A stretch of DNA of 64,000 bases from a virus, in IMG/VR virus record IMGVR_UViG_3300027973_000048, positions 1 to 64,000 of that record; one strand, written 5' to 3'. The notes under the pieces were generated by a model. That model was not told where the DNA came from. It saw nothing but the letters and a program-made list of their open reading frames with translations, and did not search any database. Positions 1 to 64,000 of the stretch are shown here, one piece after another; the stretch's first letter is position 1; the number at the start of each line of letters is the position of its first letter. The position numbers and the translations under genes are program-made.

Positions 1-171
1 CCCGGAGGTCCCAGCGTTTCTGATGGATCCAGTTCCGGAGTTAAAGCAAGTGACCTCCTCGACACAGTCGTCGAAAACTACGGAAGGTACAACGAAATCA
101 GAGAAAGACTAGTAGCTTGGCAGGAGTGGTACAAGCAACAAAAACGCATTTTCGAGGAAATCAATAAATGA
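1..171 (+). CDS. 3' end of Rz/spanin-like lysis protein (partial)
   Basis: Frame 1 reads PGGPSVSDGSSSGVKASDLLDTVVENYGRYNEIRERLVAWQEWYKQQKRIFEEINK*; resembles spanin C-termini; ATGA overlap with the endolysin. Confidence 0.6.
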   Translation, partial: PGGPSVSDGSSSGVKASDLLDTVVENYGRYNEIRERLVAWQEWYKQQKRIFEEINK

Positions 172-791
172 GCGATTTCATTCTAAGCCAAGAGCAATTG
201 GCCAAACTTATCCCAACTAACCATTACGTAGATCATTGGCATCATGCCTTGGAACAGGCTCTTCCAGACTACGACATTAACACACCACGTCGGGTAGCTG
301 CTTTTGTAGCTCAATGTGCCCATGAAAGTGGTAACTTTGTTTTCCTACAAGAAAATCTAAACTATAAAGCAGAAAGCCTTATGCGTGTTTGGCCTAAGTA
401 TTTTAAAGACCTTGGTACTGCACAACGCTATGCCCATAACCCAGAACGTATTGCCAATCGTGCTTATGCTAATCGTATGGGCAATGGCAGCGAGGACAGC
501 GGAGATGGATGGCGCTTTTGTGGCAGAGGCCTAATTCAACTTACTGGTCGCAGCAACTATCAGGCCTTTGCCGACAGCATTGAAACTGATATTAACGATA
601 TTCCACATTACCTAGCCACTTTTGAAGGTGCTGTACAAAGTGCTTGCTGGTTCTGGGAAAGTAATAATCTAAACAAATGGGCCGATATGGGCGATATTAC
701 CACATTAACTAAAAAAATTAATGGAGGCACATTGGGATTAGATGATAGAATGAAACACTATAGTCACGCACTTCACGTATTAGGAGCATAA
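168..791 (+). CDS. Endolysin, glycoside hydrolase family 19 (chitinase-like)
   Basis: FVAQCAHESG, ENLNY, GRGLIQLTG and INGG motifs of GH19 phage lysins. Confidence 0.93.
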   Translation: MSDFILSQEQLAKLIPTNHYVDHWHHALEQALPDYDINTPRRVAAFVAQCAHESGNFVFLQENLNYKAESLMRVWPKYFKDLGTAQRYAHNPERIANRAYANRMGNGSEDSGDGWRFCGRGLIQLTGRSNYQAFADSIETDINDIPHYLATFEGAVQSACWFWESNNLNKWADMGDITTLTKKINGGTLGLDDRMKHYSHALHVLGA

Positions 792-792
792 A

Positions 793-1383
793 ATGGCATT
801 ACTCGACAGCATGTTAAACTTAATAACCAAACAACCTAAAGATCACGACGCAGCAAAACCACCAGCGGGTAGTCGCAGTGAACGGGAAGCCAAGATCAAG
901 GACAAAGCAGGATTGGCCATTAACTTATTTGCTCTATTGTTGGCCGTAAATGCTTGGTATGGTGGCACACTTAGCAGCACAGTTCTAAACAATACCATTA
1001 AGGCCAACGATGTTTGGGCATTTTATCAGGCCAAAAGTATGAAGCAGACCATGGCTGAATATGCTCGCGATGATGCTGCTTTCCGTAAGGATGATAAACG
1101 TGTGGCAGAATTAACTGCCAAAATTAATCGTTATGAAAGTGATCCTGAAAAGGGAGAGGGCAAAAAAGAGTTAATGGTCAAAGCAAGGCAACTTGAGGCT
1201 GATCGTGACGAAGCTAAAAAGCGTAGTCCATGGATAGGCTATGCTAGTACTGCCTATCAACTTAGCATTGTTATATTAAGTGCCAGTATTCTAGCAGTTA
1301 GTATGCCTATGTTCTGGGCCAGTTTTGTAGTAGCAGCAGTAGGTGTATTACTCAGCAGCCAAGGGCTGTTACTTTGGATTTAA
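793..1383 (+). CDS. DUF4337-like membrane protein
   Basis: One N-terminal and two C-terminal hydrophobic helices; WAFYQAKS motif. Confidence 0.65.
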   Translation: MALLDSMLNLITKQPKDHDAAKPPAGSRSEREAKIKDKAGLAINLFALLLAVNAWYGGTLSSTVLNNTIKANDVWAFYQAKSMKQTMAEYARDDAAFRKDDKRVAELTAKINRYESDPEKGEGKKELMVKARQLEADRDEAKKRSPWIGYASTAYQLSIVILSASILAVSMPMFWASFVVAAVGVLLSSQGLLLWI

Positions 1384-1392
1384 GGAACTACC

Positions 1393-1932
1393 ATGGCAGA
1401 CGAAAAGGTTGAATTAAGCGCAAGCGAACAGAAAAAAGAAGATTGGATGAATAGTAAATGGCGTCCTGCCATGGGTTGGGTTTACATGTTGACCTGTACC
1501 GCAGACTTTGTCATATTCCCTATCCTATGGAGTGTTCTACAAAGTATTAGTCATGGTCAGGTAACCAGTCAATGGCAACCACTCACACTGCAAGGCGCTG
1601 GATTATACCACATTGCCATGGGTGCTGTATTAGGTTTGGCAGCATTTGGTCGTACACAGGAAAAAATAGCAGGAGCTAACAATGGCGGATTATCTACATC
1701 ATCAGGTTTCGGAACAACATATCAACCACCTCAATCAAACAGCCAACCCCCCACCAACAACTTTAATACACCAAGTACAGGTTTCAACACAGGGGTTGGT
1801 GCCGCTGCTGCCAGTACAGGATTTGGTAGTAACTTCTCAGTTCCTTCAAATACCGCCAGTACTGCGGCCACTGTACTAACAGGCTTTGGTGGCAAACCTG
1901 CTCCAGTTCAACCATCATTTCCCATAATCTAA
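1393..1932 (+). CDS. Holin (GTA 3TM-holin-like) with low-complexity C-terminal tail
   Basis: KWRPAMGW...LG...GRTQEK motif, hydrophobic segments, lysis cassette context. Confidence 0.75.
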   Translation: MADEKVELSASEQKKEDWMNSKWRPAMGWVYMLTCTADFVIFPILWSVLQSISHGQVTSQWQPLTLQGAGLYHIAMGAVLGLAAFGRTQEKIAGANNGGLSTSSGFGTTYQPPQSNSQPPTNNFNTPSTGFNTGVGAAAASTGFGSNFSVPSNTASTAATVLTGFGGKPAPVQPSFPII

Positions 1933-1943
1933 AGGAAAATAAA

Positions 1944-2120
1944 ATGAAAAAATTATTAGCTCTATTAGCAACAACTGCCCTAATTGGTGGTGCATATGCC
2001 GAAGCAGAAATGAAAAAAGTCTGCCACAATGAAGAAAAGAATGGCAAGACTGTTGAAGTTTGTAAAACTATCAAAGTTCATAAAAAGCTAGAAGGCACAG
2101 ACGTTCCTGTCAAAAAATAA
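1944..2120 (+). CDS. Small exported protein, 58 aa, two Cys (not in ORF track)
   Basis: AAGGA SD; MKKLLALLATTALIGGAYA signal peptide with AxA site, then EAEMKKVCHNEEKNGKTVEVCKTIKVHKKLEGTDVPVKK*. Confidence 0.8.
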   Translation: MKKLLALLATTALIGGAYAEAEMKKVCHNEEKNGKTVEVCKTIKVHKKLEGTDVPVKK

Positions 2121-2128
2121 TCATATCC

Positions 2129-2157
2129 TTGACATTGTTCGTTTATCCTAGTATAAT
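2129..2157 (+). promoter_or_regulatory. Perfect sigma70 promoter TTGACA-N17-TATAAT
   Basis: TTGACA 2129-2134, TATAAT 2152-2157; next ATG at 2166 with no SD. Confidence 0.88.
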
Positions 2158-2165
2158 TACTAGTG

Positions 2166-3023
2166 ATGAACTATTATTCAATATTGGGGCTACAGCAAGG
2201 TTGTAGTCAAGAGGAAATCAAAAAAGCCTATAGAAGGCTAGCCAGCCAACACCATCCTGACAAGGGTGGTGACACTGCCACTTTTCAAAACATTCAAGCT
2301 GCTTACGAAACGTTAGGCGATCCTAACAAAAGATCCCAATATGACATGGGCAGTACAAGACCTCGACCCAATCAAGGTCCAGGTGGTTTTAACAACTTTG
2401 AAGATATTAACGACATATTTGCACAGGCATTTGCTGGCGGATTTGGTGGGAATCGATTTAACTTCAATGCTAGACAACAACCACGTAGAAACCTAGACCT
2501 AAATATTAGATGTAGAATAAGCCTATTGGACAGCTATACAGGCAAGGAATTAGAAGCTAATTTTGCCTTACCATCAGGTCGTAGAGAAACAGTGGTCATC
2601 AACGTTCCACCAGGAATCAATGATGGTGCCACCATACAGTTTAGAGGCATGGGCGATGACTCAAATGCAGCATGGCCCAGAGGCAATTTAAATTGCACTG
2701 TGACTGTGGACAGTGATCCAAACTTTGAACGTAGAGGTGATGACCTAACTACTGTTGTAGAAATATCTGCCATAGAAGCCATGATAGGTTGTACTAAACC
2801 AGTAGAGTCTATTGATGGCAAAAGTATGAATATTCGTATAAAGCCTGGCATAACACATGGCGGCGAATATGCTGCACAGGCCATGGGCTTTAAAAATTTG
2901 CAAACAAATATCAAAGGCAACTTTGTAATCATAGTAAATATCACAGTGCCTGAAATCACAGATCCAAAACTAAAGAAAAAATTAGAGGAAATAAAAAATG
3001 AAATTGATAAAATTTCCAAATGA
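2166..3023 (+). CDS. DnaJ/CbpA-like co-chaperone (J domain + C-terminal domain, no Zn finger)
   Basis: HPD motif, G/F-rich linker, DnaJ_C-like region. Confidence 0.9.
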   Translation: MNYYSILGLQQGCSQEEIKKAYRRLASQHHPDKGGDTATFQNIQAAYETLGDPNKRSQYDMGSTRPRPNQGPGGFNNFEDINDIFAQAFAGGFGGNRFNFNARQQPRRNLDLNIRCRISLLDSYTGKELEANFALPSGRRETVVINVPPGINDGATIQFRGMGDDSNAAWPRGNLNCTVTVDSDPNFERRGDDLTTVVEISAIEAMIGCTKPVESIDGKSMNIRIKPGITHGGEYAAQAMGFKNLQTNIKGNFVIIVNITVPEITDPKLKKKLEEIKNEIDKISK

Positions 3024-3525
3024 CATATTAAAGAAAACTATGCCAGAGTTTGACTTTGATAACCCAGTCATGCACCCCAAACAACTAGAAAGAGAAATGG
3101 TAGAACTCATGGTCCAAGAAAGAGGCATTGGACTAGCAGCTAATCAAGTGGGCATTGAAGCTAGAGTTATTGCCATATTCCCTCGTGATAGGAGTTTGGA
3201 AATGGGACCATTTGCCATGTTCAATCCCGAAGTAATGGAGGCCAGTGAGGAACTAGGAGAAGGTCTTGAAGGCTGTTTGAGCTTTCCAGATCTGGCACTG
3301 CCTATTAAACGTCCACGAATAGTGGTTGTACAATATCTTGACAACGAAGGAAATAACAATATAATAGAACTTAAGGACACAGATGCTAGATGCGTCTTAC
3401 ACGAAATAGAACATCTAGATGGAGTATGCTTTACTGACAAAGTAAGCAAATTGAAAATTGAAATGGCCCGTAAAAAATTATCTAAACTAAGGAAAAAATA
3501 TGGTAGAGCCCAGCGACAATCTTAA
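2998..3525 (+). CDS. def: Peptide deformylase
   Basis: GIGLAANQ, EGCLS and HEIEH motifs. Confidence 0.93.
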   Translation: MKLIKFPNDILKKTMPEFDFDNPVMHPKQLEREMVELMVQERGIGLAANQVGIEARVIAIFPRDRSLEMGPFAMFNPEVMEASEELGEGLEGCLSFPDLALPIKRPRIVVVQYLDNEGNNNIIELKDTDARCVLHEIEHLDGVCFTDKVSKLKIEMARKKLSKLRKKYGRAQRQS

Positions 3526-5776
3526 GGCAGTCTTTGAACACAGCATTGACTTGGCCAAGACTCTTAAACACGAGTACTTGACCATTGAACACTTGCTGTT
3601 TTCCATGCTCAGCGAAGAAGACTTTGTAAAATGCGTACAAGGGTTTGGCGGAGATGTTGACTACATTAAGAAAAATCTAGAACATTATCTTAAGAACAAA
3701 CTTACAGATATTGTCAAAGAAGACGTTGTCAAACCTAAAAAGACACAGGCCGTTGAACGTGTACTAAATCGTGCATTCACACAGGCTCTATTCAATGGTC
3801 GCCAAACTATGGAACTAAGCGATGTATTCCTTAGTATCATGGGAGAAAAACGTAGCTATGCCAGCTACTACATCCAACAGGCAGGTATTGACAAAGGAAA
3901 ATTTGCTGATTATTTAAACAGTGAACTACAAGGCGAAGAAGAGGAAACTGTCAACGACGTTCAAGTAGATCGTGCTATCAAAAATTTTACCACTAACTTA
4001 AACGATGCAGTTAAGAAAAACAAAGTTGATCCAGTTATTGGACGTGTGACAGAATTGGAAAATATTGCATTGGCCATGGGCCGTAGAAACAAAAGCAATG
4101 TACTACTGGTTGGTGACCCAGGCGTTGGTAAAACTGCCATTGCAGAAGGGTTAGCCTTTAATATTGTCAAAGGTGCTGTTCCAGAGTTCCTAAAAGACTA
4201 TGTGGTCTATAACTTGGACATCAGCAGCATGTTGGCCGGTAGCAAATATCGTGGAGACTTTGAAGAACGTTTCAAACTAGTACTCAAAGGCCTACAGAGC
4301 AAAGGCAAAACTATTTTGTTTATCGACGAAGCTCATATGATCAGTGGAGCTGGCTCAGCAGGTAATAGTGCTAATGACCTAGCTAACATGATGAAACCTG
4401 CACTGAGCAAGGGCAATATCAAAGTAGTAGCCAGTACTACATGGGAAGAATATCGCAAGTACTTTGAAAAAGATCGTGCTCTAATGCGTCGCTTCCAACG
4501 TATCACTGTAGACGAACCCAGTACCGAAACCACTGTGCAAATTCTTAAAGGTATTAAGAAATACTACGAAAGTCATCACAAAGTTAAAATTACCGAAGAA
4601 GCAATTCAAGCTGCGGTTAAACTCAGCGTGAAATACCAAAGTGATAAAAAACTTCCTGACAAGGCCATTGATCTTATTGATTGTGCCTGTTCAAGATTTA
4701 ATATTAAACTTGTAGAGGAAAGAACTATTGGTGAACCAGAAATTCAATTTGAACTAGCACGTATGATTCAAATGCCCGAAGAGCAAATTGCCGAAACTGA
4801 AAGCAACAATCTTGCCAACTTAGACACACAAATTGCTGCCGAAGTATATGGTCAAGATGCTGCTATTACTGAGCTAGTAGATAAAATCCTTGTTGCTCGT
4901 GCTGGACTTAAATCAGAAAACAAACCAATTGGCAGCTTTGTTTTCATGGGCCCAACTGGCTGTGGTAAAACTGAAACTGCTAAAGCATTGGCCAAACATT
5001 TGGGTGTTAAACTATTACGTTTTGACATGAGTGAATATCAGGAAAAACATAGTATTAGCAAACTAATTGGTAGTCCTCCAGGATACGTAGGCTTTGAGGA
5101 AAATGCCGGCTTGCTGATCACACAGATCCAAGAAAACCCATATAGCGTACTATTGTTTGATGAAGTGGAAAAGAGCCATCCAGATGTGTCCACTGTATTA
5201 CTGCAAATGATGGACAATGGCTTTATCACTGGCAGCAATGGTAAGAAGGCAGACTGTCGTAACATTGTGCTTATTCTTACTACCAATGCTGGCGCACAGG
5301 CAGCTGAAAAGAACCTTATTGGTTTTGGTAGCCAAGAACAACCTTACGATGACAAGGACCTTAAGAAATTCTTTAGTCCAGAGTTCCGTAATCGTCTTGA
5401 TGCCACTATTACCTTTAAGAAACTGGCCAAAGAAACTATGCGTAAGGTTGTGATTAAGTTTATTGACGAACTTAAATTCCAAGTTGCTGAAAAAGCCATC
5501 AAAGTCAAAATCAATGAAGCTGCTATTAACTGGTTGATTGAAAAAGGCTTTGATCCTAAGATGGGTGCAAGACCATTACAACGTGTTATTGACAAGGAAA
5601 TCAAACGTCCATTGGCTAAGATGATGCTGTTTGGTGATCTTAAGGATGGTGGTACTTTGATGATTACCAACAATTCAGTAAATGATGGGTTGATCTTAAC
5701 TAAGAAAGTCAAAGCTGTCAAGCCCGTGGAAATCGAAAATGAAGTTGAATCCCAAGATACCTATCAAGAGAACTAA
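3500..5776 (+). CDS. clpA: ATP-dependent Clp protease ATP-binding subunit ClpA-like
   Basis: Clp N domain; two AAA+ modules (GDPGVGKT, GPTGCGKT); RFDMSEY; IGF ClpP-docking loop; no ClpB M-domain. Confidence 0.92.
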   Translation: MVEPSDNLKAVFEHSIDLAKTLKHEYLTIEHLLFSMLSEEDFVKCVQGFGGDVDYIKKNLEHYLKNKLTDIVKEDVVKPKKTQAVERVLNRAFTQALFNGRQTMELSDVFLSIMGEKRSYASYYIQQAGIDKGKFADYLNSELQGEEEETVNDVQVDRAIKNFTTNLNDAVKKNKVDPVIGRVTELENIALAMGRRNKSNVLLVGDPGVGKTAIAEGLAFNIVKGAVPEFLKDYVVYNLDISSMLAGSKYRGDFEERFKLVLKGLQSKGKTILFIDEAHMISGAGSAGNSANDLANMMKPALSKGNIKVVASTTWEEYRKYFEKDRALMRRFQRITVDEPSTETTVQILKGIKKYYESHHKVKITEEAIQAAVKLSVKYQSDKKLPDKAIDLIDCACSRFNIKLVEERTIGEPEIQFELARMIQMPEEQIAETESNNLANLDTQIAAEVYGQDAAITELVDKILVARAGLKSENKPIGSFVFMGPTGCGKTETAKALAKHLGVKLLRFDMSEYQEKHSISKLIGSPPGYVGFEENAGLLITQIQENPYSVLLFDEVEKSHPDVSTVLLQMMDNGFITGSNGKKADCRNIVLILTTNAGAQAAEKNLIGFGSQEQPYDDKDLKKFFSPEFRNRLDATITFKKLAKETMRKVVIKFIDELKFQVAEKAIKVKINEAAINWLIEKGFDPKMGARPLQRVIDKEIKRPLAKMMLFGDLKDGGTLMITNNSVNDGLILTKKVKAVKPVEIENEVESQDTYQEN

Positions 5777-6386
5777 AAAGCTATTTTTAGACACTTATAG
5801 ATATAAAGTTGTCATTATCTCTGTATTCGCCAGCGTGTTCAGAGGTAATGACCTTGACAGTGCCTCTAAAAAATTAGCTTACTATAAAGCTAATGGTGCC
5901 ACTAAGAGTTTACAATTTTGGTCAAAGAACATGTCAACTGATGATGTTACCTTAGCTGAAAATATTTTAAACCTGCTGACTTCAATGTCAGATTATGTTC
6001 TTAGAGTAGAATCACCTCTTGTAAGCATATACACTAACAATCTAGAGGACGTTAAAAAAATCACCAACACTGTGACTGATGTTGTCAAATATATTAGTTT
6101 ATCAGAGAAAGAGTTAGAAAAAGGTGTTATATATCTTAAGAAAATAGATTTTGACTATAAAATCACATTAGGACATATTAGAACTCCACAAGATTCCCTA
6201 GTAAAATGGTGTGATAACAATAGTAAAATACGCATGCCTAGAACTTGTAAAACACAATTAGAGTTAGGTTGGGGATGTAAACAACGATATTTTTACGTCA
6301 AAGATGATCGTAGCCTCACTATGGTTAAAATGTTCTTAGGTTCTAATATACAGCGTATTGAACGTGTGGTAAAATTAGGAGACTAA
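5739..6386 (+). CDS. Hypothetical protein
   Basis: 215 aa ORF filling the gap after clpA. Confidence 0.7.
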   Translation: MKLNPKIPIKRTKKLFLDTYRYKVVIISVFASVFRGNDLDSASKKLAYYKANGATKSLQFWSKNMSTDDVTLAENILNLLTSMSDYVLRVESPLVSIYTNNLEDVKKITNTVTDVVKYISLSEKELEKGVIYLKKIDFDYKITLGHIRTPQDSLVKWCDNNSKIRMPRTCKTQLELGWGCKQRYFYVKDDRSLTMVKMFLGSNIQRIERVVKLGD

Positions 6387-6400
6387 ATGTTATTCGTTTG

Positions 6401-6407
6401 ATAAATA
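6401..6407 (+). promoter_or_regulatory. T4-like late promoter element ATAAATA
   Basis: Intergenic, heads the putative capsid-protein block; same motif precedes other structural genes. Confidence 0.7.
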
Positions 6408-6433
6408 TCACATAGTAACTCTGGCTATATGAT

Positions 6434-6820
6434 ATGAAAATTTTTGAACTGTTTAACAATACTAAAGAGCCCATTGACAAAGTCATGAAGGGCCATACTG
6501 AAGAAGTCATTGACAAAGACGAAAAGAAGTTGGACTTTGACTTGGCTGAAGACCTTGTTTATTTCATGCATCATAACGATGACTTTTATCGTAAAAACTT
6601 CTACCCTATATTAAAAATGTGTAAGGGTAGTTTTGATGATGGTAAAAATTTCAGTCATAGAGTGTTTAAACCTCTTATCAGTAAAGCTTACGAGTCATAC
6701 AAAAAAGAATTTCCAATTAGAGAATTGAAGGATGAATTAGAATCCAAGTTCATCGAACGAACTGCAAAACAAATTTATGAAACTGAATTGGGTCATATGA
6801 AAGACGGCAAATACGATTAA
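6434..6820 (+). CDS. Putative internal head protein
   Basis: N-terminus MKIFELF resembles neighbouring leaders; follows late motif. Confidence 0.6.
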   Translation: MKIFELFNNTKEPIDKVMKGHTEEVIDKDEKKLDFDLAEDLVYFMHHNDDFYRKNFYPILKMCKGSFDDGKNFSHRVFKPLISKAYESYKKEFPIRELKDELESKFIERTAKQIYETELGHMKDGKYD

Positions 6821-6821
6821 C

Positions 6822-8702
6822 ATGTTTCTAAGAGAACTATTTCACAGACCCCAACGACCTCTATTAGAGGGCGGGAATATATGGCCCGACACTGAACCAT
6901 TTGATCAAACCATAGCACAAAATTTGGCCAATACACTTGAAAAATATCTAAGTGATGCTGGACTAGAAGTATATAGAATTGGCAGCGGTGCTACTCCGAC
7001 ACCAGGCAAAATCAGTGGTGACCTAGATGTTATGGTAGATTTAAATCAAGCTGCTGAAAACTTTCAAATGGAACCAGATGGAAAACATGTACGAATTGCC
7101 TTGGAAAAATTCCTACAAGGTCAAGGATTAGAAACTAAAAAAAGCGGTGTTCAAGTACATGTTAAACTACCTTTCCATGATAGATTTCATCAAGTGGACA
7201 TTAAAGTAGTGCCAAAAGCGGGTAGAGTACATAGATTTCATGTACATGATATTCCCAAAGGTAGCCCATACAAGGGTGTCAACAAACAAATGATGATAAC
7301 CAATTTGGCCATCCATAAAGGCCTGTTGTGGAGTCCAGATGAAGGATTATTTAAACGTAATGAATTAGGCAAAAAGTCAGACTTCCTCAGTGACGACTTA
7401 GACGAAATTGCTCAATATCTACTTGGTTCACAGGCCACAGCAAGAGATTTAGGCAGCGTAGAAAGCATAATGGCCGCTATTCCAGATGAAAATCTACGCA
7501 ATGATATATTTGCTAAAGCTCGTGCTAGTAGTAGTTGGCAAAGTGCCACACCTGATGCAGGTGCTAATGCAACTCATTTACAAGAAGCAGCACCTGGAAT
7601 AGGTCGTAAGTATCAACATATTGAAGACTTGGTTTTTACTAACGGATCTAACGGCGGAATGCATGCCATCGAAAGACTACAATCAATGTCTAGTCAAGGT
7701 GGCAATATAGAACTTAAATGGGACGGCAGTCCTGTATTATACTGGGGCCGTGATGAAGATGGCACATTTTATATGATTCCTAAAAATGCTTGGGAATATT
7801 TAAAACGTGGTAAAACTAAATTAGAAACTGGTGTTAGTACAACACCAAAAACCCCCGATGAAGTACAGAGATTCATATTAGGCACTGGTAGAGTAGATCC
7901 AGACAAAGAAGTAACTCGCAAACAATATGCTCGTGAAATGAGTAATTTATGGCCCTATCTTGAACAGGCCAGTCCAGAGGTTGGCTTTGTAGAGGGCGGA
8001 CTATTATTCCATCCCGGTGCTAAACCCACTGTAAACAAACATACAGGTGAATATGAATTCACCCCAAACATTACCACATTCCATATTGGACATAGTACCG
8101 AACTAGGACAACGTATTGCCAAGGCCAAGGTCATGGTAGCTGTGACTGGCTATTATCCTGAATTAGGTAGCAGTGATGAAGGCAGAATGCCAGATGCAGA
8201 ATCATTAAGCACTCCTGAAGTTATTGTTCAAGGTACTACTTATGCTGAACCTCCTGAAGATATTGAAATGTCAGGCCTACTTCGTGCTCAAGATTTTATT
8301 AGCCAAAACGCAAACTTAATTGACGGATTCCTAGCACCTAAACCTGGCCTAAGTAAACCTGGTGATATACTTTATAAATTCTATAATCAAAACTTACGCA
8401 CACCCGGCGTTAAACAAAAGTTCCACGATTGGGTTACTAGAAACGTCAGTGCTGGTCAAAGTCAAAAAATTCTAGCAGATCATGCTGGCCTAAATGCCAT
8501 ACTTGACGCTGTGGAAATGATCACTCATGCCAAACTTGAACTAATAAATTCTCTGAGTGCAGGCACACACGGTGGTATTAGACAGACCAAACCAGAAGGC
8601 TATGTACAGGCACATCCTGGCTCACAATTTACAAACGATGTACCTGGACAATTTGTCAAAGCTATCGATCAAGCTAATTGGTCTCCGGACAAAGAAAGAT
8701 GA
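6822..8702 (+). CDS. Two-domain protein: Pol-beta-like nucleotidyltransferase + KxDG ligase-like domain
   Basis: GS...SGDLDVMVD and QVD in N-half; HIEDL, ELKWDG, EG, PEGYV and terminal K motifs in C-half; MFLRELF leader. Confidence 0.7.
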   Translation: MFLRELFHRPQRPLLEGGNIWPDTEPFDQTIAQNLANTLEKYLSDAGLEVYRIGSGATPTPGKISGDLDVMVDLNQAAENFQMEPDGKHVRIALEKFLQGQGLETKKSGVQVHVKLPFHDRFHQVDIKVVPKAGRVHRFHVHDIPKGSPYKGVNKQMMITNLAIHKGLLWSPDEGLFKRNELGKKSDFLSDDLDEIAQYLLGSQATARDLGSVESIMAAIPDENLRNDIFAKARASSSWQSATPDAGANATHLQEAAPGIGRKYQHIEDLVFTNGSNGGMHAIERLQSMSSQGGNIELKWDGSPVLYWGRDEDGTFYMIPKNAWEYLKRGKTKLETGVSTTPKTPDEVQRFILGTGRVDPDKEVTRKQYAREMSNLWPYLEQASPEVGFVEGGLLFHPGAKPTVNKHTGEYEFTPNITTFHIGHSTELGQRIAKAKVMVAVTGYYPELGSSDEGRMPDAESLSTPEVIVQGTTYAEPPEDIEMSGLLRAQDFISQNANLIDGFLAPKPGLSKPGDILYKFYNQNLRTPGVKQKFHDWVTRNVSAGQSQKILADHAGLNAILDAVEMITHAKLELINSLSAGTHGGIRQTKPEGYVQAHPGSQFTNDVPGQFVKAIDQANWSPDKER

Positions 8703-9916
8703 GACTAAGACAACTATTTGAAAATATTAATCGTACCGGGGAAGGTAAAACAGCCGTAGTAGGTTGGGGTAGAGGTATGGGCCATAAGGGCCATATGATG
8801 TTGGCCAGCAGCGTGATTACCCACGCCAAAGACAGCGAAGGCGATCCTTACTTTGTAGTCAGTAGAAGCTATGGTCCAGATGATCCTTTAGAACCTGAAG
8901 AAAAATTAGCCATATATCGTAAAGTATTTCCTGAACAAGGTCATATATTTCAAACTGCCACAGATGAATTGCCAGACCTAACAAGAGTGTTAGCTAACTT
9001 AAATCAACAAGGTTATACAAATGCCATAATTGTTGTAGGTGCTGATCAAAAAGCGGCCTTCCAATACCTAAATCATTACAATGGCAAACCAGACAAAAAA
9101 GGCAATATTGCTTTTGACTTTGAAAACTTGCAAGTTATCAGTCGACAAGAAACCAGTGACCCAAGTCGTGAAGAAGAAGGTCCACGTGCCACACCTATGC
9201 GAGCTGTGTTGATGGATCCATCAAAGAGTCATGATGAGCAATTTGCAGTATGGCGTGATGCTATGAGCCCAGAGATTGACGATGAGGAAGTTATGGCTCT
9301 AATGCATAAGGCGCAACAGCGTATGACTCAAATGGCTGCTGAAAAAAAGCCTAAAAAAAAAGTAGCTGAGACTACATTAAACGAGTTTGACCATGCTCGT
9401 CATGTCAAACTGCTTAATGCCCATATGCAGAAATTAGGCTACGAAAATATCGGTGCTGGAACAGATGCACAAGTATTTGCTAAAGAAACCGGGCCAGTGA
9501 AAAAGATACTTATGCCTGAAAGTGGAGATATTTCTACTGCTGAAAATTCATTCCTGGCATTTTACAACTATTGCCAGGCAAATGCCCGTAATCCACACTT
9601 GCCAAAGTTTCACCAAATTCAAGACAATATTGAATTAGATGGCGAACGGTTTCGTCAAATAACCATGGAACGACTCGAAGAAGTAGATCCTGAGTATGAA
9701 GACATGCTGGTTAGTATGACAGACGGTATTGAAGAGGGTAAGCCATTAGATCCACAATATCGACCATATATTAAATTCTATCAAACATTGAAATCAGTTA
9801 TGCTCACAGGTCGTAAATTAGGCTTTGAGAATGATATCATCACTTTTCAAAGTTGCAATGTAATGCAGAGAGGTAATACATTGGTGATCATGGATCCATG
9901 GATGGGTGGCGGTTAA
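8699..9916 (+). CDS. Two-domain protein: HxGH cytidylyltransferase-like + protein-kinase-like domain
   Basis: ATGA overlap start MRLRQLFE; GHKGH, VVGADQ; C-terminal IGAGTDAQVF..K..MERL..D..NVM..VIMDP. Confidence 0.7.
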   Translation: MRLRQLFENINRTGEGKTAVVGWGRGMGHKGHMMLASSVITHAKDSEGDPYFVVSRSYGPDDPLEPEEKLAIYRKVFPEQGHIFQTATDELPDLTRVLANLNQQGYTNAIIVVGADQKAAFQYLNHYNGKPDKKGNIAFDFENLQVISRQETSDPSREEEGPRATPMRAVLMDPSKSHDEQFAVWRDAMSPEIDDEEVMALMHKAQQRMTQMAAEKKPKKKVAETTLNEFDHARHVKLLNAHMQKLGYENIGAGTDAQVFAKETGPVKKILMPESGDISTAENSFLAFYNYCQANARNPHLPKFHQIQDNIELDGERFRQITMERLEEVDPEYEDMLVSMTDGIEEGKPLDPQYRPYIKFYQTLKSVMLTGRKLGFENDIITFQSCNVMQRGNTLVIMDPWMGGG

Positions 9917-10147
9917 ATGAACTTAGATGAATTAAAAAAATTAGCAGGCATTAACGAATATCGAGGATATGTTAAATACGATATAGACAACCCTTATGGT
10001 GGTAGCAATATCAGCTTGACTGGGGACGAAAAAGGCCAACTAATGAAGAAACATAATATTATACCAGGTAGCAAGGAATGGTTCCAACTATGGTTTAGTA
10101 TGCCTTACCTCACAGGCGAACCGCCCGTTGGCAAGGGGATGAGATGA
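9917..10147 (+). CDS. Small putative internal head protein
   Basis: MNLDELKKLAGINE leader. Confidence 0.65.
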   Translation: MNLDELKKLAGINEYRGYVKYDIDNPYGGSNISLTGDEKGQLMKKHNIIPGSKEWFQLWFSMPYLTGEPPVGKGMR

Positions 10148-10518
10148 AGATCAGAGAATTATTAGAAGTTAGCCAAGGCAAAATCACCAAGAGGCAGCAA
10201 GAACCTACTAGAGGTTTGAGCACCTACAGTGATGTGGAAATGGCCAATAGCGACTATGTGGCATTTAAATTAGGGCAGGCCATGGCAGGCACTGATGGCT
10301 CTAAAACTCCAGATATTGACGGCAAAAGTTGGTTCGGTAAAAAGAAAACTATTCATCCATACACTGAAGTAGAAAATGAAATGTTTAAAAAAGCTGCCAA
10401 AGTGGTAGGCGCCAAATATACTGACCTTAACAAAGGTGATATGAAAAGTAAAGAATTACCTTCCACACATACTGTCAGTCCTGTACACAAACATAAAAAG
10501 AACAAATACGGTGTATAA
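10144..10518 (+). CDS. Putative internal head protein
   Basis: MKIRELLE leader; basic. Confidence 0.65.
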   Translation: MKIRELLEVSQGKITKRQQEPTRGLSTYSDVEMANSDYVAFKLGQAMAGTDGSKTPDIDGKSWFGKKKTIHPYTEVENEMFKKAAKVVGAKYTDLNKGDMKSKELPSTHTVSPVHKHKKNKYGV

Positions 10519-10520
10519 TT

Positions 10521-10703
10521 ATGAAAATACGCGAATTACTTGAAACAGCCTCAGCAGGTGGAACTAGCGCAGGCAATGTCACAGTAGGCCCAACTTATAA
10601 AAATAAAAAGGGCAAGACTTATAAAAACAAAGATGGCACAGTAAAAAATGCGCTGGATGTCAAAGGAGCAAACCTTTTAACTGGCGGCAGCTTAAAACGA
10701 TAA
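10521..10703 (+). CDS. Small putative internal head protein
   Basis: Identical MKIRELLE leader. Confidence 0.65.
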   Translation: MKIRELLETASAGGTSAGNVTVGPTYKNKKGKTYKNKDGTVKNALDVKGANLLTGGSLKR

Positions 10704-10706
10704 ATA
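10700..10706 (+). promoter_or_regulatory. Late promoter element ATAAATA
   Basis: Overlaps stop codon; followed by GGAG SD and ATG at 10727. Confidence 0.65.
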
Positions 10707-10726
10707 ACTTGAATACGGAGTAGAGA

Positions 10727-11944
10727 ATGGATATTAACATGCAATCACCTATGCCAGCACCTGAACAAGATGATGAAGGTAAAATGGCCAAAGCTGATCT
10801 ATACAAAACAGCCAAATATAGCCTAAAACTATTTAAAATGATGCAAGACGATGCTCAACTAGAAGGTTGGGTACAGGCTAAAATTACCAAAGCTGCTGAC
10901 TATCTTGCCAGTGTATATCACTATTTAGAATACGAAATGAAGTTCACTGAATATGGTCGTGCCATTGAAGACAGTGAAATGTACACTGAAAGCGAAAAGA
11001 AAATTCTAAAGAACAAACTACTTGAAGCTAAAGAAAAAGTTAAGGATCTGAAGAAAGCACAGGCTGAAAAACTCAAAGCTAAAGAAAAGAAAAAAGTAGA
11101 TGAGAGTGAAGATGATCGTGGTGGTGACGATGATACTCCAAGCGACTTTAATAAAATAACAACTAGCAGTGGTCATACAAGACATAGTAGAAAAGCTAGT
11201 AGAACTAAAGCAGATCATGAACTAAAAGGCGATACCCCTATAACCAGTTTACATCCAGATCATGATGAACGTGCTGCTAAATTCCTAGCCAAACAAGTTC
11301 ATGGACGTAAAGTCAGTCCAATGGATCAATTGACCAAGCGTAAAGGCATGAGTGATCTAGACGAAGCCAAAGCTAAAAAAGCTAAGAAAGATTATGACGG
11401 CGACGGTGAAATTGAAAGTGGCAAAGACGAAGTGATTGGTAGTCGTCGTAAGGCTGCTGGATTGCCATTTAAAGAAGGCGCTAAACCAGACTTCCTAGAC
11501 ATGGACAAAGATGGCAACAAAAAAGAACCAATGAAAAAAGCCGTTGCTAGCAAGAAAGTTAAAGAAGCTGCAATAAGCGGACCGAGTCAACCATCAGGGA
11601 TTCCAGCAACTGCAAAAACTTCAGTGCCAGGAATGAGAGCCAATTCAGATGATTTGAAAAAGGCTAATTCCAGTGCTGCATTAGGCGAGGGAAAATGTAA
11701 TCATTCACCAAAAGGTAAAAGCTGCCCGGTACATGGTATGAAAGAATGTAGCGGCATGATGGAAGCCAAACCCAGTGCTGGTATGAGCAAAGGTGAAAAA
11801 TCAGCTGTGGCTAAGAAAGCACAAGCTGGTAAAGACATTGGTAAACCAGGCAAAAGTTTTGACAAAGTAGCTAAGGCTGCTGGCGGTGGCGAAAAAGGTA
11901 AGAAAATTGCTGCCGCAGCTATGTGGAAAAACCAGGCCAAATAA
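10727..11944 (+). CDS. Modular Lys-rich putative head protein with DxDxDG loops
   Basis: Segments separated by VDE/LDE/FKE/VKE/LGE/MME; DYDGDG and DMDKDG loops; small Cys/His cluster. Confidence 0.65.
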   Translation: MDINMQSPMPAPEQDDEGKMAKADLYKTAKYSLKLFKMMQDDAQLEGWVQAKITKAADYLASVYHYLEYEMKFTEYGRAIEDSEMYTESEKKILKNKLLEAKEKVKDLKKAQAEKLKAKEKKKVDESEDDRGGDDDTPSDFNKITTSSGHTRHSRKASRTKADHELKGDTPITSLHPDHDERAAKFLAKQVHGRKVSPMDQLTKRKGMSDLDEAKAKKAKKDYDGDGEIESGKDEVIGSRRKAAGLPFKEGAKPDFLDMDKDGNKKEPMKKAVASKKVKEAAISGPSQPSGIPATAKTSVPGMRANSDDLKKANSSAALGEGKCNHSPKGKSCPVHGMKECSGMMEAKPSAGMSKGEKSAVAKKAQAGKDIGKPGKSFDKVAKAAGGGEKGKKIAAAAMWKNQAK

Positions 11945-11945
11945 T

Positions 11946-12119
11946 ATGTCATTACCCAGCTATGTAGATGACTATGATGCATATTTGGCACTGAAATTAA
12001 ATCAACCTAAGTGCCAAACTTGTAATTGTCCTAGACATTGTGAACATAGTTGTAATGATTGTAGTTATTGCCCAGATTGTCATTGTAAGGAATGTGTAGA
12101 AGGTAAGGGAACAAACTAA
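11946..12119 (+). CDS. Cys-rich metallothionein-like microprotein (57 aa)
   Basis: ATG 1 nt after upstream stop; CQTCNCPRHCEHSCNDCSYCPDCHCKEC (10 Cys, 3 His). Confidence 0.65.
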   Translation: MSLPSYVDDYDAYLALKLNQPKCQTCNCPRHCEHSCNDCSYCPDCHCKECVEGKGTN

Positions 12120-14612
12120 ATGGACATGAAGAAATATATTACTCTTGTGGAAAGTGCTGCTAAACCCCTTGAGATTAAGGCTAAACCTGTTCAACCTAAA
12201 ACAGAACCTGCACCACTAGTACATATTTCAGAAAGTTACGAATCTAGTGCGGCCATTAGAAAAATTGTTCGCAATATAATGGAGAAGAAAAATCCTCCAC
12301 AACCACCTAAACAACGTAATCCTGTGGCTAAAAACGCCAATGCTGCTGTAGGGGGTGGTGCTGCTGGCAAACATAAAGACAAGAAAAAAGACGCCAAACA
12401 AGGTGTACAAAAGCATAAAGGTCAACAACTAGACGAGTATCTCGAAAGAGAAAAGCCCACTGACGGCGAATTATTATTGTTGATGAAAAAATATAGATTG
12501 GCAAAAATATCCGGCAAACCATTAGCCAGTGTGATGCGCCAGTCAGATATACATAAACTAATTGATGCAGAAAAAGATGGTCGTATAGAAGCATTAAAAT
12601 ATAGAGATTCCATTGAGGAAGAACAATATGATAGCAAAGGCGAATTCAAACGTCGTGAACTAGAACATGAGCTAGGTCACGAAACTAGAAGTGGTTCCGT
12701 GTATATTGATGGCAAATATTGGAAAACATTTGACGATTATAAACAAGCACAAAATGTATCTAGAAGCTTGGAAAGAAAAGGCAAACGTGCCACAGTACGT
12801 ATTCATGAATCAAAAAAACCAAAAAAGACTGCACAGGAAAAACTTAGTGCTGCCGTAGACAAAGAACGTAAAAAAAATGAACCTGCTACACGTCGAGCCA
12901 AACAAGAATTAGACGCCATAATGCCTAGTTCAAAAAAGGCATCCCCAGTAAGCGAAAAAATGCGTACTCCATTTGCTGGTGCTGCTGTTGGTCACAAAGA
13001 AGGCCCAGCTGGTCAATTAAAAGCCATGGATCCAAAAGGTTATCCCAAAGGTAAACTAGTCGGTGGTGCATTGGAAGAGGGTCGGGTATGTCCACAATGT
13101 GGCAGCAGCAAATGCAGTTGCCCGCCTGGTAAATGCAAATGTAAACCAGTAGCTGGATTCAAACCTAAAATGAAAGAGGATAAAGATCCTTGCTGGGACA
13201 ACTACAAAATGGTAGGCACTAAAAAGAAAGGCAGCAAGACTGTGCCAAATTGTGTGCCAAAAGAAAGTAGAGTGGGTGAGGCACAGAATGCAGCTCAACA
13301 GGCTGCTATTGCTATTGCTAAAAAGAAAAAGAAAGGTGTGGCGGAAGGCGGCCCATTTAGTTATGGTAAACCCCCACGCAAAGGCTCAGTGGCTGATTTG
13401 GCCGCAAAGCGTCGTAAAGAACAGGATAGAAAAACTCCCCCCATTGAACCAAAAGACCAAATGGTTGGCAACGCTAAGGTCACGAAAAATACAAAGGAAG
13501 GCTTGAAGCAGATGCTACGTAAAGTCGATCCTACTATCAAATCAAGATTACGTAGAAAAGCGGATGATCTTGATTATGAAGGTGATGAAGTACATCAAGA
13601 TTTAAAATCTATGGGCATGGAGCCTCACGATGCTATGACTCGTAACATGGATCCTGAAAAATATTATAGAAATGCAGATCGCTATCGTAGATTGGCCGAC
13701 AAAGATGTAGATGAAACTCAACTGGATGAACTAGATCGTCCAAGTGGTAAACTATACATTATTATCACCGCAGATAACGCTGGCGCTCCCCATGTGTTTG
13801 GCGACTTTGGATCATTCCCACAAGACGTCATGCACAAGATTGCCAAACGTGGCACTAGAGATAAATCAGGTGCCAAAACTAAACTAAAGATTGATTTCTT
13901 GTTTGATGACTTTAGAACTACAATTCAACATTTAAGAACCATATTTAGAGACTTAGACTTTATTGGTGCAGAAGCAGCAGAATTTATTATTAAAAGTTCC
14001 GCCTTACGCAGTGACCAAGGTGAAGAAGTTAAACATCTAAGAGATTACATTCAAGCTGGCGATGATCGTCGTATGAAAATGTATCAAGCACCTGAGGACG
14101 ATGAAGAAGAAGGCGAGCCAACTGGTGGCAATATATTACGTATTGACCCTGAAACCGGTGCTGCACGTAGAGTTGTTGGAGTAAAACCACAAACACAGAT
14201 GGGCGGCCATGCTGTAGCACAACCAACTACTTTTAAATACACATTATTAAAAACTGAACTCATGCCCAAACTACGTGATATGGGATTCAAGTTCGATGGA
14301 AATCAAATCATATTAAGAGCAGATCAGAGAGACAAGTTAAAGAACATGTTAGGATCACAATTTCAAAGCGTATTTGGACAAAAAGGAATGTTTAAAGAAG
14401 GTGGCGAAAAATATAAAATTAAAACTACGGGCAGTGACATTAATCCAGCAACTGGTAAGAGAGCAGATTATTACATCAGTCCAAATACAGGTAAAAAAGT
14501 TTATAAAAAAGCCAACGTAGGTGATCACGAAAGTCCTAACAGTGGCGAACACAAACCCAAAGTAGAAGGTCAGATTGCTCGGTCCATTATGGAAGAATTT
14601 GGATTGACATAG
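12120..14612 (+). CDS. Large modular putative head polyprotein (830 aa)
   Basis: MDMKKYITLVES leader; many short unrelated modules bounded by [LIVMF]-x-E. Confidence 0.65.
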   Translation: MDMKKYITLVESAAKPLEIKAKPVQPKTEPAPLVHISESYESSAAIRKIVRNIMEKKNPPQPPKQRNPVAKNANAAVGGGAAGKHKDKKKDAKQGVQKHKGQQLDEYLEREKPTDGELLLLMKKYRLAKISGKPLASVMRQSDIHKLIDAEKDGRIEALKYRDSIEEEQYDSKGEFKRRELEHELGHETRSGSVYIDGKYWKTFDDYKQAQNVSRSLERKGKRATVRIHESKKPKKTAQEKLSAAVDKERKKNEPATRRAKQELDAIMPSSKKASPVSEKMRTPFAGAAVGHKEGPAGQLKAMDPKGYPKGKLVGGALEEGRVCPQCGSSKCSCPPGKCKCKPVAGFKPKMKEDKDPCWDNYKMVGTKKKGSKTVPNCVPKESRVGEAQNAAQQAAIAIAKKKKKGVAEGGPFSYGKPPRKGSVADLAAKRRKEQDRKTPPIEPKDQMVGNAKVTKNTKEGLKQMLRKVDPTIKSRLRRKADDLDYEGDEVHQDLKSMGMEPHDAMTRNMDPEKYYRNADRYRRLADKDVDETQLDELDRPSGKLYIIITADNAGAPHVFGDFGSFPQDVMHKIAKRGTRDKSGAKTKLKIDFLFDDFRTTIQHLRTIFRDLDFIGAEAAEFIIKSSALRSDQGEEVKHLRDYIQAGDDRRMKMYQAPEDDEEEGEPTGGNILRIDPETGAARRVVGVKPQTQMGGHAVAQPTTFKYTLLKTELMPKLRDMGFKFDGNQIILRADQRDKLKNMLGSQFQSVFGQKGMFKEGGEKYKIKTTGSDINPATGKRADYYISPNTGKKVYKKANVGDHESPNSGEHKPKVEGQIARSIMEEFGLT

Positions 14613-14621
14613 GAAAACATT

Positions 14622-15812
14622 ATGCAAGTAAAAGATATATTAGACAAATTACGCAGTTTGGAAGAAGCTGATGAAAAGGACTCCAAACGGAAAGTAGATC
14701 CAACGAACGGTGCAGGCGAGGGTGACCCATTTGCAACATCAGCGATCAATAGCACCCGTACCAAGCCAGTAACAGGATCAAGTGGTGATACACCTAAATT
14801 TAAACCAGATCCAACTGGGCTTGATGGAGCAGCTGGTGATATGCCTAAATTTAAACCAGATCCAACTGGGCTTGATGGGGCTGCAGGGGATGCTGTTGCC
14901 GGGGGGGCCGCTGCTGGTAGTTTAGAAAAAGCTATTGATACAGTTTTAAAAGATCCATCCAATCCAGATGCTAAAAAAGTTCAAGATAAATTAAGTACAT
15001 CACATGATCCTGAAATTCAAACATTGGTGATTTCTTTGGATGCAATTGATAGAGTTCTTCAAAAGAACGGAATTAAAGTAGATACCATTGCTGAAACTGT
15101 ATATCGTTATTATCGCGAGAATATCAACAATTTTCTTACACCACAAGAACAAATAAAAAATTGGTCCATGCTTTCCGAAGTTGATGGCAAACAACAATTA
15201 GATGAAACCCTTGCAGGTACGGCTGCTAGAATGGCAAGTAGACGTCTAGCTAGAAGAGCTGAAAGGCAAGCATTAAGAAGAGCTGAAAGAGCAGCGGCTA
15301 GAAATGCCATGTCAAGAGCAGCTAGATCCTCAACAAGAAGTCTACCAAGAACCGCAGCAACAAGAAGCGCTGTAGATGATACTCCTCTTTGGAAATCACC
15401 ATGGGTAAGAGGCGGATTAGCCCTTGGCGGTGCAATAAGCTTGGCGCCAGCAGCCTTGGAACTTTGGGATTCGTTAAAAAAATTGTTTAGTAGTAAAAGT
15501 GAAGAAGATCCAGGCATGCCGCCCCCAATGTCACCACAAACAGGGCCAGGTCCTGAGGATCCTAATAAACCTAAAGATTCAGACAATCCAAACGACCCTA
15601 AATCAAATAACCCTCAGGATCCTAATAGTCCCACTGATGACCCCGCTTCTGGAGATTCCAAAAATGACATCAAAATTGTCATGAAACATTTTAAAATAGT
15701 ATTACCATATTTTCAAGATGCTAAATTTCATTCATTACCTGAGGAAATACAAATACGTTTAACTAAGACATATGAGGGAATTCAGAAATTCATGGAAAAA
15801 GTAGGTAGCTAA
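14622..15812 (+). CDS. Putative internal virion/ejection protein
   Basis: MQVKDILDKLRSLEE leader; Arg/Ala-rich segment, hydrophobic GGLALGGAISLA helix, Pro-rich tail. Confidence 0.55.
   Translation: MQVKDILDKLRSLEEADEKDSKRKVDPTNGAGEGDPFATSAINSTRTKPVTGSSGDTPKFKPDPTGLDGAAGDMPKFKPDPTGLDGAAGDAVAGGAAAGSLEKAIDTVLKDPSNPDAKKVQDKLSTSHDPEIQTLVISLDAIDRVLQKNGIKVDTIAETVYRYYRENINNFLTPQEQIKNWSMLSEVDGKQQLDETLAGTAARMASRRLARRAERQALRRAERAAARNAMSRAARSSTRSLPRTAATRSAVDDTPLWKSPWVRGGLALGGAISLAPAALELWDSLKKLFSSKSEEDPGMPPPMSPQTGPGPEDPNKPKDSDNPNDPKSNNPQDPNSPTDDPASGDSKNDIKIVMKHFKIVLPYFQDAKFHSLPEEIQIRLTKTYEGIQKFMEKVGS
14793..14878 (+). repeat. Coding direct repeat, 51-nt period (35 nt identical)
   Basis: cctaaatttaaaccagatccaactgggcttgatgg at 14793 and 14844 (PKFKPDPTGLDG x2). 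Confidence 0.9.
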
Positions 15813-15826
15813 AAGGCAAAGAAATC

Positions 15827-17428
15827 ATGGAAATAAAACTATTACTAGAAACATTAGATAGAATAGATGAAGGATTAACACTCAAATCTGTCAAAGCAGC
15901 CGTAGAAATAGAACCTGATGCTGGTCGAAGAGCCATGATTCTAGCCAAATTAGCCGCAGAAAACAACTTACCAGGTCTCTTTGATCCAACAGATGGCACA
16001 TACTATAACGTCAACGGTGAAAAAGAAAGAAGTCCAGATAATGCAATTACTCAAAGATTAGGGTCTGTAGGCCTAGTACCTATGAATGCACAAACAAGTA
16101 TGTTTGGCCTTTGGGGAGCAGACGATGTTAAACAAGGTGCCATATCACAAAGTTTTGATCTTAATTGGAATGCTGAAGTAGATGATAATATCAAACGTCT
16201 TAATGATCTAGTTAAACGAATTTCCGTAAATTTAAAAGAATCTAAAAAAAGAAAAAAATCAATATCAAACGCATTGTATGAAAGTTTCTTTGGTGAGGGT
16301 CCTAATGATGATTCAGGTATTATGGCACCCTATAGAGCAAAAGAACTAGCAAACTCGTCACCGCCGTTTCGGTTATCTGATCTTGGTAATGACACACAAG
16401 ACCCTACTACAATAACTCCACCTTCTGGTGGGGGTGGTGGGGGTAATAAATTTGCCAAAGAAATTGAGGAGATGAATAAGATCATCGAAGTGCTAACTGC
16501 ATTAAACGAAAAACGTCCAAATCAAGGCATAGTTGCTGCCATTGAAAGAGCACAGGATGTTATAAAAAGAGTAAATGCACAACCAGCTGAACCACCCATG
16601 CCACCCAGACCACCTAGACCAGATCCAAAGCCACCAGGAGGTATAGATTGGTCAGGTGTCACTGAAAAAGAACCATTAACATATAAACCACCAGAGCCAA
16701 AACCACCAGAGCCAACGCCTGCTGTTGATCCAAGAATTAAAAAAATCAAAAGAGCTCGAGAACTTCTTGATCAAATAAAAAAGGAACCACGACCTGGTCC
16801 AGTTAGTCCACAAGTTAATCCAGATAATCCACAACCAAGTCCTGGAGAAGATAAAAAATGGCCAACAACTCCTGATGAAATTAAGGCTTTCCAAAACGGT
16901 AGAGATGATCCTCGTTCACCTGGCAAAAAACTAAATGTTGATGGTATAATTGGCACACATACTTATCAAGCACTAATTGATGCTGGATATAAACCGCCTA
17001 ACGATTTTAGAGTAACTGCATATAAACCAAAACCCAATAAAAGACCAGTTAGTCCGCAGGTAGCACCAAATAAACCTGAACTGGCTCAAGTAGATATTAA
17101 TGCTCAAATTGAAAAAGATAAAAATAATCCTCAAAATAAACCACCAGGAGATGGCGGAGTAGACCCATATGTTTCCAACGGACAGACAACTGTTCCATTA
17201 AGTACCAATGTAGGTGACAATCCCGATTATCACGGCAATGTTAACCCCCAGGATAGTACAACAATTAAACCAACTAAAGGGCCTAATGGTGAGCCACTGA
17301 TAAGAGATCCTAGAACAGGACAAATGGGCTACATGTCTAGACAAGGCAGAGGTCAAACATTTGTACCAATTTCAGAAATGACTCAAGATGATAGAATACT
17401 TGACCAAATTAGAAGCATGAGAGTATAA
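15827..17428 (+). CDS. Pro-rich putative virion protein with peptidoglycan-binding-like motif
   Basis: MEIKLLLE leader; IKAFQ...LNVDGIIGTHTYQAL. Confidence 0.6.
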   Translation: MEIKLLLETLDRIDEGLTLKSVKAAVEIEPDAGRRAMILAKLAAENNLPGLFDPTDGTYYNVNGEKERSPDNAITQRLGSVGLVPMNAQTSMFGLWGADDVKQGAISQSFDLNWNAEVDDNIKRLNDLVKRISVNLKESKKRKKSISNALYESFFGEGPNDDSGIMAPYRAKELANSSPPFRLSDLGNDTQDPTTITPPSGGGGGGNKFAKEIEEMNKIIEVLTALNEKRPNQGIVAAIERAQDVIKRVNAQPAEPPMPPRPPRPDPKPPGGIDWSGVTEKEPLTYKPPEPKPPEPTPAVDPRIKKIKRARELLDQIKKEPRPGPVSPQVNPDNPQPSPGEDKKWPTTPDEIKAFQNGRDDPRSPGKKLNVDGIIGTHTYQALIDAGYKPPNDFRVTAYKPKPNKRPVSPQVAPNKPELAQVDINAQIEKDKNNPQNKPPGDGGVDPYVSNGQTTVPLSTNVGDNPDYHGNVNPQDSTTIKPTKGPNGEPLIRDPRTGQMGYMSRQGRGQTFVPISEMTQDDRILDQIRSMRV

Positions 17429-17429
17429 C

Positions 17430-19367
17430 ATGAAAGATCCAATCCAAGAATCATTAAATAAAATTCGTCTAGTAGAATCACAACAGGTTGATGAATATAG
17501 TTGGGACGAATTCAAACAAGATGCAGGCGATGCAGGTCGTGGTGCCTGGCAAGGTGCAACTTTTGGATTAGGCAATAAAATTGCTGCTGGTGCTAAATCA
17601 GCATTTGGCAAACAATCATATCAGGATTATTTGGATCAAGAAGAAAAAGCTGATGCTGCTGCTAAAGAACGTAGCCCTTGGCTTTATGGTACAGGCGAAC
17701 TGGCTGGCGGAATTGGTGTTCCAGGAGCAGGACTTGCTGGCGTATTAGCTAGAAAGGGTGCTACAAAATTGGCTGGAAAAGCATTAGGAACTGGTGCTCG
17801 AGGTACTAAATGGGCAGAAAGAACTGGAAAAGCTGGCGAAACCGTAGCTAGCGATGCTGTTAATAAATATGGCAGTGATGTTATCCAGCAAACAGGAAAC
17901 AGTTTGCTTGATAAATTGGCTGTTCCAGCGGCCGTTGCAGGTGCTGCGGCAACTGGAGCAGTAGCTGCCAACACTGTGGGTTCAAGAAAACTAGATCCTG
18001 ATCCCAAAGTTCAAGCATTACAAAACAAATTAATTGCCAAAGGTGCAACAATTAAAGCGGACGGTATTATGGGACCAAAAACTCAAGCAGCTATGAAACA
18101 ATATGGCATTACTATGGAATCAAAAAGTAGCTTAATGATGGAATTAATGGATATGGAGGAAGCTAGAGGTAGAGTTCGTCCAAACAGCCGATTCGACGAT
18201 CCAAAATCTTTTAAAGGCGGAAGCGCTTCATCATCGGCACCAGCACCAGAACCAAAATCTGCTCCTGCTCCTGCTCCTGCTCCAGCACCAAAAAAACCTC
18301 GCTATACTGCTTCTGAGATTAATGCTCATAGCGCAGCAGGTGGAAAGTTTGATCCAGCGACAGGAGAGATGATTCCTCTTCCAAAAACTCCAGCTAATAA
18401 TCGAGTTAGAAATAAAGAATTACAGCCAAGTGGGGGAGAATTATCTAGACAACAAAGAACAAGATCTAATTTAAACAGAGAACCAAGAACAACTACTCCC
18501 CCACCTGCAGAGCCATCAAGACTTGGTCAACTAGCAAAAAATACTGCCATAGGATTAGGCACAGCAGGAGCTACAGTCGCTGGCACTGCATTACTTGACA
18601 AATGGTTGAATAGCAAGTCAAACGACCCCGCAAATGATCCCGCTAATGGCGGTGGTTCAGCAGGCGGTGGTTCAGCAGGCGGTGGCGCTGGAGGAGGCGA
18701 AGGCGGAGTTGCTGGAGGGGGTGAAGGTGGTGGTGCCGGCGGTGGTACATCCAAAGGCGGCGGTGGCGGAGCTGGTGGCGAAGGCGGTGGCATCAGCACA
18801 CAAACTGGTCCAGGAGGAAATAGCAGCGGTGACGAAGGAGAACCAATGAGACCTACTGGGAATAGAGCTTTATGGATGCGTAATGAATTAAAAGATCTAA
18901 TGAAAGAAATTTCTACATATAACGACATACCTGAAGCAGTAGCTTTAAATAAAGAATATCAGGAATTTATAAAATCAGATGTTGGACCTACACCTGGACC
19001 TGGACCTACACCTGGACCTACACCTGGACCTACACCTGGACCTACACCTGGACCAAGACCTAGACCAGAACCAAGACCAGAACCAAGACCAGAACCAAGA
19101 CCAGAACCAAGACCAGAACCAACACCTGGACCTACACCTGGACCTGTTGCTCCGCAATCAGACGAATGGTCATGGCAGGATGCTGGCAAATCAACTAAAG
19201 ATGCTTTAAAAGCTGCTGGAAATGCTGCTTGGCAAGGGGCAAAAACTTTTGGTCATAATGTTGCAGATTTTGGAAGAGGATTCATGAAAGAGGGCGAGGA
19301 AAATGGACTAAGAGAAGATCCTGAACTCACAGCTATTATTCATAATGCAGGATTGAATCGTAAATAG
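17430..19367 (+). CDS. Gly/Pro-rich putative virion protein with peptidoglycan-binding-like motif
   Basis: VQALQNKL...ADGIMGPKTQAAM; Gly/Ala hydrophobic helices; similar WxD/DAG segments at both ends. Confidence 0.6.
   Translation: MKDPIQESLNKIRLVESQQVDEYSWDEFKQDAGDAGRGAWQGATFGLGNKIAAGAKSAFGKQSYQDYLDQEEKADAAAKERSPWLYGTGELAGGIGVPGAGLAGVLARKGATKLAGKALGTGARGTKWAERTGKAGETVASDAVNKYGSDVIQQTGNSLLDKLAVPAAVAGAAATGAVAANTVGSRKLDPDPKVQALQNKLIAKGATIKADGIMGPKTQAAMKQYGITMESKSSLMMELMDMEEARGRVRPNSRFDDPKSFKGGSASSSAPAPEPKSAPAPAPAPAPKKPRYTASEINAHSAAGGKFDPATGEMIPLPKTPANNRVRNKELQPSGGELSRQQRTRSNLNREPRTTTPPPAEPSRLGQLAKNTAIGLGTAGATVAGTALLDKWLNSKSNDPANDPANGGGSAGGGSAGGGAGGGEGGVAGGGEGGGAGGGTSKGGGGGAGGEGGGISTQTGPGGNSSGDEGEPMRPTGNRALWMRNELKDLMKEISTYNDIPEAVALNKEYQEFIKSDVGPTPGPGPTPGPTPGPTPGPTPGPRPRPEPRPEPRPEPRPEPRPEPTPGPTPGPVAPQSDEWSWQDAGKSTKDALKAAGNAAWQGAKTFGHNVADFGRGFMKEGEENGLREDPELTAIIHNAGLNRK
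18984..19145 (+). repeat. Coding 12-nt tandem repeats (GPTP)n and (PEPR)n
   Basis: ggacctacacct and ccagaaccaaga arrays. Confidence 0.9.
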
Positions 19368-19703
19368 TTATTGACTGTGCCAATAGCCTTGGAAACAATG
19401 GCGCAACTCATGGCCTAAGTTATGCATACTGGCATATTTGGCTGTGACAATTACACACTTGTTTCCGTCTTGAGTACCACAAGCTTTGATATTGGTATTG
19501 GTAATAGGCCCATAACCTCGAGCCACATTCAATTTGCTACAATAGTCACTTACATCATCTACCGCACGCCACTCTACTTGAACAACATTGTAATTCCGTT
19601 TGGTGGCATCAAACTTAGCAGTGGGGTTATCCCACTCAAAATAATCAGCAGCCTGAGCTGTTACCGAATGTGCCAAAAATACTGCAAGGACAAGCTTTTT
19701 CAT
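19368..19703 (-). CDS. Exported small protein with HExxH zincin-like motif
   Basis: Signal peptide MKKLVLAVFLAHSVTAQA; four Cys; LGHELRHCF; own sigma70 promoter. Confidence 0.75.
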   Translation of the reverse strand: MKKLVLAVFLAHSVTAQAADYFEWDNPTAKFDATKRNYNVVQVEWRAVDDVSDYCSKLNVARGYGPITNTNIKACGTQDGNKCVIVTAKYASMHNLGHELRHCFQGYWHSQ

Positions 19704-19734
19704 GATATGTAATGAAGTAGTTCAACATGTATAC

Positions 19735-19763
19735 ATTATATGCTCATATGGTAGAATTGTCAA
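19735..19763 (-). promoter_or_regulatory. Perfect sigma70 promoter TTGACA-N17-TATAAT (minus strand)
   Basis: TGTCAA 19758-19763, ATTATA 19735-19740. Confidence 0.88.
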
Positions 19764-19773
19764 CTACTTTTTG

Positions 19774-19802
19774 TTGACTTAGGCCAACAAATACAGTATA
19801 CT
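19774..19802 (+). promoter_or_regulatory. sigma70 promoter TTGACT-N17-TATACT, divergent from the previous one
   Basis: 17-nt spacer; followed by TAAGGAG SD. Confidence 0.82.
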
Positions 19803-19822
19803 AGCAAAGTTAAGGAGATAAT

Positions 19823-20080
19823 ATGTCAAGTAGAATGTACGGTCCAGAAGAAAAGGCCAAATTGGAAAAACTCATCAACGAAGGATCCACTGTACTACGT
19901 GAAATTGAAGACCTTCAAGAGGGTCTCAAGGAAACAGTTAAAGCAGTGGCCGAAGAACTCAATGTCAAAACCAGCGTGATCAATCGTGCTATCAAGATTG
20001 CACACAAAGGTGATTGGAGTGCCCATGACAGTGATTGGAAGGAAGTGGAAGCAATTCTAGACATTACCAAAAAAATCTAA
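19823..20080 (+). CDS. T4 DsbA-like dsDNA-binding protein
   Basis: Small helical protein LKETVKAVAEEL...INRAIKIAHK upstream of the polymerase. Confidence 0.6.
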   Translation: MSSRMYGPEEKAKLEKLINEGSTVLREIEDLQEGLKETVKAVAEELNVKTSVINRAIKIAHKGDWSAHDSDWKEVEAILDITKKI

Positions 20081-20307
20081 TGTCCAAAATCAAAGACTCT
20101 ATTATTGAATGGACGTTGACTGCACTACTGATTATTGGCGTGGCATTGACCAGTTTTAATGTCTATCCATTAAATTTATGGGTGTGTTTAGCCGGCAATA
20201 TTGGATGGATATATCTAGCATGGTGTTGGCGTAAATGGAGTTTATTTGTAGTGCAATTGATAATCACTGTCATTTACATTTTAGGCATAAGTAAAGTATA
20301 CTTGTAA
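20080..20307 (+). CDS. Small membrane protein (3 TM, PnuC-like half-unit)
   Basis: TAATG overlap start MSKIKDS; three hydrophobic helices, YPLN motif. Confidence 0.6.
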   Translation: MSKIKDSIIEWTLTALLIIGVALTSFNVYPLNLWVCLAGNIGWIYLAWCWRKWSLFVVQLIITVIYILGISKVYL

Positions 20308-20311
20308 GGCA

Positions 20312-20358
20312 AGCAGGCCATAATCTGCTCAATCGGTATTTGTCTGCCACAAAAGACA
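20312..20358 (+). promoter_or_regulatory. Twin 5-bp-stem / 8-nt-loop hairpins; candidate polymerase translational operator
   Basis: AGCAG-GCCATAAT-CTGCT and TGTCT-GCCACAAA-AGACA just before the AGGAG SD. Confidence 0.6.
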
Positions 20359-20369
20359 TAGGAGAGTTT

Positions 20370-23036
20370 ATGTACGTCGATGCTTATTTCGACCGTGACA
20401 ATGATATTGTCAGGGTTGTGGAACGTAACCGTGATGGTAAAAGAGAATATAAAGATATTCCTGGCCGTTACACGTTATATTATGATGATCCCAAAGGCAA
20501 GTACACTAGCATTTACGGCAATACCGTAAACAAAATCACTTGTAAAACACTAAAGGATTTTCATAAAGAACTAAAGATTAATTCAAATAAAAAAATCTAC
20601 GAAGCAGATATCAATCAAGTATTTGTCTGTTTGAGTGATAACTATCTCAACGCCGATGCGCCCAAACTTAATGTGGCATTTTTTGACATCGAAGTAGACT
20701 TTGATCCAGAACGTGGCTATGCAAGCCCAGATGATGCATTTATGCCTATCACTGCTATCAGTGTACACTTACAATGGCTAGATACACTGATTTGTTTAGC
20801 AGTGCCGCCCAAAGGTATGAGCGTTGAAAAGGCTGAGGAACTAGTCAAGGAACTTCCCAACACATATATCTTCAGTAATGAAGCTGATATGTTGGACACA
20901 TTCTTAAACTTAATTGAAGACGCTGACGTATTAACTGGTTGGAACAGTGAGGGCTACGATATACCCTACACTGTTAACCGTGTGACCAAAGCATTGAGTA
21001 AGGACGATACTAGACGTCTTTGTCTATGGAATCATTATCCTAGACGAAGAGAATATGAAAAATACGGCAAAAAAGCAGTCACTTATGATCTTGTAGGGCG
21101 TGTACACTTAGACAGTTTGGAATTATATCGACGTTACACTTATGAGGAACGTCATACTTACAGATTAGACGCCATTGGTGAAATGGAGATTGGTGAACGT
21201 AAAACTGTCTATGAGGGTACACTGGATCAACTTTATAACAATGACTTTAAAACGTTCATTGAATACAATCGTCAAGACTGTGCTCTATTAGACAAGCTAG
21301 ATAAAAAACTTAAATTTATCGACTTAGCTAATACATTGGCACATGAAAATACTGTGCTACTACAGACTACTATGGGTGCTGTAGCAGTTACTGAGCAGGC
21401 CATTATCAATGAGGCACATCGTAAAGGTGTGGTCGTCCCCAATAGAACTAAAATGAGCGAGCGTGAGGATACTGCGGCAGCAGGTGCTTATGTTGCTCAT
21501 CCCAAAGAAGGCATTCATGACTGGATTGGTTCAGTTGATATTAACAGTCTATATCCATCAGCCATTAGAGCACTTAATATGGGACCAGAAACTATTATTG
21601 GTCAATTGCGTCCCAATCTAACTGATCAATATATCTATGATCAAATAAACGATCATAAGAAAAGTTTTGCTGGTGCTTGGGAAGGTAAATTTGGTTCATT
21701 AGAATATGAAGCAGTAATGAACAAAGAGATTGGCACTGAAATTGTCATTGACTGGGAAAATGGAGAAACTGATGTAGTCAGTGCCGCTGAAACATATAAA
21801 CTAATTTTTGACAGCAATCAACCTTGGATGTTGAGTGCTAACGGTACAATTTTTACTTATGAAAAAGAAGGAGTTATTCCTGGCCTACTAAAACGCTGGT
21901 ATAGTGAACGTAAAGAAATGCAGGCCAAACTAAGGGAGGCCATAAATGCTGGTAACAAAATTGATGAAGAGTATTGGGATAAACGCCAATTGGTTAAGAA
22001 AATTAACCTCAATAGTCTTTACGGTGCTATTCTTAATCCTGGCTGCCGCTTTTTTGATAAGCGTATTGGTCAATCAACCACGCTCACAGGCAGACAAGTT
22101 GCCAAGCACATGGCTGCTAAGGTAAATGAAATCATCACAGGAAAATATGACCATGTAGGCAAAGCTATCATTTACGGTGACACTGACTCAGCATATTTTA
22201 GCGCATATAAAACACTAAAAAATGAAATTGAAAAAGGTACCGTACCTTGGAGTAAGGACAATGTCATCTTCCTATATGATCAAATTGCCGATGAAGTCAA
22301 CGGCACTTTTGCACAATTTATGTTGGATGCTTTTCATTGTCCAAAGAGTCGTGGTGAAGTCATTAAGGCGGGTAGAGAACTAGTGGCTACCAAAGGATTG
22401 TTTATTGCTAAAAAGCGTTATGCAGTATTATATTATGATAAAGAAGGCAAACGCACTGATGTCAATGACAAGCCTGGCAAGATTAAGGCCATGGGACTAG
22501 ACTTGAAGCGCAGTGATACTCCAGAATTTATTCAAGACTTTTTAAGCAAAGTCTTAGAAATGGTTCTAACTGGCAGCGAAGAACGAGAAGTCATTGACTA
22601 TATTAATGAATTCAGAACTGAATTTAAACTTCGTCCTGGTTGGGAGAAGGGCAGTCCTAAACGTGCCAACAATATTACTGAATATCAGATAAAAGAAAAC
22701 AAACCAGGTAAGGCCAATTTACCAGGGCACGTTCGTGCAAGCCTTAATTGGAACAACTTAAAAACTATGAACAGTGACAAATATTCCATGAGTATTACTG
22801 ATGGTGCCAAAGTTGTTGTGTGCAAACTAAAAAACAATCCACTAAATTATACTTCAGTGGCTTATCCAGTGGATGAATTGAGATTACCTCAATGGTTTAA
22901 GGATTTGCCATTTGATCACGATGGTATGGAAAATTCCATCATTGATAACAAATTAGAAAACTTAATCAGTGTGCTAGGATGGAATTTCCAAAGCACTGAA
23001 GAAACGAACACATTCAATAAGTTTTTTAATTTTTAA
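20370..23036 (+). CDS. DNA polymerase family B (T4 gp43-like)
   Basis: Exo motifs FFDIE, GWNS.GYD; pol motifs DINSLYPS, KxxxNSLYG, YGDTDS, KKRY; start chosen by SD at 20360-20364. Confidence 0.96.
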   Translation: MYVDAYFDRDNDIVRVVERNRDGKREYKDIPGRYTLYYDDPKGKYTSIYGNTVNKITCKTLKDFHKELKINSNKKIYEADINQVFVCLSDNYLNADAPKLNVAFFDIEVDFDPERGYASPDDAFMPITAISVHLQWLDTLICLAVPPKGMSVEKAEELVKELPNTYIFSNEADMLDTFLNLIEDADVLTGWNSEGYDIPYTVNRVTKALSKDDTRRLCLWNHYPRRREYEKYGKKAVTYDLVGRVHLDSLELYRRYTYEERHTYRLDAIGEMEIGERKTVYEGTLDQLYNNDFKTFIEYNRQDCALLDKLDKKLKFIDLANTLAHENTVLLQTTMGAVAVTEQAIINEAHRKGVVVPNRTKMSEREDTAAAGAYVAHPKEGIHDWIGSVDINSLYPSAIRALNMGPETIIGQLRPNLTDQYIYDQINDHKKSFAGAWEGKFGSLEYEAVMNKEIGTEIVIDWENGETDVVSAAETYKLIFDSNQPWMLSANGTIFTYEKEGVIPGLLKRWYSERKEMQAKLREAINAGNKIDEEYWDKRQLVKKINLNSLYGAILNPGCRFFDKRIGQSTTLTGRQVAKHMAAKVNEIITGKYDHVGKAIIYGDTDSAYFSAYKTLKNEIEKGTVPWSKDNVIFLYDQIADEVNGTFAQFMLDAFHCPKSRGEVIKAGRELVATKGLFIAKKRYAVLYYDKEGKRTDVNDKPGKIKAMGLDLKRSDTPEFIQDFLSKVLEMVLTGSEEREVIDYINEFRTEFKLRPGWEKGSPKRANNITEYQIKENKPGKANLPGHVRASLNWNNLKTMNSDKYSMSITDGAKVVVCKLKNNPLNYTSVAYPVDELRLPQWFKDLPFDHDGMENSIIDNKLENLISVLGWNFQSTEETNTFNKFFNF

Positions 23037-23039
23037 AAC

Positions 23040-23068
23040 TTGACAGAAGACTTTTTTCTAAATAAAAT
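23040..23068 (+). promoter_or_regulatory. Composite promoter: TTGACA-N17-TAAAAT with overlapping late TAAATA
   Basis: TTGACA 23040-23045, TAAATA 23059-23064, TAAAAT 23063-23068. Confidence 0.75.
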
Positions 23069-23085
23069 TAACAAAGGAGAATATT

Positions 23086-23817
23086 ATGATTAAAGACATT
23101 TTAACAGATATCGTAGCACATACTCATGCATTGGGGTTTTTAACAACCATTAAAATTACCAGTGATGACAAAGAAACTGTAATTGACGGTATCTCTGAAG
23201 ACAAAGGCGTGATCTTTAATGCCAAAATGAAAAATCCAGTAGCCGAATTTGAAGGCACGTTTGGCATGACTAATCTTGACAAATTAAATTTGCATTTGAA
23301 AAGTCCTGAGTACAAAGAAAACGCTACCATTGAAGTGGTAAAAAATTCTAAAGCTAAAGGTTCTGCACCAAGCAATTTATATTTTGAAAATGAAACTGGC
23401 GACTTTACCAATGAATTTAGATTCATGTCAACTCAGACAATTAATTCTGTTATTAAGCCACTTTCATTCAAAGGTGCAAAATGGGATATTTCATTTACCC
23501 CTAGCGTAATTGCTATTCAAAGATTGAAATTACAAGCCCAAGTACATTCTAGTGAAACAAAATTTACTACCACTGTGGATAATAAAAACCTTGTATGCAG
23601 CTTTGGCGATGCCAGCACTCATGCTGGTAACTTTATTTTTCAAACTAATGTTACCAAACTTAAAAATGAACTAAAATGGCCAATTCAACAAATTATATCA
23701 ATCCTAAGTTTGAGTGGTGACTGCACTATGCACATTTCAGATGAAGGACTTATGATGATCACTATTGACAGCGGCATTGGTGAATACAACTATATTTTAC
23801 CAGCACAAACAAAATAA
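23086..23817 (+). CDS. Sliding clamp (gp45-like)
   Basis: 243 aa, alternating beta/alpha pattern, YNYILPA end, directly after polB. Confidence 0.75.
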   Translation: MIKDILTDIVAHTHALGFLTTIKITSDDKETVIDGISEDKGVIFNAKMKNPVAEFEGTFGMTNLDKLNLHLKSPEYKENATIEVVKNSKAKGSAPSNLYFENETGDFTNEFRFMSTQTINSVIKPLSFKGAKWDISFTPSVIAIQRLKLQAQVHSSETKFTTTVDNKNLVCSFGDASTHAGNFIFQTNVTKLKNELKWPIQQIISILSLSGDCTMHISDEGLMMITIDSGIGEYNYILPAQTK

Positions 23818-23826
23818 TAACCCTTC

Positions 23827-25386
23827 ATGAACACTAACCTAACATCAACACAACTAGATTACGCTAAGTTTCTACCAGCAACTAGTACTTTTTATGCTAC
23901 CTTTATAGGTAAACAACGCTATTTCAATTACGTTGACCCAGCACGTATACCTAAAAGTTTTAAAAATGGCATAGAAAGTATGAACTATTTGGATCCAATA
24001 AAAGGTCAATTTTACTATGAATGGTGCCTTTATAGTGCTGGTCATGCTAATTTAGACTTGTCTAAACCCTGTGAAAGGGAGGACATGTTCCGTAATCGTG
24101 ATCGTAATACTAGTTGGGTGTTAGGTGACAGTGGTGGATTCCAAATTGGTAAGGGCAAATGGGAAGGCGATTGGAAAAACCCTAATTGCCCTAAGGCTCA
24201 AAAGAAACGCAGTCAAGTATTAAACTGGATGGACAGTTTAATGGACTATGGTATGAGTTTAGATATTCCCAGTTGGGTTGGGCGTATTCCAGAGAATGCT
24301 CAAAAAACTGGCATCAATGACTTTAACGAAGCTGTACAAGGTACTCATATCAATAATGAATACTTTATACGCAATAGAAATGGTCGTTGCAAGTTTTTAA
24401 ATGTATTACAAGGTGAAGATCACGGTCAAGCAGATAACTGGTATAAAGAAATGAAAAAATATTCTGATCCAAAACAATATCCAGACGCACACTTTAATGG
24501 GTGGGCAATGGGTGGTCAGAATATGTGTGACATTGATCTGGTACTAAGTCGCTTAGTTGAACTGCGATTTGACGGGTTGTTGGAAAAAGGTGTGCAAGAT
24601 TGGATGCACTTTTTGGGAACTAGTAAATTAGACTGGGCTGTCATGCTCACCGACATCCAACGAGCAGTGAGAAAATATCATAATCCTAACTTTACTATTA
24701 GTTTTGACTGTGCCAGTCCATTTTTGGCCACAGCAAATGGTCAAATTTATTATCAGACAGAAACTAAGGATAAATCCAAATGGACTTATAGAATGGGCGC
24801 TGGTGCTGATGATAAAAAATACAAAGCTGATCGTAGATTTTATAAAAACGCAGTGCTACAAGATAAAATTTTGGACATATTTGAAAGCAGTCCTATTATA
24901 GACAAGATTAGACTAAATGAAATCTGTGTTTATGGCCCGGGTGATTTGAATAAAGTTGGCCAAAGTAATAAAACCAGCTGGGATAGTTTTAGTTATGGCA
25001 TTATGATGGGTCATAATGTATGGCATCATATCAATGCTGTACAAGAAGCTAATAGACAATATGACTCAGGAATTAGTCCCAATATGCTATACCCTAAAGG
25101 ATTTACTTCAGAATCATTTAGAGACATTGTTGACGAAATTTTTGCTACTAGTGACAAAGGCAAAGCACTTGATCTAATCAAAAAAAAATATTCATATTTT
25201 TGGAAATACGTTATTGGTACTAGAGGAGTTAGCGGAGATCGTGCTGTTAGCCCAATTCCTAATTATAATAAATTTTTTACTGAATTGAATGTCGAAATTA
25301 AAGAAGAATTTGATGAGGAAGATGCACTCAAACTAGAAGCATTAGTAAATGAATTTGAACATGAGGAGAACAATGAAACCACTTAG
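23827..25386 (+). CDS. dpdA: TGT-fold transglycosylase, DpdA-like (7-deazaguanine insertion into DNA)
   Basis: LGDSGGFQ, LDIP, VLQG, GWAMGG, HFLG and SFDCASP motifs; clustered with folE and queE. Confidence 0.78.
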   Translation: MNTNLTSTQLDYAKFLPATSTFYATFIGKQRYFNYVDPARIPKSFKNGIESMNYLDPIKGQFYYEWCLYSAGHANLDLSKPCEREDMFRNRDRNTSWVLGDSGGFQIGKGKWEGDWKNPNCPKAQKKRSQVLNWMDSLMDYGMSLDIPSWVGRIPENAQKTGINDFNEAVQGTHINNEYFIRNRNGRCKFLNVLQGEDHGQADNWYKEMKKYSDPKQYPDAHFNGWAMGGQNMCDIDLVLSRLVELRFDGLLEKGVQDWMHFLGTSKLDWAVMLTDIQRAVRKYHNPNFTISFDCASPFLATANGQIYYQTETKDKSKWTYRMGAGADDKKYKADRRFYKNAVLQDKILDIFESSPIIDKIRLNEICVYGPGDLNKVGQSNKTSWDSFSYGIMMGHNVWHHINAVQEANRQYDSGISPNMLYPKGFTSESFRDIVDEIFATSDKGKALDLIKKKYSYFWKYVIGTRGVSGDRAVSPIPNYNKFFTELNVEIKEEFDEEDALKLEALVNEFEHEENNETT

Positions 25387-26266
25387 TCTTATCATAGGCA
25401 TGGGCATTGGAGAACTGTACCGATCTGTGCTAGAACAACTGGATCATAGTATCGTAACTGTGGATAGTGATGCCAATAAACATGCCGACTACACCACAGT
25501 AGAACAAGCTCTAGATGACTATGAACAGTTTGATACTGTGCATATTTGTACGCCCAATTATACTCACGAAGCTATTGCATACCTAGTAGCACCAAAAGCT
25601 AAGATAGTTTTTATAGAAAAACCAGGACTAATCACAGCAGATGCTTGGGACAAACTACTAGACACCAATCCCAACACAAGAATCATGATGGTGAAAAACA
25701 ATCAATATCGTGATGAGATTGAAGAATTGCAAACTCTTGCTGCTGCCAGTGTAATTGTCAATGTTAATTGGATTAATCATGATCGTGTACCTAATCCAGG
25801 AACTTGGTTTACTAACAAAGAATTGGCTTTTGGCGGAGTTAGTCGTGATCTTATGCCACATTTACTCAGCTTATGGATCGCTTTAGATTATAACTATGAC
25901 GAGGCAGATCGTGTACGCAAGGATGTTAGACAACGCTGGCAACTAACTGATATTACTAACACAAACTATGGAGCTGTCAACAAAGAAGGAGTGTATAATG
26001 TAGACGACTATTGTAGATTAGGCTTCTTTGGTGAAGAAACTATGTGGACATTCACAGCAGATTGGCGCAGTCTAAACGGAGATGACATACAAATTGAATT
26101 TGTACTGGATGGAGATAAGAAAATATCCAAACCATTAGGTCTTTGCCCCGAAAGTGCCTACAAAAAGATGATTGAAACTGCAATTGCTAACATTGACGAC
26201 AATGTATTTTGGAATGACCAACATTACCAAGATCAATGGATCCATAAAAAAATCGAGAAACTATGA
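25373..26266 (+). CDS. Gfo/Idh/MocA-family NAD(P) oxidoreductase
   Basis: IIGMGIG Rossmann start, ICTPNYTH, FIEKP, GG..RDLMPH; GAGGAG SD. Confidence 0.85.
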   Translation: MKPLSLIIGMGIGELYRSVLEQLDHSIVTVDSDANKHADYTTVEQALDDYEQFDTVHICTPNYTHEAIAYLVAPKAKIVFIEKPGLITADAWDKLLDTNPNTRIMMVKNNQYRDEIEELQTLAAASVIVNVNWINHDRVPNPGTWFTNKELAFGGVSRDLMPHLLSLWIALDYNYDEADRVRKDVRQRWQLTDITNTNYGAVNKEGVYNVDDYCRLGFFGEETMWTFTADWRSLNGDDIQIEFVLDGDKKISKPLGLCPESAYKKMIETAIANIDDNVFWNDQHYQDQWIHKKIEKL

Positions 26267-27165
26267 ATAGAATACTTGTAACTACAGGACAGGGCGAATT
26301 TGTGGAAAGCGAATATGCTTGCCCAAAACTTGACGCCAACGAAATCGAAGTCAAAAGCATTATGACCGGCGTTTGCCGCAGTGACATTGACATGATGCAA
26401 GGAAACTTTGGGCCACTACCTTTGAATATGCAAGGACACGAAGGTTTAGGCAAGGTCACAAAGGTTGGTACAGCAATTTTTGATGTAAGAGTTGGGGATT
26501 TGGTGGCTACTAGAGGTGAGCCTGCTTACGCTGATCAATATACAGTACGCCAATATGAATATGTAAATGTTCCAGAGGCACATCCACGATATATTATTGA
26601 ACCTGTGGCCTGTGGTGTTAACATTGTTAGCCAAGCACTATCAGAATTGCGATGGCGTCAAGGTGCAAATAGTAAATTATTAATACTGGGCAGCGGATTC
26701 CTAGCTTGGGTTGCTTATCATACTATTACAAATCACTATCACTTAAGATTTGACATTGATGTCATAGGCAATTCCAATCAAGACTTGTGGGGTGATCGAC
26801 TAATACCAAACACCGATAAACAATACGACGTCATAATTGATTTGAGCAGCAAAGGTGATGTATTTGATAAGGATTTATACAAAGATTGTGCCTTGATCAT
26901 TATGGCAGCTGCCAAAACACAACCAGTTAGTACTACTTTTGATAAAATGCTTTGGAAAGCTGTCACTATGGTATTTCCTAGTCCACGCAATTCCAAATTT
27001 CATCAATGTATGAGAGATGCTGTTTGGATGATTGAAAATGGCAAACTTGATGTTGACAAGTTCTGGACAAGAAGCTATAATCGTAACACGGAATGGCAAC
27101 AAGCATTTAAAGACGGTGCAGATCGTCCAGCAAATTACAGCAGAGGTTATATAGAATGGCAATAG
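26263..27165 (+). CDS. Zn-dependent medium-chain (alcohol/polyol) dehydrogenase
   Basis: GVCRSD, GHE, EP.ACG, ILGSGFLA. Confidence 0.85.
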   Translation: MNRILVTTGQGEFVESEYACPKLDANEIEVKSIMTGVCRSDIDMMQGNFGPLPLNMQGHEGLGKVTKVGTAIFDVRVGDLVATRGEPAYADQYTVRQYEYVNVPEAHPRYIIEPVACGVNIVSQALSELRWRQGANSKLLILGSGFLAWVAYHTITNHYHLRFDIDVIGNSNQDLWGDRLIPNTDKQYDVIIDLSSKGDVFDKDLYKDCALIIMAAAKTQPVSTTFDKMLWKAVTMVFPSPRNSKFHQCMRDAVWMIENGKLDVDKFWTRSYNRNTEWQQAFKDGADRPANYSRGYIEWQ

Positions 27166-27659
27166 ATACAGAAGGTAGACAAAACGTAGACTACTTTATT
27201 GGCGTGGAAGTAGAACATACTCCAATGAAAGGTGAACGCACATTGTTCGTAGTTGGTGTTAAACCCGTAGAAGAAATTGTACTAAAGATCAATAATCTTC
27301 GTCATATCTATCTTGGCACTAGTCAAAGTTTTAATCCACAAACTTACGAAGATTGGAAGTCGTGGGATCATATGATCAAGAGCTTGTTAGAACTGGGCTA
27401 TTGGGTGACCTTAGACTTTGATGCCAGCTATGCTCGTGACTTTCACGAAGAAGGCTGGAGTGAGAACGATCATTTCATTCCCATGATCAGTGTGAAACTG
27501 CCATACATTGGCTTGTTTAATTACAACACTACTGTTAAAATTGATGACACAACTTGGGGTGATACTAATCCCGGTGTGTGGACTCACAGTCTACATTCAC
27601 TGATGGATCGTAGTAACTTTACCAGCTGGGACAAATACACAGAGGATACACCAATATGA
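27156..27659 (+). CDS. Hypothetical protein in the DNA-modification cluster
   Basis: 167 aa ORF overlapping both neighbours. Confidence 0.7.
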   Translation: MAIDTEGRQNVDYFIGVEVEHTPMKGERTLFVVGVKPVEEIVLKINNLRHIYLGTSQSFNPQTYEDWKSWDHMIKSLLELGYWVTLDFDASYARDFHEEGWSENDHFIPMISVKLPYIGLFNYNTTVKIDDTTWGDTNPGVWTHSLHSLMDRSNFTSWDKYTEDTPI

Positions 27660-28213
27660 GTAAACCAAAAATTTGTAAAATAAAAAAAAGCTTAATTGGT
27701 ACTAAGGTACCACACCGAGAATCTGGACGCACTGGTCAATTCATTGAAGATGCCCATGCAAAATTAGGGATGCCAGTCCAACCAAATGAAGGTCCTGATT
27801 ATCCAGAGTTTGATTTAGAAATGAAGTCCAAATCAAAAGAATCTAAGTCAGCTTATAGTATTGGCACTATGAGTAGATACAATATTGTAAATACGCCATA
27901 TAGCCAATCGACTATAAAACGAAAGCTTCAACAACACTATCATGTTTATCATAAAGATGAAACTATCACAGATCAAATCACATATGATTTTAGGGCAGAT
28001 GATATCCAAGAAGAATTAGAACGAGCCTACGAAACTGCAAGACAAAAAATTATTAATGGGGATTCTGGCTACGTTTCTGGAACAATGTTTGGATACTTTG
28101 AAGAAAGATCTGATAGTCCTGACAATTATCAATTTAGGATTAGTGTAAAAGGAATGGAAGCACTTAAAAATTTAGAAAATCCAAAATTTAGAGAGTTTTT
28201 TGAATTCATATGA
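27656..28213 (+). CDS. Putative PD-(D/E)xK endonuclease, MutH/Sau3AI-like
   Basis: GRTGQFIE...GPDYPEFDLEMKS matches the G..G..xE...PD....xELK pattern. Confidence 0.6.
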   Translation: MSKPKICKIKKSLIGTKVPHRESGRTGQFIEDAHAKLGMPVQPNEGPDYPEFDLEMKSKSKESKSAYSIGTMSRYNIVNTPYSQSTIKRKLQQHYHVYHKDETITDQITYDFRADDIQEELERAYETARQKIINGDSGYVSGTMFGYFEERSDSPDNYQFRISVKGMEALKNLENPKFREFFEFI

Positions 28214-28599
28214 TTATTAAACAAGACGTTCGACCCAATAAAATGATTTGGGTGACCTTCCGTAAAGAAGGCATCCATTGTTATCCGGCAGCCGCCACAG
28301 ATCCCACACTGGCCACAGGTGATGAATATGATGTATCGTTTCTTGCTAACCCTCACCGTCATATATTTCATTTTTGTGTTTGGCTTTCAGTTACCCACAA
28401 TGATCGTGACGTTGAATTTATCCAATTCAAACGCTGGCTCGAAAACCTATTTGCCCAAGGGACTATGACCCTTGACTACAAGAGTTGTGAAATGATGTCA
28501 GATGAACTTTATGACATCATTCACACAAAGTATCCTGACCGTGAAGTCTGGATTGAAGTCTCCGAAGACGGAGAGAATGGTTCGTTTATTAAATATTAA
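28210..28599 (+). CDS. QueD/PTPS-fold paralog, DpdL type (putative CDG decarboxylase)
   Basis: H-x-Y/W, LANPHRHIF (LxxxHRHxF rather than QueD CxxxHGH), SCE, VSEDGENG. Confidence 0.7.
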   Translation: MIIKQDVRPNKMIWVTFRKEGIHCYPAAATDPTLATGDEYDVSFLANPHRHIFHFCVWLSVTHNDRDVEFIQFKRWLENLFAQGTMTLDYKSCEMMSDELYDIIHTKYPDREVWIEVSEDGENGSFIKY

Positions 28600-28621
28600 C
28601 CCTTAATTTTTAGGAAAGAAA

Positions 28622-28867
28622 ATGGCACAACCCGCATGGCTTAACAAGTATCTTACTTTTAAACCCGAAGTACACAAAATCTTCGATGATCTTGAAGCCT
28701 ATCACGACTGGTGCAGGTTTGAATTGGCACCTTTTAACGAAGCTGATCTTTACAAAAAGAACAGTCCAGTATATAGTGCTTACATGAACAGTAAACGACC
28801 ACGCAAGCCTTATCAAGGTAAAAATGCTGGACAAGGACGTAAGCGTGAGCAAAATATTCCTAGTTGA
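28622..28867 (+). CDS. Hypothetical protein
   Basis: AGGA SD; 81 aa. Confidence 0.65.
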   Translation: MAQPAWLNKYLTFKPEVHKIFDDLEAYHDWCRFELAPFNEADLYKKNSPVYSAYMNSKRPRKPYQGKNAGQGRKREQNIPS

Positions 28868-29945
28868 TCTCGAAGCCGTAGAGACCAGGTACACCGGGCA
28901 GTGGAAAATCCACTTGCCCGAAACTCTTAGGAAACTCGGACATGAAGTTGAAATTATTAGCGGGCCTAGCGATATCCCTAGTGCTACTACTCCCGGTGCT
29001 TTTCTTAACTTTGGTGGTACAAACATTTATAAGTCTGCCCAAGTTGAAAAAATGGGTCGTCTATTTTGCGCCGGAGCAGTTAAGCCTGGTGATCATTTTC
29101 TGTTTACAGATGCTTGGCACCCTGGAATCATCAATCTCAAATACATGTCTGAACTGCTTGGTGTGCCGGTAAAGACTCATGGTCTTTGGCACGCCGGCAG
29201 TTATGATCCCCAAGACTTCCTAGGCAGACTGATTGGTCCCCAATCTTGGGTAGTCTGTGCTGAGATGAGCTACTTCTATGCTTTTGACCATAATTACTTT
29301 GCCACTGAATTCCACGTCGAGCTATTCATGCAAGAATTACTCAATGGTGGGTTCAAAGGTGAAAATCCCTATTGGGAAGAGGATTGGGCTAATAGATACG
29401 ACAGTGGCAAAATTGTAAAGACTGGTTGGCCTATGGAATATATGCAAAAAATCCTAAAAGGTTATCGTAGTCTTCCCAAAAGAGATCTTATTCTATTCCC
29501 ACATCGCATTGCTCCAGAAAAACAAGTAGATATTTTTAGAGACTTGGCCAAGCAATTACCACAGTATGACTTTGTTGTTTGCCAAGATCATCAATTGAGT
29601 AAACATGAATATCATACCTTGTTAGCTGAGGCTAAGATGGTATTCAGTGCTAACTTACAAGAAACATTAGGTATTAGTTGCTATGAAGGTTCGGTATTAA
29701 ATGCAATTCCCATGGTACCTAATCGTCTAAGCTACAAGGAAATGTACTACGACGAATTTAAATATCCTACAGAATTTACTGAAAGTTTTGAATCCTACAA
29801 GCAATTTAAACATTTTTTGATTGAAGACATCGTAAATCATATGGAAAATTATGAAAGTAAAATAGCATTAGTAAGAAAACAAGAAAAGGATTTACATGAG
29901 CGATTTTTCTCCGCAACAGAATTATACAGTAACTTGGGACGGTGA
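28845..29945 (+). CDS. GT-B glycosyltransferase (GT4-like)
   Basis: FPHRIAPEKQ and QETLGISCYEG (E-x7-E); GTG start after AAGGA. Confidence 0.8.
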   Translation: MSKIFLVDLEAVETRYTGQWKIHLPETLRKLGHEVEIISGPSDIPSATTPGAFLNFGGTNIYKSAQVEKMGRLFCAGAVKPGDHFLFTDAWHPGIINLKYMSELLGVPVKTHGLWHAGSYDPQDFLGRLIGPQSWVVCAEMSYFYAFDHNYFATEFHVELFMQELLNGGFKGENPYWEEDWANRYDSGKIVKTGWPMEYMQKILKGYRSLPKRDLILFPHRIAPEKQVDIFRDLAKQLPQYDFVVCQDHQLSKHEYHTLLAEAKMVFSANLQETLGISCYEGSVLNAIPMVPNRLSYKEMYYDEFKYPTEFTESFESYKQFKHFLIEDIVNHMENYESKIALVRKQEKDLHERFFSATELYSNLGR

Positions 29946-30393
29946 TGTCCCCAGTCTAACCTCCAAAGATATACAGACATTAACTACTTTTGACATTAGT
30001 ACTTTAAGCAGTCTTGTCACTGACGATACAATAACCTTTCGAGATTACCAAAGTAATCACACTGCTGGATATAATTATGGCAGCTTTGGCAGTACCATGG
30101 CTGGTAATGCTTATACAACTGCCAGTGGGTTAACCTATATTAATACTATTAGCCCAAGCTCTATCACTCTCAATACTAGTTCAATTAGCGCTATTGGTAC
30201 TATGGATATTTCAACACTGCTCAATACTAGCTGGAGTTTGAATCAGGTCGAATGGGTTGATACTTGGCCCGATTTCAATAAAGTAAAAAATATGCGTGTC
30301 AAATATCCAGCTCTAGACAAAGCTATGGAAAAAGTTGTTTCCATTTACAATATGGTTAAAGATGATTATGATAGCCCAGTACCTAAAAAATAA
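29896..30393 (+). CDS. Hypothetical protein, Ser/Thr-rich N-terminus
   Basis: Low-complexity N-half; KYPALDKA helix at C-terminus. Confidence 0.6.
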   Translation: MSDFSPQQNYTVTWDGDVPSLTSKDIQTLTTFDISTLSSLVTDDTITFRDYQSNHTAGYNYGSFGSTMAGNAYTTASGLTYINTISPSSITLNTSSISAIGTMDISTLLNTSWSLNQVEWVDTWPDFNKVKNMRVKYPALDKAMEKVVSIYNMVKDDYDSPVPKK

Positions 30394-30844
30394 ATTCTTC
30401 GAAAAATTAGAAAAGTTAGGTCGTAAGAGAATTATTCTAGACCGAGCCAGTAAAGAACCATACTTGGAAAGATACTACGTCTTTCTAAAAGATCGTACTT
30501 GGTTCCCATTTAATGTGTTCATTCATAAATTTCTTAAGAGTGATCCAGATGATGTACACGATCATCCTTGGCCCTACGCTACACTAATCCTTAAAGGAGG
30601 CTACAATGAATGGGTTCCAACTTTTGACAAAGATGGTAAAAAGATTGGGGAAGTTTGTCACTGGCGTGGTCCTGGCCATTTTAGGTTTAGTAGTGCTAAT
30701 AGCTATCACCGTATTGAAATGGTTGAAGGGGTAGCTGCTTGGACAATGTTTATGCCTGGCCCACAAAAGAGAGAATGGGGATTTTTGGTTAAAGATAAAT
30801 GGATTCAAAATGAGCAATACTTCGAACTACGCAAATCAAGCTAG
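30362..30844 (+). CDS. Cupin-fold protein
   Basis: HDHPW...ILKGGYNE...HRIE metal-binding motifs; start uncertain. Confidence 0.75.
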   Translation: MIMIAQYLKNKFFEKLEKLGRKRIILDRASKEPYLERYYVFLKDRTWFPFNVFIHKFLKSDPDDVHDHPWPYATLILKGGYNEWVPTFDKDGKKIGEVCHWRGPGHFRFSSANSYHRIEMVEGVAAWTMFMPGPQKREWGFLVKDKWIQNEQYFELRKSS

Positions 30845-31196
30845 CATTATGGGAGTTCCTACTATGGGAACTATTACCACCACTAATAATACTGGTGGAA
30901 ATTTTTTAATTAGCAATCCACACGGACATGGAAACCGTTGGGGGAGCGCAATCGGCCAGAGTGAAGCACTTCGAATCTATGATACCAATCCCCCTCAATT
31001 AGAAGTTAAAGGTAAGATGACGTTAAACGGACGTGACATGGAAGAACGGTTAGATGCAATTGAAAAAGTCTTGCTTATTCCTGAACGTGATGTTAAACTA
31101 GAACAGAAGCACCCCAAGCTGAAAAAACTCTACGACGAGTATATGGCAGCATTGGGCAAATATAGAACATTCGAATCACTGAAAGGAGACGAATGA
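30810..31196 (+). CDS. Hypothetical protein
   Basis: 128 aa; C-terminal KHPKLKKLYDEY helix. Confidence 0.6.
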   Translation: MSNTSNYANQASIMGVPTMGTITTTNNTGGNFLISNPHGHGNRWGSAIGQSEALRIYDTNPPQLEVKGKMTLNGRDMEERLDAIEKVLLIPERDVKLEQKHPKLKKLYDEYMAALGKYRTFESLKGDE

Positions 31197-31570
31197 TGTC
31201 AGATTTAACAAGGGCCTTAGATGATGGACGAGCTCCGTGGAAAGAAATTGAATACAGAACCAAAAACTACTGGGTCTTCAAAGACGCTTACCCGGTATCG
31301 GAAGGACATTTGCTATTTGTGCCAACCGAAAAAAAACTTGAAAACTTGGTTGCGTGTTTCCAAGCAGCCTACAAGTTCGGCTACGACGGCATGGTCCAAG
31401 AAAAATGGCATGGCTTTAACGTCGGGCAAAACTGTGGCGAGGCTGCTGGCCAAACCGTAAGCTATCCCCACGTACATTTGATCCCACGTCGTACAGGTGA
31501 TGTCAAAGATCCCAGCGGCGGTGTTAGACATGTCATACCAAAAAAAGCCAAATACAAACGTGAAAAATGA
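31193..31570 (+). CDS. HIT-family nucleotide hydrolase
   Basis: DAYPVSEGHLL, AGQTV.YPHVHLIPR. Confidence 0.88.
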   Translation: MMSDLTRALDDGRAPWKEIEYRTKNYWVFKDAYPVSEGHLLFVPTEKKLENLVACFQAAYKFGYDGMVQEKWHGFNVGQNCGEAAGQTVSYPHVHLIPRRTGDVKDPSGGVRHVIPKKAKYKREK

Positions 31571-31757
31571 AGTAAAGATTGTTTGGGCTAATCAAGACAA
31601 ATTTTGGTGGAATGAAGCCTGTGCCCAAGTACTTGAAAGATTTGGATTACCCGGTAAAAGATATACAACTTCTGTGAACGAAAATAATCTAATCTTCAAG
31701 TTTCATTCTGATCATGATGCCACCATGTGTCGTCTGGTATTAAGCGAATACATATGA
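31560..31757 (+). CDS. Hypothetical protein
   Basis: Fills gap; start uncertain; ATGA overlap with next gene. Confidence 0.55.
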   Translation: MKNEVKIVWANQDKFWWNEACAQVLERFGLPGKRYTTSVNENNLIFKFHSDHDATMCRLVLSEYI

Positions 31758-32245
31758 ATTTGATAGAATATAAAAATAAAAAGTACCCAGCATTCCAAGC
31801 TGAAGGAAATGCTAGCCAATTTGCCATACCTTTTGCTCTACACTTTTGCAAAGGAGATGGGTTTGATGTTGGATGCAATAGAATTGAGTGGGCATTCCCT
31901 ACTGCTCAACCAATTGACTTAAAAATTGACGACGAATGGAACGCCTTACATTTGCCAGATAGGCAAGTTGATTATATATTTTCTAGCCACTGTCTTGAAC
32001 ATTTACCCAATTGGGTTGATGCACTAGACTATTGGGGTTCCAAACTTAAAGTTAATGGTACGTTATTTTTATACCTTCCAGACTATAGCCAAGAATATTG
32101 GCGACCTTGGAACAATAGACAACACATTCATGTATTAGACCCCGTCATAGTCAAAGACTACCTAATAGATAGGAAATATACAAATATTTTTTATAGTGGT
32201 AGAGACTTAAATGACAGTTTCATGATTGTGGCTGAAAAATCTTGA
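31754..32245 (+). CDS. Class I SAM methyltransferase-like
   Basis: GFDVGC, DYIFSSHCLEHL, LKVNGTLFLYLP. Confidence 0.8.
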   Translation: MNLIEYKNKKYPAFQAEGNASQFAIPFALHFCKGDGFDVGCNRIEWAFPTAQPIDLKIDDEWNALHLPDRQVDYIFSSHCLEHLPNWVDALDYWGSKLKVNGTLFLYLPDYSQEYWRPWNNRQHIHVLDPVIVKDYLIDRKYTNIFYSGRDLNDSFMIVAEKS

Positions 32246-32270
32246 CACTTGCCTAAATAACCTATATAAT
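32242..32270 (+). promoter_or_regulatory. Composite promoter: TTGACA-N17-TATAAT with TAAATA in the spacer
   Basis: TTGACA 32242-32247, TAAATA 32254-32259, TATAAT 32265-32270. Confidence 0.85.
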
Positions 32271-32290
32271 ATATCAAACAAGGAATTGGT

Positions 32291-32986
32291 ATGGCTGAAA
32301 AAAATCTAGCACAAGTATTGCGTGATCGTATGCGCCGAGAAGGTAAAAGGTTCTGGGCAGGCGATAATATATCCGATTATGTGGAAGAACCTTTCAAAGA
32401 TGAACTAATTAATGATGCAACCAAAGCATTTGAAAACGTGCTGGACGCATTACTGATTGATAGAGAAAATGATCCTAATAGTAAAGGAACTGCTCGTCGA
32501 TTGGCCAAAATGTACTTTAACGAAATCATGGCAGGACGCTATGATCCCGCTCCCGACGCCACTAGCTTTCCTAACGAAGGCGAAGATGCCTATACTGGCA
32601 TGTTGGTAGTACGCAGTGAACTTCGTAGTATGTGTAGCCATCATCATCAACCAGTTAATGGTGTTGCTTACATAGGAATTATACCAAATGGCAAAGTCAT
32701 CGGATTATCAAAATACACAAGAATTGCTCAGTGGTGTGCCCGTAGAGGAACACTCCAAGAAGAACTGTGCAACGACATCGCTAAAGAAATTAGCCGCGCA
32801 ACCAACAGCAAGAACGTTGGGGTCTATATCCAAGCCACACATGGTTGTTGTGAAAACCGCGGAATTATGGCGCATTCCAGTCTCACACAAACCACAGTCT
32901 TAAAAGGTGCATTCAAAGACGATGTGGGTACTAAGAAGGAGTTTTTTGATAACATTAAACTCCAACAAGATTTTGCACCAAGATAA
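32291..32986 (+). CDS. folE: GTP cyclohydrolase I
   Basis: SMCSHH, IGLSK, LQEE, HGCCENRG. Confidence 0.95.
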   Translation: MAEKNLAQVLRDRMRREGKRFWAGDNISDYVEEPFKDELINDATKAFENVLDALLIDRENDPNSKGTARRLAKMYFNEIMAGRYDPAPDATSFPNEGEDAYTGMLVVRSELRSMCSHHHQPVNGVAYIGIIPNGKVIGLSKYTRIAQWCARRGTLQEELCNDIAKEISRATNSKNVGVYIQATHGCCENRGIMAHSSLTQTTVLKGAFKDDVGTKKEFFDNIKLQQDFAPR

Positions 32987-32999
32987 CTAAGGAAATATT

Positions 33000-33155
33000 A
33001 TGGAAACTCAAAAGAAAGTTGGAACTTGTGGCTGCGGACGTAGCCCTACTGGTGATTGTATTGGCTGGCATGGTCTTACAGAAACTATGTATCAAACCAA
33101 ATTAGCTGAATGGCAACATAAAGAACAAGTTAAACAAGAACAGACAAAATCATGA
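33000..33155 (+). CDS. CDGSH/NEET-like Fe-S microprotein (51 aa, not in ORF track)
   Basis: TAAGGA SD; METQKKVGTCGCGRSPTGDCIGWHG...; C-x-C-x2-S-x4-C-x-G-x-H. Confidence 0.72.
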   Translation: METQKKVGTCGCGRSPTGDCIGWHGLTETMYQTKLAEWQHKEQVKQEQTKS

Positions 33156-33442
33156 TAAACTGGCTTCGACTAAAAATTCTTCATTGGCTGGAGACCGATC
33201 CTGTAGTAGAGACAAAACTGGCTAGACAAACAATCGGTCGTGACATTGAGGATCGTAGCGTTAGTGATGAACCTGTGATGAGGTTTAAAGTCTATACTGC
33301 TATTGGTGGAAGGATTGTAGAGTTTAGTCGCCATGATCGAAGAAATGATCGCCATGAGCATACTCTTTATATCATTAACAACGATGAAGATTTTGGACAA
33401 CGCATTGCTAAAATTGCCACATTGGAGAACTTGAAAAATTGA
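33152..33442 (+). CDS. Hypothetical protein
   Basis: ATGA-coupled 96 aa ORF. Confidence 0.7.
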   Translation: MINWLRLKILHWLETDPVVETKLARQTIGRDIEDRSVSDEPVMRFKVYTAIGGRIVEFSRHDRRNDRHEHTLYIINNDEDFGQRIAKIATLENLKN

Positions 33443-33780
33443 ATGCAGAAACGCCAGCTAAAGGTGTACTTCTAGTTAATGACTGGGGTTCTAATAAAAT
33501 GTATAAAACTGTTTGTGAATGCGGCAGTGATGATTGTACTCATACAATTGACATTGAAGCAGAGGAAACAGAAGTAACCGTGACCATTTATACTAGAACT
33601 AAAACTAACTTTTGGTCTAAATCGCGCTGGTATCATATTTGGCAACTTTTAACTAAAGGTTATACCGATTATGAAACTTCCATCATTATGAGCAAACAGG
33701 TTGCTCTTAACTATGCATTTGTGTTACAATCAGCTGTTAAGGACATAGAGGAGTTTCAAAGTGAAAGACTCAATAAATGA
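33439..33780 (+). CDS. Hypothetical protein with CxC-x4-C-x-H motif
   Basis: CECGSDDCTH. Confidence 0.65.
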   Translation: MNAETPAKGVLLVNDWGSNKMYKTVCECGSDDCTHTIDIEAEETEVTVTIYTRTKTNFWSKSRWYHIWQLLTKGYTDYETSIIMSKQVALNYAFVLQSAVKDIEEFQSERLNK

Positions 33781-34039
33781 AGTAATGAGTATCCTCCAAG
33801 AGGAATGTGCAGAAGTTATTCAAGCTGTTAGCAAGATTAACCGATTTGGCATGGATAATAGCAAACCTGGCGAAGTCAAAACTAATCGACAACACTTAGA
33901 AGAAGAACTAGGTGATTTAGCTGCTATGATTACTCTACTAGAAATGAACGGTGTAATTAGTCAATTTAATATTGAAAAAGCCAAACTGGCTAAATTTGAC
34001 AAACTTAAAAAATGGTCTACCATATATGAGCAAGATTAA
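33761..34039 (+). CDS. MazG-like NTP pyrophosphohydrolase
   Basis: QEECAEVIQA and LEEELGDL acidic motifs. Confidence 0.8.
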   Translation: MKDSINEVMSILQEECAEVIQAVSKINRFGMDNSKPGEVKTNRQHLEEELGDLAAMITLLEMNGVISQFNIEKAKLAKFDKLKKWSTIYEQD

Positions 34040-34883
34040 AGTCAGCGAACTGTTTTATTCAATCCAAGGGGAAGGACGCTATATGGGTGTCCCTTCTGTA
34101 TTTTTACGCACATTTGGCTGCAACTTTACCTGTGATGGGTTTGGCATGCCACGTGGTGAAAAAAGCCTTGAAAGAGTTAATGTGGCACTAATAGATGAAG
34201 AACAACCTTTTAAAAACTATAAAGACTTGCCTCTTGTATCCACGGGCTGTGATAGTTATGCTAGTTGGGATCCTAACTTCAAGCATCTTAGCCCTTTATA
34301 TGATGTGGGTAATCTTGCAAATGATATTGTGGACCTACTACCACACAAAACGTGGAACGAAGAACACCTTGTCATCACAGGAGGAGAACCTCTCTTAGGT
34401 TGGCAACGTAGCTATCCTGAACTGCTAGACGTAGATTCAATGATAAGATTGCGTCACTTAACTTTTGAAACTAATGGCACTCAAAAATTAACTTCAGATT
34501 TTAAAAATTATTTGATTAATTGGAGTGATAGGCTTCATAAACAAAGAGAAGTCACATTTAGTGTCAGTGCCAAACTGCCAGTGAGTGGAGAAAAGTGGGA
34601 AGATGCTATACTTCCCGAAGTAGTGTGTGACTATGAAAAAGTCGGTTATACTTACTTGAAATTTGTCATAGCAAGCGAAGAGGATTTACTAGATGCACGT
34701 CAAGCAGTCAAACAGTATAGAAATTATGGCTTTAAAGGCCCTGTGTATATTATGCCTGTCGGCGGCATTGAGCGGGTGTACAGTCTTAATAATAGGCGTG
34801 TGGCAGAAATGGCAATGCGAGAAGGATGGCGGTATAGTGACCGACTTCAAGTGCCATTATTTAAAAACGAATGGGGAACCTAA
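34026..34883 (+). CDS. queE: 7-carboxy-7-deazaguanine synthase (radical SAM)
   Basis: ELFYSIQGEG, FLRTFGCNFTC...GCDS, ITGGEP, FETNGT, YSDRLQ. Confidence 0.92.
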   Translation: MSKIKVSELFYSIQGEGRYMGVPSVFLRTFGCNFTCDGFGMPRGEKSLERVNVALIDEEQPFKNYKDLPLVSTGCDSYASWDPNFKHLSPLYDVGNLANDIVDLLPHKTWNEEHLVITGGEPLLGWQRSYPELLDVDSMIRLRHLTFETNGTQKLTSDFKNYLINWSDRLHKQREVTFSVSAKLPVSGEKWEDAILPEVVCDYEKVGYTYLKFVIASEEDLLDARQAVKQYRNYGFKGPVYIMPVGGIERVYSLNNRRVAEMAMREGWRYSDRLQVPLFKNEWGT

Positions 34884-35551
34884 TGAAAACACTAACTGAG
34901 ATTTTTGAAAATGACCTAACTTTCCACTGTGACAAGTATGGATCATATTTGCCTGTATATGAACAATACTTTGAAAAATATCGAGATCGTCATATCAACT
35001 TTGTGGAAGTTGGCATCCAAGGTGGCGGCAGTTTGGAAATGTGGAAAAAATATTTCGGTGACAAAGCCAAAATTATTGGCATTGACATTGATCCCACTGT
35101 ATATGAAAGACAAACTCCTGGCACAGAGATTGCCATTGGTAATCAAGAAGACGTAAACTTTTGGAATATGATACTGCCTAAAATTGGTCCAATTCATGCA
35201 TTCATTGATGACGGTGGTCACCAAATGAAACAACAGATTAATACCTTATTAGCAGTATGGCCCAAAATTGTCAATGGCGGCGTATACATTTGTGAAGACA
35301 CTCATACTAGTTATTGGTCTGACTGGGGTAACGGTGTAGGCAGAGAATGGACCATGATGGAATTTGCCAAAAAGATTCTTGACATGGTAAATTTTGTACA
35401 CTGGCATGAATACCCAGAAGACTTGGGTGTATTAAGTAAATTTCAAGATATTGGTTCAGTTTGTTTTTATAATAGCATGATAGTGTTTACTAAAGGCCAA
35501 CCAGAATGGATCAGACCAAAACCCTATCCAAATCCATTAGCAGGTCGATGA
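34883..35551 (+). CDS. Class I SAM methyltransferase (sugar O-methyltransferase-like)
   Basis: VEVGIQGGGS, GIDID, IDDGGH, GGVYICEDTHTSY. Confidence 0.82.
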   Translation: MKTLTEIFENDLTFHCDKYGSYLPVYEQYFEKYRDRHINFVEVGIQGGGSLEMWKKYFGDKAKIIGIDIDPTVYERQTPGTEIAIGNQEDVNFWNMILPKIGPIHAFIDDGGHQMKQQINTLLAVWPKIVNGGVYICEDTHTSYWSDWGNGVGREWTMMEFAKKILDMVNFVHWHEYPEDLGVLSKFQDIGSVCFYNSMIVFTKGQPEWIRPKPYPNPLAGR

Positions 35552-36099
35552 TGAGAAAAATATTAGTATTAGGTTGTGGCAAAAAAACTCTTTTAGATTT
35601 TGAGCATGACGAGGTAGTCACTGTAGATTTAAATGAAAGTGTAGGAGCCACAGTAGTTCATAACTTAGATGCATATCCATGGCCTTTTGATGACAACACT
35701 TTTGATGTAATTTTAATGGATAATGTTTTAGAACATTTGACCGACATAGTTAAAACTATGGAAGAATTACATAGAGTCAGTAAAAATAATGCCACTATTA
35801 CTGTTATAGTTCCCTATTTTCGTAGCAAATGGGCCTGTGTAGACCCAACACATAAACATTTTTTTACTGCTGACACATTGAGCTATTTTATCGATGGTCA
35901 CATATATCATGAAAGATATGCCTATAGCACTTGTAAATTTCGAATGCTCAGTAAAAAATTTAATGAAGGCATTGATCAAACTTGGTTTCAACAACTGTTA
36001 ATTCCTATAGCTGAACAATATACTGAATTTTATGAAAATAAAATTAGTCCTATTTTTCCATTGGAAACATTAACATATCATTTGGAAACTATAAAATGA
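35548..36099 (+). CDS. Class I SAM methyltransferase (type 11-like)
   Basis: LVLGCG, VHNLD.YPWPF, NVLEHL, DPTH. Confidence 0.82.
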   Translation: MMRKILVLGCGKKTLLDFEHDEVVTVDLNESVGATVVHNLDAYPWPFDDNTFDVILMDNVLEHLTDIVKTMEELHRVSKNNATITVIVPYFRSKWACVDPTHKHFFTADTLSYFIDGHIYHERYAYSTCKFRMLSKKFNEGIDQTWFQQLLIPIAEQYTEFYENKISPIFPLETLTYHLETIK

Positions 36100-36545
36100 A
36101 AAATTTCTTAAAAAGAATCTTTGGTATTACTCGAATGGAGGAATCCATTGCGGAAATACAAAAATTAAAGGAAGCTAAAGAAGCCGAAGTTCAAAGAGCA
36201 GAAGAAGCTGCTAAACGAGCATTGGAAGAGGAAGCTATTGCTAAAATGACTCCAAAGGAACGTGCCTCACAACGTGGCGAACCTTGGGTAGGTGTGCTGG
36301 AAACACATATCAATAAGGAAAACGTTCGTAATGGCTTCTTTGAGCTTGACTGGAACGATGAATTCATTGTACAATTGAGGAAAGCAGGATATGGATACGA
36401 CGCTGATCCACAAGAAGAAATTGTGGATCGCTGGTTCCGTGATCTTGCTCGCAACGTGCTAGCCGAAGAAGGTCAGGACGTTGGTCGTGGTGCTGGATAT
36501 ATTAACATAAACAAACTTGGTGGCGGACGTTCCGAAGTCAAATGA
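36096..36545 (+). CDS. Hypothetical protein
   Basis: 149 aa; FELDWNDEF motif; coiled-coil N-terminus. Confidence 0.7.
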   Translation: MKNFLKRIFGITRMEESIAEIQKLKEAKEAEVQRAEEAAKRALEEEAIAKMTPKERASQRGEPWVGVLETHINKENVRNGFFELDWNDEFIVQLRKAGYGYDADPQEEIVDRWFRDLARNVLAEEGQDVGRGAGYININKLGGGRSEVK

Positions 36546-37510
36546 CATACATTTTAGTTGATACTGCGAATACTTTTTTTCGTTCTAGACACGCAATTAA
36601 TGGCAGCGCAGATATAAAACTGGGCATGGCCTTTCATATTACCCTAAACAGCATTAAAAAAGCTTGGACTGACTTTGATGGCAGCCATTTAGTGTTCTGT
36701 TTAGAAGGTCGAAGCTGGCGTAAGGACTATTACGCACCTTATAAACGTAATAGAGCTGAATCTAGAGCTGCTGCCAGCGAACGTGAACAAGAAGAAGATC
36801 GTATTTTCTGGGAAGCCTTTGATACTTTTAAAGATTTCATAGCAGAAAAAACCAATGCCACCGTATTGCAAAATCCACAACTAGAAGCAGATGATCTTAT
36901 TGCTGGCTTTATTCAAAGTCATCCCGACGATGATCATGTTATTATTAGCACAGACAGCGATTTTATCCAACTAATTGCTCCTAATGTACGTCAATATAAC
37001 GGCATTAGCGAAACTACCTATACACACGAAGGTATTTTTGATAAAAAAGGCAAACGTGTAATTGACAAAAAGACCAATGTGGAAAAAGATCTAATTGATC
37101 CAGAATGGGTGTTATTTGAAAAATGTATGCGTGGTGATCCCACTGACAATGTGTTCAGTGCCTATCCTAAAGTGCGTAAAAATAAACTATTAGAAGCATA
37201 TAATGATCGTAATCGTCGTGGATTTGCTTGGAATAACCTAATGCTACAACGTTGGGTAGATCATAACGGCGAAGAACATCGTGTATTAGATGATTACGAA
37301 CGTAATCGTAGACTTATTGACCTAAAACATCAACCCGATGATATTAAACAAATCATTAACGAAACTATTACAGCCAAAAGCCAACCTAAAAACATCAGTC
37401 AAGTTGGTATTAGACTTATGAAGTTTTGTAATCTATATGATTTAAAAAGAATTACTGAAAATATTCAGCAATATGCTGATGCATTTCAAGCTAACTATCC
37501 TGCGGAGTAA
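36542..37510 (+). CDS. rnh: T4 RNase H-like 5'-3' exonuclease
   Basis: ILVD, SWRKDYY..YK.NR, EADD, STDSDF, GDPTDN. Confidence 0.9.
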   Translation: MTYILVDTANTFFRSRHAINGSADIKLGMAFHITLNSIKKAWTDFDGSHLVFCLEGRSWRKDYYAPYKRNRAESRAAASEREQEEDRIFWEAFDTFKDFIAEKTNATVLQNPQLEADDLIAGFIQSHPDDDHVIISTDSDFIQLIAPNVRQYNGISETTYTHEGIFDKKGKRVIDKKTNVEKDLIDPEWVLFEKCMRGDPTDNVFSAYPKVRKNKLLEAYNDRNRRGFAWNNLMLQRWVDHNGEEHRVLDDYERNRRLIDLKHQPDDIKQIINETITAKSQPKNISQVGIRLMKFCNLYDLKRITENIQQYADAFQANYPAE

Positions 37511-37512
37511 AA

Positions 37513-37986
37513 ATGAATAGTATTCAAGCCAAACCCATCGTTGATGGTGTATTATGGATTGTAGAACAAGACGGTGTCAAAGTAGGCACATTACATAAAA
37601 AAGAAAACAATCAGTATACTTTAAGCTCAAAAAATGGCGAATATGTTTTTCCTAAAAAGTCAGACATAACTAAAGAATTTGGAAGAGAATTTTTTATAAA
37701 AGGAATTGATACTACCGTATCAAGAGCTGTTCCATATGAGTGTTATGGATATCCCACCAAATGGGAACCATTTAACAGCATTTACAATGTTCGAAATAAA
37801 CTTCCATTGTTTACCAAAAGTAATCAAAGTAAAAGTTTATTCTGTGCAGGTCATTATATTATTAAATTTCCTAAAAATTGGGTTAAAAGTTTCTGCCCTA
37901 AATTAATTACCATTGAAAGATATCCTTACGAAGGGCCTTTTAAAACAGAAGAGGAATCTAGGGGAGCATTAGCCAATGCAAAATAA
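37513..37986 (+). CDS. Hypothetical protein
   Basis: 157 aa with GGAG SD. Confidence 0.7.
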   Translation: MNSIQAKPIVDGVLWIVEQDGVKVGTLHKKENNQYTLSSKNGEYVFPKKSDITKEFGREFFIKGIDTTVSRAVPYECYGYPTKWEPFNSIYNVRNKLPLFTKSNQSKSLFCAGHYIIKFPKNWVKSFCPKLITIERYPYEGPFKTEEESRGALANAK

Positions 37987-38221
37987 ACCTATTAATACAT
38001 TTCCTTTGCAACAATTCATTGAACAAGTAAAAATTGCCACAATGAGTCAACAAAGAGAAATCAAGTTGGACATACATACCGCAAAGACATTGGCATTTAC
38101 CATTGGAGAAGTTAATTCTAAGCTACTACAGGACTATGACAAACTGCTAACGGAGTTAAAATCCAATAATAACAATGACTTAATTGAATTGAAAATGGAC
38201 GGAGGGGGCTTTTCACAATGA
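37976..38221 (+). CDS. Hypothetical protein
   Basis: 81 aa; ends MDGGGF. Confidence 0.65.
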   Translation: MQNKPINTFPLQQFIEQVKIATMSQQREIKLDIHTAKTLAFTIGEVNSKLLQDYDKLLTELKSNNNNDLIELKMDGGGFSQ

Positions 38222-38224
38222 TTT

Positions 38225-38244
38225 TGGATAAATATACTTATCCA
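38225..38244 (+). promoter_or_regulatory. Late element ATAAATA inside a 7-bp inverted repeat
   Basis: TGGATAA-ATATAC-TTATCCA. Confidence 0.55.
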
Positions 38245-38254
38245 GGATCATACC

Positions 38255-38545
38255 ATGAGTCGCCCAAAACCAAAAATTTTACTAGAACATACTAATAAAA
38301 AGAATTTCAAAACAGATCAAATTTTGGAAGCAGAGGCTATTTGGGCTGTATTCTACAAAAATAGCCCTTTTAACTTGAAAAGTTTTAGCAGTGTAGTCAG
38401 TTATCCTGGACCTAAATATAAAAAAACAGCATTTAGCAATCCAGGACATGCTATTAACTTAGCAAAAAAACTTAACTTAGAATTTCATTGCCAAGACTTT
38501 ACCGTAGTTGTACTAACTTCTGGTCAAACTCTTAAAGATGAATAG
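38255..38545 (+). CDS. Hypothetical protein
   Basis: 96 aa; MSRPKP start, FSNPGHA. Confidence 0.7.
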   Translation: MSRPKPKILLEHTNKKNFKTDQILEAEAIWAVFYKNSPFNLKSFSSVVSYPGPKYKKTAFSNPGHAINLAKKLNLEFHCQDFTVVVLTSGQTLKDE

Positions 38546-38936
38546 TCTAACATACACTAAAATATTCCTAACAACCAAAGAACGATCCTGCGATGAAGTC
38601 AATGTGAAACTTCATCATAAAATTTGGTGGCAAAATACCCGTACTAAAGCCAAAGGTGGACTACGTCTAACTGACAAAGGCTACGAATTTTTGGTAAAAG
38701 AATTGGATTTGAAAGAATATGAAATTCCATTTACCGAAGATATTGAATTAAGTCCCCAAATTATTATCTTTTTTGATCAGTTTTTGGATTGTCCGTACTA
38801 TCTTACCCACCGTAGTCTCACTGTTTTCTCCGAGAAAAAGGCGTTTGAACTACACTTGTTCTCCGATGATATACGCAAATTTGGCTTGATGAAGGCTATG
38901 AAAGCTAGGCGATCAGACGAAAAACCACTTGACTAG
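38538..38936 (+). CDS. Hypothetical protein
   Basis: 132 aa; GLRLT motif. Confidence 0.7.
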   Translation: MNSLTYTKIFLTTKERSCDEVNVKLHHKIWWQNTRTKAKGGLRLTDKGYEFLVKELDLKEYEIPFTEDIELSPQIIIFFDQFLDCPYYLTHRSLTVFSEKKAFELHLFSDDIRKFGLMKAMKARRSDEKPLD

Positions 38937-38957
38937 AAAGGCAAGTTCGCTTATAAT
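38929..38957 (+). promoter_or_regulatory. sigma70 promoter TTGACT-N17-TATAAT
   Basis: 17-nt spacer, upstream of the AAA gene. Confidence 0.82.
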
Positions 38958-39000
38958 AAGAACATAGCAAATTTATTTCAACTTAACAAGGAAACAAGCT

Positions 39001-40092
39001 ATGTCCGAGATTATTAGTCGCACCGTTGGTCCCCGAGATGCCAAACGTGCAATTCAAAAATGCTTCAATAAACAACGCCCTCTGTTCCTTTGGGGACCTG
39101 CTGGCATTGGTAAATCAGATATTGTTAAACAAATTGGTGAAGACGTCGGTGCTCATGTCATCGACATCCGCTTGAGCCTTTGGGAACCCACTGATATTAA
39201 AGGCGTTCCTTACTTCGATTCTAACAGTGGCAAAATGCTTTGGGCACCTCCCAGCGAACTGCCCGACGAAGAAATGGCCAAAGAACACAAAAAGATCATC
39301 CTCTTTTTGGATGAAATGAACAGTGCTCCTGGTAGCACTCAAGCTGCCGCTTATCAGCTTATTCTTAATCGTCGCATTGGCACTTATCGCTTGCCGGACA
39401 ATGTAGTAATTGTAGCTGCTGGTAACCGTGAAGCAGATCGTGGCGTTACTTATCGTATGCCAGCCCCATTGAGCAACCGCTTTATTCACTTGGAATTGCG
39501 TGTTGATTGGGATGACTACGCTTTTTGGGCTACCGAAAATCGTATCCATAAGGATGTAGTTGGCTTTTTGACTTTCTCAAAGAAAGATCTTCATGACTTT
39601 GATCCTAAGTCTGCTTCAAAGGCATTTGCCACTCCACGTAGCTGGACTTTTGTGTCCGAACTACTGGAGGACGATGACACTGACGAAACCACTCTAACTA
39701 ACCTTATTTCAGGTGCAGTTGGTGAAGGTCTTGCAATCAAATTTATGGCACATCGTAAAATTTCCAGCAAGATGCCAGACCCTACTGACATTTTGAATGG
39801 CAAGGTTAAAAAAATGGAATCGCGTGAGATTAGTGCAATGTACTCTTTGGCAGTTAGCCTCTGTTACGAACTTAAAGATTCCAGCGACAAACGAGCAAAG
39901 ACTTGGGATAAACAAGTCAATAACTTCTTCCGTTTTATCATGGATAATTTTGAAACTGAATTAGTTATTATGAGCACTAAACTTGCTCTTACCCAATATC
40001 AATTGCCTCTGGATCCAGACGAGATTGATTGCTTTGATGAGTTCCATACTAAGTTTGGTAAGTACATTTCGGCAGCTACCGAAAAGAAGTGA
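39001..40092 (+). CDS. MoxR-like AAA+ ATPase
   Basis: GPAGIGKS, LFLDE, AAGNR, PLSNRF, TPRSW. Confidence 0.88.
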   Translation: MSEIISRTVGPRDAKRAIQKCFNKQRPLFLWGPAGIGKSDIVKQIGEDVGAHVIDIRLSLWEPTDIKGVPYFDSNSGKMLWAPPSELPDEEMAKEHKKIILFLDEMNSAPGSTQAAAYQLILNRRIGTYRLPDNVVIVAAGNREADRGVTYRMPAPLSNRFIHLELRVDWDDYAFWATENRIHKDVVGFLTFSKKDLHDFDPKSASKAFATPRSWTFVSELLEDDDTDETTLTNLISGAVGEGLAIKFMAHRKISSKMPDPTDILNGKVKKMESREISAMYSLAVSLCYELKDSSDKRAKTWDKQVNNFFRFIMDNFETELVIMSTKLALTQYQLPLDPDEIDCFDEFHTKFGKYISAATEKK

Positions 40093-40103
40093 AAATTTAC
40101 CAC

Positions 40104-40132
40104 TTGACACCGCCTTCGGGCGGTGTTATACT
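40104..40132 (+). promoter_or_regulatory. sigma70 promoter TTGACA-N17-TATACT whose spacer is a C(UUCG)G hairpin
   Basis: GACACCGCC-TTCG-GGCGGTGTT at 40106-40127. Confidence 0.8.
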
Positions 40133-40156
40133 ATATACATTATATAGGAGAACACT

Positions 40157-41329
40157 ATGCAACATTCATTAGATCCCGTCGTTGACAAAATTATCGTAGC
40201 CCGAGTAGGTCTCCTACTTCGTCATCCATTTTTTGGTAACATGGCTACTCGTCTTAAAGTTATTGATGCTACTGAATGGTGCGCCACTGCTGCCACGGAT
40301 GGTCGGGCACTTTACTACAATCGAAACTTTTTTGAAGACTTGACCAATAAACAAGTTGAATTTGTTATTGGTCACGAAATCCTCCATAACGTTTTTGACC
40401 ATTTGGGTCGTAACGAAGGTCGTAATCGTAAAGTATTCAACATTGCCGCTGACTATTGCGTAAACGGTCAATTGATTCGTGACCATATTGGCGAGCAGCC
40501 TCCAAAGATTCCTATCTTCCATGATCCCCAACATTATGGCAAGAGCGCAGAGCAAGTATACGACGAGCTCATGGAAAAATATGATGATCAAGAACTAGAT
40601 GCATTGGGTAAGCTACTTGACGAACATATTGACTGGGACAAAGAAGGCGAAAATGGACGCCCGCAATATACTAAAGAAGAGCTCAAGGCCATCCGTGACG
40701 AGATCCGTGAAGCCACTATCCAAGCAGCCAACGCCGCAGGTGCAGGCAACACTCCCGCAGGCGTAGCTCGTCTTATTAAGGATCTTACCGAGCCTAAAAT
40801 TAATTGGCGACAATACCTACGTCAACAAATTCAAAGTTTGATCAAGTCTGATTTCAGTTTTACTCGTCCCAATCGCAAAGGTTGGGGGCTAGGTGCTGTA
40901 CTGCCCAGTATGAAAAATGAAGAAACCATTGATGTTTGTGTTGGCTTGGACATGAGCGGAAGTATTACTGACGCAATGGGCAAGGACATGTTGAGCGAAA
41001 TCAAAGGCATCATGGACGAGTACAAAGACTTCAAAGTGAAGATTTGGTGTTTTGACACCAGTGTTTACAATGAACAAGACTTTGACAGCTATGAAAACGA
41101 AATTGAAAACTACGAACTTAAAGGCGGTGGCGGCACTGACTTTGATGCCAATTGGACATATATGAAAGAGCATAATATTACTCCAAAGAAGTTTATTATG
41201 TTTACTGATGGCTATCCATATGGATCTTGGGGTGACGAGCACTATTGCGATACACTGTTTATTATTCATGGTAATCAAAACATTGTTCCTCCCTTTGGAC
41301 AATATGCCTATTACGAAGAAGCTAAGTAA
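40157..41329 (+). CDS. HExxH metallopeptidase-like + VWA domain protein (DUF2201-like)
   Basis: ATDG, HEILH, DMSGS MIDAS, GGGGTDF, FTDG. Confidence 0.87.
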   Translation: MQHSLDPVVDKIIVARVGLLLRHPFFGNMATRLKVIDATEWCATAATDGRALYYNRNFFEDLTNKQVEFVIGHEILHNVFDHLGRNEGRNRKVFNIAADYCVNGQLIRDHIGEQPPKIPIFHDPQHYGKSAEQVYDELMEKYDDQELDALGKLLDEHIDWDKEGENGRPQYTKEELKAIRDEIREATIQAANAAGAGNTPAGVARLIKDLTEPKINWRQYLRQQIQSLIKSDFSFTRPNRKGWGLGAVLPSMKNEETIDVCVGLDMSGSITDAMGKDMLSEIKGIMDEYKDFKVKIWCFDTSVYNEQDFDSYENEIENYELKGGGGTDFDANWTYMKEHNITPKKFIMFTDGYPYGSWGDEHYCDTLFIIHGNQNIVPPFGQYAYYEEAK

Positions 41330-41607
41330 TGGCCCTAAAGAACGGCAAGCCTAATCCATTAAATTTATTAGGTTTACGGCGAGTAGACTTTCCTGCTCGC
41401 CATTTTCATTATACTACGTTAGGACATAAACCGCCCGATAAAATCCAATCTATTAATGAATGGATCTACCATAATTTAAATGGTAGATATTACTTGGCTA
41501 TGAAACTAGCGTTAGACAATACCAATAGCATACGCTATGAAACAAATCTTGGATTTGAAGAAGAAAAAGAATTAAGTTTCTTTTTGCTGTCTTATTCAGA
41601 TTTATAA
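41329..41607 (+). CDS. Hypothetical protein
   Basis: TAATG-coupled 92 aa ORF. Confidence 0.65.
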   Translation: MALKNGKPNPLNLLGLRRVDFPARHFHYTTLGHKPPDKIQSINEWIYHNLNGRYYLAMKLALDNTNSIRYETNLGFEEEKELSFFLLSYSDL

Positions 41608-41658
41608 TCTTTAATTTTTTAGAAAAGATATATAATAGTACACTTTTAAGGAGACATT

Positions 41659-41880
41659 ATGAACAAACCACCAATGAAACAACAACAAGAGCCAGTAGAA
41701 GAACAAGAAGTAGATGTTGCTGAAGATCTTAACATTAACGATCTCAATGCATTAAAACAAATTATTGAAGTAACTAATAGCCGTGGTAGCTATAAAGCTG
41801 CTGAAATGGAAGCTGTTGGCAAAGTTTATAACAAACTAAGCAAATTTTTAGGTCAAGCAACAGCATCCAAGGAAGAATAA
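41659..41880 (+). CDS. Hypothetical protein
   Basis: TAAGGAG SD; 73 aa. Confidence 0.7.
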   Translation: MNKPPMKQQQEPVEEQEVDVAEDLNINDLNALKQIIEVTNSRGSYKAAEMEAVGKVYNKLSKFLGQATASKEE

Positions 41881-41881
41881 A

Positions 41882-42481
41882 ATGGTTAGTTTAAAACATG
41901 TTGGAAGATTTGTTGGCAATGGCAGAAAATGTCTTGTAGCATACAGAACTCTTCCTGGTGATGCATATAACTGTCTAGTAATTCCTACTGAAGCATTAGA
42001 CGATCGGTATCATGATGCATTAATTCAATTAGTAGAATCTAATTCTGCACAAACAGCCAATGAGTTTGCCGAAGTATTGGCCAGAACTACTTTCCCTGAT
42101 GGTAGTATTATGTTGGCTGCATTGCATACTCAAGGTAAATTGATGAGAGTTGCCACTGATCAAATTGAAATGATCCCTAATTTTCAAACTAAAATTAAAT
42201 TAGATCAACTCAATGTGGTCATTGCTGAACAAATGGGCGTGGCCGTAGACGACTTGTCCATTAAAGAAGATCTCAAAAATAAAAAAAGAGACGATGTTGA
42301 AATTGTTGAAGTAGCCACTGTTACTGAAACTCCCATGCCTGTCGTAGAAGAGAATTTTGAAGACATGCCAGTAGAACAACGTGCTACTAAACTGAGGGGC
42401 CAGGCTGATAAATTAGCCAAACAGGCTGCCGAACTACGTCGTCAAGCTGAAGCATTGGTGCCAACTAAAAAAAGAAAATGA
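41882..42481 (+). CDS. Hypothetical protein
   Basis: 199 aa; C-terminal coiled coil. Confidence 0.7.
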   Translation: MVSLKHVGRFVGNGRKCLVAYRTLPGDAYNCLVIPTEALDDRYHDALIQLVESNSAQTANEFAEVLARTTFPDGSIMLAALHTQGKLMRVATDQIEMIPNFQTKIKLDQLNVVIAEQMGVAVDDLSIKEDLKNKKRDDVEIVEVATVTETPMPVVEENFEDMPVEQRATKLRGQADKLAKQAAELRRQAEALVPTKKRK

Positions 42482-42792
42482 CCATCAAAAAACTTTCAAA
42501 GGATGTCATTGAAAGTTGGCCCGAAATTTTCGAAGATGTTGAACTTAATGTAGTACCGTTGAAGTATCTATGCTCTATACAGGTCAAATTTAAAGACAAA
42601 AGAATTTGGAATATAGACATAGGTAAAAACCTACGGGATGATAATTGGCAAATTGTCCAAGAAAATATTCAAGAAATGATTTTGAATTACAAAGAACATA
42701 TATCAAGCATAGATTTTAAATTAGACACAGACAAGATTAAAAAAGATATTAGTCGAGAAACAACTAAATTCCTTAGAAAAAGAAAACTATGA
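42478..42792 (+). CDS. Hypothetical protein
   Basis: ATGA-coupled 104 aa ORF. Confidence 0.65.
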   Translation: MTIKKLSKDVIESWPEIFEDVELNVVPLKYLCSIQVKFKDKRIWNIDIGKNLRDDNWQIVQENIQEMILNYKEHISSIDFKLDTDKIKKDISRETTKFLRKRKL

Positions 42793-43457
42793 ATGTTAAA
42801 TTAATTTCCTATAGTCAACCCACAGAAGAAATGAAAAATTTGGGTATTGATACTGCACAGGAATTGGTAGCGTATTGCGCTAGAGTTAGTAATCCTAGTA
42901 ATCAACTTAACACAGAAACCAGTGAAAAACTAATCAAATATTTGATTAAACATCAACACTGGAGCCCTCTTGAAATGGCTTCAGCCTGTATGGAGATTAC
43001 CACTACTAGAGATATTGCTCGGCAAATATTGCGTCATCGTAGCTTCAGTTTTCAAGAGTTTAGTCAACGCTACGCTGACCCTACTAAAGATCTTAATTTT
43101 GTCACTAGAGAGGCTAGGCTACAAGATGATAAAAATAGGCAAAATAGTGTAGAAGTTGAAGATCACTTACTGCAAAATGATTGGTATCGTGCTCAACAAC
43201 GAGTTATCTATGCGGCACGTCGTGAATACGAATGGGCAATTGAGAACGGTATTGCCAAAGAGCAAGCTCGTGCAGTATTGCCCGAAGGACTAATCGAAAG
43301 TCGTCTTTATATGAATGGAACCCTACGTAGCTGGATTCATTTTATTGAACTGCGTAGTGCTAATGGTACTCAAAAAGAACATCAAGAAGTAGCCTTAGCC
43401 TGTGCAGAAGCTATTGCCAATATTTTCCCATTAACTTCCAGTCTTGTAGCCAATTAA
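42789..43457 (+). CDS. thyX: FAD-dependent thymidylate synthase
   Basis: RHRSFSFQEFSQRY; HWSPLE; EQARAVLP. Confidence 0.95.
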   Translation: MNVKLISYSQPTEEMKNLGIDTAQELVAYCARVSNPSNQLNTETSEKLIKYLIKHQHWSPLEMASACMEITTTRDIARQILRHRSFSFQEFSQRYADPTKDLNFVTREARLQDDKNRQNSVEVEDHLLQNDWYRAQQRVIYAARREYEWAIENGIAKEQARAVLPEGLIESRLYMNGTLRSWIHFIELRSANGTQKEHQEVALACAEAIANIFPLTSSLVAN

Positions 43458-43982
43458 CATAAATCTAGAAAACTCTTTATCTGGATATTTAAACTTCTTT
43501 TCTGATCTATAAAGATTAGTCAAAGGGTAACGCTCTACTAACTGATCTAAGCTGAAACAATAATCATGATCATCGTCATCATCATGAATTTGATCAGTAC
43601 TTTGAATTACCACTAATTGATTGGTAATTTTATCAAACCATTGTCTATCAACAATATGTTCAGCTGATGTATTAATAATTACATCAAACTCTGAAAAGTC
43701 TACTTGATTAGCGTCTTGGGTATGTGCTTTAAATTGCCAACCATTACATACCCAAGCATTATTGATTCGATCTGCTATAGATTCAACTTTTGAATCTATG
43801 TCAAAGGATCTAATGTGTTTGATATCTACAGCACGTCTACTTAATAGTAGAAAAGCCAATACACCATACCATCCACCCAATATTGCGATACGACTATTAC
43901 TAGGCATAATAGATTCCAATCTTTCGCATAACCAAATTTTACTTTCAACTTGACCATGGCTAAATGCTGTAAAATCAATCAT
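43431..43982 (-). CDS. SAM methyltransferase-like protein
   Basis: ILGGWYG, SFDID, INTSAEH; tail-to-tail overlap with thyX. Confidence 0.7.
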   Translation of the reverse strand: MIDFTAFSHGQVESKIWLCERLESIMPSNSRIAILGGWYGVLAFLLLSRRAVDIKHIRSFDIDSKVESIADRINNAWVCNGWQFKAHTQDANQVDFSEFDVIINTSAEHIVDRQWFDKITNQLVVIQSTDQIHDDDDDHDYCFSLDQLVERYPLTNLYRSEKKFKYPDKEFSRFMLIGYKTGS

Positions 43983-44652
43983 TGTCAAACCTTTGTTTTA
44001 ACCATTCAAAATCATTAATCAATTTTAGTTTATCAGTATTTTCAAAATTTACCAAAGCATAGGCTTTACCAGCGAGTGCTCCTTTTATAGCATAACTACC
44101 ATAAGGTCTATCATAACCTATTGTACACCATGTGCTTAATCTTTTAAGACTTTCATCATTGTCTTTTTTATTAATTACGTTGATAGTCAATTTAACTGCT
44201 TCTCTAAAAGCACTACGCCATGTGCTAAATGAATCTATATTAAAATTTGTGATATTAGATACTTGTTCTATTACTTTAATTTTATTGTTAATACTTAGTG
44301 TCATATCCAAACTAGATGTATCAATTTCTAAAGTTAATCTTCTAGGTAATAATTTAACAGCACCATATCCATAGACCAGATCATTAATGGGATTGATACT
44401 ATGGAAAATATGCACACAATCTAAATCATAGTCAGGAGCAACATAATTAAATTCAAATTCTTCTAATACTCGAGCATCACCATCCACTACCCAAAACATT
44501 TTAGTAAAAGAACTTTTTGCTGCTGCTATGTGAGCGTTATGAATACCTTTGACGTTGTTGATTCTTTTGGCCAATACAAATCTAGAACTCAATATTTCCC
44601 AATTTTTATCAGCATTTGATTCATTATTTGAAATAAAAATTATGTCATACAT
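43975..44652 (-). CDS. GT-A glycosyltransferase-like protein
   Basis: FWVVDGDA (DxD), YGYGAVKL, WRSAFRE. Confidence 0.65.
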   Translation of the reverse strand: MYDIIFISNNESNADKNWEILSSRFVLAKRINNVKGIHNAHIAAAKSSFTKMFWVVDGDARVLEEFEFNYVAPDYDLDCVHIFHSINPINDLVYGYGAVKLLPRRLTLEIDTSSLDMTLSINNKIKVIEQVSNITNFNIDSFSTWRSAFREAVKLTINVINKKDNDESLKRLSTWCTIGYDRPYGSYAIKGALAGKAYALVNFENTDKLKLINDFEWLKQRFDND

Positions 44653-45560
44653 TGATAAAAACTCTTAAATCTACTCCAATACTTACCTGAACTAATTTCG
44701 TCATTACTCCAATGTATATGAGCAATTTTATCTAACCATTGTATTCTATCCGTCATTACCGGTGTTTCTATTAAATTAATATCATCAAAACCTACATCAC
44801 AAGCCCAACTATTTAAGGGGTCATCTAAATACACAGGAATTCCTTGAATCACACTAACGCAATTTGGGGTGGAATTAAATCCTACTGAACACCAAGCATT
44901 TGCCAAATCAGTTCGAATATTGTCATTATTGGATATGGCCACTCCTTTTCTTCCATAAAGACTGTGTAACTTTTTTTTATTCTCAGTATTAAAACTTTTA
45001 TCACCTGGATGCAATCTAACAACGATTTTTCGATCAGTAACTTTTTTCAACCTTTTTATAACACTTGTAATCCAATCTAATCCATTTTGATTGGGCATGT
45101 TCCAAGACAAAGTACGTTGACCTAAAACTAAAATATGATCTCCGTTTTGTCTCCAAGGTTCTATAGCTAGTTTATGATGTGTTAAAATATTGTCCAATTT
45201 TGAATCATATCTTTCATCACCTAAAAAATATTCACCATCTGTTGGATAAACACTATTGACACTGTATCTATGATAAAAATGACTGGCTCTGCCATATGAA
45301 AAAATATTACTATCTACAAAAATAATTTTAGCCCGTTGCAATTTCAAAATATCAATAATACGTTTTCTATAATTATTTTCCAAAGTATATCCTAAAATAA
45401 ACCCTGCATCTAATTTTGGAATATTATCACTGATACTTCTAAATTCTATAACTTCATCCCCACAGACATTTACCCCATCACGAAAACAATCCATCAAATT
45501 TTCTTTATGTGGAGCTTTATGAATATTAGTTATAGAGGAGTAAAAAATTCCAACTTTCAT
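44640..45560 (-). CDS. GT-B / capsular-polysaccharide-synthesis-like protein
   Basis: VRLHP, FNST, GIPV motifs. Confidence 0.6.
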   Translation of the reverse strand: MKVGIFYSSITNIHKAPHKENLMDCFRDGVNVCGDEVIEFRSISDNIPKLDAGFILGYTLENNYRKRIIDILKLQRAKIIFVDSNIFSYGRASHFYHRYSVNSVYPTDGEYFLGDERYDSKLDNILTHHKLAIEPWRQNGDHILVLGQRTLSWNMPNQNGLDWITSVIKRLKKVTDRKIVVRLHPGDKSFNTENKKKLHSLYGRKGVAISNNDNIRTDLANAWCSVGFNSTPNCVSVIQGIPVYLDDPLNSWACDVGFDDINLIETPVMTDRIQWLDKIAHIHWSNDEISSGKYWSRFKSFYQCMT

Positions 45561-46291
45561 TGATTTTCTAATCTTTCCAATAGAGCTTCTTTGTTTTTAA
45601 TCATTTCAGATATCATATCTTCAGTTGATCCTGCCCAAAGACTTCTAATTTTTTTAGGAATTTTACTGCCATAATGTACTGTGCCTAAAGTATAGGTATG
45701 TAATCCACCACCATGATCTTTATTTTTAATTTTATAACTGGGATATTTCTCAAAAAGACTTTCCACAGCGTCCCCGTCATAGGCCCTATCAAGAGTGAGA
45801 ATTTTTTTTGATTCCCAAATATTTTCATAATCGTATAGCAATTGATCTAGTCTACGATCACTCATATTAACTACGATATGGCCTGCATCTAATTTTTTTA
45901 ATTGTGATTCGCCAGTGGCCCAAATACAGTTGCTTTCAACTAATCCTTTTAAAATAGAATCAAATTCTTCTTGATTAAATTTCACAATTTCCACATCTGT
46001 ATCTAGCAATACTACAAAATTATAATCTCTTAAATTACGCAATGCCCATACTTGACTTTGCATTTTACGCCAAAAATTTACAGGTTTAGTTCTATTACAA
46101 AATTCTGTAAACAAATTTCCTTGATTATAAATATCATTCCATTGAACTATTTTGATTTTTGGTATTTTTATTACGTCCTCATCACAAATAACGTATTTGT
46201 CACCAGGCAATTTACGCCAACTTGGTAAACAATATTTTGCTATGCTGTCGTAATATTTTGCATCAGCTAATCCACTCCATGCTATATTCAT
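45557..46291 (-). CDS. GT-A glycosyltransferase-like protein
   Basis: FWRKM...VLLDTDV (DxD), DAG. Confidence 0.6.
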   Translation of the reverse strand: MNIAWSGLADAKYYDSIAKYCLPSWRKLPGDKYVICDEDVIKIPKIKIVQWNDIYNQGNLFTEFCNRTKPVNFWRKMQSQVWALRNLRDYNFVVLLDTDVEIVKFNQEEFDSILKGLVESNCIWATGESQLKKLDAGHIVVNMSDRRLDQLLYDYENIWESKKILTLDRAYDGDAVESLFEKYPSYKIKNKDHGGGLHTYTLGTVHYGSKIPKKIRSLWAGSTEDMISEMIKNKEALLERLENQ

Positions 46292-46977
46292 TTTATATCC
46301 CTCTGCTGACAATATTCAGTTAGAATACGTTCCTTATGCCATTCATCTGCCATTGGTGTATTGGCAAACTCATGAAAAGAAGGTGCACCTAACGTATAAT
46401 GCAACAACTTAGCATCAGGATTAGCACCATATTCATCTGGAAGCCAATTCCATTCTTTAGGCAATTCACCTATTCGACTGTCATCTAGCCATGTAAATCT
46501 ATGTAATTCTTTGCCTGTTGCTTGCATTATATACTCTGGAGTTAGTATTCTATTTGGAAAACTATTGCAATTCCAAAGTATAACACTGGACCAATTTTTA
46601 CGGGGATAATCCTCATTTTTAGCACCTAAGTATTTAACTGGCATTTTGGTTTTATAGTCATGCTTGACCACTTGTACATCAAACATACTATTACGCAGAT
46701 TCCATAATTCAGTAATGTCACTACGCACTACCATATCGCCATCAATAAAAATAGCATGGCCACACCAATGCATAAGATATGGAACTAGGAATCTAGTGTA
46801 TATAAAATGATTACTGCCGTCAGTATGAGTCTCACTGTAATCTTTAAAAAGATTCAGTGCTACTGGTACAATACTAACGGGGCTAGTGCTAGTTCTTATT
46901 ATGCTGTTAGCACATACATGGAATACTGTGGCCTCTCTAGGATCATACCCAATAAAAATTGGGATCAAATCTTTCAT
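46288..46977 (-). CDS. GT-A glycosyltransferase (GT8-like)
   Basis: FIGYDPRE, TRFLVP, FIDGDM, YPRKNWSS, EWN, LLHYTLG. Confidence 0.82.
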   Translation of the reverse strand: MKDLIPIFIGYDPREATVFHVCANSIIRTSTSPVSIVPVALNLFKDYSETHTDGSNHFIYTRFLVPYLMHWCGHAIFIDGDMVVRSDITELWNLRNSMFDVQVVKHDYKTKMPVKYLGAKNEDYPRKNWSSVILWNCNSFPNRILTPEYIMQATGKELHRFTWLDDSRIGELPKEWNWLPDEYGANPDAKLLHYTLGAPSFHEFANTPMADEWHKERILTEYCQQRDIK

Positions 46978-47430
46978 CTATAATGTAGCATCCTCTAACC
47001 CTGCGGTTCGAAGTTTTATTACATTACTTAGCTGCCATTGTTTGATGTCCAATGCTTTTGTGATGCCCAACCATTTATTACGTATTAAGGCGAATTCATT
47101 AATGGCTTTTTCAAATTCAACAACGTCTGGTTCGCCTTCTACGTAACGATCACAATCACGACTGCTTAATGCTCTTTGATAGTTTTCCAAATACTTTTTA
47201 AAGTGATGGCTTTTAAGTTGACGCATTTCAATATTGAGAAACTCTAAGATAGCTTCGATTTCCTGTAATTGATTGAATCTCTGCTCTACAATACCAGGCA
47301 TGCTGGCTGCTGCTTTTTCTATATTTCCCGCTATACGGGCATCTTTTCTTGCTTCAATCAATTCATCTTCATAATATGCCATGGCATCAGGCAAAAGACT
47401 GAAATCTTGGCTGATCTTAGAGTACCACAT
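46978..47430 (-). CDS. uvsY: Recombination mediator UvsY-like
   Basis: Helical ~150 aa ending KLRTAGLED, two genes downstream of uvsX. Confidence 0.72.
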   Translation of the reverse strand: MWYSKISQDFSLLPDAMAYYEDELIEARKDARIAGNIEKAAASMPGIVEQRFNQLQEIEAILEFLNIEMRQLKSHHFKKYLENYQRALSSRDCDRYVEGEPDVVEFEKAINEFALIRNKWLGITKALDIKQWQLSNVIKLRTAGLEDATL

Positions 47431-47432
47431 GA

Positions 47433-47672
47433 TCAATATTCGTCTTCTTCAGGATCTTCGTAATCTTCCTCAATGTCAATGTCATCTTCCAAATAATACT
47501 CAATGGCGCTGTCTAAATCTGCATCCACTCCCATAGCACCTTGAAGGACTTTGTCCTTAATATTAAAGTCTGCTAGCAAGTCAATAAATTGCTCGGCAGC
47601 AGCTTGAATATCCTCCTTGCCAATGAACTCTTTAAAAAAACACCAAATATCACCAATTTGCGTATCAGTCAT
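47433..47672 (-). CDS. Acidic hypothetical protein
   Basis: 79 aa with D/E tail. Confidence 0.7.
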   Translation of the reverse strand: MTDTQIGDIWCFFKEFIGKEDIQAAAEQFIDLLADFNIKDKVLQGAMGVDADLDSAIEYYLEDDIDIEEDYEDPEEDEY

Positions 47673-48714
47673 TTTCTACAGCCTCCTCCGTTATGACTTC
47701 TTTAGGTTTAATGTTATGGAAATCCTCCATTAACATATCTAATTTATCATTTTTCCATTCTTTTCTGTAATATAAGTGTTCTACACCTTTACTGTCAGTG
47801 AACTTGAGTCTATTACCCTGCTGTACTAACACCCCCTTAGCTTCAAACAAATCTACTAAGCCACTATATGGATCCATGCCAGTTTCATAAGGAATCTTAA
47901 TTTGCAGTGTTTCAAAAGGCTTGGCATAACGTGTCTTCATAATCTTACAACTAGCTCGAATACCTTTTACTTCACTGATCTTATTGCCATTCTCATCCTC
48001 TTTGAGTTTGAGCTTTTTCATAGCAACTACGATACTACTTGCATACACAAAGCCTTGACCACCACTGATCTTATCATCTGGATCAAACATGTCTTGGCTA
48101 GCATAGGTATGATTGGTACAAACCATGCCCACATTATAATTACCAAACATATTGACACAATTACGAACCAATGCAGTTAAGGCCTTAGGTTTACGACCCA
48201 TGTCACCTTTCAAATCGCCTGCTTCAAATTGATTAACATCAGTAGGAGTTAATAACATTCCCAAACTATCAAGTACAAATAGAACTTTAGGACGTTCTGG
48301 CATTTCTTTGTACTCTTTCATAAACTCGCTAATAGTTTTGGCCACATCATCAATCATGGCCATATTCAATTTGAGCAGTTTATCTTCACTAGTATCCACA
48401 CCAAGTGCTTTAAGCCATGCTTCATCCAATGCATTTTCAGTATCAACAAGTACCACATAGATACCTTGTTCTTGTGCATGTTTAATTAAATTGCCACTGC
48501 AAATATAACTTTTACCTGCACCGCTTTCACCAGCAAACACAGTAACTTTGCCCAAGGGAATACCTTTATGGAAATCACTGCTAATTAAATAGTTTAGTGC
48601 ATAATTGCCAGTACTTACCCAATCTGTAGGATCATTAAATCCCACACCCAATCCATCAATACTCTTAGTTAGAGTTTTACGAAATTTACTTAAATCAAAT
48701 GCTTTTGTTGCCAT
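47665..48714 (-). CDS. uvsX: RecA-like recombinase UvsX
   Basis: GESGAGKS, DTENA, LDSLG, NHTY, SGG; likely start MATKAF. Confidence 0.93.
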   Translation of the reverse strand: MATKAFDLSKFRKTLTKSIDGLGVGFNDPTDWVSTGNYALNYLISSDFHKGIPLGKVTVFAGESGAGKSYICSGNLIKHAQEQGIYVVLVDTENALDEAWLKALGVDTSEDKLLKLNMAMIDDVAKTISEFMKEYKEMPERPKVLFVLDSLGMLLTPTDVNQFEAGDLKGDMGRKPKALTALVRNCVNMFGNYNVGMVCTNHTYASQDMFDPDDKISGGQGFVYASSIVVAMKKLKLKEDENGNKISEVKGIRASCKIMKTRYAKPFETLQIKIPYETGMDPYSGLVDLFEAKGVLVQQGNRLKFTDSKGVEHLYYRKEWKNDKLDMLMEDFHNIKPKEVITEEAVEND

Positions 48715-48715
48715 A

Positions 48716-48916
48716 TTACATTCCTGGTTTAGGTGAAACAACGATGTCTTCACGCCCAATTGCTTTGAGCCAAGTGTTCAATCTATTAATTAAAACACTG
48801 TCATCTTTAGGGTTATCAAACCTAATATCAATATCAGCTACGGTATCGCCTGATTGATCTTCACGACTATTAAAACTCAAAGTAAAGCTTTCATTAATTT
48901 TCTGTGCTTTTGCCAT
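48716..48916 (-). CDS. Hypothetical protein (66 aa)
   Basis: GGAG SD before MAKAQKINES. Confidence 0.7.
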   Translation of the reverse strand: MAKAQKINESFTLSFNSREDQSGDTVADIDIRFDNPKDDSVLINRLNTWLKAIGREDIVVSPKPGM

Positions 48917-48976
48917 TATTTTTCTCCATAGAAAACTCGGGCGTATGACTAGTGTCACAGAGGCCCAAGTGGTAAA

Positions 48977-49975
48977 TTACGCTTTTTGACGATTACGAAT
49001 CATTGCAATAATGTCGGTTGCGCGACTGTCACTGCCTTTAGATTCTTCTTTTTCTTCAACAGATTTAACTGTTTTAAGAGCAGGTTTAACTGCCTTAGCC
49101 ACAGGCTTTGGCGGTTCATCGTCCATGTCATCGTCCAAGTCTGGTGCAACTGCAACTGCTTTTTTAACAGCCACAGGATCACCAGTGCTTTGAGCAGCAC
49201 CGCTAGGTTTGAAATATTGACCCCAACGTTCCATATCATATTCCTCACCATCTACGCTGGCTTGGAACATTTCCTTGATAACTTTGACTTCTACTTCAGT
49301 AGGTTTCTTAGGTAGGAAATCTTTAAGTTTGAACAGGCCAAATTCATCAATTGCCGCTTGCTCATCTGCACTGAGAGGACGTTCACGACGGCTCCATTTG
49401 CTGGTGCCGTAATCTGCATAACCACCTTTACTGGATTTGATCAGACGAAAATCAACGCCATGAACATAATCAGTAGGAAGGTCTTCCATTTCTGGATCCA
49501 TCAATGCACCTTTGATCAAAGTAAAGATTTGGGGTCCAATAATAAATCTACGAATGGGATTTTCTGATTTTTGATCTTCTTTGAGACCATCTTCAGTGAC
49601 AAAGCCTTGGAACAAATAGCTACGCTTTTTCCAATATTTACGACCCATTGCTTCGAGACTGGGGTCTTTAAACCACGCTCGAACTTCACTGAGTACAGGA
49701 CAGACTTCGCCATACATTTCCATACAAGGAACTTGTACATTGACTTTTTTATTATCTGTCTCGCCTTTCATGCCTGCAAATTCCAGCTTGATCATAGCAC
49801 GTTCTACCCAAAAGAATGTGTTAGAGTCATCGCCGTCTGGGAGGAATCTTACAGCCGATTCACCTCCTTCTTTAAGATTCCAGAAAGGATAAATTGAAAG
49901 ATCGCCGGTGCCTGTTCCGCCGCCTTTTACTTCTTGTTCTTTTAATTTTGCTCGAATTTCTGCTAAAGTTGCCAT
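48977..49975 (-). CDS. Single-stranded DNA-binding protein (gp32-like)
   Basis: VRFLPDG, CPV, YWKKRSY, GYADYGTS, acidic tail. Confidence 0.9.
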   Translation of the reverse strand: MATLAEIRAKLKEQEVKGGGTGTGDLSIYPFWNLKEGGESAVRFLPDGDDSNTFFWVERAMIKLEFAGMKGETDNKKVNVQVPCMEMYGEVCPVLSEVRAWFKDPSLEAMGRKYWKKRSYLFQGFVTEDGLKEDQKSENPIRRFIIGPQIFTLIKGALMDPEMEDLPTDYVHGVDFRLIKSSKGGYADYGTSKWSRRERPLSADEQAAIDEFGLFKLKDFLPKKPTEVEVKVIKEMFQASVDGEEYDMERWGQYFKPSGAAQSTGDPVAVKKAVAVAPDLDDDMDDEPPKPVAKAVKPALKTVKSVEEKEESKGSDSRATDIIAMIRNRQKA

Positions 49976-50033
49976 AGTTTTTCTCCTGTAATTGCCTATG
50001 TTTTGCCTATATTATCAGACACGTGTCCAATAA

Positions 50034-50078
50034 AAAAACGCATATAGCTAGTATATGCGTTTTTATTTAGCTTTGCAA
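50034..50078 (-). promoter_or_regulatory. gp32 control region: TTGCAA-N17-TATACT, nested TAAATA, overlapping 13-bp hairpin with U-tract
   Basis: -35 at 50073-50078, TAAATA 50064-50069, -10 at 50050-50055; stem 50034-50046/50052-50064. Confidence 0.7.
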
Positions 50079-50102
50079 GCAAAAAGGTAGAAAAAATAAA
50101 AC

Positions 50103-52415
50103 TTATGCAGTCAATCCTGCCAATTTCTTAAGATCTGCTATCATTGTCATAGCTTGATCAGGGGTTGTTGGCTTCATTTTAGACAATGCTGTTTTAAGAT
50201 CCGGCGTAGTGCCTGCTCTTGTAGGCGATACTGAAGGCATAGAAGTTCCAGATGATCCTGCTCCTGGCATACTAGGCATATTCATACCTTTCATCATGTC
50301 ACCAAACTTGCCCTGTATACCTTTATACATACCACCTACGGGATCACTACCACTGGCATCAAGGCCCATACTACCGGCCATACCTTTGAATTTGCCTATA
50401 GCATCATCATAACTGGCAGGTTGGCCGTTTATGGTGCCACTGCTAGTATTAGTAGTTTTCATATTAGCAGCTGGGATCTTACTTTGTATATTCTGCATCA
50501 TACCTTGTGGATCCATTCCGCCCATCATGCCTTTCATCATACCGCCCACATCAGATATACCAGCTTCCATAATACCAGCCATTCTTCTCATGTCTGATAA
50601 CTCTCTTGAATGACTATGGCGCTGCTTGTATTTTTCCATGATGTTATTACAAGCTCTTTCCACCATGTGGTCAAATCTATCCGCTTTATGAGTGCCCGGG
50701 GGAACATGATATTTTTCTTTGAGTTCCTTACACATCTTTGTGACAAACCCTTCTTCACCTATAGTAAAGGTTCCCTCAGTTTGATTAAAGAATCCACTAA
50801 TACGACTACGAATTTCATCAACTAACTTATGTCCAGTACCACTTTCAGCAAGTGGGGCAGGATTTGGAATCATTGGTCCTGGGGCTGCTCCTGGAGGCGC
50901 TGCTTCAGGCGGTGGTGCTGGAGGGGCTGCTGCTTCAGGAGGTGGTGCTGGAGGGGCTGCTGCTTCAGGAGGTGGTGCTGGGGGGGCTGCTGCTTCAGGG
51001 GGAGTAACAGGGGGAGTAACAGGGGGAGTAACAGGGGGAGTTACTGATGTGCCATCAAACCCCAATTTACTACTTAAATCTGTGCCATTTTCTCTATCAT
51101 GCGACTTTAAATATGACGCGATAATTGGTCTAGCATCCATTTCATCTAAACCCAAATCTGCTAGTATCTGAAACGCACGATTTAATTTATTATTATCTAT
51201 AATACCTTTTATACTATCTCTAACATTATCCCCATCTGTGCCTAATGGTAATTCATTACCAAATAAATTCTTTAATTCAGCCATGGCCTGCTGTTGTAAT
51301 TCCTCATTGTCATCAAATAAATCATCATCTTCTTTGACTATTTGATCTAGATAACTTTCAAAAGCACTTAATTCTTTAATTTTTTTGTTTTTTAACTTTA
51401 AATCTTTTTTATCATCATTGGTTTTTAACATGTCCTCTTCTGTGTCAATCTCTTTAACAGGCAACTGTGATTCATCAACTAATTTATAGATATAAGGAAA
51501 TGCTGTTTTTAATTCTTCATTGAAACTACGCACAGTTAATCTATCAATCCAATCATTGAGTACTTCCTCGGGCACATCCTGTGATTGATTTACTCTAAAA
51601 TTCTCTTTAAAAACACTATAGTTTTTAGACATCTGTAATGAATGCACTTGTTTTTTGATGTCATTAATACGTTCAATTACTTTTTGTTGAATATTGCCCA
51701 TGCTTTCACTAACTACAGGGCTACGATCTACATAATTCTTAAAAAATCTTAGTTTACTTAATTCTTCACTAAGTCCAATAACATGACGACCAATATCATC
51801 ATATGGTGTACCACCATGACTTACGTGCTGGGCCAAAGCTCTTGCACCATTTAAATGCTTGACTGGGTATAAAAATCTTTCACCCATTGCATTTTCTACA
51901 TAAATGTTCTCAATACGTTGAGATCTTCCGTTCATGGAGTTTAAATTAACAGGTTGACTGTGTCTTACTATAATTTTAGCCTCACCTATTTCTTGATAAC
52001 TGGTCTTACTAGTACCAAATAGTTTTGATTCATTCATATCATTTTCCCCTAAGGAATCTCTTTTATCCAAATTAGTTTGTGAAGGATTTTGTGCATTAAA
52101 ATTTAATCCATGTGTTTGAGCAAATTTAGGCAATATATTTCTAATAAACCTATCCCATGACCTGTTATTCACTGTATCACTCCACTGCACATCTAAACCA
52201 GGATCTTCACCTTCTTCTGATAGGCTAATAGTAACATTTACTACTTTTTCACCTTCTTCATTGGTAAAATCAAAGTTAAACTTTCTTGCATCAGCATCTT
52301 TTAAATTAACGCCGTCAATAGGTTTGTCGTCCGCAGTGGATTTTTTAAGGCTGGGAAACCTTGTTTGCAATTGTCTACCCAAATCTTTGGCTATTTGTTG
52401 GAAATTCGCACTCAT
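50103..52415 (-). CDS. Large virion structural / internal head protein
   Basis: Late motif upstream; MNE/VKE/LAE/IME sites; GARALAQHV..GG; Pro/Ala repeats; ends LKKLAGLTA. Confidence 0.65.
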   Translation of the reverse strand: MSANFQQIAKDLGRQLQTRFPSLKKSTADDKPIDGVNLKDADARKFNFDFTNEEGEKVVNVTISLSEEGEDPGLDVQWSDTVNNRSWDRFIRNILPKFAQTHGLNFNAQNPSQTNLDKRDSLGENDMNESKLFGTSKTSYQEIGEAKIIVRHSQPVNLNSMNGRSQRIENIYVENAMGERFLYPVKHLNGARALAQHVSHGGTPYDDIGRHVIGLSEELSKLRFFKNYVDRSPVVSESMGNIQQKVIERINDIKKQVHSLQMSKNYSVFKENFRVNQSQDVPEEVLNDWIDRLTVRSFNEELKTAFPYIYKLVDESQLPVKEIDTEEDMLKTNDDKKDLKLKNKKIKELSAFESYLDQIVKEDDDLFDDNEELQQQAMAELKNLFGNELPLGTDGDNVRDSIKGIIDNNKLNRAFQILADLGLDEMDARPIIASYLKSHDRENGTDLSSKLGFDGTSVTPPVTPPVTPPVTPPEAAAPPAPPPEAAAPPAPPPEAAAPPAPPPEAAPPGAAPGPMIPNPAPLAESGTGHKLVDEIRSRISGFFNQTEGTFTIGEEGFVTKMCKELKEKYHVPPGTHKADRFDHMVERACNNIMEKYKQRHSHSRELSDMRRMAGIMEAGISDVGGMMKGMMGGMDPQGMMQNIQSKIPAANMKTTNTSSGTINGQPASYDDAIGKFKGMAGSMGLDASGSDPVGGMYKGIQGKFGDMMKGMNMPSMPGAGSSGTSMPSVSPTRAGTTPDLKTALSKMKPTTPDQAMTMIADLKKLAGLTA
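50899..51044 (-). repeat. Coding tandem repeats (VTPP)n 12-nt and (PPEAAAPPAP)n 30-nt
   Basis: gctgcttcaggNggtggtgctggNgggget-type 30-nt units and ggagtaacaggg units on the + strand. Confidence 0.88.
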
Positions 52416-52420
52416 ATCAA

Positions 52421-52427
52421 TATTTAT
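52421..52427 (-). promoter_or_regulatory. Late element ATAAATA 5 nt before ATG
   Basis: ATAAATA-ttgat-ATG on the minus strand. Confidence 0.7.
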
Positions 52428-54010
52428 TAGAAACTGCTGGAAATGAATATAGGTAAAGGTGCTTCAAAATCCTCTTCTACGTGTACACCACTAAGACTTT
52501 CAAACACCCTTGGATCCCAATCAGCCACTAAAGTACTCATTCTAACCATCAATAACAAGGCACTTACCAAGTCATCATGATCACCGGTCTTTGCTTTGAA
52601 GGTAAAACCAGCTGCAATAAAACTCTTTAGCTCACTGATCAAGCTTTTACTATTAATTTCCATCTGACCTGTTTCAATTAAATGCTTTAATCTAGCACAA
52701 GCCGATATTTTACTACTATGTGTAGTGTTAAATCCTTTACGAAACTTACGCACATGCCCTTTGCGTATGGGTTCTGAAACCATTAACCCGCTAAATTGCT
52801 CTTCACCTAGGTCTTTGATCACTACTAAACCTGCTTCGCCCACAGTATTGTTTTCTATACTCCAGTAAATGTTATTAGATGCACCGCCCATTTCATCACT
52901 GAGATATTTAAGTATGTCTTTTAGAATTTTAATCTGCCCTTGAATAGGGGTAGTATTATGATGCCACTCTGCTACCTGTTTAAATGTGGGCAATTCAAAC
53001 ACTTCTATAGCACTATAGTTTCCACCTGTACCTAAACTAGGATCTAAACTGACTAGATATATGTTATCTGAATTTAATCTACTATACCACCTAGTTTGAC
53101 CCATTTTAAACAAAGGATCCCTGCCAGTTAATTCACTCAATCTAATACTATTAACTAATGTTTCATCATAGATCAAAAATTCGCAGCCGTATTCACGACG
53201 GAATCGTTCTTCACCAATTCTACTTTGCTCTTGTGCGGCCCAAGCATCGTCTCTATCTGGGTGTTCATCCCAAGTACAAGTAAAAGGAAAAAATCCATTA
53301 GCACCTAATTCTTGCTCATTACCATACTCGTCATAGTTATTATTAGCTTCTTTCCATATTGTAGCAAATGTGTCTTCGTCACTGTTAGGTGTACTGGTAA
53401 TAATAGCGCGACCACCAGTGGCCAATGTAGGTGATATTGACGTCCAAAATTCATCAGCAATATTTGGCATCACAAAAGCAAACTCATCGCAATATAATAA
53501 GGATATACTCATACCACGACCAGTATTGCCTGTAGTTGTAGCAGATACAATACGTGATCCATTGTCAAATTCTATACTACCTTTATTATAATTGATCACA
53601 CCAGATCGAATATAGTCAGGACAAAGCTCATATGCATAACGAATACGCTGCATAATCTCCTGCGAACCAGTATATTTGTGGGCAGCAATTAGAATAGTTT
53701 GGTCTGGATGAAACATTGCATACCAGAGTAAGTACCCACTCGCACAGGTGGTCTTGCCCATCTGTCTAGGCAACATGTTTACAGTAAATCTATGATTATG
53801 ATATGCGTGTAGAAGTCTTACTTGGTAATCAAAAGGTTCAAATAATAACTTGCCTTTGACCGGATGTTGAATATAAAAGAAATTAGTGCAAAAATGCAAG
53901 TATCCAACTTCAGGATCACTGCATTTTAAGAGATTTTCTACCTGCTGTTCGGTATACTTTTCTTTCTTATAGGCTTTCTTAGTAAGTACACCATCCAGAG
54001 ACTTGGACAT
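52427..54010 (-). CDS. Terminase large subunit (gp17-like)
   Basis: PRQMGKT Walker A, LYCDEFAF Walker B, STPN, LDPS, HDDLV. Confidence 0.96.
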   Translation of the reverse strand: MSKSLDGVLTKKAYKKEKYTEQQVENLLKCSDPEVGYLHFCTNFFYIQHPVKGKLLFEPFDYQVRLLHAYHNHRFTVNMLPRQMGKTTCASGYLLWYAMFHPDQTILIAAHKYTGSQEIMQRIRYAYELCPDYIRSGVINYNKGSIEFDNGSRIVSATTTGNTGRGMSISLLYCDEFAFVMPNIADEFWTSISPTLATGGRAIITSTPNSDEDTFATIWKEANNNYDEYGNEQELGANGFFPFTCTWDEHPDRDDAWAAQEQSRIGEERFRREYGCEFLIYDETLVNSIRLSELTGRDPLFKMGQTRWYSRLNSDNIYLVSLDPSLGTGGNYSAIEVFELPTFKQVAEWHHNTTPIQGQIKILKDILKYLSDEMGGASNNIYWSIENNTVGEAGLVVIKDLGEEQFSGLMVSEPIRKGHVRKFRKGFNTTHSSKISACARLKHLIETGQMEINSKSLISELKSFIAAGFTFKAKTGDHDDLVSALLLMVRMSTLVADWDPRVFESLSGVHVEEDFEAPLPIFISSSF

Positions 54011-54600
54011 TATCTTCCTTTAACTTCGGTATACAGATTTTTTAACTTATATTTTAAAGTTTCGTGCATGGGCATACTCATTGGGTTGTCGCCTCCACGA
54101 TAGTTATGTTTAAATGACTGTTTAGGTTTGTTTAAATCATCACCACTTGGCACTGCTGCTGCCATACCAGCATATTCTTCATCGGGACTGTTAGAATATT
54201 CATCTAATTCTAGTTCTAATTCACCCGCATCATTCTCGTCATGATCTATTTCATGTCCCATGCCATGCATGTCATGACCCATATCATCCATGTCATGACC
54301 CATATCATGCTCAGGCTCTGAAACTGCAACTACTGCACCTGCTGGACTACTAATTGCATCATCTGGAGCATCGTCGCCATGACCTTTTAACACATTCAAC
54401 AAGTCACGAATGCCTTCTGGTCCTGTAGCATTCATACTAACATTCATTGTAATAGGAGGATGGCCAGCACCACTCATCATGCCCATTCCACCGATTGACG
54501 GCATAATACCACACTCTTGAACAGTTTGATTGGATTCTTTTAAAATCTGTTTGTTTTGATCTAAATCTGTTATAGTTTGTAATAGTTTTTTGAAATCCAT
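54010..54600 (-). CDS. Putative internal head protein with His/Met/Asp-rich repeat
   Basis: MDFKKLL leader; LKE/VQE/LDE/MHE sites; HDMGHDMDDMGHDMHGMGHE. Confidence 0.6.
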   Translation of the reverse strand: MDFKKLLQTITDLDQNKQILKESNQTVQECGIMPSIGGMGMMSGAGHPPITMNVSMNATGPEGIRDLLNVLKGHGDDAPDDAISSPAGAVVAVSEPEHDMGHDMDDMGHDMHGMGHEIDHDENDAGELELELDEYSNSPDEEYAGMAAAVPSGDDLNKPKQSFKHNYRGGDNPMSMPMHETLKYKLKNLYTEVKGR

Positions 54601-55202
54601 TATTCTGTCCTGTTGATTGAACTTAACACACTCTTTAAGAATTGTGATTGTTCCATGTTATGTGCTTTTTCTGTAGGAGCACTCTTGGCTAATAATTGAT
54701 CATTAACACCTTTATATTGCTCACCTCTATGGCGGTCTTTACCTAAACTTTTTATAAAACTTAACTTAGCCTTTTCACCTGCCACTGCTTGATTGTTTAC
54801 CTTTTCATAAGGTTTATTTAAAATAGCTTCACTTTTAGTGCCTACTCTACTATAACTATCAATATTATATTCTATTTCTTCTTGCTCTTTTAATGTTCTA
54901 ACTTTTAAATGAACGGGATTAATTTTTAATTTTTCTGACAAATAAATTGCTAACTCGTGACTGGTCACTGGATACCCACAAGTAACATCATACAAATTAA
55001 CTTGTATGTTTCTAAGCTCGGGAAAATCCATTGGGGTCTCAGCAATAGGTGTTCTCATTGTTTTAGTTACAGTGGTGCATTCAAACTTTGAAAGAGCAGT
55101 TTTCATATTCTCTTCAATTTTATCGTCAACGTCACCGGCAATTTTAACCTTAAATTCGTAGGTTTTAATGCTTTCTATTAGGTATTCCTTAAATATGCTC
55201 AT
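54600..55202 (-). CDS. Putative internal head protein
   Basis: MSIFKEYLIES resembles the T4 IP capsid-targeting leader; ATAAATA upstream (55221-55227). Confidence 0.65.
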   Translation of the reverse strand: MSIFKEYLIESIKTYEFKVKIAGDVDDKIEENMKTALSKFECTTVTKTMRTPIAETPMDFPELRNIQVNLYDVTCGYPVTSHELAIYLSEKLKINPVHLKVRTLKEQEEIEYNIDSYSRVGTKSEAILNKPYEKVNNQAVAGEKAKLSFIKSLGKDRHRGEQYKGVNDQLLAKSAPTEKAHNMEQSQFLKSVLSSINRTE

Positions 55203-55223
55203 AATCTTTCCAATATGCTATAT

Positions 55224-55700
55224 TTATTTAATATTTTTAAGTTTTTCCAATAGACTATTCCTATCAGCTACAATGTAACCATTACCTGGAATATCTAAAC
55301 CTTTAGTATTATCAGAATTGGCTTCTTGATCGATTTTTTGTTTTTTCAACTGTAGCTCAATCATTTTAAGCTTTTTATCAATCTTAGCGGCTTTAGCATC
55401 AATAGCATTCTTAAGCATAGTACCAGCAACTTCAAAAATACGTCCACTGTAACGTGCTTCCACATTCATACCTAAATCCATAAGATCATCATAAGCATTA
55501 GTGGCACGATCTGCTAGAGCATCAAATTCTTTATCACTTATGTCACCTAAGCCTTTGACCTGAGGCAATGCTGCGGAGATTTTATCAAATTCTTCCATGT
55601 CTCTTAAAAAAGCTTCTGGCTTTTCTGCCTTTTTAGCTTCTTCCTTGACAATTTTTTTATTTTCAGGTAAATTTAATACTTCTTCTAATTTTTTAGTCAT
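55224..55700 (-). CDS. Putative terminase small subunit
   Basis: Helical 158 aa with RIFEVA and ADRNSLL, near terL and gp4; ATAAATA 4 nt before ATG. Confidence 0.55.
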   Translation of the reverse strand: MTKKLEEVLNLPENKKIVKEEAKKAEKPEAFLRDMEEFDKISAALPQVKGLGDISDKEFDALADRATNAYDDLMDLGMNVEARYSGRIFEVAGTMLKNAIDAKAAKIDKKLKMIELQLKKQKIDQEANSDNTKGLDIPGNGYIVADRNSLLEKLKNIK

Positions 55701-55707
55701 ACCTTAT

Positions 55708-56145
55708 TTATCTTGCTCCGCCTTGGTGGAAAATATCTGTCTCATTTAACACACGAAATTTTAACCCATGACCTTTACACCATGCTGTGGCTGCAGCCCA
55801 TTTGTATTGATTAACAATAAATTGTGCTTGTCTAGCTGTATTACGTCCAACTCTTTCTAAAAGCTGTTGATTTTGTGGTTTAATTTCAATAACTTCTGAA
55901 AGTAAATTATTATTTTTGTCTAGGTACTGTATGAAAAAATCTGGCACATATACAGTAACACGCTTAGTTAAAGGATTTTGATAGGGTATTTTTATACTTT
56001 CACTGGCCCATTTTTGTATACTAGCATGGCTATCACAAAAATTCATAAAGGCAAACTCCCAACTACTGCGATATGTTGGGCTTTTTATGCCTATATATTT
56101 TTCTGGAAACTTGGGAGTAAATTTACCTTTAGCAAACTTGCTCAT
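55708..56145 (-). CDS. Head completion nuclease (gp4-like)
   Basis: KYIG, YRSSWE, WASE, YVPDF, IEIKP. Confidence 0.9.
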   Translation of the reverse strand: MSKFAKGKFTPKFPEKYIGIKSPTYRSSWEFAFMNFCDSHASIQKWASESIKIPYQNPLTKRVTVYVPDFFIQYLDKNNNLLSEVIEIKPQNQQLLERVGRNTARQAQFIVNQYKWAAATAWCKGHGLKFRVLNETDIFHQGGAR

Positions 56146-56504
56146 ACCAATATATTACGATTTTCAAAAGTATTACTATTATTACTGACTTTATACCCTA
56201 ATACACTAGTTTGAACCCTATAATAATTTAATACCTCTGTAACTACTTGACTTAGTTGTGTATCATTTAGATTTTTAAGATTGTCCAACACTTCAAAAAT
56301 ATTAACGCCATCTAATTTTGCTTGATTTAATAAGACAATACCTGTACTACGAGCAGCTTGTTCACCAAACCCTCTTTTAATAAAAAACCCTAGCACAGCA
56401 TCAATTTGATTACTGGGGAAAGTAACCTGACCTAAAAAAAACTTATCAAAAAATGTTCTAACTTCCTGACTATTTAATGAAGTGTCTAAGGGTAAATTAC
56501 TCAT
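56142..56504 (-). CDS. Hypothetical structural-region protein
   Basis: 120 aa, coupled to gp4. Confidence 0.7.
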   Translation of the reverse strand: MSNLPLDTSLNSQEVRTFFDKFFLGQVTFPSNQIDAVLGFFIKRGFGEQAARSTGIVLLNQAKLDGVNIFEVLDNLKNLNDTQLSQVVTEVLNYYRVQTSVLGYKVSNNSNTFENRNILV

Positions 56505-56507
56505 ATT

Positions 56508-57590
56508 TTATCCCATACCGCCTATTTGACTAGGTGTAGCTGTAGTTGAATTATTAGGCTTTTTAGATGGAAAAAATGTATCTTTTAATCCATTAACAGC
56601 CAGTGCTGTTCCTGCAACGGCTGCACCTGCCAATAATGCACTGCCCTCAGAAGCAATCCCTGCTTTGGTCAATCCTTTAGCATTTTGATATGTATTAATT
56701 GCCGCAAAACCAGCAGTGAAATAATCACCCTTACTAATACTATCAGCTACACTAGAGATTCCTGCTAATACACCGCCAGTGCCAAATATTGTTTTAGAGC
56801 CGCCACCTGCTGGACTTAATGGGCTTGGTAACTTATCATAATGATCTTTAGCAAATCCTATGACATTATCACCTTCAATAGCCCCTACATCATAAGAAAC
56901 TGCTTCATATGCTATTGTCATAGTACATTCAGCACTTCCGCCAGCTTGCTCTGCACTATTTGGACTATCATGATTAAACGCAGTAACTAAAGGGTTGATC
57001 AATGTATAACTGTTATATTCTCTTTTATTAAGTTGATATAATACTATTCGATTAAAAAAAGGTATTGACGAGTTATTATCAAATCCATAATTAACATTAA
57101 TATTTTCTGGACCTTTTGTAGCATTTCTTTTATAAAATTGGCTTTTAGCTACTAAAGGATCTGAATAATAATAAGAATAATAATTTTGCCAAAGTCTATT
57201 AACTATATGAGCTCTATCATCATGAAATTTAAAAATCATAGGCTGATGCTCATGTGTTAATTGAACTACTTTTTTACGATTATATTGATTTAAAGTTGCT
57301 GTCCTAACAGTAAATTTAGGAAGATCAACACCTTTAACTAAAAGGCCAATCTCAAATTGATGACGATCTTTTAGACTTGTATCACGCAACGCCCCTTTGT
57401 TTATATCAAAATATACATGATATAAAAACTTTGCTTTGGGTGCTAATCTAAAATTATCATCAACAAAAGTCCTAGAAGCATGTTGCCAATCACCAAGCTG
57501 GCCTTTAGGTTTAAGAAGACCTTTTGCTGTATCTTTTAGATTGAATCCAGCACCAAGAGTATTTAATAATGAATTAAATTTACTAGCCAT
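56508..57590 (-). CDS. Tail-tube-like baseplate protein (gp48/gp54-like)
   Basis: VDLPKF...QYNRK...FHDD tube-fold pattern; follows tail tube. Confidence 0.6.
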   Translation of the reverse strand: MASKFNSLLNTLGAGFNLKDTAKGLLKPKGQLGDWQHASRTFVDDNFRLAPKAKFLYHVYFDINKGALRDTSLKDRHQFEIGLLVKGVDLPKFTVRTATLNQYNRKKVVQLTHEHQPMIFKFHDDRAHIVNRLWQNYYSYYYSDPLVAKSQFYKRNATKGPENINVNYGFDNNSSIPFFNRIVLYQLNKREYNSYTLINPLVTAFNHDSPNSAEQAGGSAECTMTIAYEAVSYDVGAIEGDNVIGFAKDHYDKLPSPLSPAGGGSKTIFGTGGVLAGISSVADSISKGDYFTAGFAAINTYQNAKGLTKAGIASEGSALLAGAAVAGTALAVNGLKDTFFPSKKPNNSTTATPSQIGGMG

Positions 57591-57596
57591 ATAGTT

Positions 57597-57604
57597 TATT
57601 TATA
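57597..57604 (-). promoter_or_regulatory. T4 late consensus TATAAATA, 6 nt before ATG
   Basis: TATAAATA-aactat-ATG. Confidence 0.78.
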
Positions 57605-57637
57605 GTATTTGATAAAGTGCTATTATAACTAGCCAAT

Positions 57638-57662
57638 AAAAAAGGGTCCGAAGACCCTTTTT
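57638..57662 (-). terminator. Intrinsic terminator after tail tube (C-UUCG-G loop)
   Basis: Minus strand AAAAAGGGTC-TTCG-GACCCTTTTTT; symmetric A/T tracts. Confidence 0.88.
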
Positions 57663-57676
57663 AAAATAAAGATCTA

Positions 57677-58300
57677 TTAACCGCCACCTGTGGCCATTGT
57701 TCTTAAAGTTCTTCCAACGTTTGCACCAACTCCAGAACCTTGTGGAGTTTGAATACAGTTGTCTGGCTGAATTGACAAGTCAATTGTTGACGGCGTTGCT
57801 TCAGAATAACTTAAATTTTGATAGTTTGCACTTACAATATAGCAACCATAACATTCCCAAGTTTCTAAAATGTTAGCATTCCATATGCCGTTACCACCAT
57901 CTAGTACTTCAACTTTCATTGTGAATTTATAATCTGTACCGCTGGCTGCTGATGCTTGCTCGAAGAAGTCAAATTGCTTCTGCATCTGCTCACCAATCAT
58001 CTTACTTACAACACCAGTGGCATCATCACGTAAAGTAATAGTCATAGCCTGCCATGTTGGTTTTCCAGCATAGTTAATTTTACTGTTATAAGTTTCAATA
58101 ACTGTATTTGCAAACTGTACGTTTGGCTTGGCTGCTGTTTGTACTTGTTTGGTTAATTCACTAGTTGGTGTACTGACTCCAAAATTCTCAAATAAAATCC
58201 TAAAACGGTATTTGAGTTTTGGCATCAATGTGCCTTGACTGCTAGCACTACTATCTGTAGCTAGTGGTACTGTAAATCTATTTAATGTTGCAATTGACAT
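57677..58300 (-). CDS. Tail tube protein (gp19-like)
   Basis: PKLKYRFR, YAGKPTW, LRDD, WECYGC; follows sheath; ATAAATA at 58323-58329. Confidence 0.88.
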   Translation of the reverse strand: MSIATLNRFTVPLATDSSASSQGTLMPKLKYRFRILFENFGVSTPTSELTKQVQTAAKPNVQFANTVIETYNSKINYAGKPTWQAMTITLRDDATGVVSKMIGEQMQKQFDFFEQASAASGTDYKFTMKVEVLDGGNGIWNANILETWECYGCYIVSANYQNLSYSEATPSTIDLSIQPDNCIQTPQGSGVGANVGRTLRTMATGGG

Positions 58301-58328
58301 AATTTATAAGCTCCGTTATAGTTATTTA

Positions 58329-61300
58329 TTATTTTAGACCACCAGTACTCTTTATGCGTAATGGTATGTAGATAAATTCAACAGCCTTAACTGGTACTAT
58401 GGCCACATCAACATACAACTCATTCTTATCAATTCTGCTTGGTGTATTATTAGTATCATCACAAACTACAAGATAATCATATAACGCTCTTTGACCAACT
58501 AATTCAAGCAAGAAACTTTCAATACTGTTACTAATTTCATCTCTTGTAAGTTTATCATTTGGCTCAAATACATATGGCTTAGCAATAATGTCTAACTGTC
58601 TACGCATATAAACAATCAATCTTGCTACGTTGATACGATCCAATGCACTAGCGTTCTTAGCACGAGTCTTCTGACCATAGTTAACTAACCCAACACCTGT
58701 GAAGAATGTAATTGGATTGATCTTTGCATCATATAATGTATCTCTTTGACCATTATTCAATGCAATAACTTTAAATTCGCCTTCATCGTCAACATAGCCC
58801 ACACTTGTAGCATTTGTAATGCCGCCACGTCTTGTCCCAGCTGGAGCAAACCATGGATAGCTAACATTGTCACTTAATGCAATAGTTCTTAAAATCATGT
58901 GACTTGGCGGCACAACAATGTTGTTACCAATATTATCGCTGGTGAATCCCCATGGATAGAATAGAGCCAAGTATTCATCATAACTTGGTGCGCCAATATC
59001 ATTGTCTTCTACTGCTAGACGTAGGTTAGTACCCCATGTCATTAAGCTAGTAGCATCTGGTAATAATCTTGGTGGTGTATCACCTACAACAAATGCAGTT
59101 AGCGCACGATCATAATTCAATGTGATCATCTCGCCAATTAACTCTGGATATCCAGGGCAAGCAATTAAGTTGAACACTCTTGCTTCCTCACGAATATCTG
59201 TTGAACTGTTAATTGTTGCTTGTAATGCTTGAACTATAACTTTACGTTGTGCTTTACGACCAAATGATCCACTGCCATCATCTTGATTAGCACTTACTGT
59301 AATCCAGCGATGTGGATAATAATCAGCCATTGATTCATCGCCATATCTTATATTGTCATCATCAATATTAATATAGTTACGCACAAATTTCTTAACGTTG
59401 AAACCGCTTCTACGTAGATTCCATAACAACATGCCTTTTGGATATAATGCAGGATCTGGAGCATCAACGTCAACATAATCACTGACTAATAAATCAGCAA
59501 TGTCGCCTGGTGCATCGCTGTTCATTCCAGTAGTATTATAACGTACATCGTCAAATAGTACACCATCTTGTGTGCTCTGATCTGTGACATCCTGCTCGAC
59601 CCATTTCTTAGCAATAGGTCCTGACTTTGCTTCGTCAAATTTATAAATTCTAGGGAAGTTTTCTAAATCACTAGTATCAATCCATACGTCGCCATTACGT
59701 AAAGATGTTCCATCACTTTGTAATAAAGGAGCAGTTGCACTAACTAATGGACCCATTGGATCTGTTTGTTTATCAACTGTTGAATTGTAATAAGGACTGG
59801 TTGAATGTAAATACCCAACCCATTTACTTCCATTGTGAACTAAGATATCCACTTCATCAATAACGCTGCTATACCATAATGTACCATCTGCTGTCAATGT
59901 TGAAGGACTATCTTTACCAGCGCTAAGTCTTAATGGCTCCCATAAGCTTACTATATAACTAGTATCATCAACAGATGTATATGCTTCACGAACATTACTG
60001 TTGTCTAGGAACCCTAATGCACTTAATAAGCCATTGTATTCCTCACCAATTCTAAAATCACCGCCATATTTATGGCTAATAGTAATTCTTCTTTGTGCAT
60101 CAACAGTAGCTTGAATATTTACAAGACCAGCAGCATTGATAGTACCAGCAATGATGTCTGCATCACCTGCATCACCATTCAATTCAAATTCCACATATAC
60201 TGTATCAGATAAATCACCTGAACCAACTAAACCTTCTTTAAACGCAATGCCTTGACCGCCTTCAAACTCTGCCCAACCAGCAACAATTTTCTTACTGATA
60301 ATACTGTTTGGTCCTTGCATTGACTTTCTAAACAATCTAAAATCAGCAGCATTTGGACCAAAATCACTACTAGTTTCAGTGGTATTTGTTTGACAATAAA
60401 CTGTACCAGCAGCAATATTTACTCCGCCGCCACTTCTATCTAAACCAAAAATTGCAGCATGGCCAGTAGCGTATAAAGGTGCTATAATTTTATCAAAAGC
60501 TTCTGTTACTACATTGTATTTCTTTAGTGCTAATTTTGCACCGCCTTTAGGCTCAGTAGTTCTAATCCAAAGACTGCCTGTTCTTGCTCCTTCATTAGTG
60601 CCTGGTGTTTGACCACTTACAAACACTGGAGCAAATTCTGGAGCATTGGTTAATGGCTGAATGGCCAAAGTTGGTGGAGAGTAAATTCCCGGTGTTAATC
60701 CTAAAACACTACATGCACTACCACTAATTGAAAATGGTTGACGCCCTACTGCATATAAAACTATTACATTATTCTGTACTACTGCAAGAACTCCATTATC
60801 ATAAAAATTTAGATTGATCTTTGTGGCCACTTCTTGTAAAGAAATAGTACCTGGATTATCAGCTTCTCTGAAAGTAATAGCTGGTTGCCCATTTACTGCA
60901 AATGTTGTTCCAGCACCTGCACCAAGTGGAACTGCACTGGTTAATGTTGAAACTGCTGCTGGCCAACTCATTGACCAATCCTCACTGCCCACTGCAACCC
61001 ATGTGCCTGCGTCAAGACCTGCATCATATCCTACTGCTTCATTTCTCCCTGGACTCTTATAATATAGTACATCAGGCTGATCATAATCAGTATTCAAATC
61101 CATTAAACTTACAATGGCATAATCACCAATTACACCAACTGAAGTTTTTGGAGTATAATCACCATCTGCATAATCAACAACTTTGGCAGTGTCTGTAATA
61201 ACTATAGGAGTTTTTGCTGCAAACTTTTGGCCAAGTTTATTGGATCTAGGAGCATTATTCCACTCAAAAATACCCCAACTTGAATTGGCAGTATCTAACC

Positions 61301-61709
61301 AATATGTACCACTTTCTGGTTCAGCAGTTGGAGCTTCTGATCTAGCATTTAAGGCCTTAAGGTCAATGTCTGCTCTTACTACATATGCTCTGTTACTGAC
61401 ACCTAATAAGCTATATGCTGCTTGTAAACCATATTCATTTTGTTCACCTGCATGAATTGGATTGCTATTAGCATCAGTCTTGAAAATTGGTGTTCCAAAT
61501 GTTTCTGCTAGATCACGCTGACTTGTAATTAAGTATGCTTTACCTGCATTAGACTTTAATGTGCCTGTGGCAATACCAGTATTAGCGGCATTTTTCTTGT
61601 TTTCTTCGGAAGCTACAAGGATAAATGGTACTGTGCTTGGTGCTGCTGGAGCATAAAAACTTTCGTCAATAACTGTTACGGCGACGCCTGGTGAATTTAA
61701 TTGGGCCAT
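58329..61709 (-). CDS. Tail sheath protein (gp18-like) with large insertion
   Basis: SPGV N-terminus; PWFAPAGTRRG, INPI, LDRINVARL, FEPND, EFIYI C-terminus. Confidence 0.93.
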   Translation of the reverse strand: MAQLNSPGVAVTVIDESFYAPAAPSTVPFILVASEENKKNAANTGIATGTLKSNAGKAYLITSQRDLAETFGTPIFKTDANSNPIHAGEQNEYGLQAAYSLLGVSNRAYVVRADIDLKALNARSEAPTAEPESGTYWLDTANSSWGIFEWNNAPRSNKLGQKFAAKTPIVITDTAKVVDYADGDYTPKTSVGVIGDYAIVSLMDLNTDYDQPDVLYYKSPGRNEAVGYDAGLDAGTWVAVGSEDWSMSWPAAVSTLTSAVPLGAGAGTTFAVNGQPAITFREADNPGTISLQEVATKINLNFYDNGVLAVVQNNVIVLYAVGRQPFSISGSACSVLGLTPGIYSPPTLAIQPLTNAPEFAPVFVSGQTPGTNEGARTGSLWIRTTEPKGGAKLALKKYNVVTEAFDKIIAPLYATGHAAIFGLDRSGGGVNIAAGTVYCQTNTTETSSDFGPNAADFRLFRKSMQGPNSIISKKIVAGWAEFEGGQGIAFKEGLVGSGDLSDTVYVEFELNGDAGDADIIAGTINAAGLVNIQATVDAQRRITISHKYGGDFRIGEEYNGLLSALGFLDNSNVREAYTSVDDTSYIVSLWEPLRLSAGKDSPSTLTADGTLWYSSVIDEVDILVHNGSKWVGYLHSTSPYYNSTVDKQTDPMGPLVSATAPLLQSDGTSLRNGDVWIDTSDLENFPRIYKFDEAKSGPIAKKWVEQDVTDQSTQDGVLFDDVRYNTTGMNSDAPGDIADLLVSDYVDVDAPDPALYPKGMLLWNLRRSGFNVKKFVRNYINIDDDNIRYGDESMADYYPHRWITVSANQDDGSGSFGRKAQRKVIVQALQATINSSTDIREEARVFNLIACPGYPELIGEMITLNYDRALTAFVVGDTPPRLLPDATSLMTWGTNLRLAVEDNDIGAPSYDEYLALFYPWGFTSDNIGNNIVVPPSHMILRTIALSDNVSYPWFAPAGTRRGGITNATSVGYVDDEGEFKVIALNNGQRDTLYDAKINPITFFTGVGLVNYGQKTRAKNASALDRINVARLIVYMRRQLDIIAKPYVFEPNDKLTRDEISNSIESFLLELVGQRALYDYLVVCDDTNNTPSRIDKNELYVDVAIVPVKAVEFIYIPLRIKSTGGLK

Positions 61710-61739
61710 TGTTCGATTTCTCCTAAATCTTACTCATTG

Positions 61740-61747
61740 TATTTATA
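61740..61747 (-). promoter_or_regulatory. T4 late consensus TATAAATA upstream of sheath
   Basis: Followed by AGGAG SD. Confidence 0.78.
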
Positions 61748-61803
61748 GTAAATGGAGAAAATCTTTGAGTTTGACTCTAAACTAGAGGATAAAAATCACC
61801 ATT

Positions 61804-62415
61804 TTAAATCAAAATTTCAACTCGACGATACAAGTTTTCCACACTGTCATTATTGTCTATGACAAGATCAAACTCAGTACCAACCCAACTCCACTCACTG
61901 GCATGAATTGCCAAGTCTTCTAACTGCTTTTTCTGCTCTAAATCACCTTTGTTAGCTGCCAATGCCAAAGAATACCAACTAGGCAACATGCCTCTTTGTA
62001 CCCAAACTATAGTGCCGCCTGCATTTTTAATGGCTGCTATTTCATTTGGAAATCTACAGTCACTGACTACCACATTATCTTTGGTATTTTTTAATTTATT
62101 TTCTAAACTGGCAATCCAAATATCATCATTAAACCCATTGCGACAAACCTCAGTGCCCCAATATTGTAATACCCATCTTGGAGTAAGATTAGGCATGCTC
62201 AATCGACTAGACCACCATGGATCTACCTGATCACGCCACTCTCTGCTTTGTTTTGTTCTGCCTTCTAGCATATCCCTATCCCAACCAAATACGGCTGAAA
62301 CAGCGTCTTTTAATGAACTGGCAAAACTTTCACGCCTAAATTCATGAAAATTTACCAAGTAGTCTGCTATAGTATCCTTGCCGCTGCCAATAAATCCACA
62401 AATACCAATTATCAC
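61804..62415 (-). CDS. Deoxynucleoside monophosphate kinase (gp1-like)
   Basis: GFIGSGKDT, SFA..LK, TPRWVLQYWGTE, DCRFPNE, HASE; GTG start after AAGGAG. Confidence 0.9.
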   Translation of the reverse strand: MIIGICGFIGSGKDTIADYLVNFHEFRRESFASSLKDAVSAVFGWDRDMLEGRTKQSREWRDQVDPWWSSRLSMPNLTPRWVLQYWGTEVCRNGFNDDIWIASLENKLKNTKDNVVVSDCRFPNEIAAIKNAGGTIVWVQRGMLPSWYSLALAANKGDLEQKKQLEDLAIHASEWSWVGTEFDLVIDNNDSVENLYRRVEILI

Positions 62416-62469
62416 AAGCAACTCCTTTTTGTAATAATAAAGTAATTTATAATCTAAGTCAAATATTAA

Positions 62470-63243
62470 TTAGCCAATGACGAAATAATAGCCTTCTCTT
62501 GCACCGCCAACAAACATGTCAAGATCCTTTTCCAACTTCTCAACTTCCTCTTTGCCAGCTGATTTTAAGTCAGTTCCATTCAATCCACCTGCTCCACCTG
62601 GGCCTGCAATTTGACCAAATTTACTACGTGCTTCACCTAAAATTACCTTGCATGTGGCTAATGTATAGTCTTTGAACCATTGAGCAGCATAGGTGTCTTT
62701 GAGCAAATGATCATCAGGTCTATAGTTATATCCTCTGATTAAAATTTGCTCACCCTCGCCATATGGACGTTGTAATATTCTCAATGTATGAGTGGTTGGC
62801 ATCCACTGAAATTCAATAAAAGCACCAAACATACGCCCCACTAATTTTTGATATCCTGCAAACATTTCATATGTGGCTATACCGCCCAACATGGTGCTGT
62901 TTAACAAATATGTGTTTGTATAAGCCAAATTAAATGGTTCAAAATTGGTGCCACCACTACCGCCTGCTGTTCTAGATCCAATGGTTCTACGGTAAACACT
63001 ACGCACTTCAACTATTTCTTTTGGAAGAATATAATCATTAGTATCCATTTTAAATTCTAAAAAGTAATATCCTTCTTCTACGCTGTTGCTACTGCGTTGT
63101 CTAAACTTGGCAAGAGCTTTATTCAAAGCTGTTTCATAATGAATTGGGTCCAATTCCACATCTACCATGCCATCGCCCAACATGGCTTTACAGTATCTGT
63201 AAACGTTTTCCCTTTCTTGAACGATAGTAGTATCTGGTGCCAT
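62470..63243 (-). CDS. Neck protein (gp13-like)
   Basis: LGDGMVDVEL, KDYTLA, GEARSKF...PGG..LNG. Confidence 0.85.
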   Translation of the reverse strand: MAPDTTIVQERENVYRYCKAMLGDGMVDVELDPIHYETALNKALAKFRQRSSNSVEEGYYFLEFKMDTNDYILPKEIVEVRSVYRRTIGSRTAGGSGGTNFEPFNLAYTNTYLLNSTMLGGIATYEMFAGYQKLVGRMFGAFIEFQWMPTTHTLRILQRPYGEGEQILIRGYNYRPDDHLLKDTYAAQWFKDYTLATCKVILGEARSKFGQIAGPGGAGGLNGTDLKSAGKEEVEKLEKDLDMFVGGAREGYYFVIG

Positions 63244-63258
63244 ATTAGTTCTCCCCGT

Positions 63259-63280
63259 ATATTTATCAGCTGATAAATAT
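63259..63280. promoter_or_regulatory. Perfect 22-bp palindrome carrying back-to-back late elements
   Basis: ATATTTATCAGCTGATAAATAT between divergent neck genes. Confidence 0.8.
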
Positions 63281-63283
63281 CAT

Positions 63284-64000
63284 ATGCCTAGACTCAGCCT
63301 TTACCGTCCAGAACGAGGAAACGATTATAAATTCATAGATCGTCAGATCAGTGAAATGTTCGCCATTGGCGGTACAGATTTCTACCTACACAAATATATG
63401 GGAGTAAAAAGTTCAGCAGCAAACGCTAGTGCTGCTACGCCTTTTTATACCAAAGACGGTGTTACACCAGATTATAATCCTACTCAAATACAAGATTTAC
63501 TGTTATTAGAAAATAGAGATAGAAAGTATGATCCTAGTATCTATAAGATTAGAGGACATTATAATGTACAAAACTTAGACTTTAATCTCAGCCAATTTGG
63601 CTTGTTTATTGACAACGACACCGTGTTTGCCACTGTGCATATTAACGATTGGATACAGACCATAGGTCGCAAGCCAATTAGTGGCGATGTAGTTGAAATG
63701 CCGCACTTAAAAGATGAGTTTGCCCTAAACGATTATAACATTGCCCTACCAAGATATTTTGTTATTGAAGACGTTAGTAGAGCCAGTGAAGGGTATAGTA
63801 TAACTTGGTGGCCACACTTATATAGATTAAAACTTAAGAAAATTACAGACTCACAACAGTTTGCTGACATACTGGATCAACCTATTGCCGATGCCAACGG
63901 TGATCCTACAAATCAAACTCTACGTGAAGTGTTAAGCACCAAAGGCAAAGAATTAGAAATTAATGATGCCATCATAACACAGGCTGAAGCAGATACTCCA
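63284..64000 (+). CDS. Neck/head-closure protein (gp14-like), runs off the window
   Basis: MPRLSLY...IQDLLLLENRDRKYD...LSQFGLF...GRKPISGDVVEMPH. Confidence 0.75.
   Translation, partial: MPRLSLYRPERGNDYKFIDRQISEMFAIGGTDFYLHKYMGVKSSAANASAATPFYTKDGVTPDYNPTQIQDLLLLENRDRKYDPSIYKIRGHYNVQNLDFNLSQFGLFIDNDTVFATVHINDWIQTIGRKPISGDVVEMPHLKDEFALNDYNIALPRYFVIEDVSRASEGYSITWWPHLYRLKLKKITDSQQFADILDQPIADANGDPTNQTLREVLSTKGKELEINDAIITQAEADTP

What the first reader, a model, noticed from the sequence alone, without database searches (positions are those of the whole stretch)
6822..9916. Two double-enzyme proteins with capsid-type leaders: NTase | ligase-like and HxGH NTase | kinase-like, a possible injected enzyme kit
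Seen: ORF1 = MFLRELF...LLE, Pol-beta-like GS..GDLD domain, HLQE, then a KWDG...EG...EGYV...K domain. ORF2 (ATGA-coupled) = MRLRQLFE, HKGH domain, basic linker ending VAE..LNE, then a kinase-like domain (GAGTDAQV, K, MERL, D..NVM, DP). Each domain boundary carries an L-x-E site. Established: T4 prohead protease cleaves after [LI]-x-E, and internal head proteins are injected with the DNA; KxDG is motif I of RNA/DNA ligases. Inference: four enzymes released during head maturation and delivered at infection, suited to RNA/tRNA end repair, nucleotide or NAD-type cofactor handling, or modification of host defence proteins. Substrates cannot be read from sequence.
Basis: partly seen in the sequence, partly recalled or inferred. 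Interest (0 to 1): 0.8.

Follow-up and report, generated by a model that had tools for sequence, protein, structure and literature searches.

The report
Head-tagged phage enzyme polyproteins
Two coupled late genes of an uncultured giant T4-type phage encode four enzymes, and T4-style head-loading leaders and protease cut sites mark them as probable capsid cargo injected with the DNA, though no cut or packaging has been measured.

Summary
ORF1 (6822-8702) and ORF2 (8699-9916) overlap by ATGA, and every motif listed is present.

**Domains**
- ORF1 N-terminal half: a minimal family-X polymerase fold (VIA Z 11-11.7).
- ORF1 C-terminal half: DUF6267, with invariant KxDG, EG and Lys. Its fold matches to RNA ligases are weak.
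- ORF2 N-terminal half: NMNAT-like HxGH enzyme (Z about 10).
- ORF2 C-terminal half: probably a T7 gp0.7-type kinase. This is the weakest call.

**Evidence for capsid loading and cleavage**
- The leaders resemble the T4 capsid-targeting sequence and are conserved as peptide, not as DNA.
- [ILVMF]-x-E precedes the modules in 79-89% of diverged homologs, against a 13% background.
- Both the leaders and the inter-module linkers are predicted to be disordered.
- The folded modules avoid [ILV]-x-E: 3 observed, 12.7 expected.
- A late-promoter-like GATAAATA heads the operon.
- Three larger related records encode a gp21-type prohead protease.
- NMNAT-like homologs with the same leader were found by mass spectrometry in cyanophage virions.

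Cleavage, packaging and substrates remain inferred.

This scan reached the same reading earlier on other genomes. What this window adds is the kinase-like module sitting in a variable slot, and the site-avoidance test.

The parts
6400..6407 (+). Late-promoter-like GATAAATA, 33 nt upstream of the first leader-bearing ORF (6434); heads the co-directional run that includes ORF1 and ORF2
   Evidence: ATAAATA occurs 14 times in the window. Ten of these lie 11-37 nt upstream of a same-strand gene start, including sheath, tube and other structural genes. The orthologous block in G001 carries the motif at the same place. That T4 late promoters read TATAAATA is established knowledge, not tested here.
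6434..6820 (+). First gene of the run: 128-aa protein with leader MKIFELF..., function unknown
   Evidence: Pfam gives only a weak SUKH-1 hit (E 0.048).
6822..6869 (+). ORF1 leader (aa 1-16, MFLRELF...LLE), predicted propeptide ending in L-L-E before GGNIW
   Evidence: Conserved in about 110 of the 120 homologs listed. Short forms MILLE|GGNIW and MILNE|GGN also exist. pLDDT is below 50 for aa 1-12. E16 is 86% conserved.
6870..7547 (+). ORF1 module A (aa 17-242): minimal family-X-polymerase-like nucleotidyltransferase (palm plus thumb)
   Evidence: Foldseek: pol lambda/beta, E 6e-6, probability 1.0, 200-240 columns. VIA: Z 11-11.7; ASFV Pol X aligns over 161 of 176 residues at rmsd 3.1. G54, S55, D67, D69, D126, K151 and G152 are conserved in 36 homologs. 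A PDB profile search finds the Tailor TUTase at E 0.006.
7548..7595 (+). ORF1 inter-module linker (aa 243-258) holding L-Q-E(253-255)|AAPGIG
   Evidence: pLDDT is below 50 for aa 243-258. The two halves exist as separate proteins elsewhere and break here. Stand-alone DUF6267 proteins begin with a leader ending ...[LIV]xE(A)|A just before the G-R-x-[YF]-x-H-x-E-D motif.
7596..8699 (+). ORF1 module B (aa 259-626): DUF6267, ligase-like covalent nucleotidyltransferase candidate with a helical insert (about aa 484-579)
   Evidence: Pfam PF19782, E 1e-16. H266, E268, D269, K299, D301, G302, K571, E592, G593 and K613 are 95-100% conserved in about 60 homologs. The only solved-structure matches to this half are RNA ligases: 5cot Z 7.0 and 1xdn Z 6.3. 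BFVD finds 'RNA ligase' of phage Atu_ph07 at probability 0.95. The protein atlas gives a lead to PF09414 at score 0.78.
8699..8722 (+). ORF2 leader (aa 1-8, MRLRQLFE), predicted propeptide
   Evidence: M[RFL]LR[QN][LI]FE is conserved in the homologs. pLDDT is below 50 for aa 1-9. Forms fused to ORF1 keep [ILVM]-x-E at this joint, for example NIAE|NINRTGEG.
8723..9343 (+). ORF2 module C (aa 9-215): HxGH nucleotidyltransferase, NMNAT-like
   Evidence: phrog_3041 and phrog_395 'cytidyltransferase', E 2e-21. VIA: NadM, archaeal NMNAT and NadR at Z 9.1-10.2. It is homologous to the core 'cytidyltransferase/NMNAT' of T4-like cyanophages.
9344..9388 (+). ORF2 basic linker (aa 216-230) with V-A-E(222-224) and L-N-E(227-229)
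   Evidence: pLDDT is below 50 for aa 216-230. The linker [QG]-G-V-A-E-[GDST] flanks the kinase-like module on both sides in many different fusion contexts.
9389..9913 (+). ORF2 module D (aa 231-405): T7 gp0.7-type protein-kinase-like module (weakest assignment), sitting in a variable C-terminal slot
   Evidence: phrog_15752 matches 18 of 22 family members, best E 1.5e-7, and E 1.2e-4 for this copy. Atlas neighbours carry PF27024 Phage_T7_kinase in 23% of members, score 0.97. hhalign against T7 gp0.7 is collinear and lines up the G-x-G, V-x-K, N-[IV]-M and [IT]-x-D-P motifs, but E is 0.13. There is no Pfam or PDB sequence hit, and the AF2 model of this part is poor.
9917..10703 (+). Three further small leader-bearing ORFs (9917-10147, 10144-10518, 10521-10703); two start MKIRELLE and are basic after the leader (pI 9.6 and 10.2), like T4 internal proteins

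Best explanation
ORF1 and ORF2 are late-expressed capsid cargo polyproteins of a T4-type jumbo myovirus. The proposed sequence of events is as follows. First, a short N-terminal leader (M-[KRFL]-[LIF]-x-[EQ]-[LIF]-[LF]..E), equivalent to the T4 capsid-targeting sequence, docks them on the scaffolding core of the prohead (inferred). Second, the gp21-type prohead protease then cuts after Glu in exposed [L/I/V]-x-E|[G/A/S] sites. This removes the leaders and separates the modules at the disordered linkers LLE16|G, LQE255|A, LFE8|N and VAE224|T (inferred). Third, four free enzymes stay in the head and enter the cell with the DNA (inferred). They are a minimal PolX-like polymerase or nucleotidyltransferase, a DUF6267 ligase-like enzyme, an NMNAT-like adenylyltransferase and a gp0.7-like kinase. 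The most likely task is immediate protection of the incoming genome and takeover of the host. PolX-like plus ligase-like would fill and seal nicks, gaps or nuclease cuts. The NMNAT-like enzyme, which always accompanies them, would supply or regenerate an adenylylated cofactor such as NAD+. The kinase would modify host proteins, as T7 gp0.7 and the injected T4 Alt do. What is shown: the folds, the motifs, conservation of leaders and joints, site avoidance, the genomic context, and the presence of homologs in virions. What is not shown: the cuts, the packaging, the injection and every substrate.
For: Folds: PolX, NMNAT-like, ligase-like, kinase-like. Leader: conserved across homologs. It is conserved at the peptide level with synonymous codon changes; for example the two MKIRELLE copies differ at 5 of 8 codons. 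It is enriched at N-termini: G001 10/445 against 2/2250, G000 5/90 against 0/539. It resembles the T4 CTS MKTYQEFIAE (PMC8442874) and the 6-residue ITE leader of Alt (PMC5694885). Joints: [ILVMF]xE precedes module starts in 42/47 and 78/99 cases against a 13% background. The site logo is P3 L/I/V, P1 E, P1' G/A/S. Fused forms keep the site. The kinase-like module is flanked by G-V-A-E-G in many architectures. Leaders and linkers are the only low-confidence segments of a pLDDT 91.7 model. Site avoidance: the four modules hold 3 [ILV]xE against 12.7 expected, while 11 other proteins of the window have O/E 0.8-2.2. The G001 ortholog of ORF1 has the lowest O/E of 99 proteins, 0.17. Family members with a leader site have O/E 0.62, those without have 0.90, Mann-Whitney p 0.0075. 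Protease: PF03420 scores above its cut-off in all 3 larger related records. In G001 an 80-aa leader-bearing protein sits between the portal and the gp21-like protease. Late expression: NATAAATA lies ahead of the block, as it does ahead of structural genes. Proteomics of homologs: the S-SCSM1 NMNAT, which is hit H66 of ORF2's N-domain and starts MKSFLQFLKE|AA, and the S-CREM2 cytidylyltransferase and kinase were detected in purified virions (PMC9602691; PMC10665884). The A-B-C trio is syntenic in 70/70 related loci with enough flank and fused in 4 of them.
Against: There is no direct evidence for these proteins: no virion proteome, no N-terminal peptide, no protease assay. The 74-kb contig is about 21% of a genome and holds no protease gene of its own. 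The authors of the proteomics papers themselves note that abundant late proteins may co-purify with virions. The E-G-G after the ORF1 leader is conserved and may be part of the fold, which would inflate the count of junction sites for module A. A generic leader regex is only weakly enriched at N-termini (9/445 against 19/2250, p 0.037), and the sharper motif was defined post hoc. The site-avoidance statistics are not corrected for phylogeny, and avoidance is weak in module D (2 observed, 2.7 expected). Some homologs, such as the DUF6267 protein gp182 of P-TIM40, have no leader. The ligase fold matches are modest (Z 6-7), and hhalign against T7 ligase finds nothing. The kinase call rests on weak scores.
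Confidence: 0.6

Rival explanations
1. The four enzymes work in the cytoplasm of the infected cell late in infection, for example in DNA repair or maturation before packaging and in NAD supply, and are not packaged. On this view the shared N-terminus is some other signal, such as an assembly or interaction tag, or recognition by the phage's ClpA-like unfoldase encoded just upstream. The [L/I/V]-x-E joints would be flexible-linker habits of a recombining module family.
For: No direct packaging data exist. The block lies beside ClpA-like and peptide deformylase genes rather than head genes. The proteomics authors caution about co-purification. Some homologs lack a leader.
Against: This does not explain why folded modules avoid [ILV]xE while other proteins of the same genome do not. 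It does not explain why the leader matches the T4 CTS in length and pattern and ends in Glu. It does not explain why a leader-bearing 80-aa protein sits between the portal and the protease. It does not explain why NMNAT-like homologs recur in virion proteomes of several phages.
Confidence: 0.22
2. The proteins are packaged and processed as proposed, but the chemistry is RNA- or nucleotide-directed rather than DNA repair. A terminal nucleotidyltransferase plus a nick-sealing RNA ligase would mend tRNA or mRNA cut by host anticodon nucleases. Alternatively the NMNAT-like enzyme would restore NAD+ against NAD-depleting defences.
For: The only solved structures that match module B are RNA ligases of the Rnl2/Rnl5 type, with a PF09414 lead and a BFVD 'RNA ligase' match. 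TUTases match the palm of module A at Z about 9. Module C is closest to NMNAT.
Against: Module A matches family-X DNA polymerases better and over more residues, palm plus thumb (160-188 aligned, Z 11-11.7), than it matches TUTases (about 100 aligned, Z 9). No end-healing module (polynucleotide kinase/phosphatase or 2H phosphoesterase) accompanies the trio in the window. The substrate cannot be read from the sequence either way.
Confidence: 0.3
3. The shared N-terminal and junction sequences are recombination or translation-initiation signals at the DNA or RNA level. They would be cassette borders that allow modules to be shuffled, with no role as peptide signals.
For: Modules are clearly shuffled at these joints: the slot after module C holds different tails, and the kinase module occurs in many fusions. 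An internal fossil leader MRLYELE is seen at a fusion point.
Against: The codons of the leaders differ at synonymous positions while the peptide is kept. The site is defined by amino-acid classes (P3 L/I/V, P1 E, P1' G/A/S) across homologs of 25-60% identity. This reading does not explain site avoidance inside modules.
Confidence: 0.05

Closest known systems
Phage T4 head cargo: internal proteins IPI, IPII, IPIII and the ADP-ribosyltransferase Alt, loaded through the capsid-targeting sequence and trimmed by the prohead protease gp21
   Same: A short N-terminal leader ends in [I/L]-x-E and is followed by a small residue (T4: MKTYQEFIAE|A; Alt: ITE-6). Cargo genes are variable and sit behind a constant leader. 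Relatives carry a gp21-type protease. Small basic proteins lie in the same gene run. An enzyme is delivered with the DNA (PMC8442874, PMC5694885, PMC3012670).
   Different: Here the cargo is multi-enzyme polyproteins with internal cut sites between modules. The enzymes are nucleotidyltransferases and a kinase rather than a restriction inhibitor or an ADP-ribosyltransferase. Nothing has been measured for this phage.
Polyvalent proteins of phages and conjugative elements (Iyer et al. 2017, PMC5512222)
   Same: They are strings of shuffled enzymatic modules (kinases lacking the C-lobe, GNAT, Pol-beta NTases, ParB) predicted to be packaged and delivered on invasion, and then processed into separate units.
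   Different: Those proteins are thought to be processed by their own zincin-like MPTase domain. Here there is no peptidase module, and the joints carry the motif of the head maturation protease. Targeting is by a T4-type leader rather than by fusion to MuF or portal-associated domains.
African swine fever virus Pol X (174 aa) with the ASFV DNA ligase: a minimal viral fill-and-seal repair pair
   Same: Module A is a family-X fold reduced to palm plus thumb. It aligns with ASFV Pol X over 161 of 176 residues (Z 11.2) and is paired with a ligase-type enzyme.
   Different: Sequence identity is only 16%. The partner is DUF6267, not a classical DNA ligase with an OB domain. The two are fused and head-tagged. 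Activity and substrate are untested.
Virion-associated NMNAT-like 'cytidyltransferase' and kinases of T4-like cyanophages (S-SCSM1 ORF91, S-CREM2 ORF154 and ORF14, S-CBWM1)
   Same: Module C is homologous to them (26-33% identity over most of the domain). The cyanophage proteins start with the same leader type (MKSFLQFLKE|AA, MRFLDFIKE|A). They were detected by mass spectrometry in purified virions. DUF6267 lies next to them, or is fused to them, in P-TIM40 and S-PM2.
   Different: The papers do not describe a leader, a cleavage, or the PolX and DUF6267 partners. In the jumbo lineage the enzyme carries a variable C-terminal module, here the kinase-like one.
Phage T7 gp0.7 seryl-threonyl protein kinase
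   Same: Module D hits the PHROG annotated with this function and aligns collinearly with gp0.7 through the Gly-rich loop, the V-x-K strand, N-[IV]-M and the [IT]-x-D-P motif.
   Different: The scores are weak (hhalign E 0.13). The Asp of the F-D-x-H-x-x-N segment of gp0.7 is Gln in this copy. gp0.7 is an early cytoplasmic protein, not virion cargo.

Membership tests
T4-type capsid-targeted cargo (CTS plus gp21 processing) | N-terminal leader of about 6-16 residues ending in [L/I]-x-E, shared by otherwise unrelated proteins of the phage | tested here: met
   Six consecutive ORFs (6434-10703) carry it. It is conserved in homologs of both ORFs. It is kept as peptide despite synonymous codon changes. 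The T4 pattern is taken from PMC8442874 and PMC5694885.
T4-type capsid-targeted cargo (CTS plus gp21 processing) | The phage encodes a gp21-type (Peptidase_S77) prohead protease | tested here: inconclusive
   It is absent from the 74-kb contig, which is about 21% of a genome. It is present above the cut-off in all three larger related records, including a 399,796-bp record rated 100% complete by CheckV (phrog_207 E 2e-57).
T4-type capsid-targeted cargo (CTS plus gp21 processing) | Leader removed by cleavage after Glu; protein present inside mature heads and ejected | not testable with these tools
   Only indirect evidence is available: disordered leader and linkers, site avoidance, and homologs in cyanophage virion proteomes.
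T4-type capsid-targeted cargo (CTS plus gp21 processing) | Late expression together with head proteins | tested here: inconclusive
   A late-promoter-like GATAAATA lies 33 nt upstream of the first ORF of the run, as it does ahead of sheath and tube genes and ahead of the orthologous block in G001. There are no transcript data.
Family X DNA polymerases (Pol beta, lambda, mu, TdT, ASFV Pol X) | Pol-beta-type palm with hG[GS] and a D-x-D plus a third Asp | tested here: met
   G54-S55, D67, D69 and D126 are conserved in 89-100% of 36 homologs.
Family X DNA polymerases (Pol beta, lambda, mu, TdT, ASFV Pol X) | Palm followed by the C-terminal thumb subdomain that holds the nascent base pair | tested here: met
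   VIA aligns 160-188 residues spanning model residues 20-217 to pol beta, lambda, mu, TdT, Thermus PolX and ASFV Pol X at Z 11-11.7. TUTases align only about 100 palm residues at Z about 9. Foldseek probability is 1.0.
Family X DNA polymerases (Pol beta, lambda, mu, TdT, ASFV Pol X) | 8-kDa dRP-lyase domain and helix-hairpin-helix fingers | tested here: not met
   Only the 16-residue leader precedes the palm. The same reduction is known in ASFV Pol X, so module A is like the minimal form, not the canonical form.
Family X DNA polymerases (Pol beta, lambda, mu, TdT, ASFV Pol X) | Template-directed DNA synthesis | not testable with these tools
   Needs a primer-extension assay.
Covalent nucleotidyltransferases (ATP/NAD ligases, RNA ligases, capping enzymes) | Motif I K-x-D-G with the nucleophilic Lys | tested here: met
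   K299 is 98% conserved, D301 and G302 100%, in about 60 homologs of 25-77% identity.
Covalent nucleotidyltransferases (ATP/NAD ligases, RNA ligases, capping enzymes) | Motifs III, IIIa, IV (E-G-x-h) and V (Lys) in order | tested here: inconclusive
   E592-G593-Y-V and K613 are invariant and fit motifs IV and V. Motif III is not clear: the query has E391-G-G where the family consensus reads G-D. About 290 residues, including a helical insert, separate motifs I and IV.
Covalent nucleotidyltransferases (ATP/NAD ligases, RNA ligases, capping enzymes) | Adenylyltransferase fold | tested here: inconclusive
   The only solved chains that match this half are RNA ligases: 5cot Z 7.0 with 175 aligned, 1xdn Z 6.3 with 180 aligned. 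BFVD finds 'RNA ligase' of Atu_ph07 at probability 0.95, E 2.6e-3. The whole 626-aa model was searched, which weakens single-domain scores. hhalign against T7 ligase finds nothing.
HxGH (HIGH) nucleotidylyltransferases, NMNAT branch | Rossmann-like fold with the H-x-G-H motif near the N-terminus | tested here: met
   G-H29-K-G-H32 is conserved in nearly all homologs listed. VIA matches NadM 2qjt Z 10.2, archaeal NMNAT 1f9a Z 9.7 and NadR Z 9.1 over model residues 9-225. phrog_3041 scores E 2e-21.
HxGH (HIGH) nucleotidylyltransferases, NMNAT branch | NMN or NaMN as substrate | not testable with these tools
   PPAT, FAD synthetase and cytidylyltransferases score within 1-2 Z units of the NMNATs, so the branch is not settled.
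T7 gp0.7-type protein kinases | Significant similarity to the family model | tested here: inconclusive
   phrog_15752 matches 18/22 members, best E 1.5e-7, this copy 1.2e-4. Atlas neighbours carry PF27024 in 23% of members. hhalign against T7 gp0.7 gives E 0.13. PF27024 is not in the Pfam copy at hand.
T7 gp0.7-type protein kinases | Gly-rich loop, beta-3 Lys, catalytic Asp/Asn segment and metal-binding Asp | tested here: inconclusive
   G-A-G-T-D-A-Q-V, V-K-K, N-V-M and I-M-D-P line up with gp0.7. N166, D178 and D158 (module numbering) are invariant in 22 members. The position of the catalytic Asp differs from gp0.7.
Polyvalent proteins (Iyer et al. 2017) | Several unrelated effector domains in one polypeptide of a phage, with shuffled architectures | tested here: met
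   Modules A, B, C and D occur alone and in many combinations with GNAT, ParB, sigma-70, NUDIX, deaminase and ASCH.
Polyvalent proteins (Iyer et al. 2017) | Own processing peptidase (MPTase) domain | tested here: not met
   No peptidase domain was found in ORF1 or ORF2 by Pfam, PHROGs or fold search.

The most novel reading that the evidence does not exclude
T4-type jumbo and cyanobacterial myoviruses carry a ready-made DNA fill-and-seal machine inside the capsid. It would consist of a minimal polymerase X, a new ligase family (DUF6267) and an NMNAT-like enzyme that feeds the ligase its adenylyl donor. All three would be released from polyproteins by the head protease and injected with the genome, so that nicks and nuclease cuts are mended before any phage gene is expressed. 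A plug-in slot at the end, here a gp0.7-like kinase, would deliver a changeable host-takeover effector. This would be a virion-borne counter-defence by repair, and a general, programmable cargo-loading grammar made of a leader plus [L/I/V]-x-E joints.
Probability: 0.25. Interest if true: 0.85.

Novelty: new variant of a known kind. Interest (0 to 1): 0.62.

Why it matters
- **A polymerase and ligase as virion cargo.** If the reading is right, large aquatic phages deliver a polymerase, a ligase-type enzyme, a cofactor enzyme and a kinase as proteins together with their DNA. That would extend the T4 internal-protein and Alt paradigm from single inhibitors to processed multi-enzyme polyproteins.
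- **A function for DUF6267.** It would give a first functional context to DUF6267, for which I found no paper. It would do the same for the 'cytidyltransferase' that is a core gene of T4-like cyanophages and keeps turning up in their virion proteomes without explanation.
- **Repair at the moment of entry.** Ligase-dependent repair of nuclease cuts was recently shown to protect phiKMV-like phages (preprint 10.64898/2026.09.21.753257). Loading the ligase into the capsid would place such repair at the moment of DNA entry.
- **A usable cargo grammar.** The leader-plus-joint rule is simple enough to test and to use for loading foreign proteins into capsids, as is already done with the T4 CTS.

Tried and rejected
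- **DNA search.** blastn of the region against 50,697 phage records found nothing.
- **Single-sequence searches.** Searches of both ORFs against PDB chains and NCBIfam found nothing useful.
- **Foldseek on ORF2.** The whole ORF2 model gave no clear match because half of it is poorly predicted. The VIA wide search was needed to place the N-domain.
- **First ORF2 alignment (A2).** MAFFT misplaced the kinase modules, so I discarded it and rebuilt it as A3 and A4.
- **Kinase module profile.** The profile against PDB and Pfam gave no kinase hit, and PF27024 is not in the local Pfam.
- **hhalign comparisons.**
  - The ORF1 family against T7 DNA ligase gave no alignment of the motifs.
  - Against the 444-aa 'virion protein' upstream of the S-SCSM1 NMNAT it showed no relation, so that gene is not a DUF6267.
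  - P-TIM40 gp181 is not a homolog of module A.
- **Literature.** A search for DUF6267 returned no paper.
- **Leader regex.** A loose regex was only weakly enriched at N-termini and too permissive, so I replaced it with a sharper but post-hoc motif.
- **Late promoter.** The exact T4 sequence TATAAATA is not over-represented in the window (3 matches, 7.3 expected). Only its placement, and the 7-mer ATAAATA placed before gene starts, are informative.
- **Not run.** I did not look up sequencing runs or lay reads on the region, because contigs cannot show protein processing.

Full report
**Setting**

The window is the first 64 kb of a 74,066-bp IMG/VR virus record that CheckV rates about 21% complete. 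It encodes a T4-type family B DNA polymerase, UvsX, a gp32-like SSB, a large terminase, tail sheath and tube, an endolysin and holin, a peptide deformylase and a ClpA-like ATPase. It is therefore a fragment of a T4-related jumbo myovirus. A related record of 399,796 bp, called G001 here, is rated 100% complete.

**Observation**

- ORF1 runs 6822-8702 (626 aa) and ORF2 runs 8699-9916 (405 aa from its ATG).
- The ORF1 stop overlaps the ORF2 start, as ATGA.
- The ATG at 8699, not the upstream TTG, is the start, because the homologs begin there with the same leader.

**What the four modules are**

*ORF1 as a whole.* AlphaFold2 on a 72-sequence alignment gave a confident model, mean pLDDT 91.7. Only two segments fall below 50: residues 1-12 and 243-258.

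*Module A, ORF1 residues about 17-242.*
- It matches family X DNA polymerases. Foldseek finds pol lambda and pol beta at E 6e-6 with probability 1.0.
- VIA-align gives Z 11-11.7 to pol beta, lambda, mu, TdT, Thermus PolX and ASFV Pol X, with 160-188 residues aligned. ASFV Pol X aligns over 161 of its 176 residues at rmsd 3.1.
- Terminal uridylyltransferases match only the palm: about 100 residues, Z about 9.
- G54-S55, D67, D69 and D126 are conserved in 36 homologs down to 25% identity.
- There is no 8-kDa or helix-hairpin-helix domain, so it is a minimal PolX-like enzyme.

*Module B, ORF1 residues 259-626.*
- It is Pfam DUF6267. A literature search for that name returned no paper.
- H266, E268, D269, K299-x-D301-G302, K571, E592-G593 and K613 are 95-100% conserved in about 60 homologs.
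- K-x-D-G, E-G-Y-V and a downstream Lys fit motifs I, IV and V of the covalent nucleotidyltransferases. Motif III is unclear.
- The only solved structures matching this half are nick-sealing RNA ligases: 5cot at Z 7.0 and 1xdn at Z 6.3.
- BFVD lists an annotated phage RNA ligase at probability 0.95. The protein atlas gives a weak lead to PF09414.
- I read it as a ligase-like enzyme of an undescribed branch, with moderate confidence.

*Module C, ORF2 residues 9-215.*
- This part is well modelled and is closest to NMN adenylyltransferases: NadM Z 10.2, archaeal NMNAT 9.7, NadR 9.1.
- It is homologous to the core 'cytidyltransferase/NMNAT' gene of T4-like cyanophages, pelagiphages and Methylophilales phages.

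*Module D, ORF2 residues 231-405.*
- This part is poorly modelled.
- A PHROG annotated as T7 gp0.7-type kinase matches 18 of 22 family members, best E 1.5e-7.
- Atlas neighbours partly carry Phage_T7_kinase.
- hhalign against T7 gp0.7 is collinear through the expected motifs but not significant, E 0.13.
- I treat the kinase call as probable, not established.

**Modularity**

- The two halves of ORF1 exist as separate proteins and in many other fusions, and they break at residues about 250-257.
- Module C is 70-80% identical across hundreds of proteins whose C-terminal parts differ: none, an unknown tail, GNAT, ParB, sigma-70 or the kinase-like module.
- The kinase-like module in turn occurs with deaminase/GNAT, Pol-beta NTase, NUDIX, ASCH and HxGH partners.
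- In 70 of 70 related viral loci with enough downstream sequence, module C directly follows A-B. In four of them it is fused to A-B. The other 10 loci end within about 420 nt of ORF1.
- In cyanophages, DUF6267 lies next to the cytidyltransferase (P-TIM40) or is fused to it (S-PM2).

**The leaders and joints**

*Leaders.*
- Six consecutive ORFs (6434-10703) start with M-[KRFN]-[ILF]-x-[EQ]-[LF]-[LFK].
- The peptide is conserved, not the DNA: the two MKIRELLE copies differ at five of eight codons.
- ORF1 homologs keep M[FL]LRELF, then 5-8 variable residues, then [LIM]-x-E|GGNIW. Some have only MILLE|GGNIW.
- ORF2 homologs keep M-x-L-R-x-[LI]-F-E.

*Diverged representatives, clustered at 50% identity.*
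- Stand-alone modules carry leaders such as MRAFEFLVEA|A, MKIRQLITE|A and MILNE|GG. Internal copies are preceded by [LIV]-x-E.
- [ILVMF]-x-E lies in the 10 residues around the module start in 42/47 cases for module A and 78/99 for module B, against 13% of windows elsewhere in the same proteins.
- The site logo is P3 L/I/V, P1 E, P1' G/A/S. Leader lengths peak at 5-6 and at 9-10 residues.

*Other joints.*
- Fused A-B-C proteins keep the site at the B-C joint, for example N-I-A-E|N.
- The kinase-like module is flanked on both sides by [QG]-G-V-A-E-[GDS] whatever its neighbour is.

*Comparison with T4, taken from papers.*
- The CTS MKTYQEFIAE is removed from the internal proteins by gp21 (PMC8442874).
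- Alt is cut at ITE-6 and LTE-619.
- All these proteases cut after Glu.
- All T4 internal head proteins reach the core through a CTS (PMC5694885).

**Further tests bearing on packaging**

1. **Disorder.** The leaders and the two linkers are the only low-confidence segments in the ORF1 model and in the well-modelled N-terminal half of ORF2.
2. **Site avoidance in this window.**
   - ORF1 has five [ILVMF]xE sites in 626 residues, three of them in the 32 residues of leader and linker.
   - The four folded modules hold 3 [ILV]xE against 12.7 expected from shuffles. DUF6267 holds 0 against 4.8 (P 0.0035).
   - Eleven other proteins of the window have observed/expected ratios of 0.8-2.2.
3. **Site avoidance in relatives.**
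   - In G001 the ORF1 ortholog has the lowest ratio of all 99 proteins with at least 4 expected sites (0.17). The major capsid protein is also low, at 0.58.
   - Within the family, members with a site before the first module have a ratio of 0.62 and those without have 0.90 (Mann-Whitney p 0.0075, not corrected for relatedness).
4. **Protease.**
   - The contig itself has no Peptidase_S77, but all three larger related records do.
   - In G001 the order is portal, an 80-aa protein starting MILRELF, then (after intervening ORFs) the gp21-type protease, a scaffold-like protein and the major capsid protein.
   - From my knowledge of T4 gene order (20-67-68-21-22-23), which I did not test here, that 80-aa protein sits where gp67 sits.
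5. **Leader enrichment.** A sharp leader motif fits 10/445 N-termini against 2/2250 internal Met in G001, and 5/90 against 0/539 in the window's contig. The motif was defined after seeing the window. A looser one is only weakly enriched.
6. **Timing.** ATAAATA occurs 14 times in the window, ten of them 11-37 nt upstream of a same-strand start. These include the sheath, tube and other structural genes, as well as 6434 and 10727. The orthologous block in G001 has it at the same places.
7. **Proteomics of homologs.**
   - The NMNAT of S-SCSM1 is the very gene hit by ORF2's N-domain (H66). It is annotated as a virion protein, was detected by mass spectrometry in CsCl-purified virions, and starts MKSFLQFLKE|AA.
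   - S-CREM2 virions contain a cytidylyltransferase and an APH/ChoK-like kinase. The authors note frequent detection of such proteins in cyanophage virions, and they caution about co-purification.

**Mechanism proposed**

The genes are expressed late. The leaders dock the polyproteins on the prohead core, and the head protease removes the leaders and cuts the linkers. Four enzymes remain in the head and enter the cell with the DNA.

The constant trio suggests fill-and-seal repair of the incoming genome:
- The PolX-like and ligase-like modules would do the filling and sealing.
- The NMNAT-like enzyme would perhaps make or regenerate the adenylyl donor.

A recent preprint shows that a phage ligase can protect against restriction and Cas12a cuts (10.64898/2026.09.21.753257).

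The kinase-like module occupies a changeable last slot and would act on host proteins, by analogy with T7 gp0.7 and with the injected T4 Alt.

An RNA-directed or NAD-restoring role is a serious alternative, because the structural neighbours of module B are RNA ligases. The substrate cannot be decided from sequence.

**Comparison with what is known**

- The loading principle is that of T4 internal proteins and Alt.
- The module shuffling is that of the 'polyvalent proteins' of Iyer et al. (PMC5512222). Those, however, are thought to be cut by their own metallopeptidase domain, which is absent here.
- I found no paper that describes the PolX-DUF6267-NMNAT set, its leaders or its joints.
- I therefore class it as a new variant of a known kind.

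**Relation to earlier notes of this scan**

After forming my reading, I found that follow-up agents had reached the same reading on other genomes: head-tagged PolX, DUF6267 and NMNAT-like enzymes, and protease-jointed cargo polyproteins. First-stage notes on this genome describe the wider 13-kb leader block.

These notes are not independent evidence. This report adds four things:
- the kinase-like fourth module in a variable slot;
- the site-avoidance tests;
- the direct link of ORF2's homolog to a published virion proteome entry that carries the same leader;
- the placement of the late-promoter-like motif.

**Limits**

- Nothing was measured for these proteins.
- The contig is a fragment.
- Several statistics use related sequences or a motif defined post hoc.
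- The conserved E-G-G at the start of module A may be partly structural.

Noticed in passing
window 10521-10703 (+); G001 93329-94504: The 60-aa protein MKIRELLE|TASAGGTSAGNV... continues, right after its leader, with almost the same residues that follow a predicted L-A-E site in the N-terminal region of the major capsid protein of the related genome G001 (...KYLAE|TASAGTTSAGNV). It may be a capsid-protein N-terminus mimic or a fragment of it. After the leader it is very basic (pI 10.2).
   Followed up: partly
window 2998-5776 (+); G001 227931-228770: A peptide deformylase and a full-length ClpA-like AAA+ unfoldase are encoded just upstream of the leader block. In G001 a DnaJ-like protein lies near the orthologous block. 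Phage-encoded chaperones next to the cargo genes might help to load or unfold cargo; this was not tested.
   Followed up: no
L012:12571-13284 (+) and window 12120-14612 (+): In 8 related loci the tail behind the NMNAT-like module begins with an internal leader-like MRLYELE and continues with a module (LYIIFKLNP...GDFATFPEEV) that recurs inside the 830-aa protein of the window (KLYIIITADN...GDFGSFPQDV). This looks like a fossil of a gene fusion, and it shows modules moving between different cargo polyproteins.
   Followed up: partly
window 6434-6820 (+): The first gene of the run (128 aa, leader MKIFELF) has only a weak Pfam hit to SUKH-1/SMI1-KNR4 (E 0.048), a family often used as immunity proteins. 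It has an ortholog at the head of the block in G001.
   Followed up: no
window, 14 sites, e.g. 52427, 55227, 55711, 57603, 58329, 61746, 63266 (-) and 6401, 10700, 38228 (+): The 7-mer ATAAATA sits 11-37 nt upstream of gene starts in 10 of its 14 occurrences and marks the structural genes. It is a usable late-promoter marker for this phage group: 49 of 445 genes in G001 have it within 50 nt upstream.
   Followed up: partly
G001 321220 (-), 285184-287439 (-), 81624-82520 (+), 387027-388377 (-): Other leader-bearing proteins of the complete relative lie outside the ORF1/ORF2 block. They include a 429-aa protein with a kinase-type G-x-G-x-x-G-K-V-Y loop, a 752-aa protein, a 299-aa protein near the head genes, and a run of three (two small and basic, one with a peptidoglycan-binding-like motif). 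The cargo set is probably about 15-20 proteins per genome.
   Followed up: partly
BFVD hit A0A0M6VVW4 (Synechococcus phage S-PM2, 591 aa): The S-PM2 'cytidyltransferase-like' protein aligns structurally with the DUF6267 half of ORF1 over about 430 columns. In this well-studied cyanophage the ligase-like and HxGH modules are therefore one protein, which makes it a convenient cultured system for testing.
   Followed up: no

Follow-up and report, generated by a model that had tools for sequence, protein, structure and literature searches.

Introduction

The PIP box of eukaryotes and archaea, Q-x-x-[ILM]-x-x-[FY]-[FY], is found on DNA-modifying and repair enzymes such as DNMT1 and UNG2, which are thereby tethered to the clamp and act on newly made DNA. 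MutH is activated by MutL and is not known to be tethered to a clamp. In phages T4 and RB69, short hydrophobic-plus-acidic peptides bind gp45, a trimeric clamp of the PCNA fold, and they are carried, at the terminus or internally, by the family B polymerase gp43, by gp55 and gp33 and by a loop of T4 DNA ligase; as clamp ligands the gp43, gp55 and gp33 tails can stand in for one another, and in both T4 and RB69 gp45 is bound by the tail of gp43 (PMC2988020, PMC6212786). Among the enzymes that place 7-deazaguanine bases in DNA, Salmonella DpdA requires the ATPase DpdB for the insertion of preQ0, and its active site comprises D95, D130 and D256 together with the gating residue F99 (PMC10164549). 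Coupling of a DNA-hypermodification enzyme to a phage clamp has been claimed in vitro for the T4 alpha-glucosyltransferase and gp45, but recent work, in vitro as well as in vivo, failed to reproduce it (bioRxiv 10.64898/2025.12.06.692756).

Here we describe a viral locus in which a gp43-like polymerase, a candidate DNA transglycosylase and a candidate nuclease share a tail peptide, with a sliding clamp gene lying between the first two. The window is the whole stretch of DNA that was analysed, 64,000 nucleotides of a 74-kb contig.

Results

A tail peptide shared by three proteins

The locus contains the following genes and peptides:

20340..23036, + strand: family B DNA polymerase (PolB), T4/RB69 gp43-like, 898 aa (Pfam DNA_pol_B 3e-36; PHROG 262 4e-202)
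23010..23033, + strand: tail TFNKFFNF at the extreme C-terminus of PolB, stop codon to 23036
23086..23817, + strand: sliding clamp protomer, predicted two-domain PCNA/gp45 fold, 243 aa (AF2 pLDDT 90)
23827..25386, + strand: candidate DpdA-like DNA-guanine transglycosylase, predicted TGT fold, 519 aa (AF2 pLDDT 87)
25264..25278, + strand: motif Y480-N-K-F-F484 in the flexible tail of the transglycosylase
27656..28213, + strand: candidate MutH/Sau3AI-like PD-(D/E)xK nuclease, 185 aa (from ESM Atlas neighbours, a Pfam match in the family and invariant residues)
28187..28201, + strand: motif F178-R-E-F-F182 of the nuclease

An earlier note on this DNA had proposed that PolB, the DpdA-like protein and the nuclease share a C-terminal [FY]-x-x-F-F, and the three peptides are indeed where it placed them, that of the transglycosylase within NYNKFFTE (N479-E486, 25261-25284) ahead of an acidic tail, and that of the nuclease within the terminal KFREFFEFI (28184-28213). 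The pattern as worded holds for this phage, but the FF pair is specific to its lineage; across the family the consensus is [FY]-x-x-[LFM]-F plus an acidic residue (D/E), and about 60 related viral contigs keep it. Throughout the 74-kb contig, with about 90 ORFs, [FY]xxFF occurs only six times. Two of these occurrences are within 12 residues of a protein's end, where the internal rate of the pattern predicts 0.12 (Poisson P about 0.007). Another is 40 residues short of a C-terminus, and all three near-terminal copies are found within 8 kb. The note had also raised the possibility that the match was a by-product of AT-rich codons. This explanation fails because the motif of the relatives includes Leu and Asp/Glu and its key Phe is invariant in the alignments; conservation, the lack of which the note had counted as a refutation, extends to the homologs of all three proteins.

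In PolB the family consensus at the extreme C-terminus is N-T-F-x-x-[LF]-F-[DE]-F, and the motif was found in all the complete PolB C-termini of related loci. The thumb domain aligns with that of RB69 gp43 up to residue 850 of 903, after which 53 residues remain in both proteins, and by this alignment the PolB tail is placed like the gp43 tail (tail sequence from PMC6212786). The T4 gp43 tail, EKASLDFLFG, has a chemistry like that of the PolB peptide (PMC6212786). The locus resembles T4 and RB69 in having a short hydrophobic-plus-acidic peptide on a family B polymerase and on other proteins, and differs from them in its pattern, F-x-x-L-F-[DE]-F here and L-D-F-L-F-G in T4, and in its clients, as neither a DNA transglycosylase nor a MutH-like nuclease is a known ligand of gp45. 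The h-x-x-F-F of this phage fits the second half of the PIP box. The canonical PIP box is nevertheless absent, because Gln is not conserved and the first aromatic position, the seventh of the box, is Leu in most relatives. Neither does the bacterial beta-clamp motif (Q-L-[SD]-L-F or Q-x-x-L-x-F) describe the peptide, as Gln occurs in some transglycosylase tails only.

The sliding clamp

Searches of the clamp, the transglycosylase and the nuclease against Pfam, NCBIfam and PDB sequences returned nothing useful, so their identities were taken from predicted folds and ESM Atlas features. The 243-aa protein has no match in Pfam, the gp45 families included. The best Foldseek matches of its model are all PCNAs (E 8e-12), and VIA-align places it with PCNAs at Z 17-18 and with T4 gp45 (6drt_A) at Z 16.3 and an rmsd of 3.2 A. 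Judged by its model, the protein is a PCNA/gp45-type clamp, in agreement with the earlier note, which had put the clamp gene between those of PolB and the DpdA-like protein, and homologs of it are encoded by all the relatives examined. Two of its segments may bear on peptide binding:

23452..23487, + strand: interdomain connecting loop, aa 123-134, between helix 116-122 and strand 135-137, with lower pLDDT
23785..23805, + strand: C-terminal strand Y-N-Y-I-L-P-A, with Y234, Y236 and P239 invariant

The loop has K124, S127 and K129 in this phage, and relatives conserve K124, K127 and K129. The C-terminal strand, presumed by analogy with PCNA to be a wall of the peptide pocket, is altered in lineages with a variant motif (I237M and L238I), and reads LSFVFPG in Vibrio phage 2.275.O.

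A candidate DpdA-like transglycosylase

No match to the 519-aa protein was found in Pfam (TGT included), NCBIfam or PDB sequences, and the sole match at sequence level, a weak one, came from tblastn and is to a 'TGT domain' protein of a phage (2e-4). However, the top 50 Foldseek matches of its model are all tRNA-guanine transglycosylases (probability 1.0, E 2e-6). D101-S-G-G-F105, D146 and D294 are invariant in 28 sequences, and D101/F105, D146 and D294 occur, by their order along the sequence, like the Salmonella DpdA residues and may correspond to them. With bacterial and phage DpdA the protein has in common a predicted TGT fold, the general-acid motif DSGGF, a further pair of invariant Asp in the expected order and nearby preQ0-pathway genes (PMC10164549, PMC6884629), and it differs from them in its larger size and in a C-terminal tail with two linear motifs. 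The second of these motifs and the nearby pathway genes are:

25333..25347, + strand: second conserved island K-L-[DE]-x-L-E, aa 503-507, in the acidic tail of the transglycosylase, with low entropy at 503, 506 and 507
32291..32986, + strand: GTP cyclohydrolase I (FolE), step one of 7-deazaguanine synthesis (Pfam GTP_cyclohydroI 5e-41)
33972..34883, + strand: QueE-like radical SAM enzyme (PHROG 2076 1.2e-48)

Predicted fold, catalytic motif and nearby FolE and QueE genes support the DpdA-like identity given to the protein in the earlier note. QueF, QueE or FolE also adjoin the transglycosylase homologs of Vibrio phage 2.275.O, PA5oct and Phosso, and the DNA of PA5oct is resistant to enzymes that cut at G-containing sites (PMC12191111), which bears indirectly on guanine exchange in DNA.

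From about residue 465 the model of the transglycosylase drops to a pLDDT of 48-74, and the motif forms an island of conservation within this low-confidence tail: F484 is invariant in 28 sequences with identities down to 51%, and the entropies are 0.89, 0.97 and 0.0 bits at positions 480, 483 and 484, respectively, against 2-3 bits around them. The motif is internal in most lineages, is duplicated in one clade and stands at the extreme C-terminus in others, where proteins end QFNNLFDFS or TFESLFEV; among related loci it shifts its position in the tail and is never lost. The second island is retained as far out as PA5oct, and one clade has a second, terminal NLFDFG motif in its place.

A candidate MutH-like nuclease

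The 185-aa protein has no Pfam match itself, but one relative matches Pfam MutH at 2.9e-4, and its ESM Atlas neighbors are the MutH/Sau3AI and MvaI_BcnI clusters, with scores of 0.93-0.95. Its catalytic signature is D...(D/E)-x-K, with D48 and K57 invariant and E55 conserved to at least 90%. These features support it as a MutH/Sau3AI-like candidate and agree with its earlier description as a PD-(D/E)xK protein. It shares the D...E-x-K signature with MutH, Sau3AI and MvaI-BcnI, nicking endonucleases that cut according to how the DNA is modified, and like them is small and probably monomeric. Its family of 309 clusters differs from theirs in being viral, coming only from uncultured contigs and carrying a polymerase-like tail peptide; tblastn against GenBank phages gave no match.

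The family usually ends in S-T-[FY]-x-x-L-F-[ED], and of 138 family representatives 66% have the motif within 12 residues of the C-terminus, compared with 2.6% among background phage proteins. An alignment of 60 sequences with a mean identity of 33% has six invariant columns, and F182 is among them. The motif abuts the helix predicted to be the last and equals the catalytic residues in invariance, and so could be part of the fold and not a free tail. Going by their tails, the members of this large, uncharacterised viral MutH-like group appear to be clamp clients.

Specificity and co-variation of the motif

Scanning five related genomes with a degenerate DNA pattern for LF[DE]F did no better than the control, and all the ORFs of these genomes were clustered instead. 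Among the 200 families present in at least three of the five, PolB and the transglycosylase are the only two in which at least 75% of genomes have the motif within 60 residues of the C-terminus, and no convincing further clamp client emerged from the clustering. A family of radical-SAM/SPASM paralogs has 'RRG...FPEL' tails of its own, two small families have hydrophobic ends, and the tails of FolE are inconsistent between genomes.

The two tails also resemble each other within genomes. PolB and the transglycosylase of single genomes have identical pentapeptides (FESLF, FTSLF or FNKFF), and the similarity at the variable positions of the motif is greater within genomes than in permuted pairs (P = 0.017). 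Vibrio phage 2.275.O has a PolB ending NNTDLFDW and a transglycosylase ending NNNDLFGW, and the corresponding tails in PA5oct are AHFDSLFGW, at the end of PolB, and NSFNSLFDVD. In the lineage of L040 and L041, Lys replaces the Asp/Glu after LF in both tails, and only six of 96 conserved columns of the clamp are changed, including K124E, K127M, K129S and L238I (P about 1e-4, post hoc). The loss of all three loop lysines is found only in the lineage with Lys after LF in the tails.

Co-variation of Leu and Phe at position 4 is not strict, as in L147 the pair is LF in PolB and FF in the two other proteins. We had considered clamp column 222, where the two 'FF' lineages change A to L or I, as a compensatory site, and rejected it because the overlap of lineage-specific columns is what chance gives and L147 breaks the FF/LF rule. 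The Phosso transglycosylase ends IVEGLF, a weak match. Vibrio phage GR7B, with no detectable PolB of this type, serves as a negative control: its TGT-like protein has a lysine-rich tail instead. T4-like phage nt-1 was discarded as an independent case: the tail of its DpdA2 is unlike that of its gp43, so tethering to the clamp is no general property of DpdA enzymes in phages.

Discussion

The conservation, placement and co-variation of the shared peptide point to a linear motif by which proteins dock on the PCNA/gp45-type clamp that the phage itself encodes, much as T4 and RB69 gp43 do through their C-terminal tails, and we regard this as the probable reading. Part of the evidence would suit any partner that the proteins have in common. 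The conservation and specificity of the motif are equally compatible with docking on another hub of the replisome, such as the single-strand-binding protein, helicase, primase or clamp loader; the window does encode an SSB (48977-49975) and a RecA/UvsX-like protein, and in T7 and E. coli the SSB-polymerase and helicase-polymerase contacts are made through C-terminal tails that are acidic or aromatic. What makes such a hub an unlikely target is that the gp43 tail, homologous to that of PolB, has gp45 as its partner in T4 and RB69, that the reversal of charge in the tails coincides with the loss of three lysines from the interdomain loop of the clamp, and that the C-terminal strand of the clamp differs in the phage with the DLF[DG]W form of the motif. 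We think it very improbable that the peptide targets the beta clamp of the host, a target suggested by its likeness to the bacterial QxxLF motif. The sequence Q-F-N-N-L-F, found in several of the transglycosylase tails, comes close to peptides that bind the beta clamp, but Gln is not conserved (2.05 bits at position 479) and PolB has Thr, the phage has a clamp gene of its own beside PolB, and the motif varies by phage lineage and tracks the phage clamp, whereas the bacterial motif and pocket are highly conserved.

There is also a small chance that the proteins share no partner and that each peptide serves its own protein, as a structural C-terminal helix in the nuclease and an autoinhibitory or DNA-mimic tail in the transglycosylase, the likeness to PolB being due to convergence or composition. 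The position of the nuclease motif against the last helix and the invariance of F182 fit this explanation, a second acidic helix in the transglycosylase tail could fold onto a basic DNA-binding surface, and a loose [FYLMIW]xx[LFMI]F is present by chance in 2.6% of phage C-termini. Nevertheless, the motif is confined to two of 200 conserved families, the distant phage with a different form of it has that form in both proteins, pentapeptides are identical in PolB and transglycosylase of single genomes, and the motif moves but is never lost. Moreover, a Phe that is invariant across 28 to 60 diverse sequences is more than composition can account for.

With the phage clamp as the partner, the peptide would sit in a pocket between the interdomain loop and the C-terminal strand. 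In PolB it would confer processivity. The TGT-fold enzyme carries it on a flexible tail and the MutH-like nuclease at its C-terminus and, since both have the motif, they would ride clamps loaded on newly replicated phage DNA. Such clamps may be those at the fork, where the earlier note had placed the two enzymes, or ones left behind on the DNA. For a clamp-bound transglycosylase, the three-dimensional search for target guanines would become a one-dimensional scanning of fresh duplex, a 7-deazaguanine base would take the place of guanine as the DNA is replicated or shortly afterwards, and such tethering would raise the completeness of modification. By analogy with Salmonella DpdA, the clamp may act as the helper in place of DpdB. 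The logic would be that of the PIP-box enzymes, with a different chemistry, base exchange here and methyl transfer or excision there. It is also what was proposed for the T4 alpha-glucosyltransferase, a hypermodification enzyme brought to the fork by the clamp, although the case made here rests on a conserved, co-varying sequence motif.

A more elaborate possibility, to which we attach little likelihood, is that the clamp-tethered transglycosylase and a MutH-like nickase form one replication-coupled system. New DNA would be briefly hemi-modified, and a nickase oriented by the clamp would sense the missing 7-deazaguanine, either to pick the nascent strand, in a step of the phage akin to mismatch repair or proofreading, or to degrade DNA that bears phage clamps but lacks the modification. 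If true, this would be an analog of Dam/MutH built on a hypermodified base and a PCNA-type clamp.

Finally, these observations bear on how enzymes that exchange bases after replication get to enough guanines soon enough for a genome of several hundred kilobases to be protected. Bacterial DpdA needs an ATPase partner, and the sole phage precedent of clamp-coupled hypermodification, that of T4, is disputed. A conserved, co-varying, clamp-type tail on the transglycosylase offers a concrete and easily tested mechanism, for which PA5oct, with the same architecture, is a cultivable model. Scanning for the tail peptide of the polymerase itself can reveal other candidate clamp partners in uncultured phages.

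Results

The earlier note had proposed that PolB, a DpdA-like enzyme and a nuclease carry at or near their C-termini a common [FY]-x-x-F-F peptide that may dock on the sliding clamp. On checking the sequence, we found all three peptides where the note had placed them, in the following genes:

20340-23036, plus strand: PolB, C-terminus TFNKFFNF
23086-23817, plus strand: clamp gene, 243 aa, between PolB and the 519-aa gene
23827-25386, plus strand: transglycosylase (the DpdA-like enzyme), 519 aa, with N479-YNKFF-TE486 followed by an acidic tail
27656-28213, plus strand: nuclease candidate, 185 aa, C-terminus KFREFFEFI

The viral contig is 74 kb long, and its first 64 kb make up the window. Across the roughly 90 ORFs of the contig, [FY]xxFF occurs six times. 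Two occurrences fall within the last 12 residues, where 0.12 are expected from the internal rate, and a third lies 40 residues from the C-terminus. Directly upstream of the replication block, positions 17430-19367 encode a 645-aa protein with long low-complexity runs (Gly/Ala-rich, (PGPT)n and (PEPR)n).

PolB belongs to the family B polymerases of T4/RB69 type; its thumb was aligned to RB69 gp43 as far as residue 850/903, the remaining tails being equal in length. Family searches returned no match for the 243-aa clamp protein; its predicted fold is a two-domain clamp protomer (pLDDT 90), the top Foldseek matches of the model are all PCNAs, and a second, independent structural aligner gave Z scores of 17-18 for PCNAs and 16.3 for T4 gp45. 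No convincing clamp loader candidate was found within the window: a MoxR-like AAA ATPase, encoded alongside a DUF2201 metallopeptidase/VWA protein (39001-41329), matches clamp-loader PHROG 168 only weakly (1e-6).

The transglycosylase is predicted with a pLDDT of 87, and its best 50 structural matches are all tRNA-guanine transglycosylases (TGTs). Its invariant residues (D101-S-G-G-F105 and two more aspartates) agree with the description of the Salmonella DpdA active site (PMC10164549). Downstream lie FolE and a QueE-like enzyme, and the homologues in Vibrio phage 2.275.O, PA5oct and Phosso adjoin QueF, QueE or FolE; the DNA of PA5oct resists enzymes with G-containing cut sites (PMC12191111). 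Because of the TGT matches, the active-site residues and these 7-deazaguanine gene neighbours, the label "DpdA-like" is fair for fold and context, but it is not supported at the level of sequence families, as family and sequence searches gave no match. In the nuclease candidate, D48 and K57 are invariant and E55 nearly so; its ESM Atlas neighbours belong to MutH/Sau3AI and MvaI/BcnI clusters, and one relative matches Pfam MutH (2.9e-4).

To follow the peptides beyond the window, we used 67 IMG/VR loci with the transglycosylase gene, most of which have PolB and the clamp upstream. The C-terminus of PolB, wherever complete, reads N-T-F-x-x-[LF]-F-[DE]-F or deviates from it only slightly, and no complete transglycosylase lacks [FY]-x-x-[LFM]-F-[DE]. 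A lack of conservation among homologues, which the earlier note had named as counting against its proposal, was thus not observed in the transglycosylases, nor in the nuclease family described below. F484 of the transglycosylase is invariant in 28 sequences with identity down to 51%, and the entropies at positions 480, 483 and 484 are 0.9, 1.0 and 0.0 bits, against 2-3 bits at neighbouring tail positions. The structure model is unconfident in this tail. Most lineages have the motif at an internal position; in some it forms the very C-terminus (QFNNLFDFS, TFESLFEV), and one clade has two copies, KFDAMFDLD and NLFDFGE. Linear docking motifs commonly shift position and form islands of conservation in this way, unlike folded elements.

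The acidic tail holds a second conserved island, [FL]-D-E-x-x-K-L-[DE]-x-L-E (25333-25347, aa 503-507), retained from the window contig out to PA5oct and present in no other conserved protein family; a second docking helix and autoinhibition by DNA mimicry are candidate roles. Several relatives have a split PolB gene, its two ORFs lying about 1.5-2 kb apart (L014:1974-6100, L059:1-5107, L073:1-2831), and the C-terminal fragment retains the tail motif. An annotated Hef-like homing endonuclease sits inside the PolB gap of PA5oct.

Specificity was assessed by clustering the ORFs of four complete or near-complete relatives (316-345 kb) together with those of the window contig. A family was counted as motif-bearing if [FY]xx[LFM]F[DESTNG] stood among the last 60 residues in no fewer than 75% of genomes. 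Three or more genomes had 200 families in common, and exactly two of these, PolB and the transglycosylase, bore the motif. A 158-aa protein (L077:19203-19679, or 79203-79679 of the relative G001, minus strand) ends in QFNTIFE, like nuclease-family tails; it has no family match, and its sequence showed no similarity to that of the nuclease. Each complete relative also encodes a radical-SAM/SPASM protein (about 400 aa) in 8-10 paralogous copies, frequently arranged in tandem (L090:1-6700 and neighbours, corresponding to 316-326 kb of G001; also in G002-G004), with a conserved C-terminal segment of their own (RRG...FPE[LM]). One copy lies directly downstream of the transglycosylase in locus L043.

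A profile search retrieved 309 cluster representatives of the nuclease, none of the family members being found in GenBank phages. The motif is in the last 12 residues of 66% of 138 full-length representatives, compared with 2.6% of 1388 background phage proteins, and the tail logo reads A-K-S-T-[FY]-N-x-L-F-[ED]. An alignment of 60 sequences with a mean identity of 33% has only six invariant columns, which include F182 and the catalytic D48 and K57. The gene was not found in the four relatives; it is accessory and arrives with a Gfo/Idh/MocA oxidoreductase and a Zn-dehydrogenase-like protein, encoded at 25349-27165 between transglycosylase and nuclease. Since the pair and the nuclease are jointly absent from the four relatives and jointly present in loci L147 and L150, we consider them an accessory module, which may further tailor the modified base. 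Positions 28210-28599 encode a 129-aa protein of PHROG 17812 (function unknown), which adjoins modification genes in the four relatives searched, Phosso and PA5oct. Its H-x-H motif is reminiscent of QueD/6-pyruvoyl-tetrahydropterin synthase; no family match supports this identity.

In distant cultured relatives the form of the motif changes jointly in both proteins: PolB and transglycosylase end in NNTDLFDW and NNNDLFGW in Vibrio phage 2.275.O, and PA5oct has AHFDSLFGW in PolB and NSFNSLFDVD plus an acidic tail in its transglycosylase EST35_0316. In the 67 loci examined first, whenever PolB has Phe at motif position 4 the transglycosylase has it too, which concerns two separate lineages; a later locus, L147, breaks this rule (LF in PolB, FF in transglycosylase and nuclease). 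At the variable positions, similarity within genomes exceeds that of permuted pairings (P = 0.017, without phylogenetic correction).

The strongest co-variation signal is one that involves the clamp, in L040/L041. In these loci alone, Lys replaces the Asp/Glu that follows LF, and it does so in both tails (LFKVV and LFKQ). Their clamp departs from the other 65 in just 6 of the 96 conserved columns. Among the six are the lysines conserved in the interdomain connecting loop, all three of them exchanged (K124E, K127M and K129S), and L238I in the C-terminal strand. The chance of hitting the three lysine columns is about 1e-4, a post hoc figure, the co-variation tests being only partly corrected for relatedness. 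In the window lineage, PolB has Asn and the transglycosylase Thr directly after FF, and position 127 of the clamp is Ser instead of Lys. The clamp of Vibrio phage 2.275.O is 33% identical, with L-S-F-V-F-P-G in its C-terminal strand against Y-x-Y-I-L-P-A. In PCNA the peptide pocket consists of the interdomain loop and the C-terminal strand, and by analogy these elements may form the pocket here.

The T4-like phage nt-1 has a gp43 ending in TLESFFG and a DpdA2 ending in AEYPDFKS; because this DpdA2 lacks a gp43-like tail, the putative tether would be specific to the window-type transglycosylase family and not general to phage DpdA. The Phosso transglycosylase (C-terminus IVEGLF) matches the motif weakly. 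In Vibrio phage GR7B no PolB of the window type was detectable, and its distant TGT-domain protein (L152:2608-4224) ends in a lysine- and alanine-rich stretch of roughly 50 residues in place of the hydrophobic-acidic motif, which may be another means of staying on DNA.

Discussion

The simplest reading is that PolB, transglycosylase and nuclease are putative clients of the phage clamp. Their motif resembles in its hydrophobic and acidic character the tails of T4 gp43, gp55 and gp33, which bind gp45 and are exchangeable between proteins (PMC2988020). T4 ligase likewise has an LDFLF motif, in an internal loop (PMC6212786).

The motif could instead dock on another replisome hub or target the host beta clamp, but both explanations are weakened by the co-variation with the phage clamp. 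That each tail has its own role and the sequences converged is weakened, at least for PolB and the transglycosylase, by the finding that these alone among the conserved families bear the motif. For the nuclease a protein-specific role is possible, as its motif directly follows the last predicted helix.

Clamp-binding motifs, and the clamp tethering of eukaryotic DNA-marking enzymes, are well known; new here are two putative client families, the transglycosylase and the nuclease. In full-text searches of the literature, no publication came up that connects a sliding clamp with DpdA or 7-deazaguanine enzymes, and a comparative jumbo-phage review mentions a PCNA-type clamp and the PA5oct deazaguanine system and draws no link (PMC7824862). 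The reported interaction of T4 alpha-glucosyltransferase with gp45 was not reproduced in a recent preprint (bioRxiv 10.64898/2025.12.06.692756).

If the phage clamp is indeed the partner, a putatively clamp-bound nuclease could cut or nick unmodified DNA, or discriminate strands. A clamp-bound transglycosylase would scan the newly replicated duplex, which would help a base-exchange enzyme to modify a large genome quickly.

Follow-up and report, generated by a model that had tools for sequence, protein, structure and literature searches.

A replication-associated, DpdL-type 7-deazaguanine DNA-modification module with a linked GT4-like glycosyltransferase in a freshwater jumbo phage

At 23040–36099, the genome of a freshwater jumbo phage contains a DpdL-type module for 7-deazaguanine modification of DNA that is associated with replication genes. 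Because a glycosyltransferase (GT), sugar-type redox enzymes and a sugar O-methyltransferase are embedded among its deazaguanine genes, the phage DNA may carry a sugar-bearing purine. The most likely reading, held tentatively, is that the module product is a DG-type base which is glycosylated and, in this phage, also O-methylated. The known phage 7-deazaguanines (preQ0, preQ1 with its methyl and formyl forms, G+, ADG, CDG, and DG) carry no sugar, to our knowledge. All glycosylated DNA bases in the literature searched were pyrimidines, and no sugar-bearing purine in DNA was found described there. The window (the whole stretch of DNA that was analyzed) was 64,000 nt in length and belonged to a 74-kb record of an estimated ~350-kb genome.

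Gene content of the locus

Every gene that the earlier note had named in this run, a putative Fe-S microprotein included, was found in its place on the plus strand, mostly with overlaps of 4–50 bases; five small ORFs were missing from its list (Table 1). Its interpretation of the locus was supported in part: the predicted TGT fold, DpdL, FolE, and QueE agree with a 7-deazaguanine DNA-modification module, the GT was linked to it, and one methyltransferase was of a sugar O-methyltransferase type, while its view of the GT as an "extra" had to be given up and its "QueD paralog" is more precisely DpdL. The family B DNA polymerase gene was located ahead of the module in relatives too, and the RNase H/FEN-like gene came after queE-u149 in them. 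Regarding the gene product described as a sliding clamp, homology to the annotated clamp of phage Phosso was evident, but no match to T4 gp45 or PDB sequences was found, and its homolog in PA5oct is labelled a structural protein. Exact-match pieces of several module genes were present in a lake metatranscriptome, which is weak evidence.

Table 1. Features of the module and of the genes flanking it
Feature	Position	Strand	Evidence or remark
Family B DNA polymerase, upstream anchor	20340..23036	+	Pfam DNA_pol_B 3e-36, exo domain 7e-19
Clamp-like protein	23086..23817	+	phrog_12062 (function not annotated); hhalign 99.9% to Phosso protein labelled "sliding clamp beta"
DpdA-like DNA/tRNA-guanine transglycosylase-fold enzyme, divergent subfamily, 519 aa	23827..25386	+	Predicted structure, motifs
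Gfo/Idh/MocA-type NAD(P) oxidoreductase, optional	25349..26266	+	Pfam GFO_IDH_MocA 1e-6
Zn-dependent MDR dehydrogenase, optional	26263..27165	+	Pfam ADH_N 5e-10, phrog_2640 3e-14
Conserved protein u167, core module member	27156..27659	+	Conservation among loci
MutH/Sau3AI-like PD-(D/E)xK nuclease candidate, mobile accessory	27656..28213	+	Motif GPDYPEFDLEMK read by eye
DpdL, QueD paralog, proposed CDG decarboxylase	28210..28599	+	LxxxHRHxF signature; phrog_17812 3e-30
Small conserved ORF u81	28622..28867	+	Between dpdL and GT
GT-B (GT4-like) glycosyltransferase, 373 aa, core member	28824..29945	+	Fold, motif, linkage to dpdL
Cupin, cysteine-dioxygenase-like (CDO-like)	30335..30844	+	phrog_4786 2e-35; HDH..H motifs
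HIT-family nucleotide hydrolase/transferase	31193..31570	+	Pfam HIT 1e-8, NCBIfam HinT 9e-11
Class I SAM methyltransferase, rare accessory	31727..32245	+	Methyltransf_23 2e-9
GTP cyclohydrolase I (FolE)	32291..32986	+	Pfam 5e-41, NCBIfam FolE 7e-41
MazG-like NTP pyrophosphohydrolase	33761..34039	+	phrog_4856 5e-26
QueE, 7-carboxy-7-deazaguanine synthase, radical SAM	33972..34883	+	phrog_2076 1e-48
MycE/TylE-type sugar O-methyltransferase domain, MT226, strain-variable	34871..35551	+	phrog_21658 3e-20, PDB matches
Class I SAM methyltransferase, strain-variable	35506..36099	+	Methyltransf_11 3e-9
RNase H/FEN-like replication nuclease, downstream anchor	36542..37510	+	48% to PA5oct protein annotated "RNaseH ribonuclease"
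Small ORFs missing from earlier list	28622-28867, 29896-30393, 30810-31196, 33152-33442, 33439-33780	+ (u81)	Five ORFs, u81 among them

The 519-aa protein is, by its AF2 model (pLDDT 86, pTM 0.84), a TGT-fold enzyme, for which guanine exchange in DNA is predicted. TGT accounted for all of the best 49 Foldseek matches listed (E 3e-7), and VIA gave Z values of 18.5 for ArcTGT, 18.0 for QTRT2, 17.1 for TGT, and 16.9 for DpdA 7ui4 (rmsd 4.3, 304 aligned), with the next fold at 11.9. Across the family alignment, xDSGGFQI was kept (with a gap in one row), and no row lacked ISFDCASPFL, of which Y and S variants occurred; both Asp motifs aligned to the same motifs in the TGT-domain protein of Vibrio GR7B (hhalign 93.6%) and are probably equivalents of the TGT catalytic residues. 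The protein matched no Pfam model, the Pfam TGT model PF01702 matched neither the protein nor the six-frame translation of the record, and the family profile found no match among PDB sequences. Against the single phiST DpdA3 sequence, which is a weak test, the profile reached an hhalign probability of 1.2% (E 0.042). More than 7900 metagenomic homologs of the enzyme were found, and the module is also present in cultured phages; in Vibrio phage 2.275.O, a member of the same family lies beside queF, yhhQ, queC, and folE.

The gene described as encoding a QueD paralog was present, but its product is identified as DpdL by its signature and its homology to phiST and ACP17 proteins. L45-x3-H49-R50-H51-x-F53 matched the DpdL signature LxxxHRHxF, which replaces CxxxHGH of QueD (PMC10516641); all five residues were invariant among 22 family members. 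In tblastn searches, identities were 52% with ACP17 (4e-34) and 34% with phiST (4e-8), each alignment covering more than 90% of the protein; hhalign gave 13% with canonical phage QueDs. In the nearest named Atlas cluster (score 0.94, 204 shared features), PTPS was assigned to only 20% of members. In Cellulophaga phage phiST, DpdL is the putative enzyme that decarboxylates CDG on the way to dDG; E. coli expressing dpdL and dpdA yielded no dDG (PMC10516641), a result that counts against the pathway proposed below.

Since the supposed QueD paralog is DpdL, the route most likely leads from CDG to 7-deazaguanine. FolE, QueD, and QueE together convert GTP to CDG. The QueE of this phage matched the NCBIfam QueE models at 5e-15 to 2e-9, under their cut-offs. 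Neither canonical QueD nor QueC was found in the 74-kb part of the genome that forms the record; in relatives, canonical queD was located 11–14 kb downstream, and QueC matches were weak or absent in the near-complete ones. The small ORF u81 was present in 27/27 long loci, 0.2–0.6 kb after dpdL, and u167 in all 62 of the 62 loci with enough upstream DNA. Homologs of u167 were found in ACP17 (9e-22) and PA5oct (hhalign 100%); Pfam, PHROG, NCBIfam, PDB, and Atlas gave it no assignment.

The glycosyltransferase and its linkage to dpdL

The AF2 model of the GT was moderate (pLDDT 69). Foldseek matched it to glycogen synthase, BshA, and PimA at probability 1.0 (1e-8 for the first two), and VIA to GT4 enzymes with Z values of 14–15.7 over residues 5–373. 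The motif E280-x7-E288 was intact, E280 being replaced by D in a second subfamily; E288, R228, and K233 were invariant in 16 family members. By analogy, the E-x7-E motif and the basic residues that open the C-terminal domain would have GT4-like roles. The Pfam model Glycos_transf_1 matched 10/16 family members (best 4e-6), the GT of this phage scoring 0.062. The QTMAN_N domain (PF12038) of the queuosine mannosyltransferases QTMAN/GTDC1 was not found: the record gave no match to it at E ≤ 10, and the 16 family members, PA5oct, and four near-complete relatives gave none at E ≤ 1.

Among related viruses, the GT came after DpdL in every locus counted (38/38 and 63/63), although these counts do not represent independent events because most of the loci come from a single broad group of phages whose synteny is conserved. 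The proximity also held in five cultured phage lineages, represented by PA5oct, Phosso, ACP17, Xanthomonas X1/BUDD, and Burkholderia BCSR5, where the GT gene adjoined dpdL or lay at most about 3 kb away even though these phages differ in gene order and widely in DpdA type. The order was dpdA-GT-dpdL-queE in ACP17 and GT-dpdA-dpdL-queE in X1; in Phosso, dpdL and the GT gene were together, and about 170 kb separated them from the DpdA-like gene. The GT gene of ACP17 was located inside a compact queD-to-queE block, whose only non-pathway content was one small ORF and u167. Linkage of the GT to the deazaguanine module, set beforehand as the test by which the earlier claim could be refuted, was thus found both in the counted loci and in the cultured lineages. 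According to the same counts, the GT is not an extra of a single phage, as had been supposed, but belongs to the core of a DpdL-type module that is widespread. No paper describing a DpdA-DpdL-GT module was found.

Optional and strain-variable genes

The oxidoreductases, the nuclease candidate, and the methyltransferases were all present but optional, varying between strains or clades. The Gfo/Idh/MocA protein, in whose sequence the motifs GMGIG, EKP, and DxxxH were read, was encoded together with the Zn-MDR dehydrogenase in 11/27 long loci and never without it. PA5oct encodes a 37% identical Zn-MDR homolog as part of a Gfo-MDR-u167 trio, while no Zn-MDR was found in G001–G004 or ACP17. The cupin gene was present in 24 and the HIT gene in 14 of the 27 long loci. 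The putative nuclease ORF was in place and had the PD..ExK motif, but no HMM match; it was sporadic in relatives, at one constant site, and a lake-metagenome contig joined 27653 to 28208, with exactly this gene missing.

The methyltransferase preceding FolE had homologs only in L004, L005, and L007, and none of the 27 long loci in a second set had it (0/27); a contig joining 31710 to 32252 bypassed it. The slot 3' of queE contained from zero to three methyltransferases among strains with roughly 86–99% identical flanking genes, and the last methyltransferase of the module was present or absent among such relatives. A putative MycE/TylE-like sugar O-methyltransferase, MT226, was newly seen in this slot. 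It matched residues 201–372 of MycE (PDB 3ssm, 8e-19) and residues 166–310 of the demethylmacrocin O-methyltransferase TylE (8ia9, 2e-16) in phmmer searches; only the C-terminal half of these templates aligned, the 226-aa protein being without the N-terminal auxiliary domain. These matches support the earlier claim of methyl-tailoring enzymes and place one of its "extra" methyltransferases among the sugar O-methyltransferase types. Enzymes of the MycE/TylE type methylate sugars already joined to the aglycone.

MT226 was absent from G005–G009. The phage collection yielded homologs from mycobacteriophages, one Microcystis phage, and two uncultured records but from no others; by this search, PA5oct and ACP17 seem to be without it. 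In mycobacteriophages, the homologs adjoined GTs in genomes without a DpdL-type module; a sugar O-methyltransferase therefore need not act on DNA.

Proposed product and comparison with known systems

We infer all chemical steps of the proposed pathway, the acceptor atom, the identity of the sugar, and which of insertion and glycosylation comes first. GTP would be turned into 7-carboxy-7-deazaguanine (CDG) by FolE, QueE, and an enzyme with QueD activity, and DpdL would strip the carboxyl group from it, yielding 7-deazaguanine, which the divergent TGT-fold DpdA-like enzyme would exchange for guanine in phage DNA. The GT4-type enzyme would put a sugar on deazaguanine, either as the free base or in DNA, the most obvious handle being the electron-rich C7 freed by DpdL. 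In this lineage, the Gfo/Idh/MocA and Zn-MDR pair may tailor the sugar or its nucleotide donor, and the MycE/TylE-like enzyme may O-methylate the attached sugar, the number of methyltransferases varying among near-identical strains; the MutH-like nuclease candidate may cut unmodified DNA. It is possible, if rather doubtful, that guanine is replaced by a sugar-bearing 7-deazaguanine, perhaps C7-linked, with a strain-variable O-methyl pattern produced by a swappable methyltransferase cassette. Against a glycosylated base stands the fact that 7-deazaguanine offers neither a hydroxyl nor an amine on a side chain and that C7 as an acceptor needs C-glycosylation; we know of no C-glycosylation by GT4-type enzymes.

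It is somewhat unlikely that the DNA contains plain 2'-deoxy-7-deazaguanosine (or dCDG) and nothing more, like that of phiST, and that the GT, oxidoreductases, and methyltransferases have other targets, such as virion proteins, a glycan of the host surface, or a small molecule, and merely share an early or middle transcription unit with replication genes. The DNA of phiST is fully dDG, made via the DpdL/DpdA3 system (Cui, Hutinet et al., NAR 2023, PMC10516641). As phiST has DpdL and no GT, a GT is not needed for functional modification. The pairing of MT226 homologs with GTs in mycobacteriophages, the gain and loss of accessory enzymes between strains, and the common ancestry of most counted loci also fit an action elsewhere, but the GT keeps near dpdL through the rearrangements of ACP17, X1, and Phosso, was found wherever the sequence of a locus extended far enough, and in ACP17 lies within the compact pathway block.

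We consider it improbable that the GT and DpdL act on a free base or nucleotide precursor before DNA synthesis, forming, for example, an unusual deazapurine glycoside that is later processed and incorporated as a finished unit by the TGT-fold enzyme or a polymerase, with the sugar being transient or part of precursor handling and not a DNA decoration. The phosphoribosyltransferase (PRTase) and epimerase-like gene of the PA5oct module, the MazG-like and HIT nucleotide-handling enzymes often found in the module, and the failure of dpdL and dpdA alone in E. coli are consistent with such a route; however, no PRTase was found in the 74-kb record, every locus encodes a TGT-fold exchange enzyme, and in the published view all known phage deazaguanines are inserted post-replication. 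Most improbable is the production of a glycosylated pterin, like the cyanobacterial biopterin glucoside, in place of a DNA base: FolE, a PTPS-family protein, and reductases are indeed pterin pathway enzymes, and UDP-glucose:tetrahydrobiopterin glucosyltransferase was among the GT-B structural matches (Foldseek rank 50; Z 14.0), but over 40 GT4-type matches had scores like this one, the pathway is committed to CDG by QueE, the motif of the T-fold protein is that of DpdL and not of PTPS, and the TGT-fold base-exchange enzyme is always present.

A sugar-bearing 7-deazaguanine would, if true, be the first case of a glycosylated purine analogue in DNA of any kind, and its strain-variable O-methyl pattern would form a variable "glycan coat" shaped by an arms race with modification-dependent nucleases. 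With a GT as a fixed part of the DpdL-type module, DNA glycosylation would reach purine analogues as well. This would address both the absence of product from dpdL and dpdA alone in E. coli and the nature of the G modification in the therapy-candidate phage PA5oct, and would supply new substrates for work on modification-dependent nucleases and glycosylases. The methyltransferase cassette forms a natural strain series, which could show whether small changes in decoration alter escape from defence systems.

T4 alpha and beta glucosyltransferases glucosylate 5-hydroxymethylcytosine in T4 DNA. The concept of a phage GT-B enzyme decorating a non-canonical base of its own DNA for nuclease escape is shared, whereas the base proposed here is a purine analogue without a hydroxyl handle, and the GT has no sequence relation to alpha-GT (hhalign 0.1%), its fold matches being GT4 retaining enzymes. 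MT226 resembles MycE and TylE in its catalytic domain but comprises 226 aa, in contrast to the roughly 400-aa macrolide enzymes with their auxiliary domain.

The phiST system shares with this locus FolE, QueE, a MazG-like gene (beside dpdL in phiST), the QueD paralog with its LxxxHRHxF signature, a distant TGT-fold enzyme, the lack of QueC, and a location beside DNA polymerase genes. It differs in having no GT, cupin, HIT, u167, oxidoreductases, or methyltransferases, in its polymerase of the Pol III alpha type, and in its 259-aa DpdA3, to which the twice as long protein studied here had no significant profile similarity in the single-sequence comparison. The modules of Acidovorax phage ACP17 and Pseudomonas phage PA5oct have the same DpdL (52% identity), the same GT family (36–41% identity), u167 homologs, and QueE. 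The TGT-like enzyme of ACP17 is of another, barely related type, while that of PA5oct belongs to the same DpdA-like family (36%). PA5oct differs in its extra PRTase and epimerase-like gene, in the location of its Gfo-MDR-u167 trio 27 kb away, and in a Gfo copy that has lost the EKP motif; its DNA behaves as G-modified (PMC12191111).

Gene content and distribution of the locus

The window makes up 64 kb of an IMG/VR virus contig that is 74 kb long and 21% complete (CheckV); the contig is therefore a fragment of a jumbo phage. Near-identical DNA was found, always in assembled contigs, in freshwater and lake metagenomes of 18 studies (2017–2025), and the nearest cultured relative was the Pseudomonas phage PA5oct. 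A DNA-level search of the locus against a phage collection gave no matches. All long ORFs at 20340–43457 were on the + strand, and most neighboring ORFs at 23086–37510 overlapped by 4–50 bases. Together with the genes confirmed by HMM searches, this bears out the co-directional, overlapping run described in the earlier note. Pfam gave no matches for the key proteins starting at 23827, 28210, and 28824, so other methods were needed. Profiles of the clamp-like protein, the DpdA-like family, u167 (a conserved protein), DpdL, and the GT-B protein (GT) gave nothing significant against PDB sequences.

Features of the locus, with coordinates in the window
Feature	Coordinates	Strand	Basis
PolB, upstream of the module	23000–23036 (C-terminus)	+	HMM search
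DpdA-like protein, 519 aa	23827 (start)	+	
DpdA-like C-terminal motif, residues ~479–488	25260–25290		
Gfo/Idh/MocA and ADH_N/Zn-MDR dehydrogenase		+	HMM searches
u167	27156–27659	+	
MutH/Sau3AI-like nuclease candidate	27656–28213		
DpdL	28210 (start)	+	
81-aa ORF with basic tail	28622–28867		
GT, 373 aa	28824–29945	+	
Cupin, cysteine-dioxygenase-like, and HIT protein		+	HMM searches
Class I SAM methyltransferases (n = 3)	31727–32245; 34871–35551 (MT226); 35506–36099	+	HMM searches
FolE		+	HMM search, 5e-41
51-aa Cys-rich ORF (CGCGRSPTGDCIGWH)	33000–33155		
MazG-like pyrophosphohydrolase		+	HMM search
QueE		+	phrog_2076, 1e-48

Eight short contigs of one lake metatranscriptome run were identical to parts of the module (23599–37179), covering portions of the clamp-like, DpdA-like, Zn-MDR, u167, GT, small-ORF, and RNase H genes; they are compatible with in situ expression, as well as with DNA carry-over. 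The Cys-rich ORF, located after folE, is probably a real gene because it was conserved in close strains (100%) and in more distant relatives (~64%).

Comparison of the clamp-like protein with T4 gp45 gave no match (hhalign probability 0.5%). Near its C-terminus, the DpdA-like protein carried the motif [FY]-x-x-[LFM]-F-[DE] with an acidic tail in ~23/24 sequences, and PolB ended in FNKFFNF; both may be the same kind of peptide, by which the two enzymes dock onto the clamp-like protein.

Probable deazaguanine route

More than 7,900 metagenomic homologs of the DpdA-like protein were found, none of them named. For its AlphaFold2 model (pLDDT 86, pTM 0.84, alignment of 24 relatives), all Foldseek rows shown (ranks 1–49) were tRNA-guanine transglycosylases. 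The top matches in an independent all-against-all structural search were ArcTGT (Z 18.5), QTRT2 (18.0), bacterial TGT (17.1), the DNA preQ0 insertase DpdA (7ui4, 16.9), and Cap10 (14.8); generic TIM barrels ranked below these (11.9 or less). The motifs DSGGFQ and (F/Y)D(C/S)ASP were kept in the family, and a TGT-domain protein of a Vibrio phage aligned with the family profile over both (93.6%). In Vibrio phage 2.275.O (330216–337242), a homolog adjoined genes for an Amidoligase_2-like protein, a YhhQ-type transporter (yhhQ), and a GATase, together with queF, queC, and folE; there, the family is coupled with another deazaguanine route than that of the window. Thus, based on fold matches, both motifs, and deazaguanine gene neighbors, the DpdA-like protein is a TGT-superfamily enzyme linked to deazaguanine genes in three lineages. 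Comparisons with DpdA3 of the Cellulophaga phage phiST and with the ACP17 and X1 proteins gave low probabilities, with no close kinship detected, and the enzyme was therefore left without a subfamily.

By definition, DpdL is a paralog of QueD that carries LxxxHRHxF instead of CxxxHGH; its proposed role is decarboxylation of CDG to 7-deazaguanine, which wholly replaces G in phiST (Cui, Hutinet et al., PMC10516641). The motif of the window protein, L45-ANP-H49-R50-H51-I-F53, was unvarying in 22 relatives, and its identity was 52% to DpdL of ACP17 and 34% to that of phiST. The QueD paralog of the earlier note is thus present, its identity being sharpened to DpdL by this signature and homology. 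Neither QueC nor canonical QueD was encoded in the 74-kb record. Near-complete relatives (316–345 kb) encoded canonical QueD 11–14 kb downstream from the DpdA-like gene; their QueC-like matches were weak only. The complete relative G003 encoded a PP-loop protein of 195 aa that resembles QueC and carries CxxCxxC at its C-terminus (26883–27440), distant from the module; QueC matches in the others were weak and partial. Given the DpdL signature and homology and the results for QueC and QueD in the 74-kb record and its relatives, the most probable end of the predicted route is CDG followed by 7-deazaguanine (DG), rather than preQ0.

Glycosyltransferase and accessory enzymes

The GT model had a GT-B fold (pLDDT 69) and matched retaining glycosyltransferases of the GT4 type (1e-8 in Foldseek, Z 14–15.7 in VIA); E-x7-E was kept, and 10/16 family members matched Glycos_transf_1. 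The hhalign probability against T4 alpha-glucosyltransferase was 0.1%. Kinship with QTMAN/GTDC1 was not supported by searches with PF12038, which had no match in the 74-kb record, four complete relatives, or PA5oct.

The earlier note had proposed checking GT–dpdA linkage across phage genomes and had regarded GT as an extra tailoring enzyme. The linkage held: a family-profile search found GT 0–6 kb after the DpdA-like gene in all 38 viral loci with sufficient downstream sequence. In a second scan seeded with DpdL, which gave at least 586 stretches, the best 80 loci were examined; GT followed dpdL in 63/63, and the DpdA-like gene and u167 preceded dpdL–GT in 62/62. Because most loci come from a single broad group of phages, cultured phages are more telling: queD-x-folE-u167-dpdA-GT-dpdL-queE in ACP17, folE...GT-tgt-dpdL-queE in Xanthomonas phage X1, pol-clamp-'glycosylase'-dpdL-GT-x-folE...queE in Phosso, dpdA-GT-dpdL in PA5oct, and GT within ~3 kb of dpdL in Burkholderia phage BCSR5. 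The GT–DpdL pairing was kept although gene order and DpdA type differed; GT is a core member of the module, not an extra. The Phosso 'glycosylase' (149815–150348) occupied the DpdA-like position of the window; the DpdA-like gene of Phosso was ~170 kb away, adjoining primase and helicase. The 81-aa ORF, the end of which overlaps the GT start, occurred between dpdL and GT in 27/27 long related loci.

The Gfo/Idh/MocA protein had intact GMGIG, EKP, and DxxxH. It was never apart from Zn-MDR, and the pair was present in 11/27 long loci; we failed to find it in four near-complete relatives or ACP17, the Zn-MDR search there being a weak negative. In PA5oct, Gfo-like, Zn-MDR, and u167 genes formed a contiguous trio (250869–253146) 27 kb from dpdA-GT-dpdL, and the Gfo-like copy had lost EKP and the N-terminal glycine-rich loop. 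In Atlas, u167 gave only sub-threshold peptidase look-alikes (0.89). The nuclease candidate is a presence/absence gene: it turned up sporadically among relatives, each time at the site flanked by u167 and dpdL, and a lake-metagenome contig joined 27653 to 28208, exactly without it.

MT226 matched the catalytic domains of MycE (3ssm, 8e-19) and TylE, demethylmacrocin O-methyltransferase (8ia9, 2e-16); the substrate of each of these two enzymes is a macrolide-bound sugar. Its mycobacteriophage homologs adjoined glycosyltransferases; none was found in relatives G005–G009 (a weak negative). Of the methyl-tailoring enzymes suggested earlier, MT226 is of a sugar O-methyltransferase type; the other two enzymes gave generic class I matches only. 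None of the usual DNA amino-/C5-methyltransferase motifs was seen by eye in the three. Downstream of queE, before the following gene, lies a slot that holds MT226 and the methyltransferase at 35506–36099. It was empty in more distant relatives (flanking genes ~60–80% identical) and held one, two, or three methyltransferases in varied combinations in strains with flanking genes roughly 86–99% identical. With empty slots counted, strains at this latter level of identity (34871–36099 and loci L088–L093) had 0, 1, 2, or 3, and one strain type carried a second MycE-like copy, 63% identical. A lake-metagenome contig joined exactly across the methyltransferase at 31727–32245, without it.

Possible nature of the modified base and comparison with known phages

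From family membership and conserved linkage, we infer a pathway in which DG would be made from GTP via CDG, inserted by the DpdA-like enzyme, glycosylated by GT before or after insertion, and O-methylated on the sugar by MT226. A glycosylated base is our tentative reading, with chances somewhat short of even; the sugar O-methyltransferase hints, as a second and independent sign, at real sugar involvement. Its weak points are that 7-deazaguanine lacks a classical acceptor group, that GT could serve another target, and that the activity of DpdL is itself a proposal. Plain dDG, the deoxynucleoside of DG, with glycosylation unrelated to the DNA base, is less likely; in its favor, phiST, the sole phage with measured dDG, lacks such a GT. 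Chemistry at the precursor level is quite improbable.

Our literature search found no paper on glycosylated deazaguanine in DNA. PA5oct shares with the window the order polymerase, clamp-like, DpdA-like, and then queE and RNase H; several restriction enzymes fail to cut its DNA, which is attacked by nucleases targeting modified G (PMC12191111).
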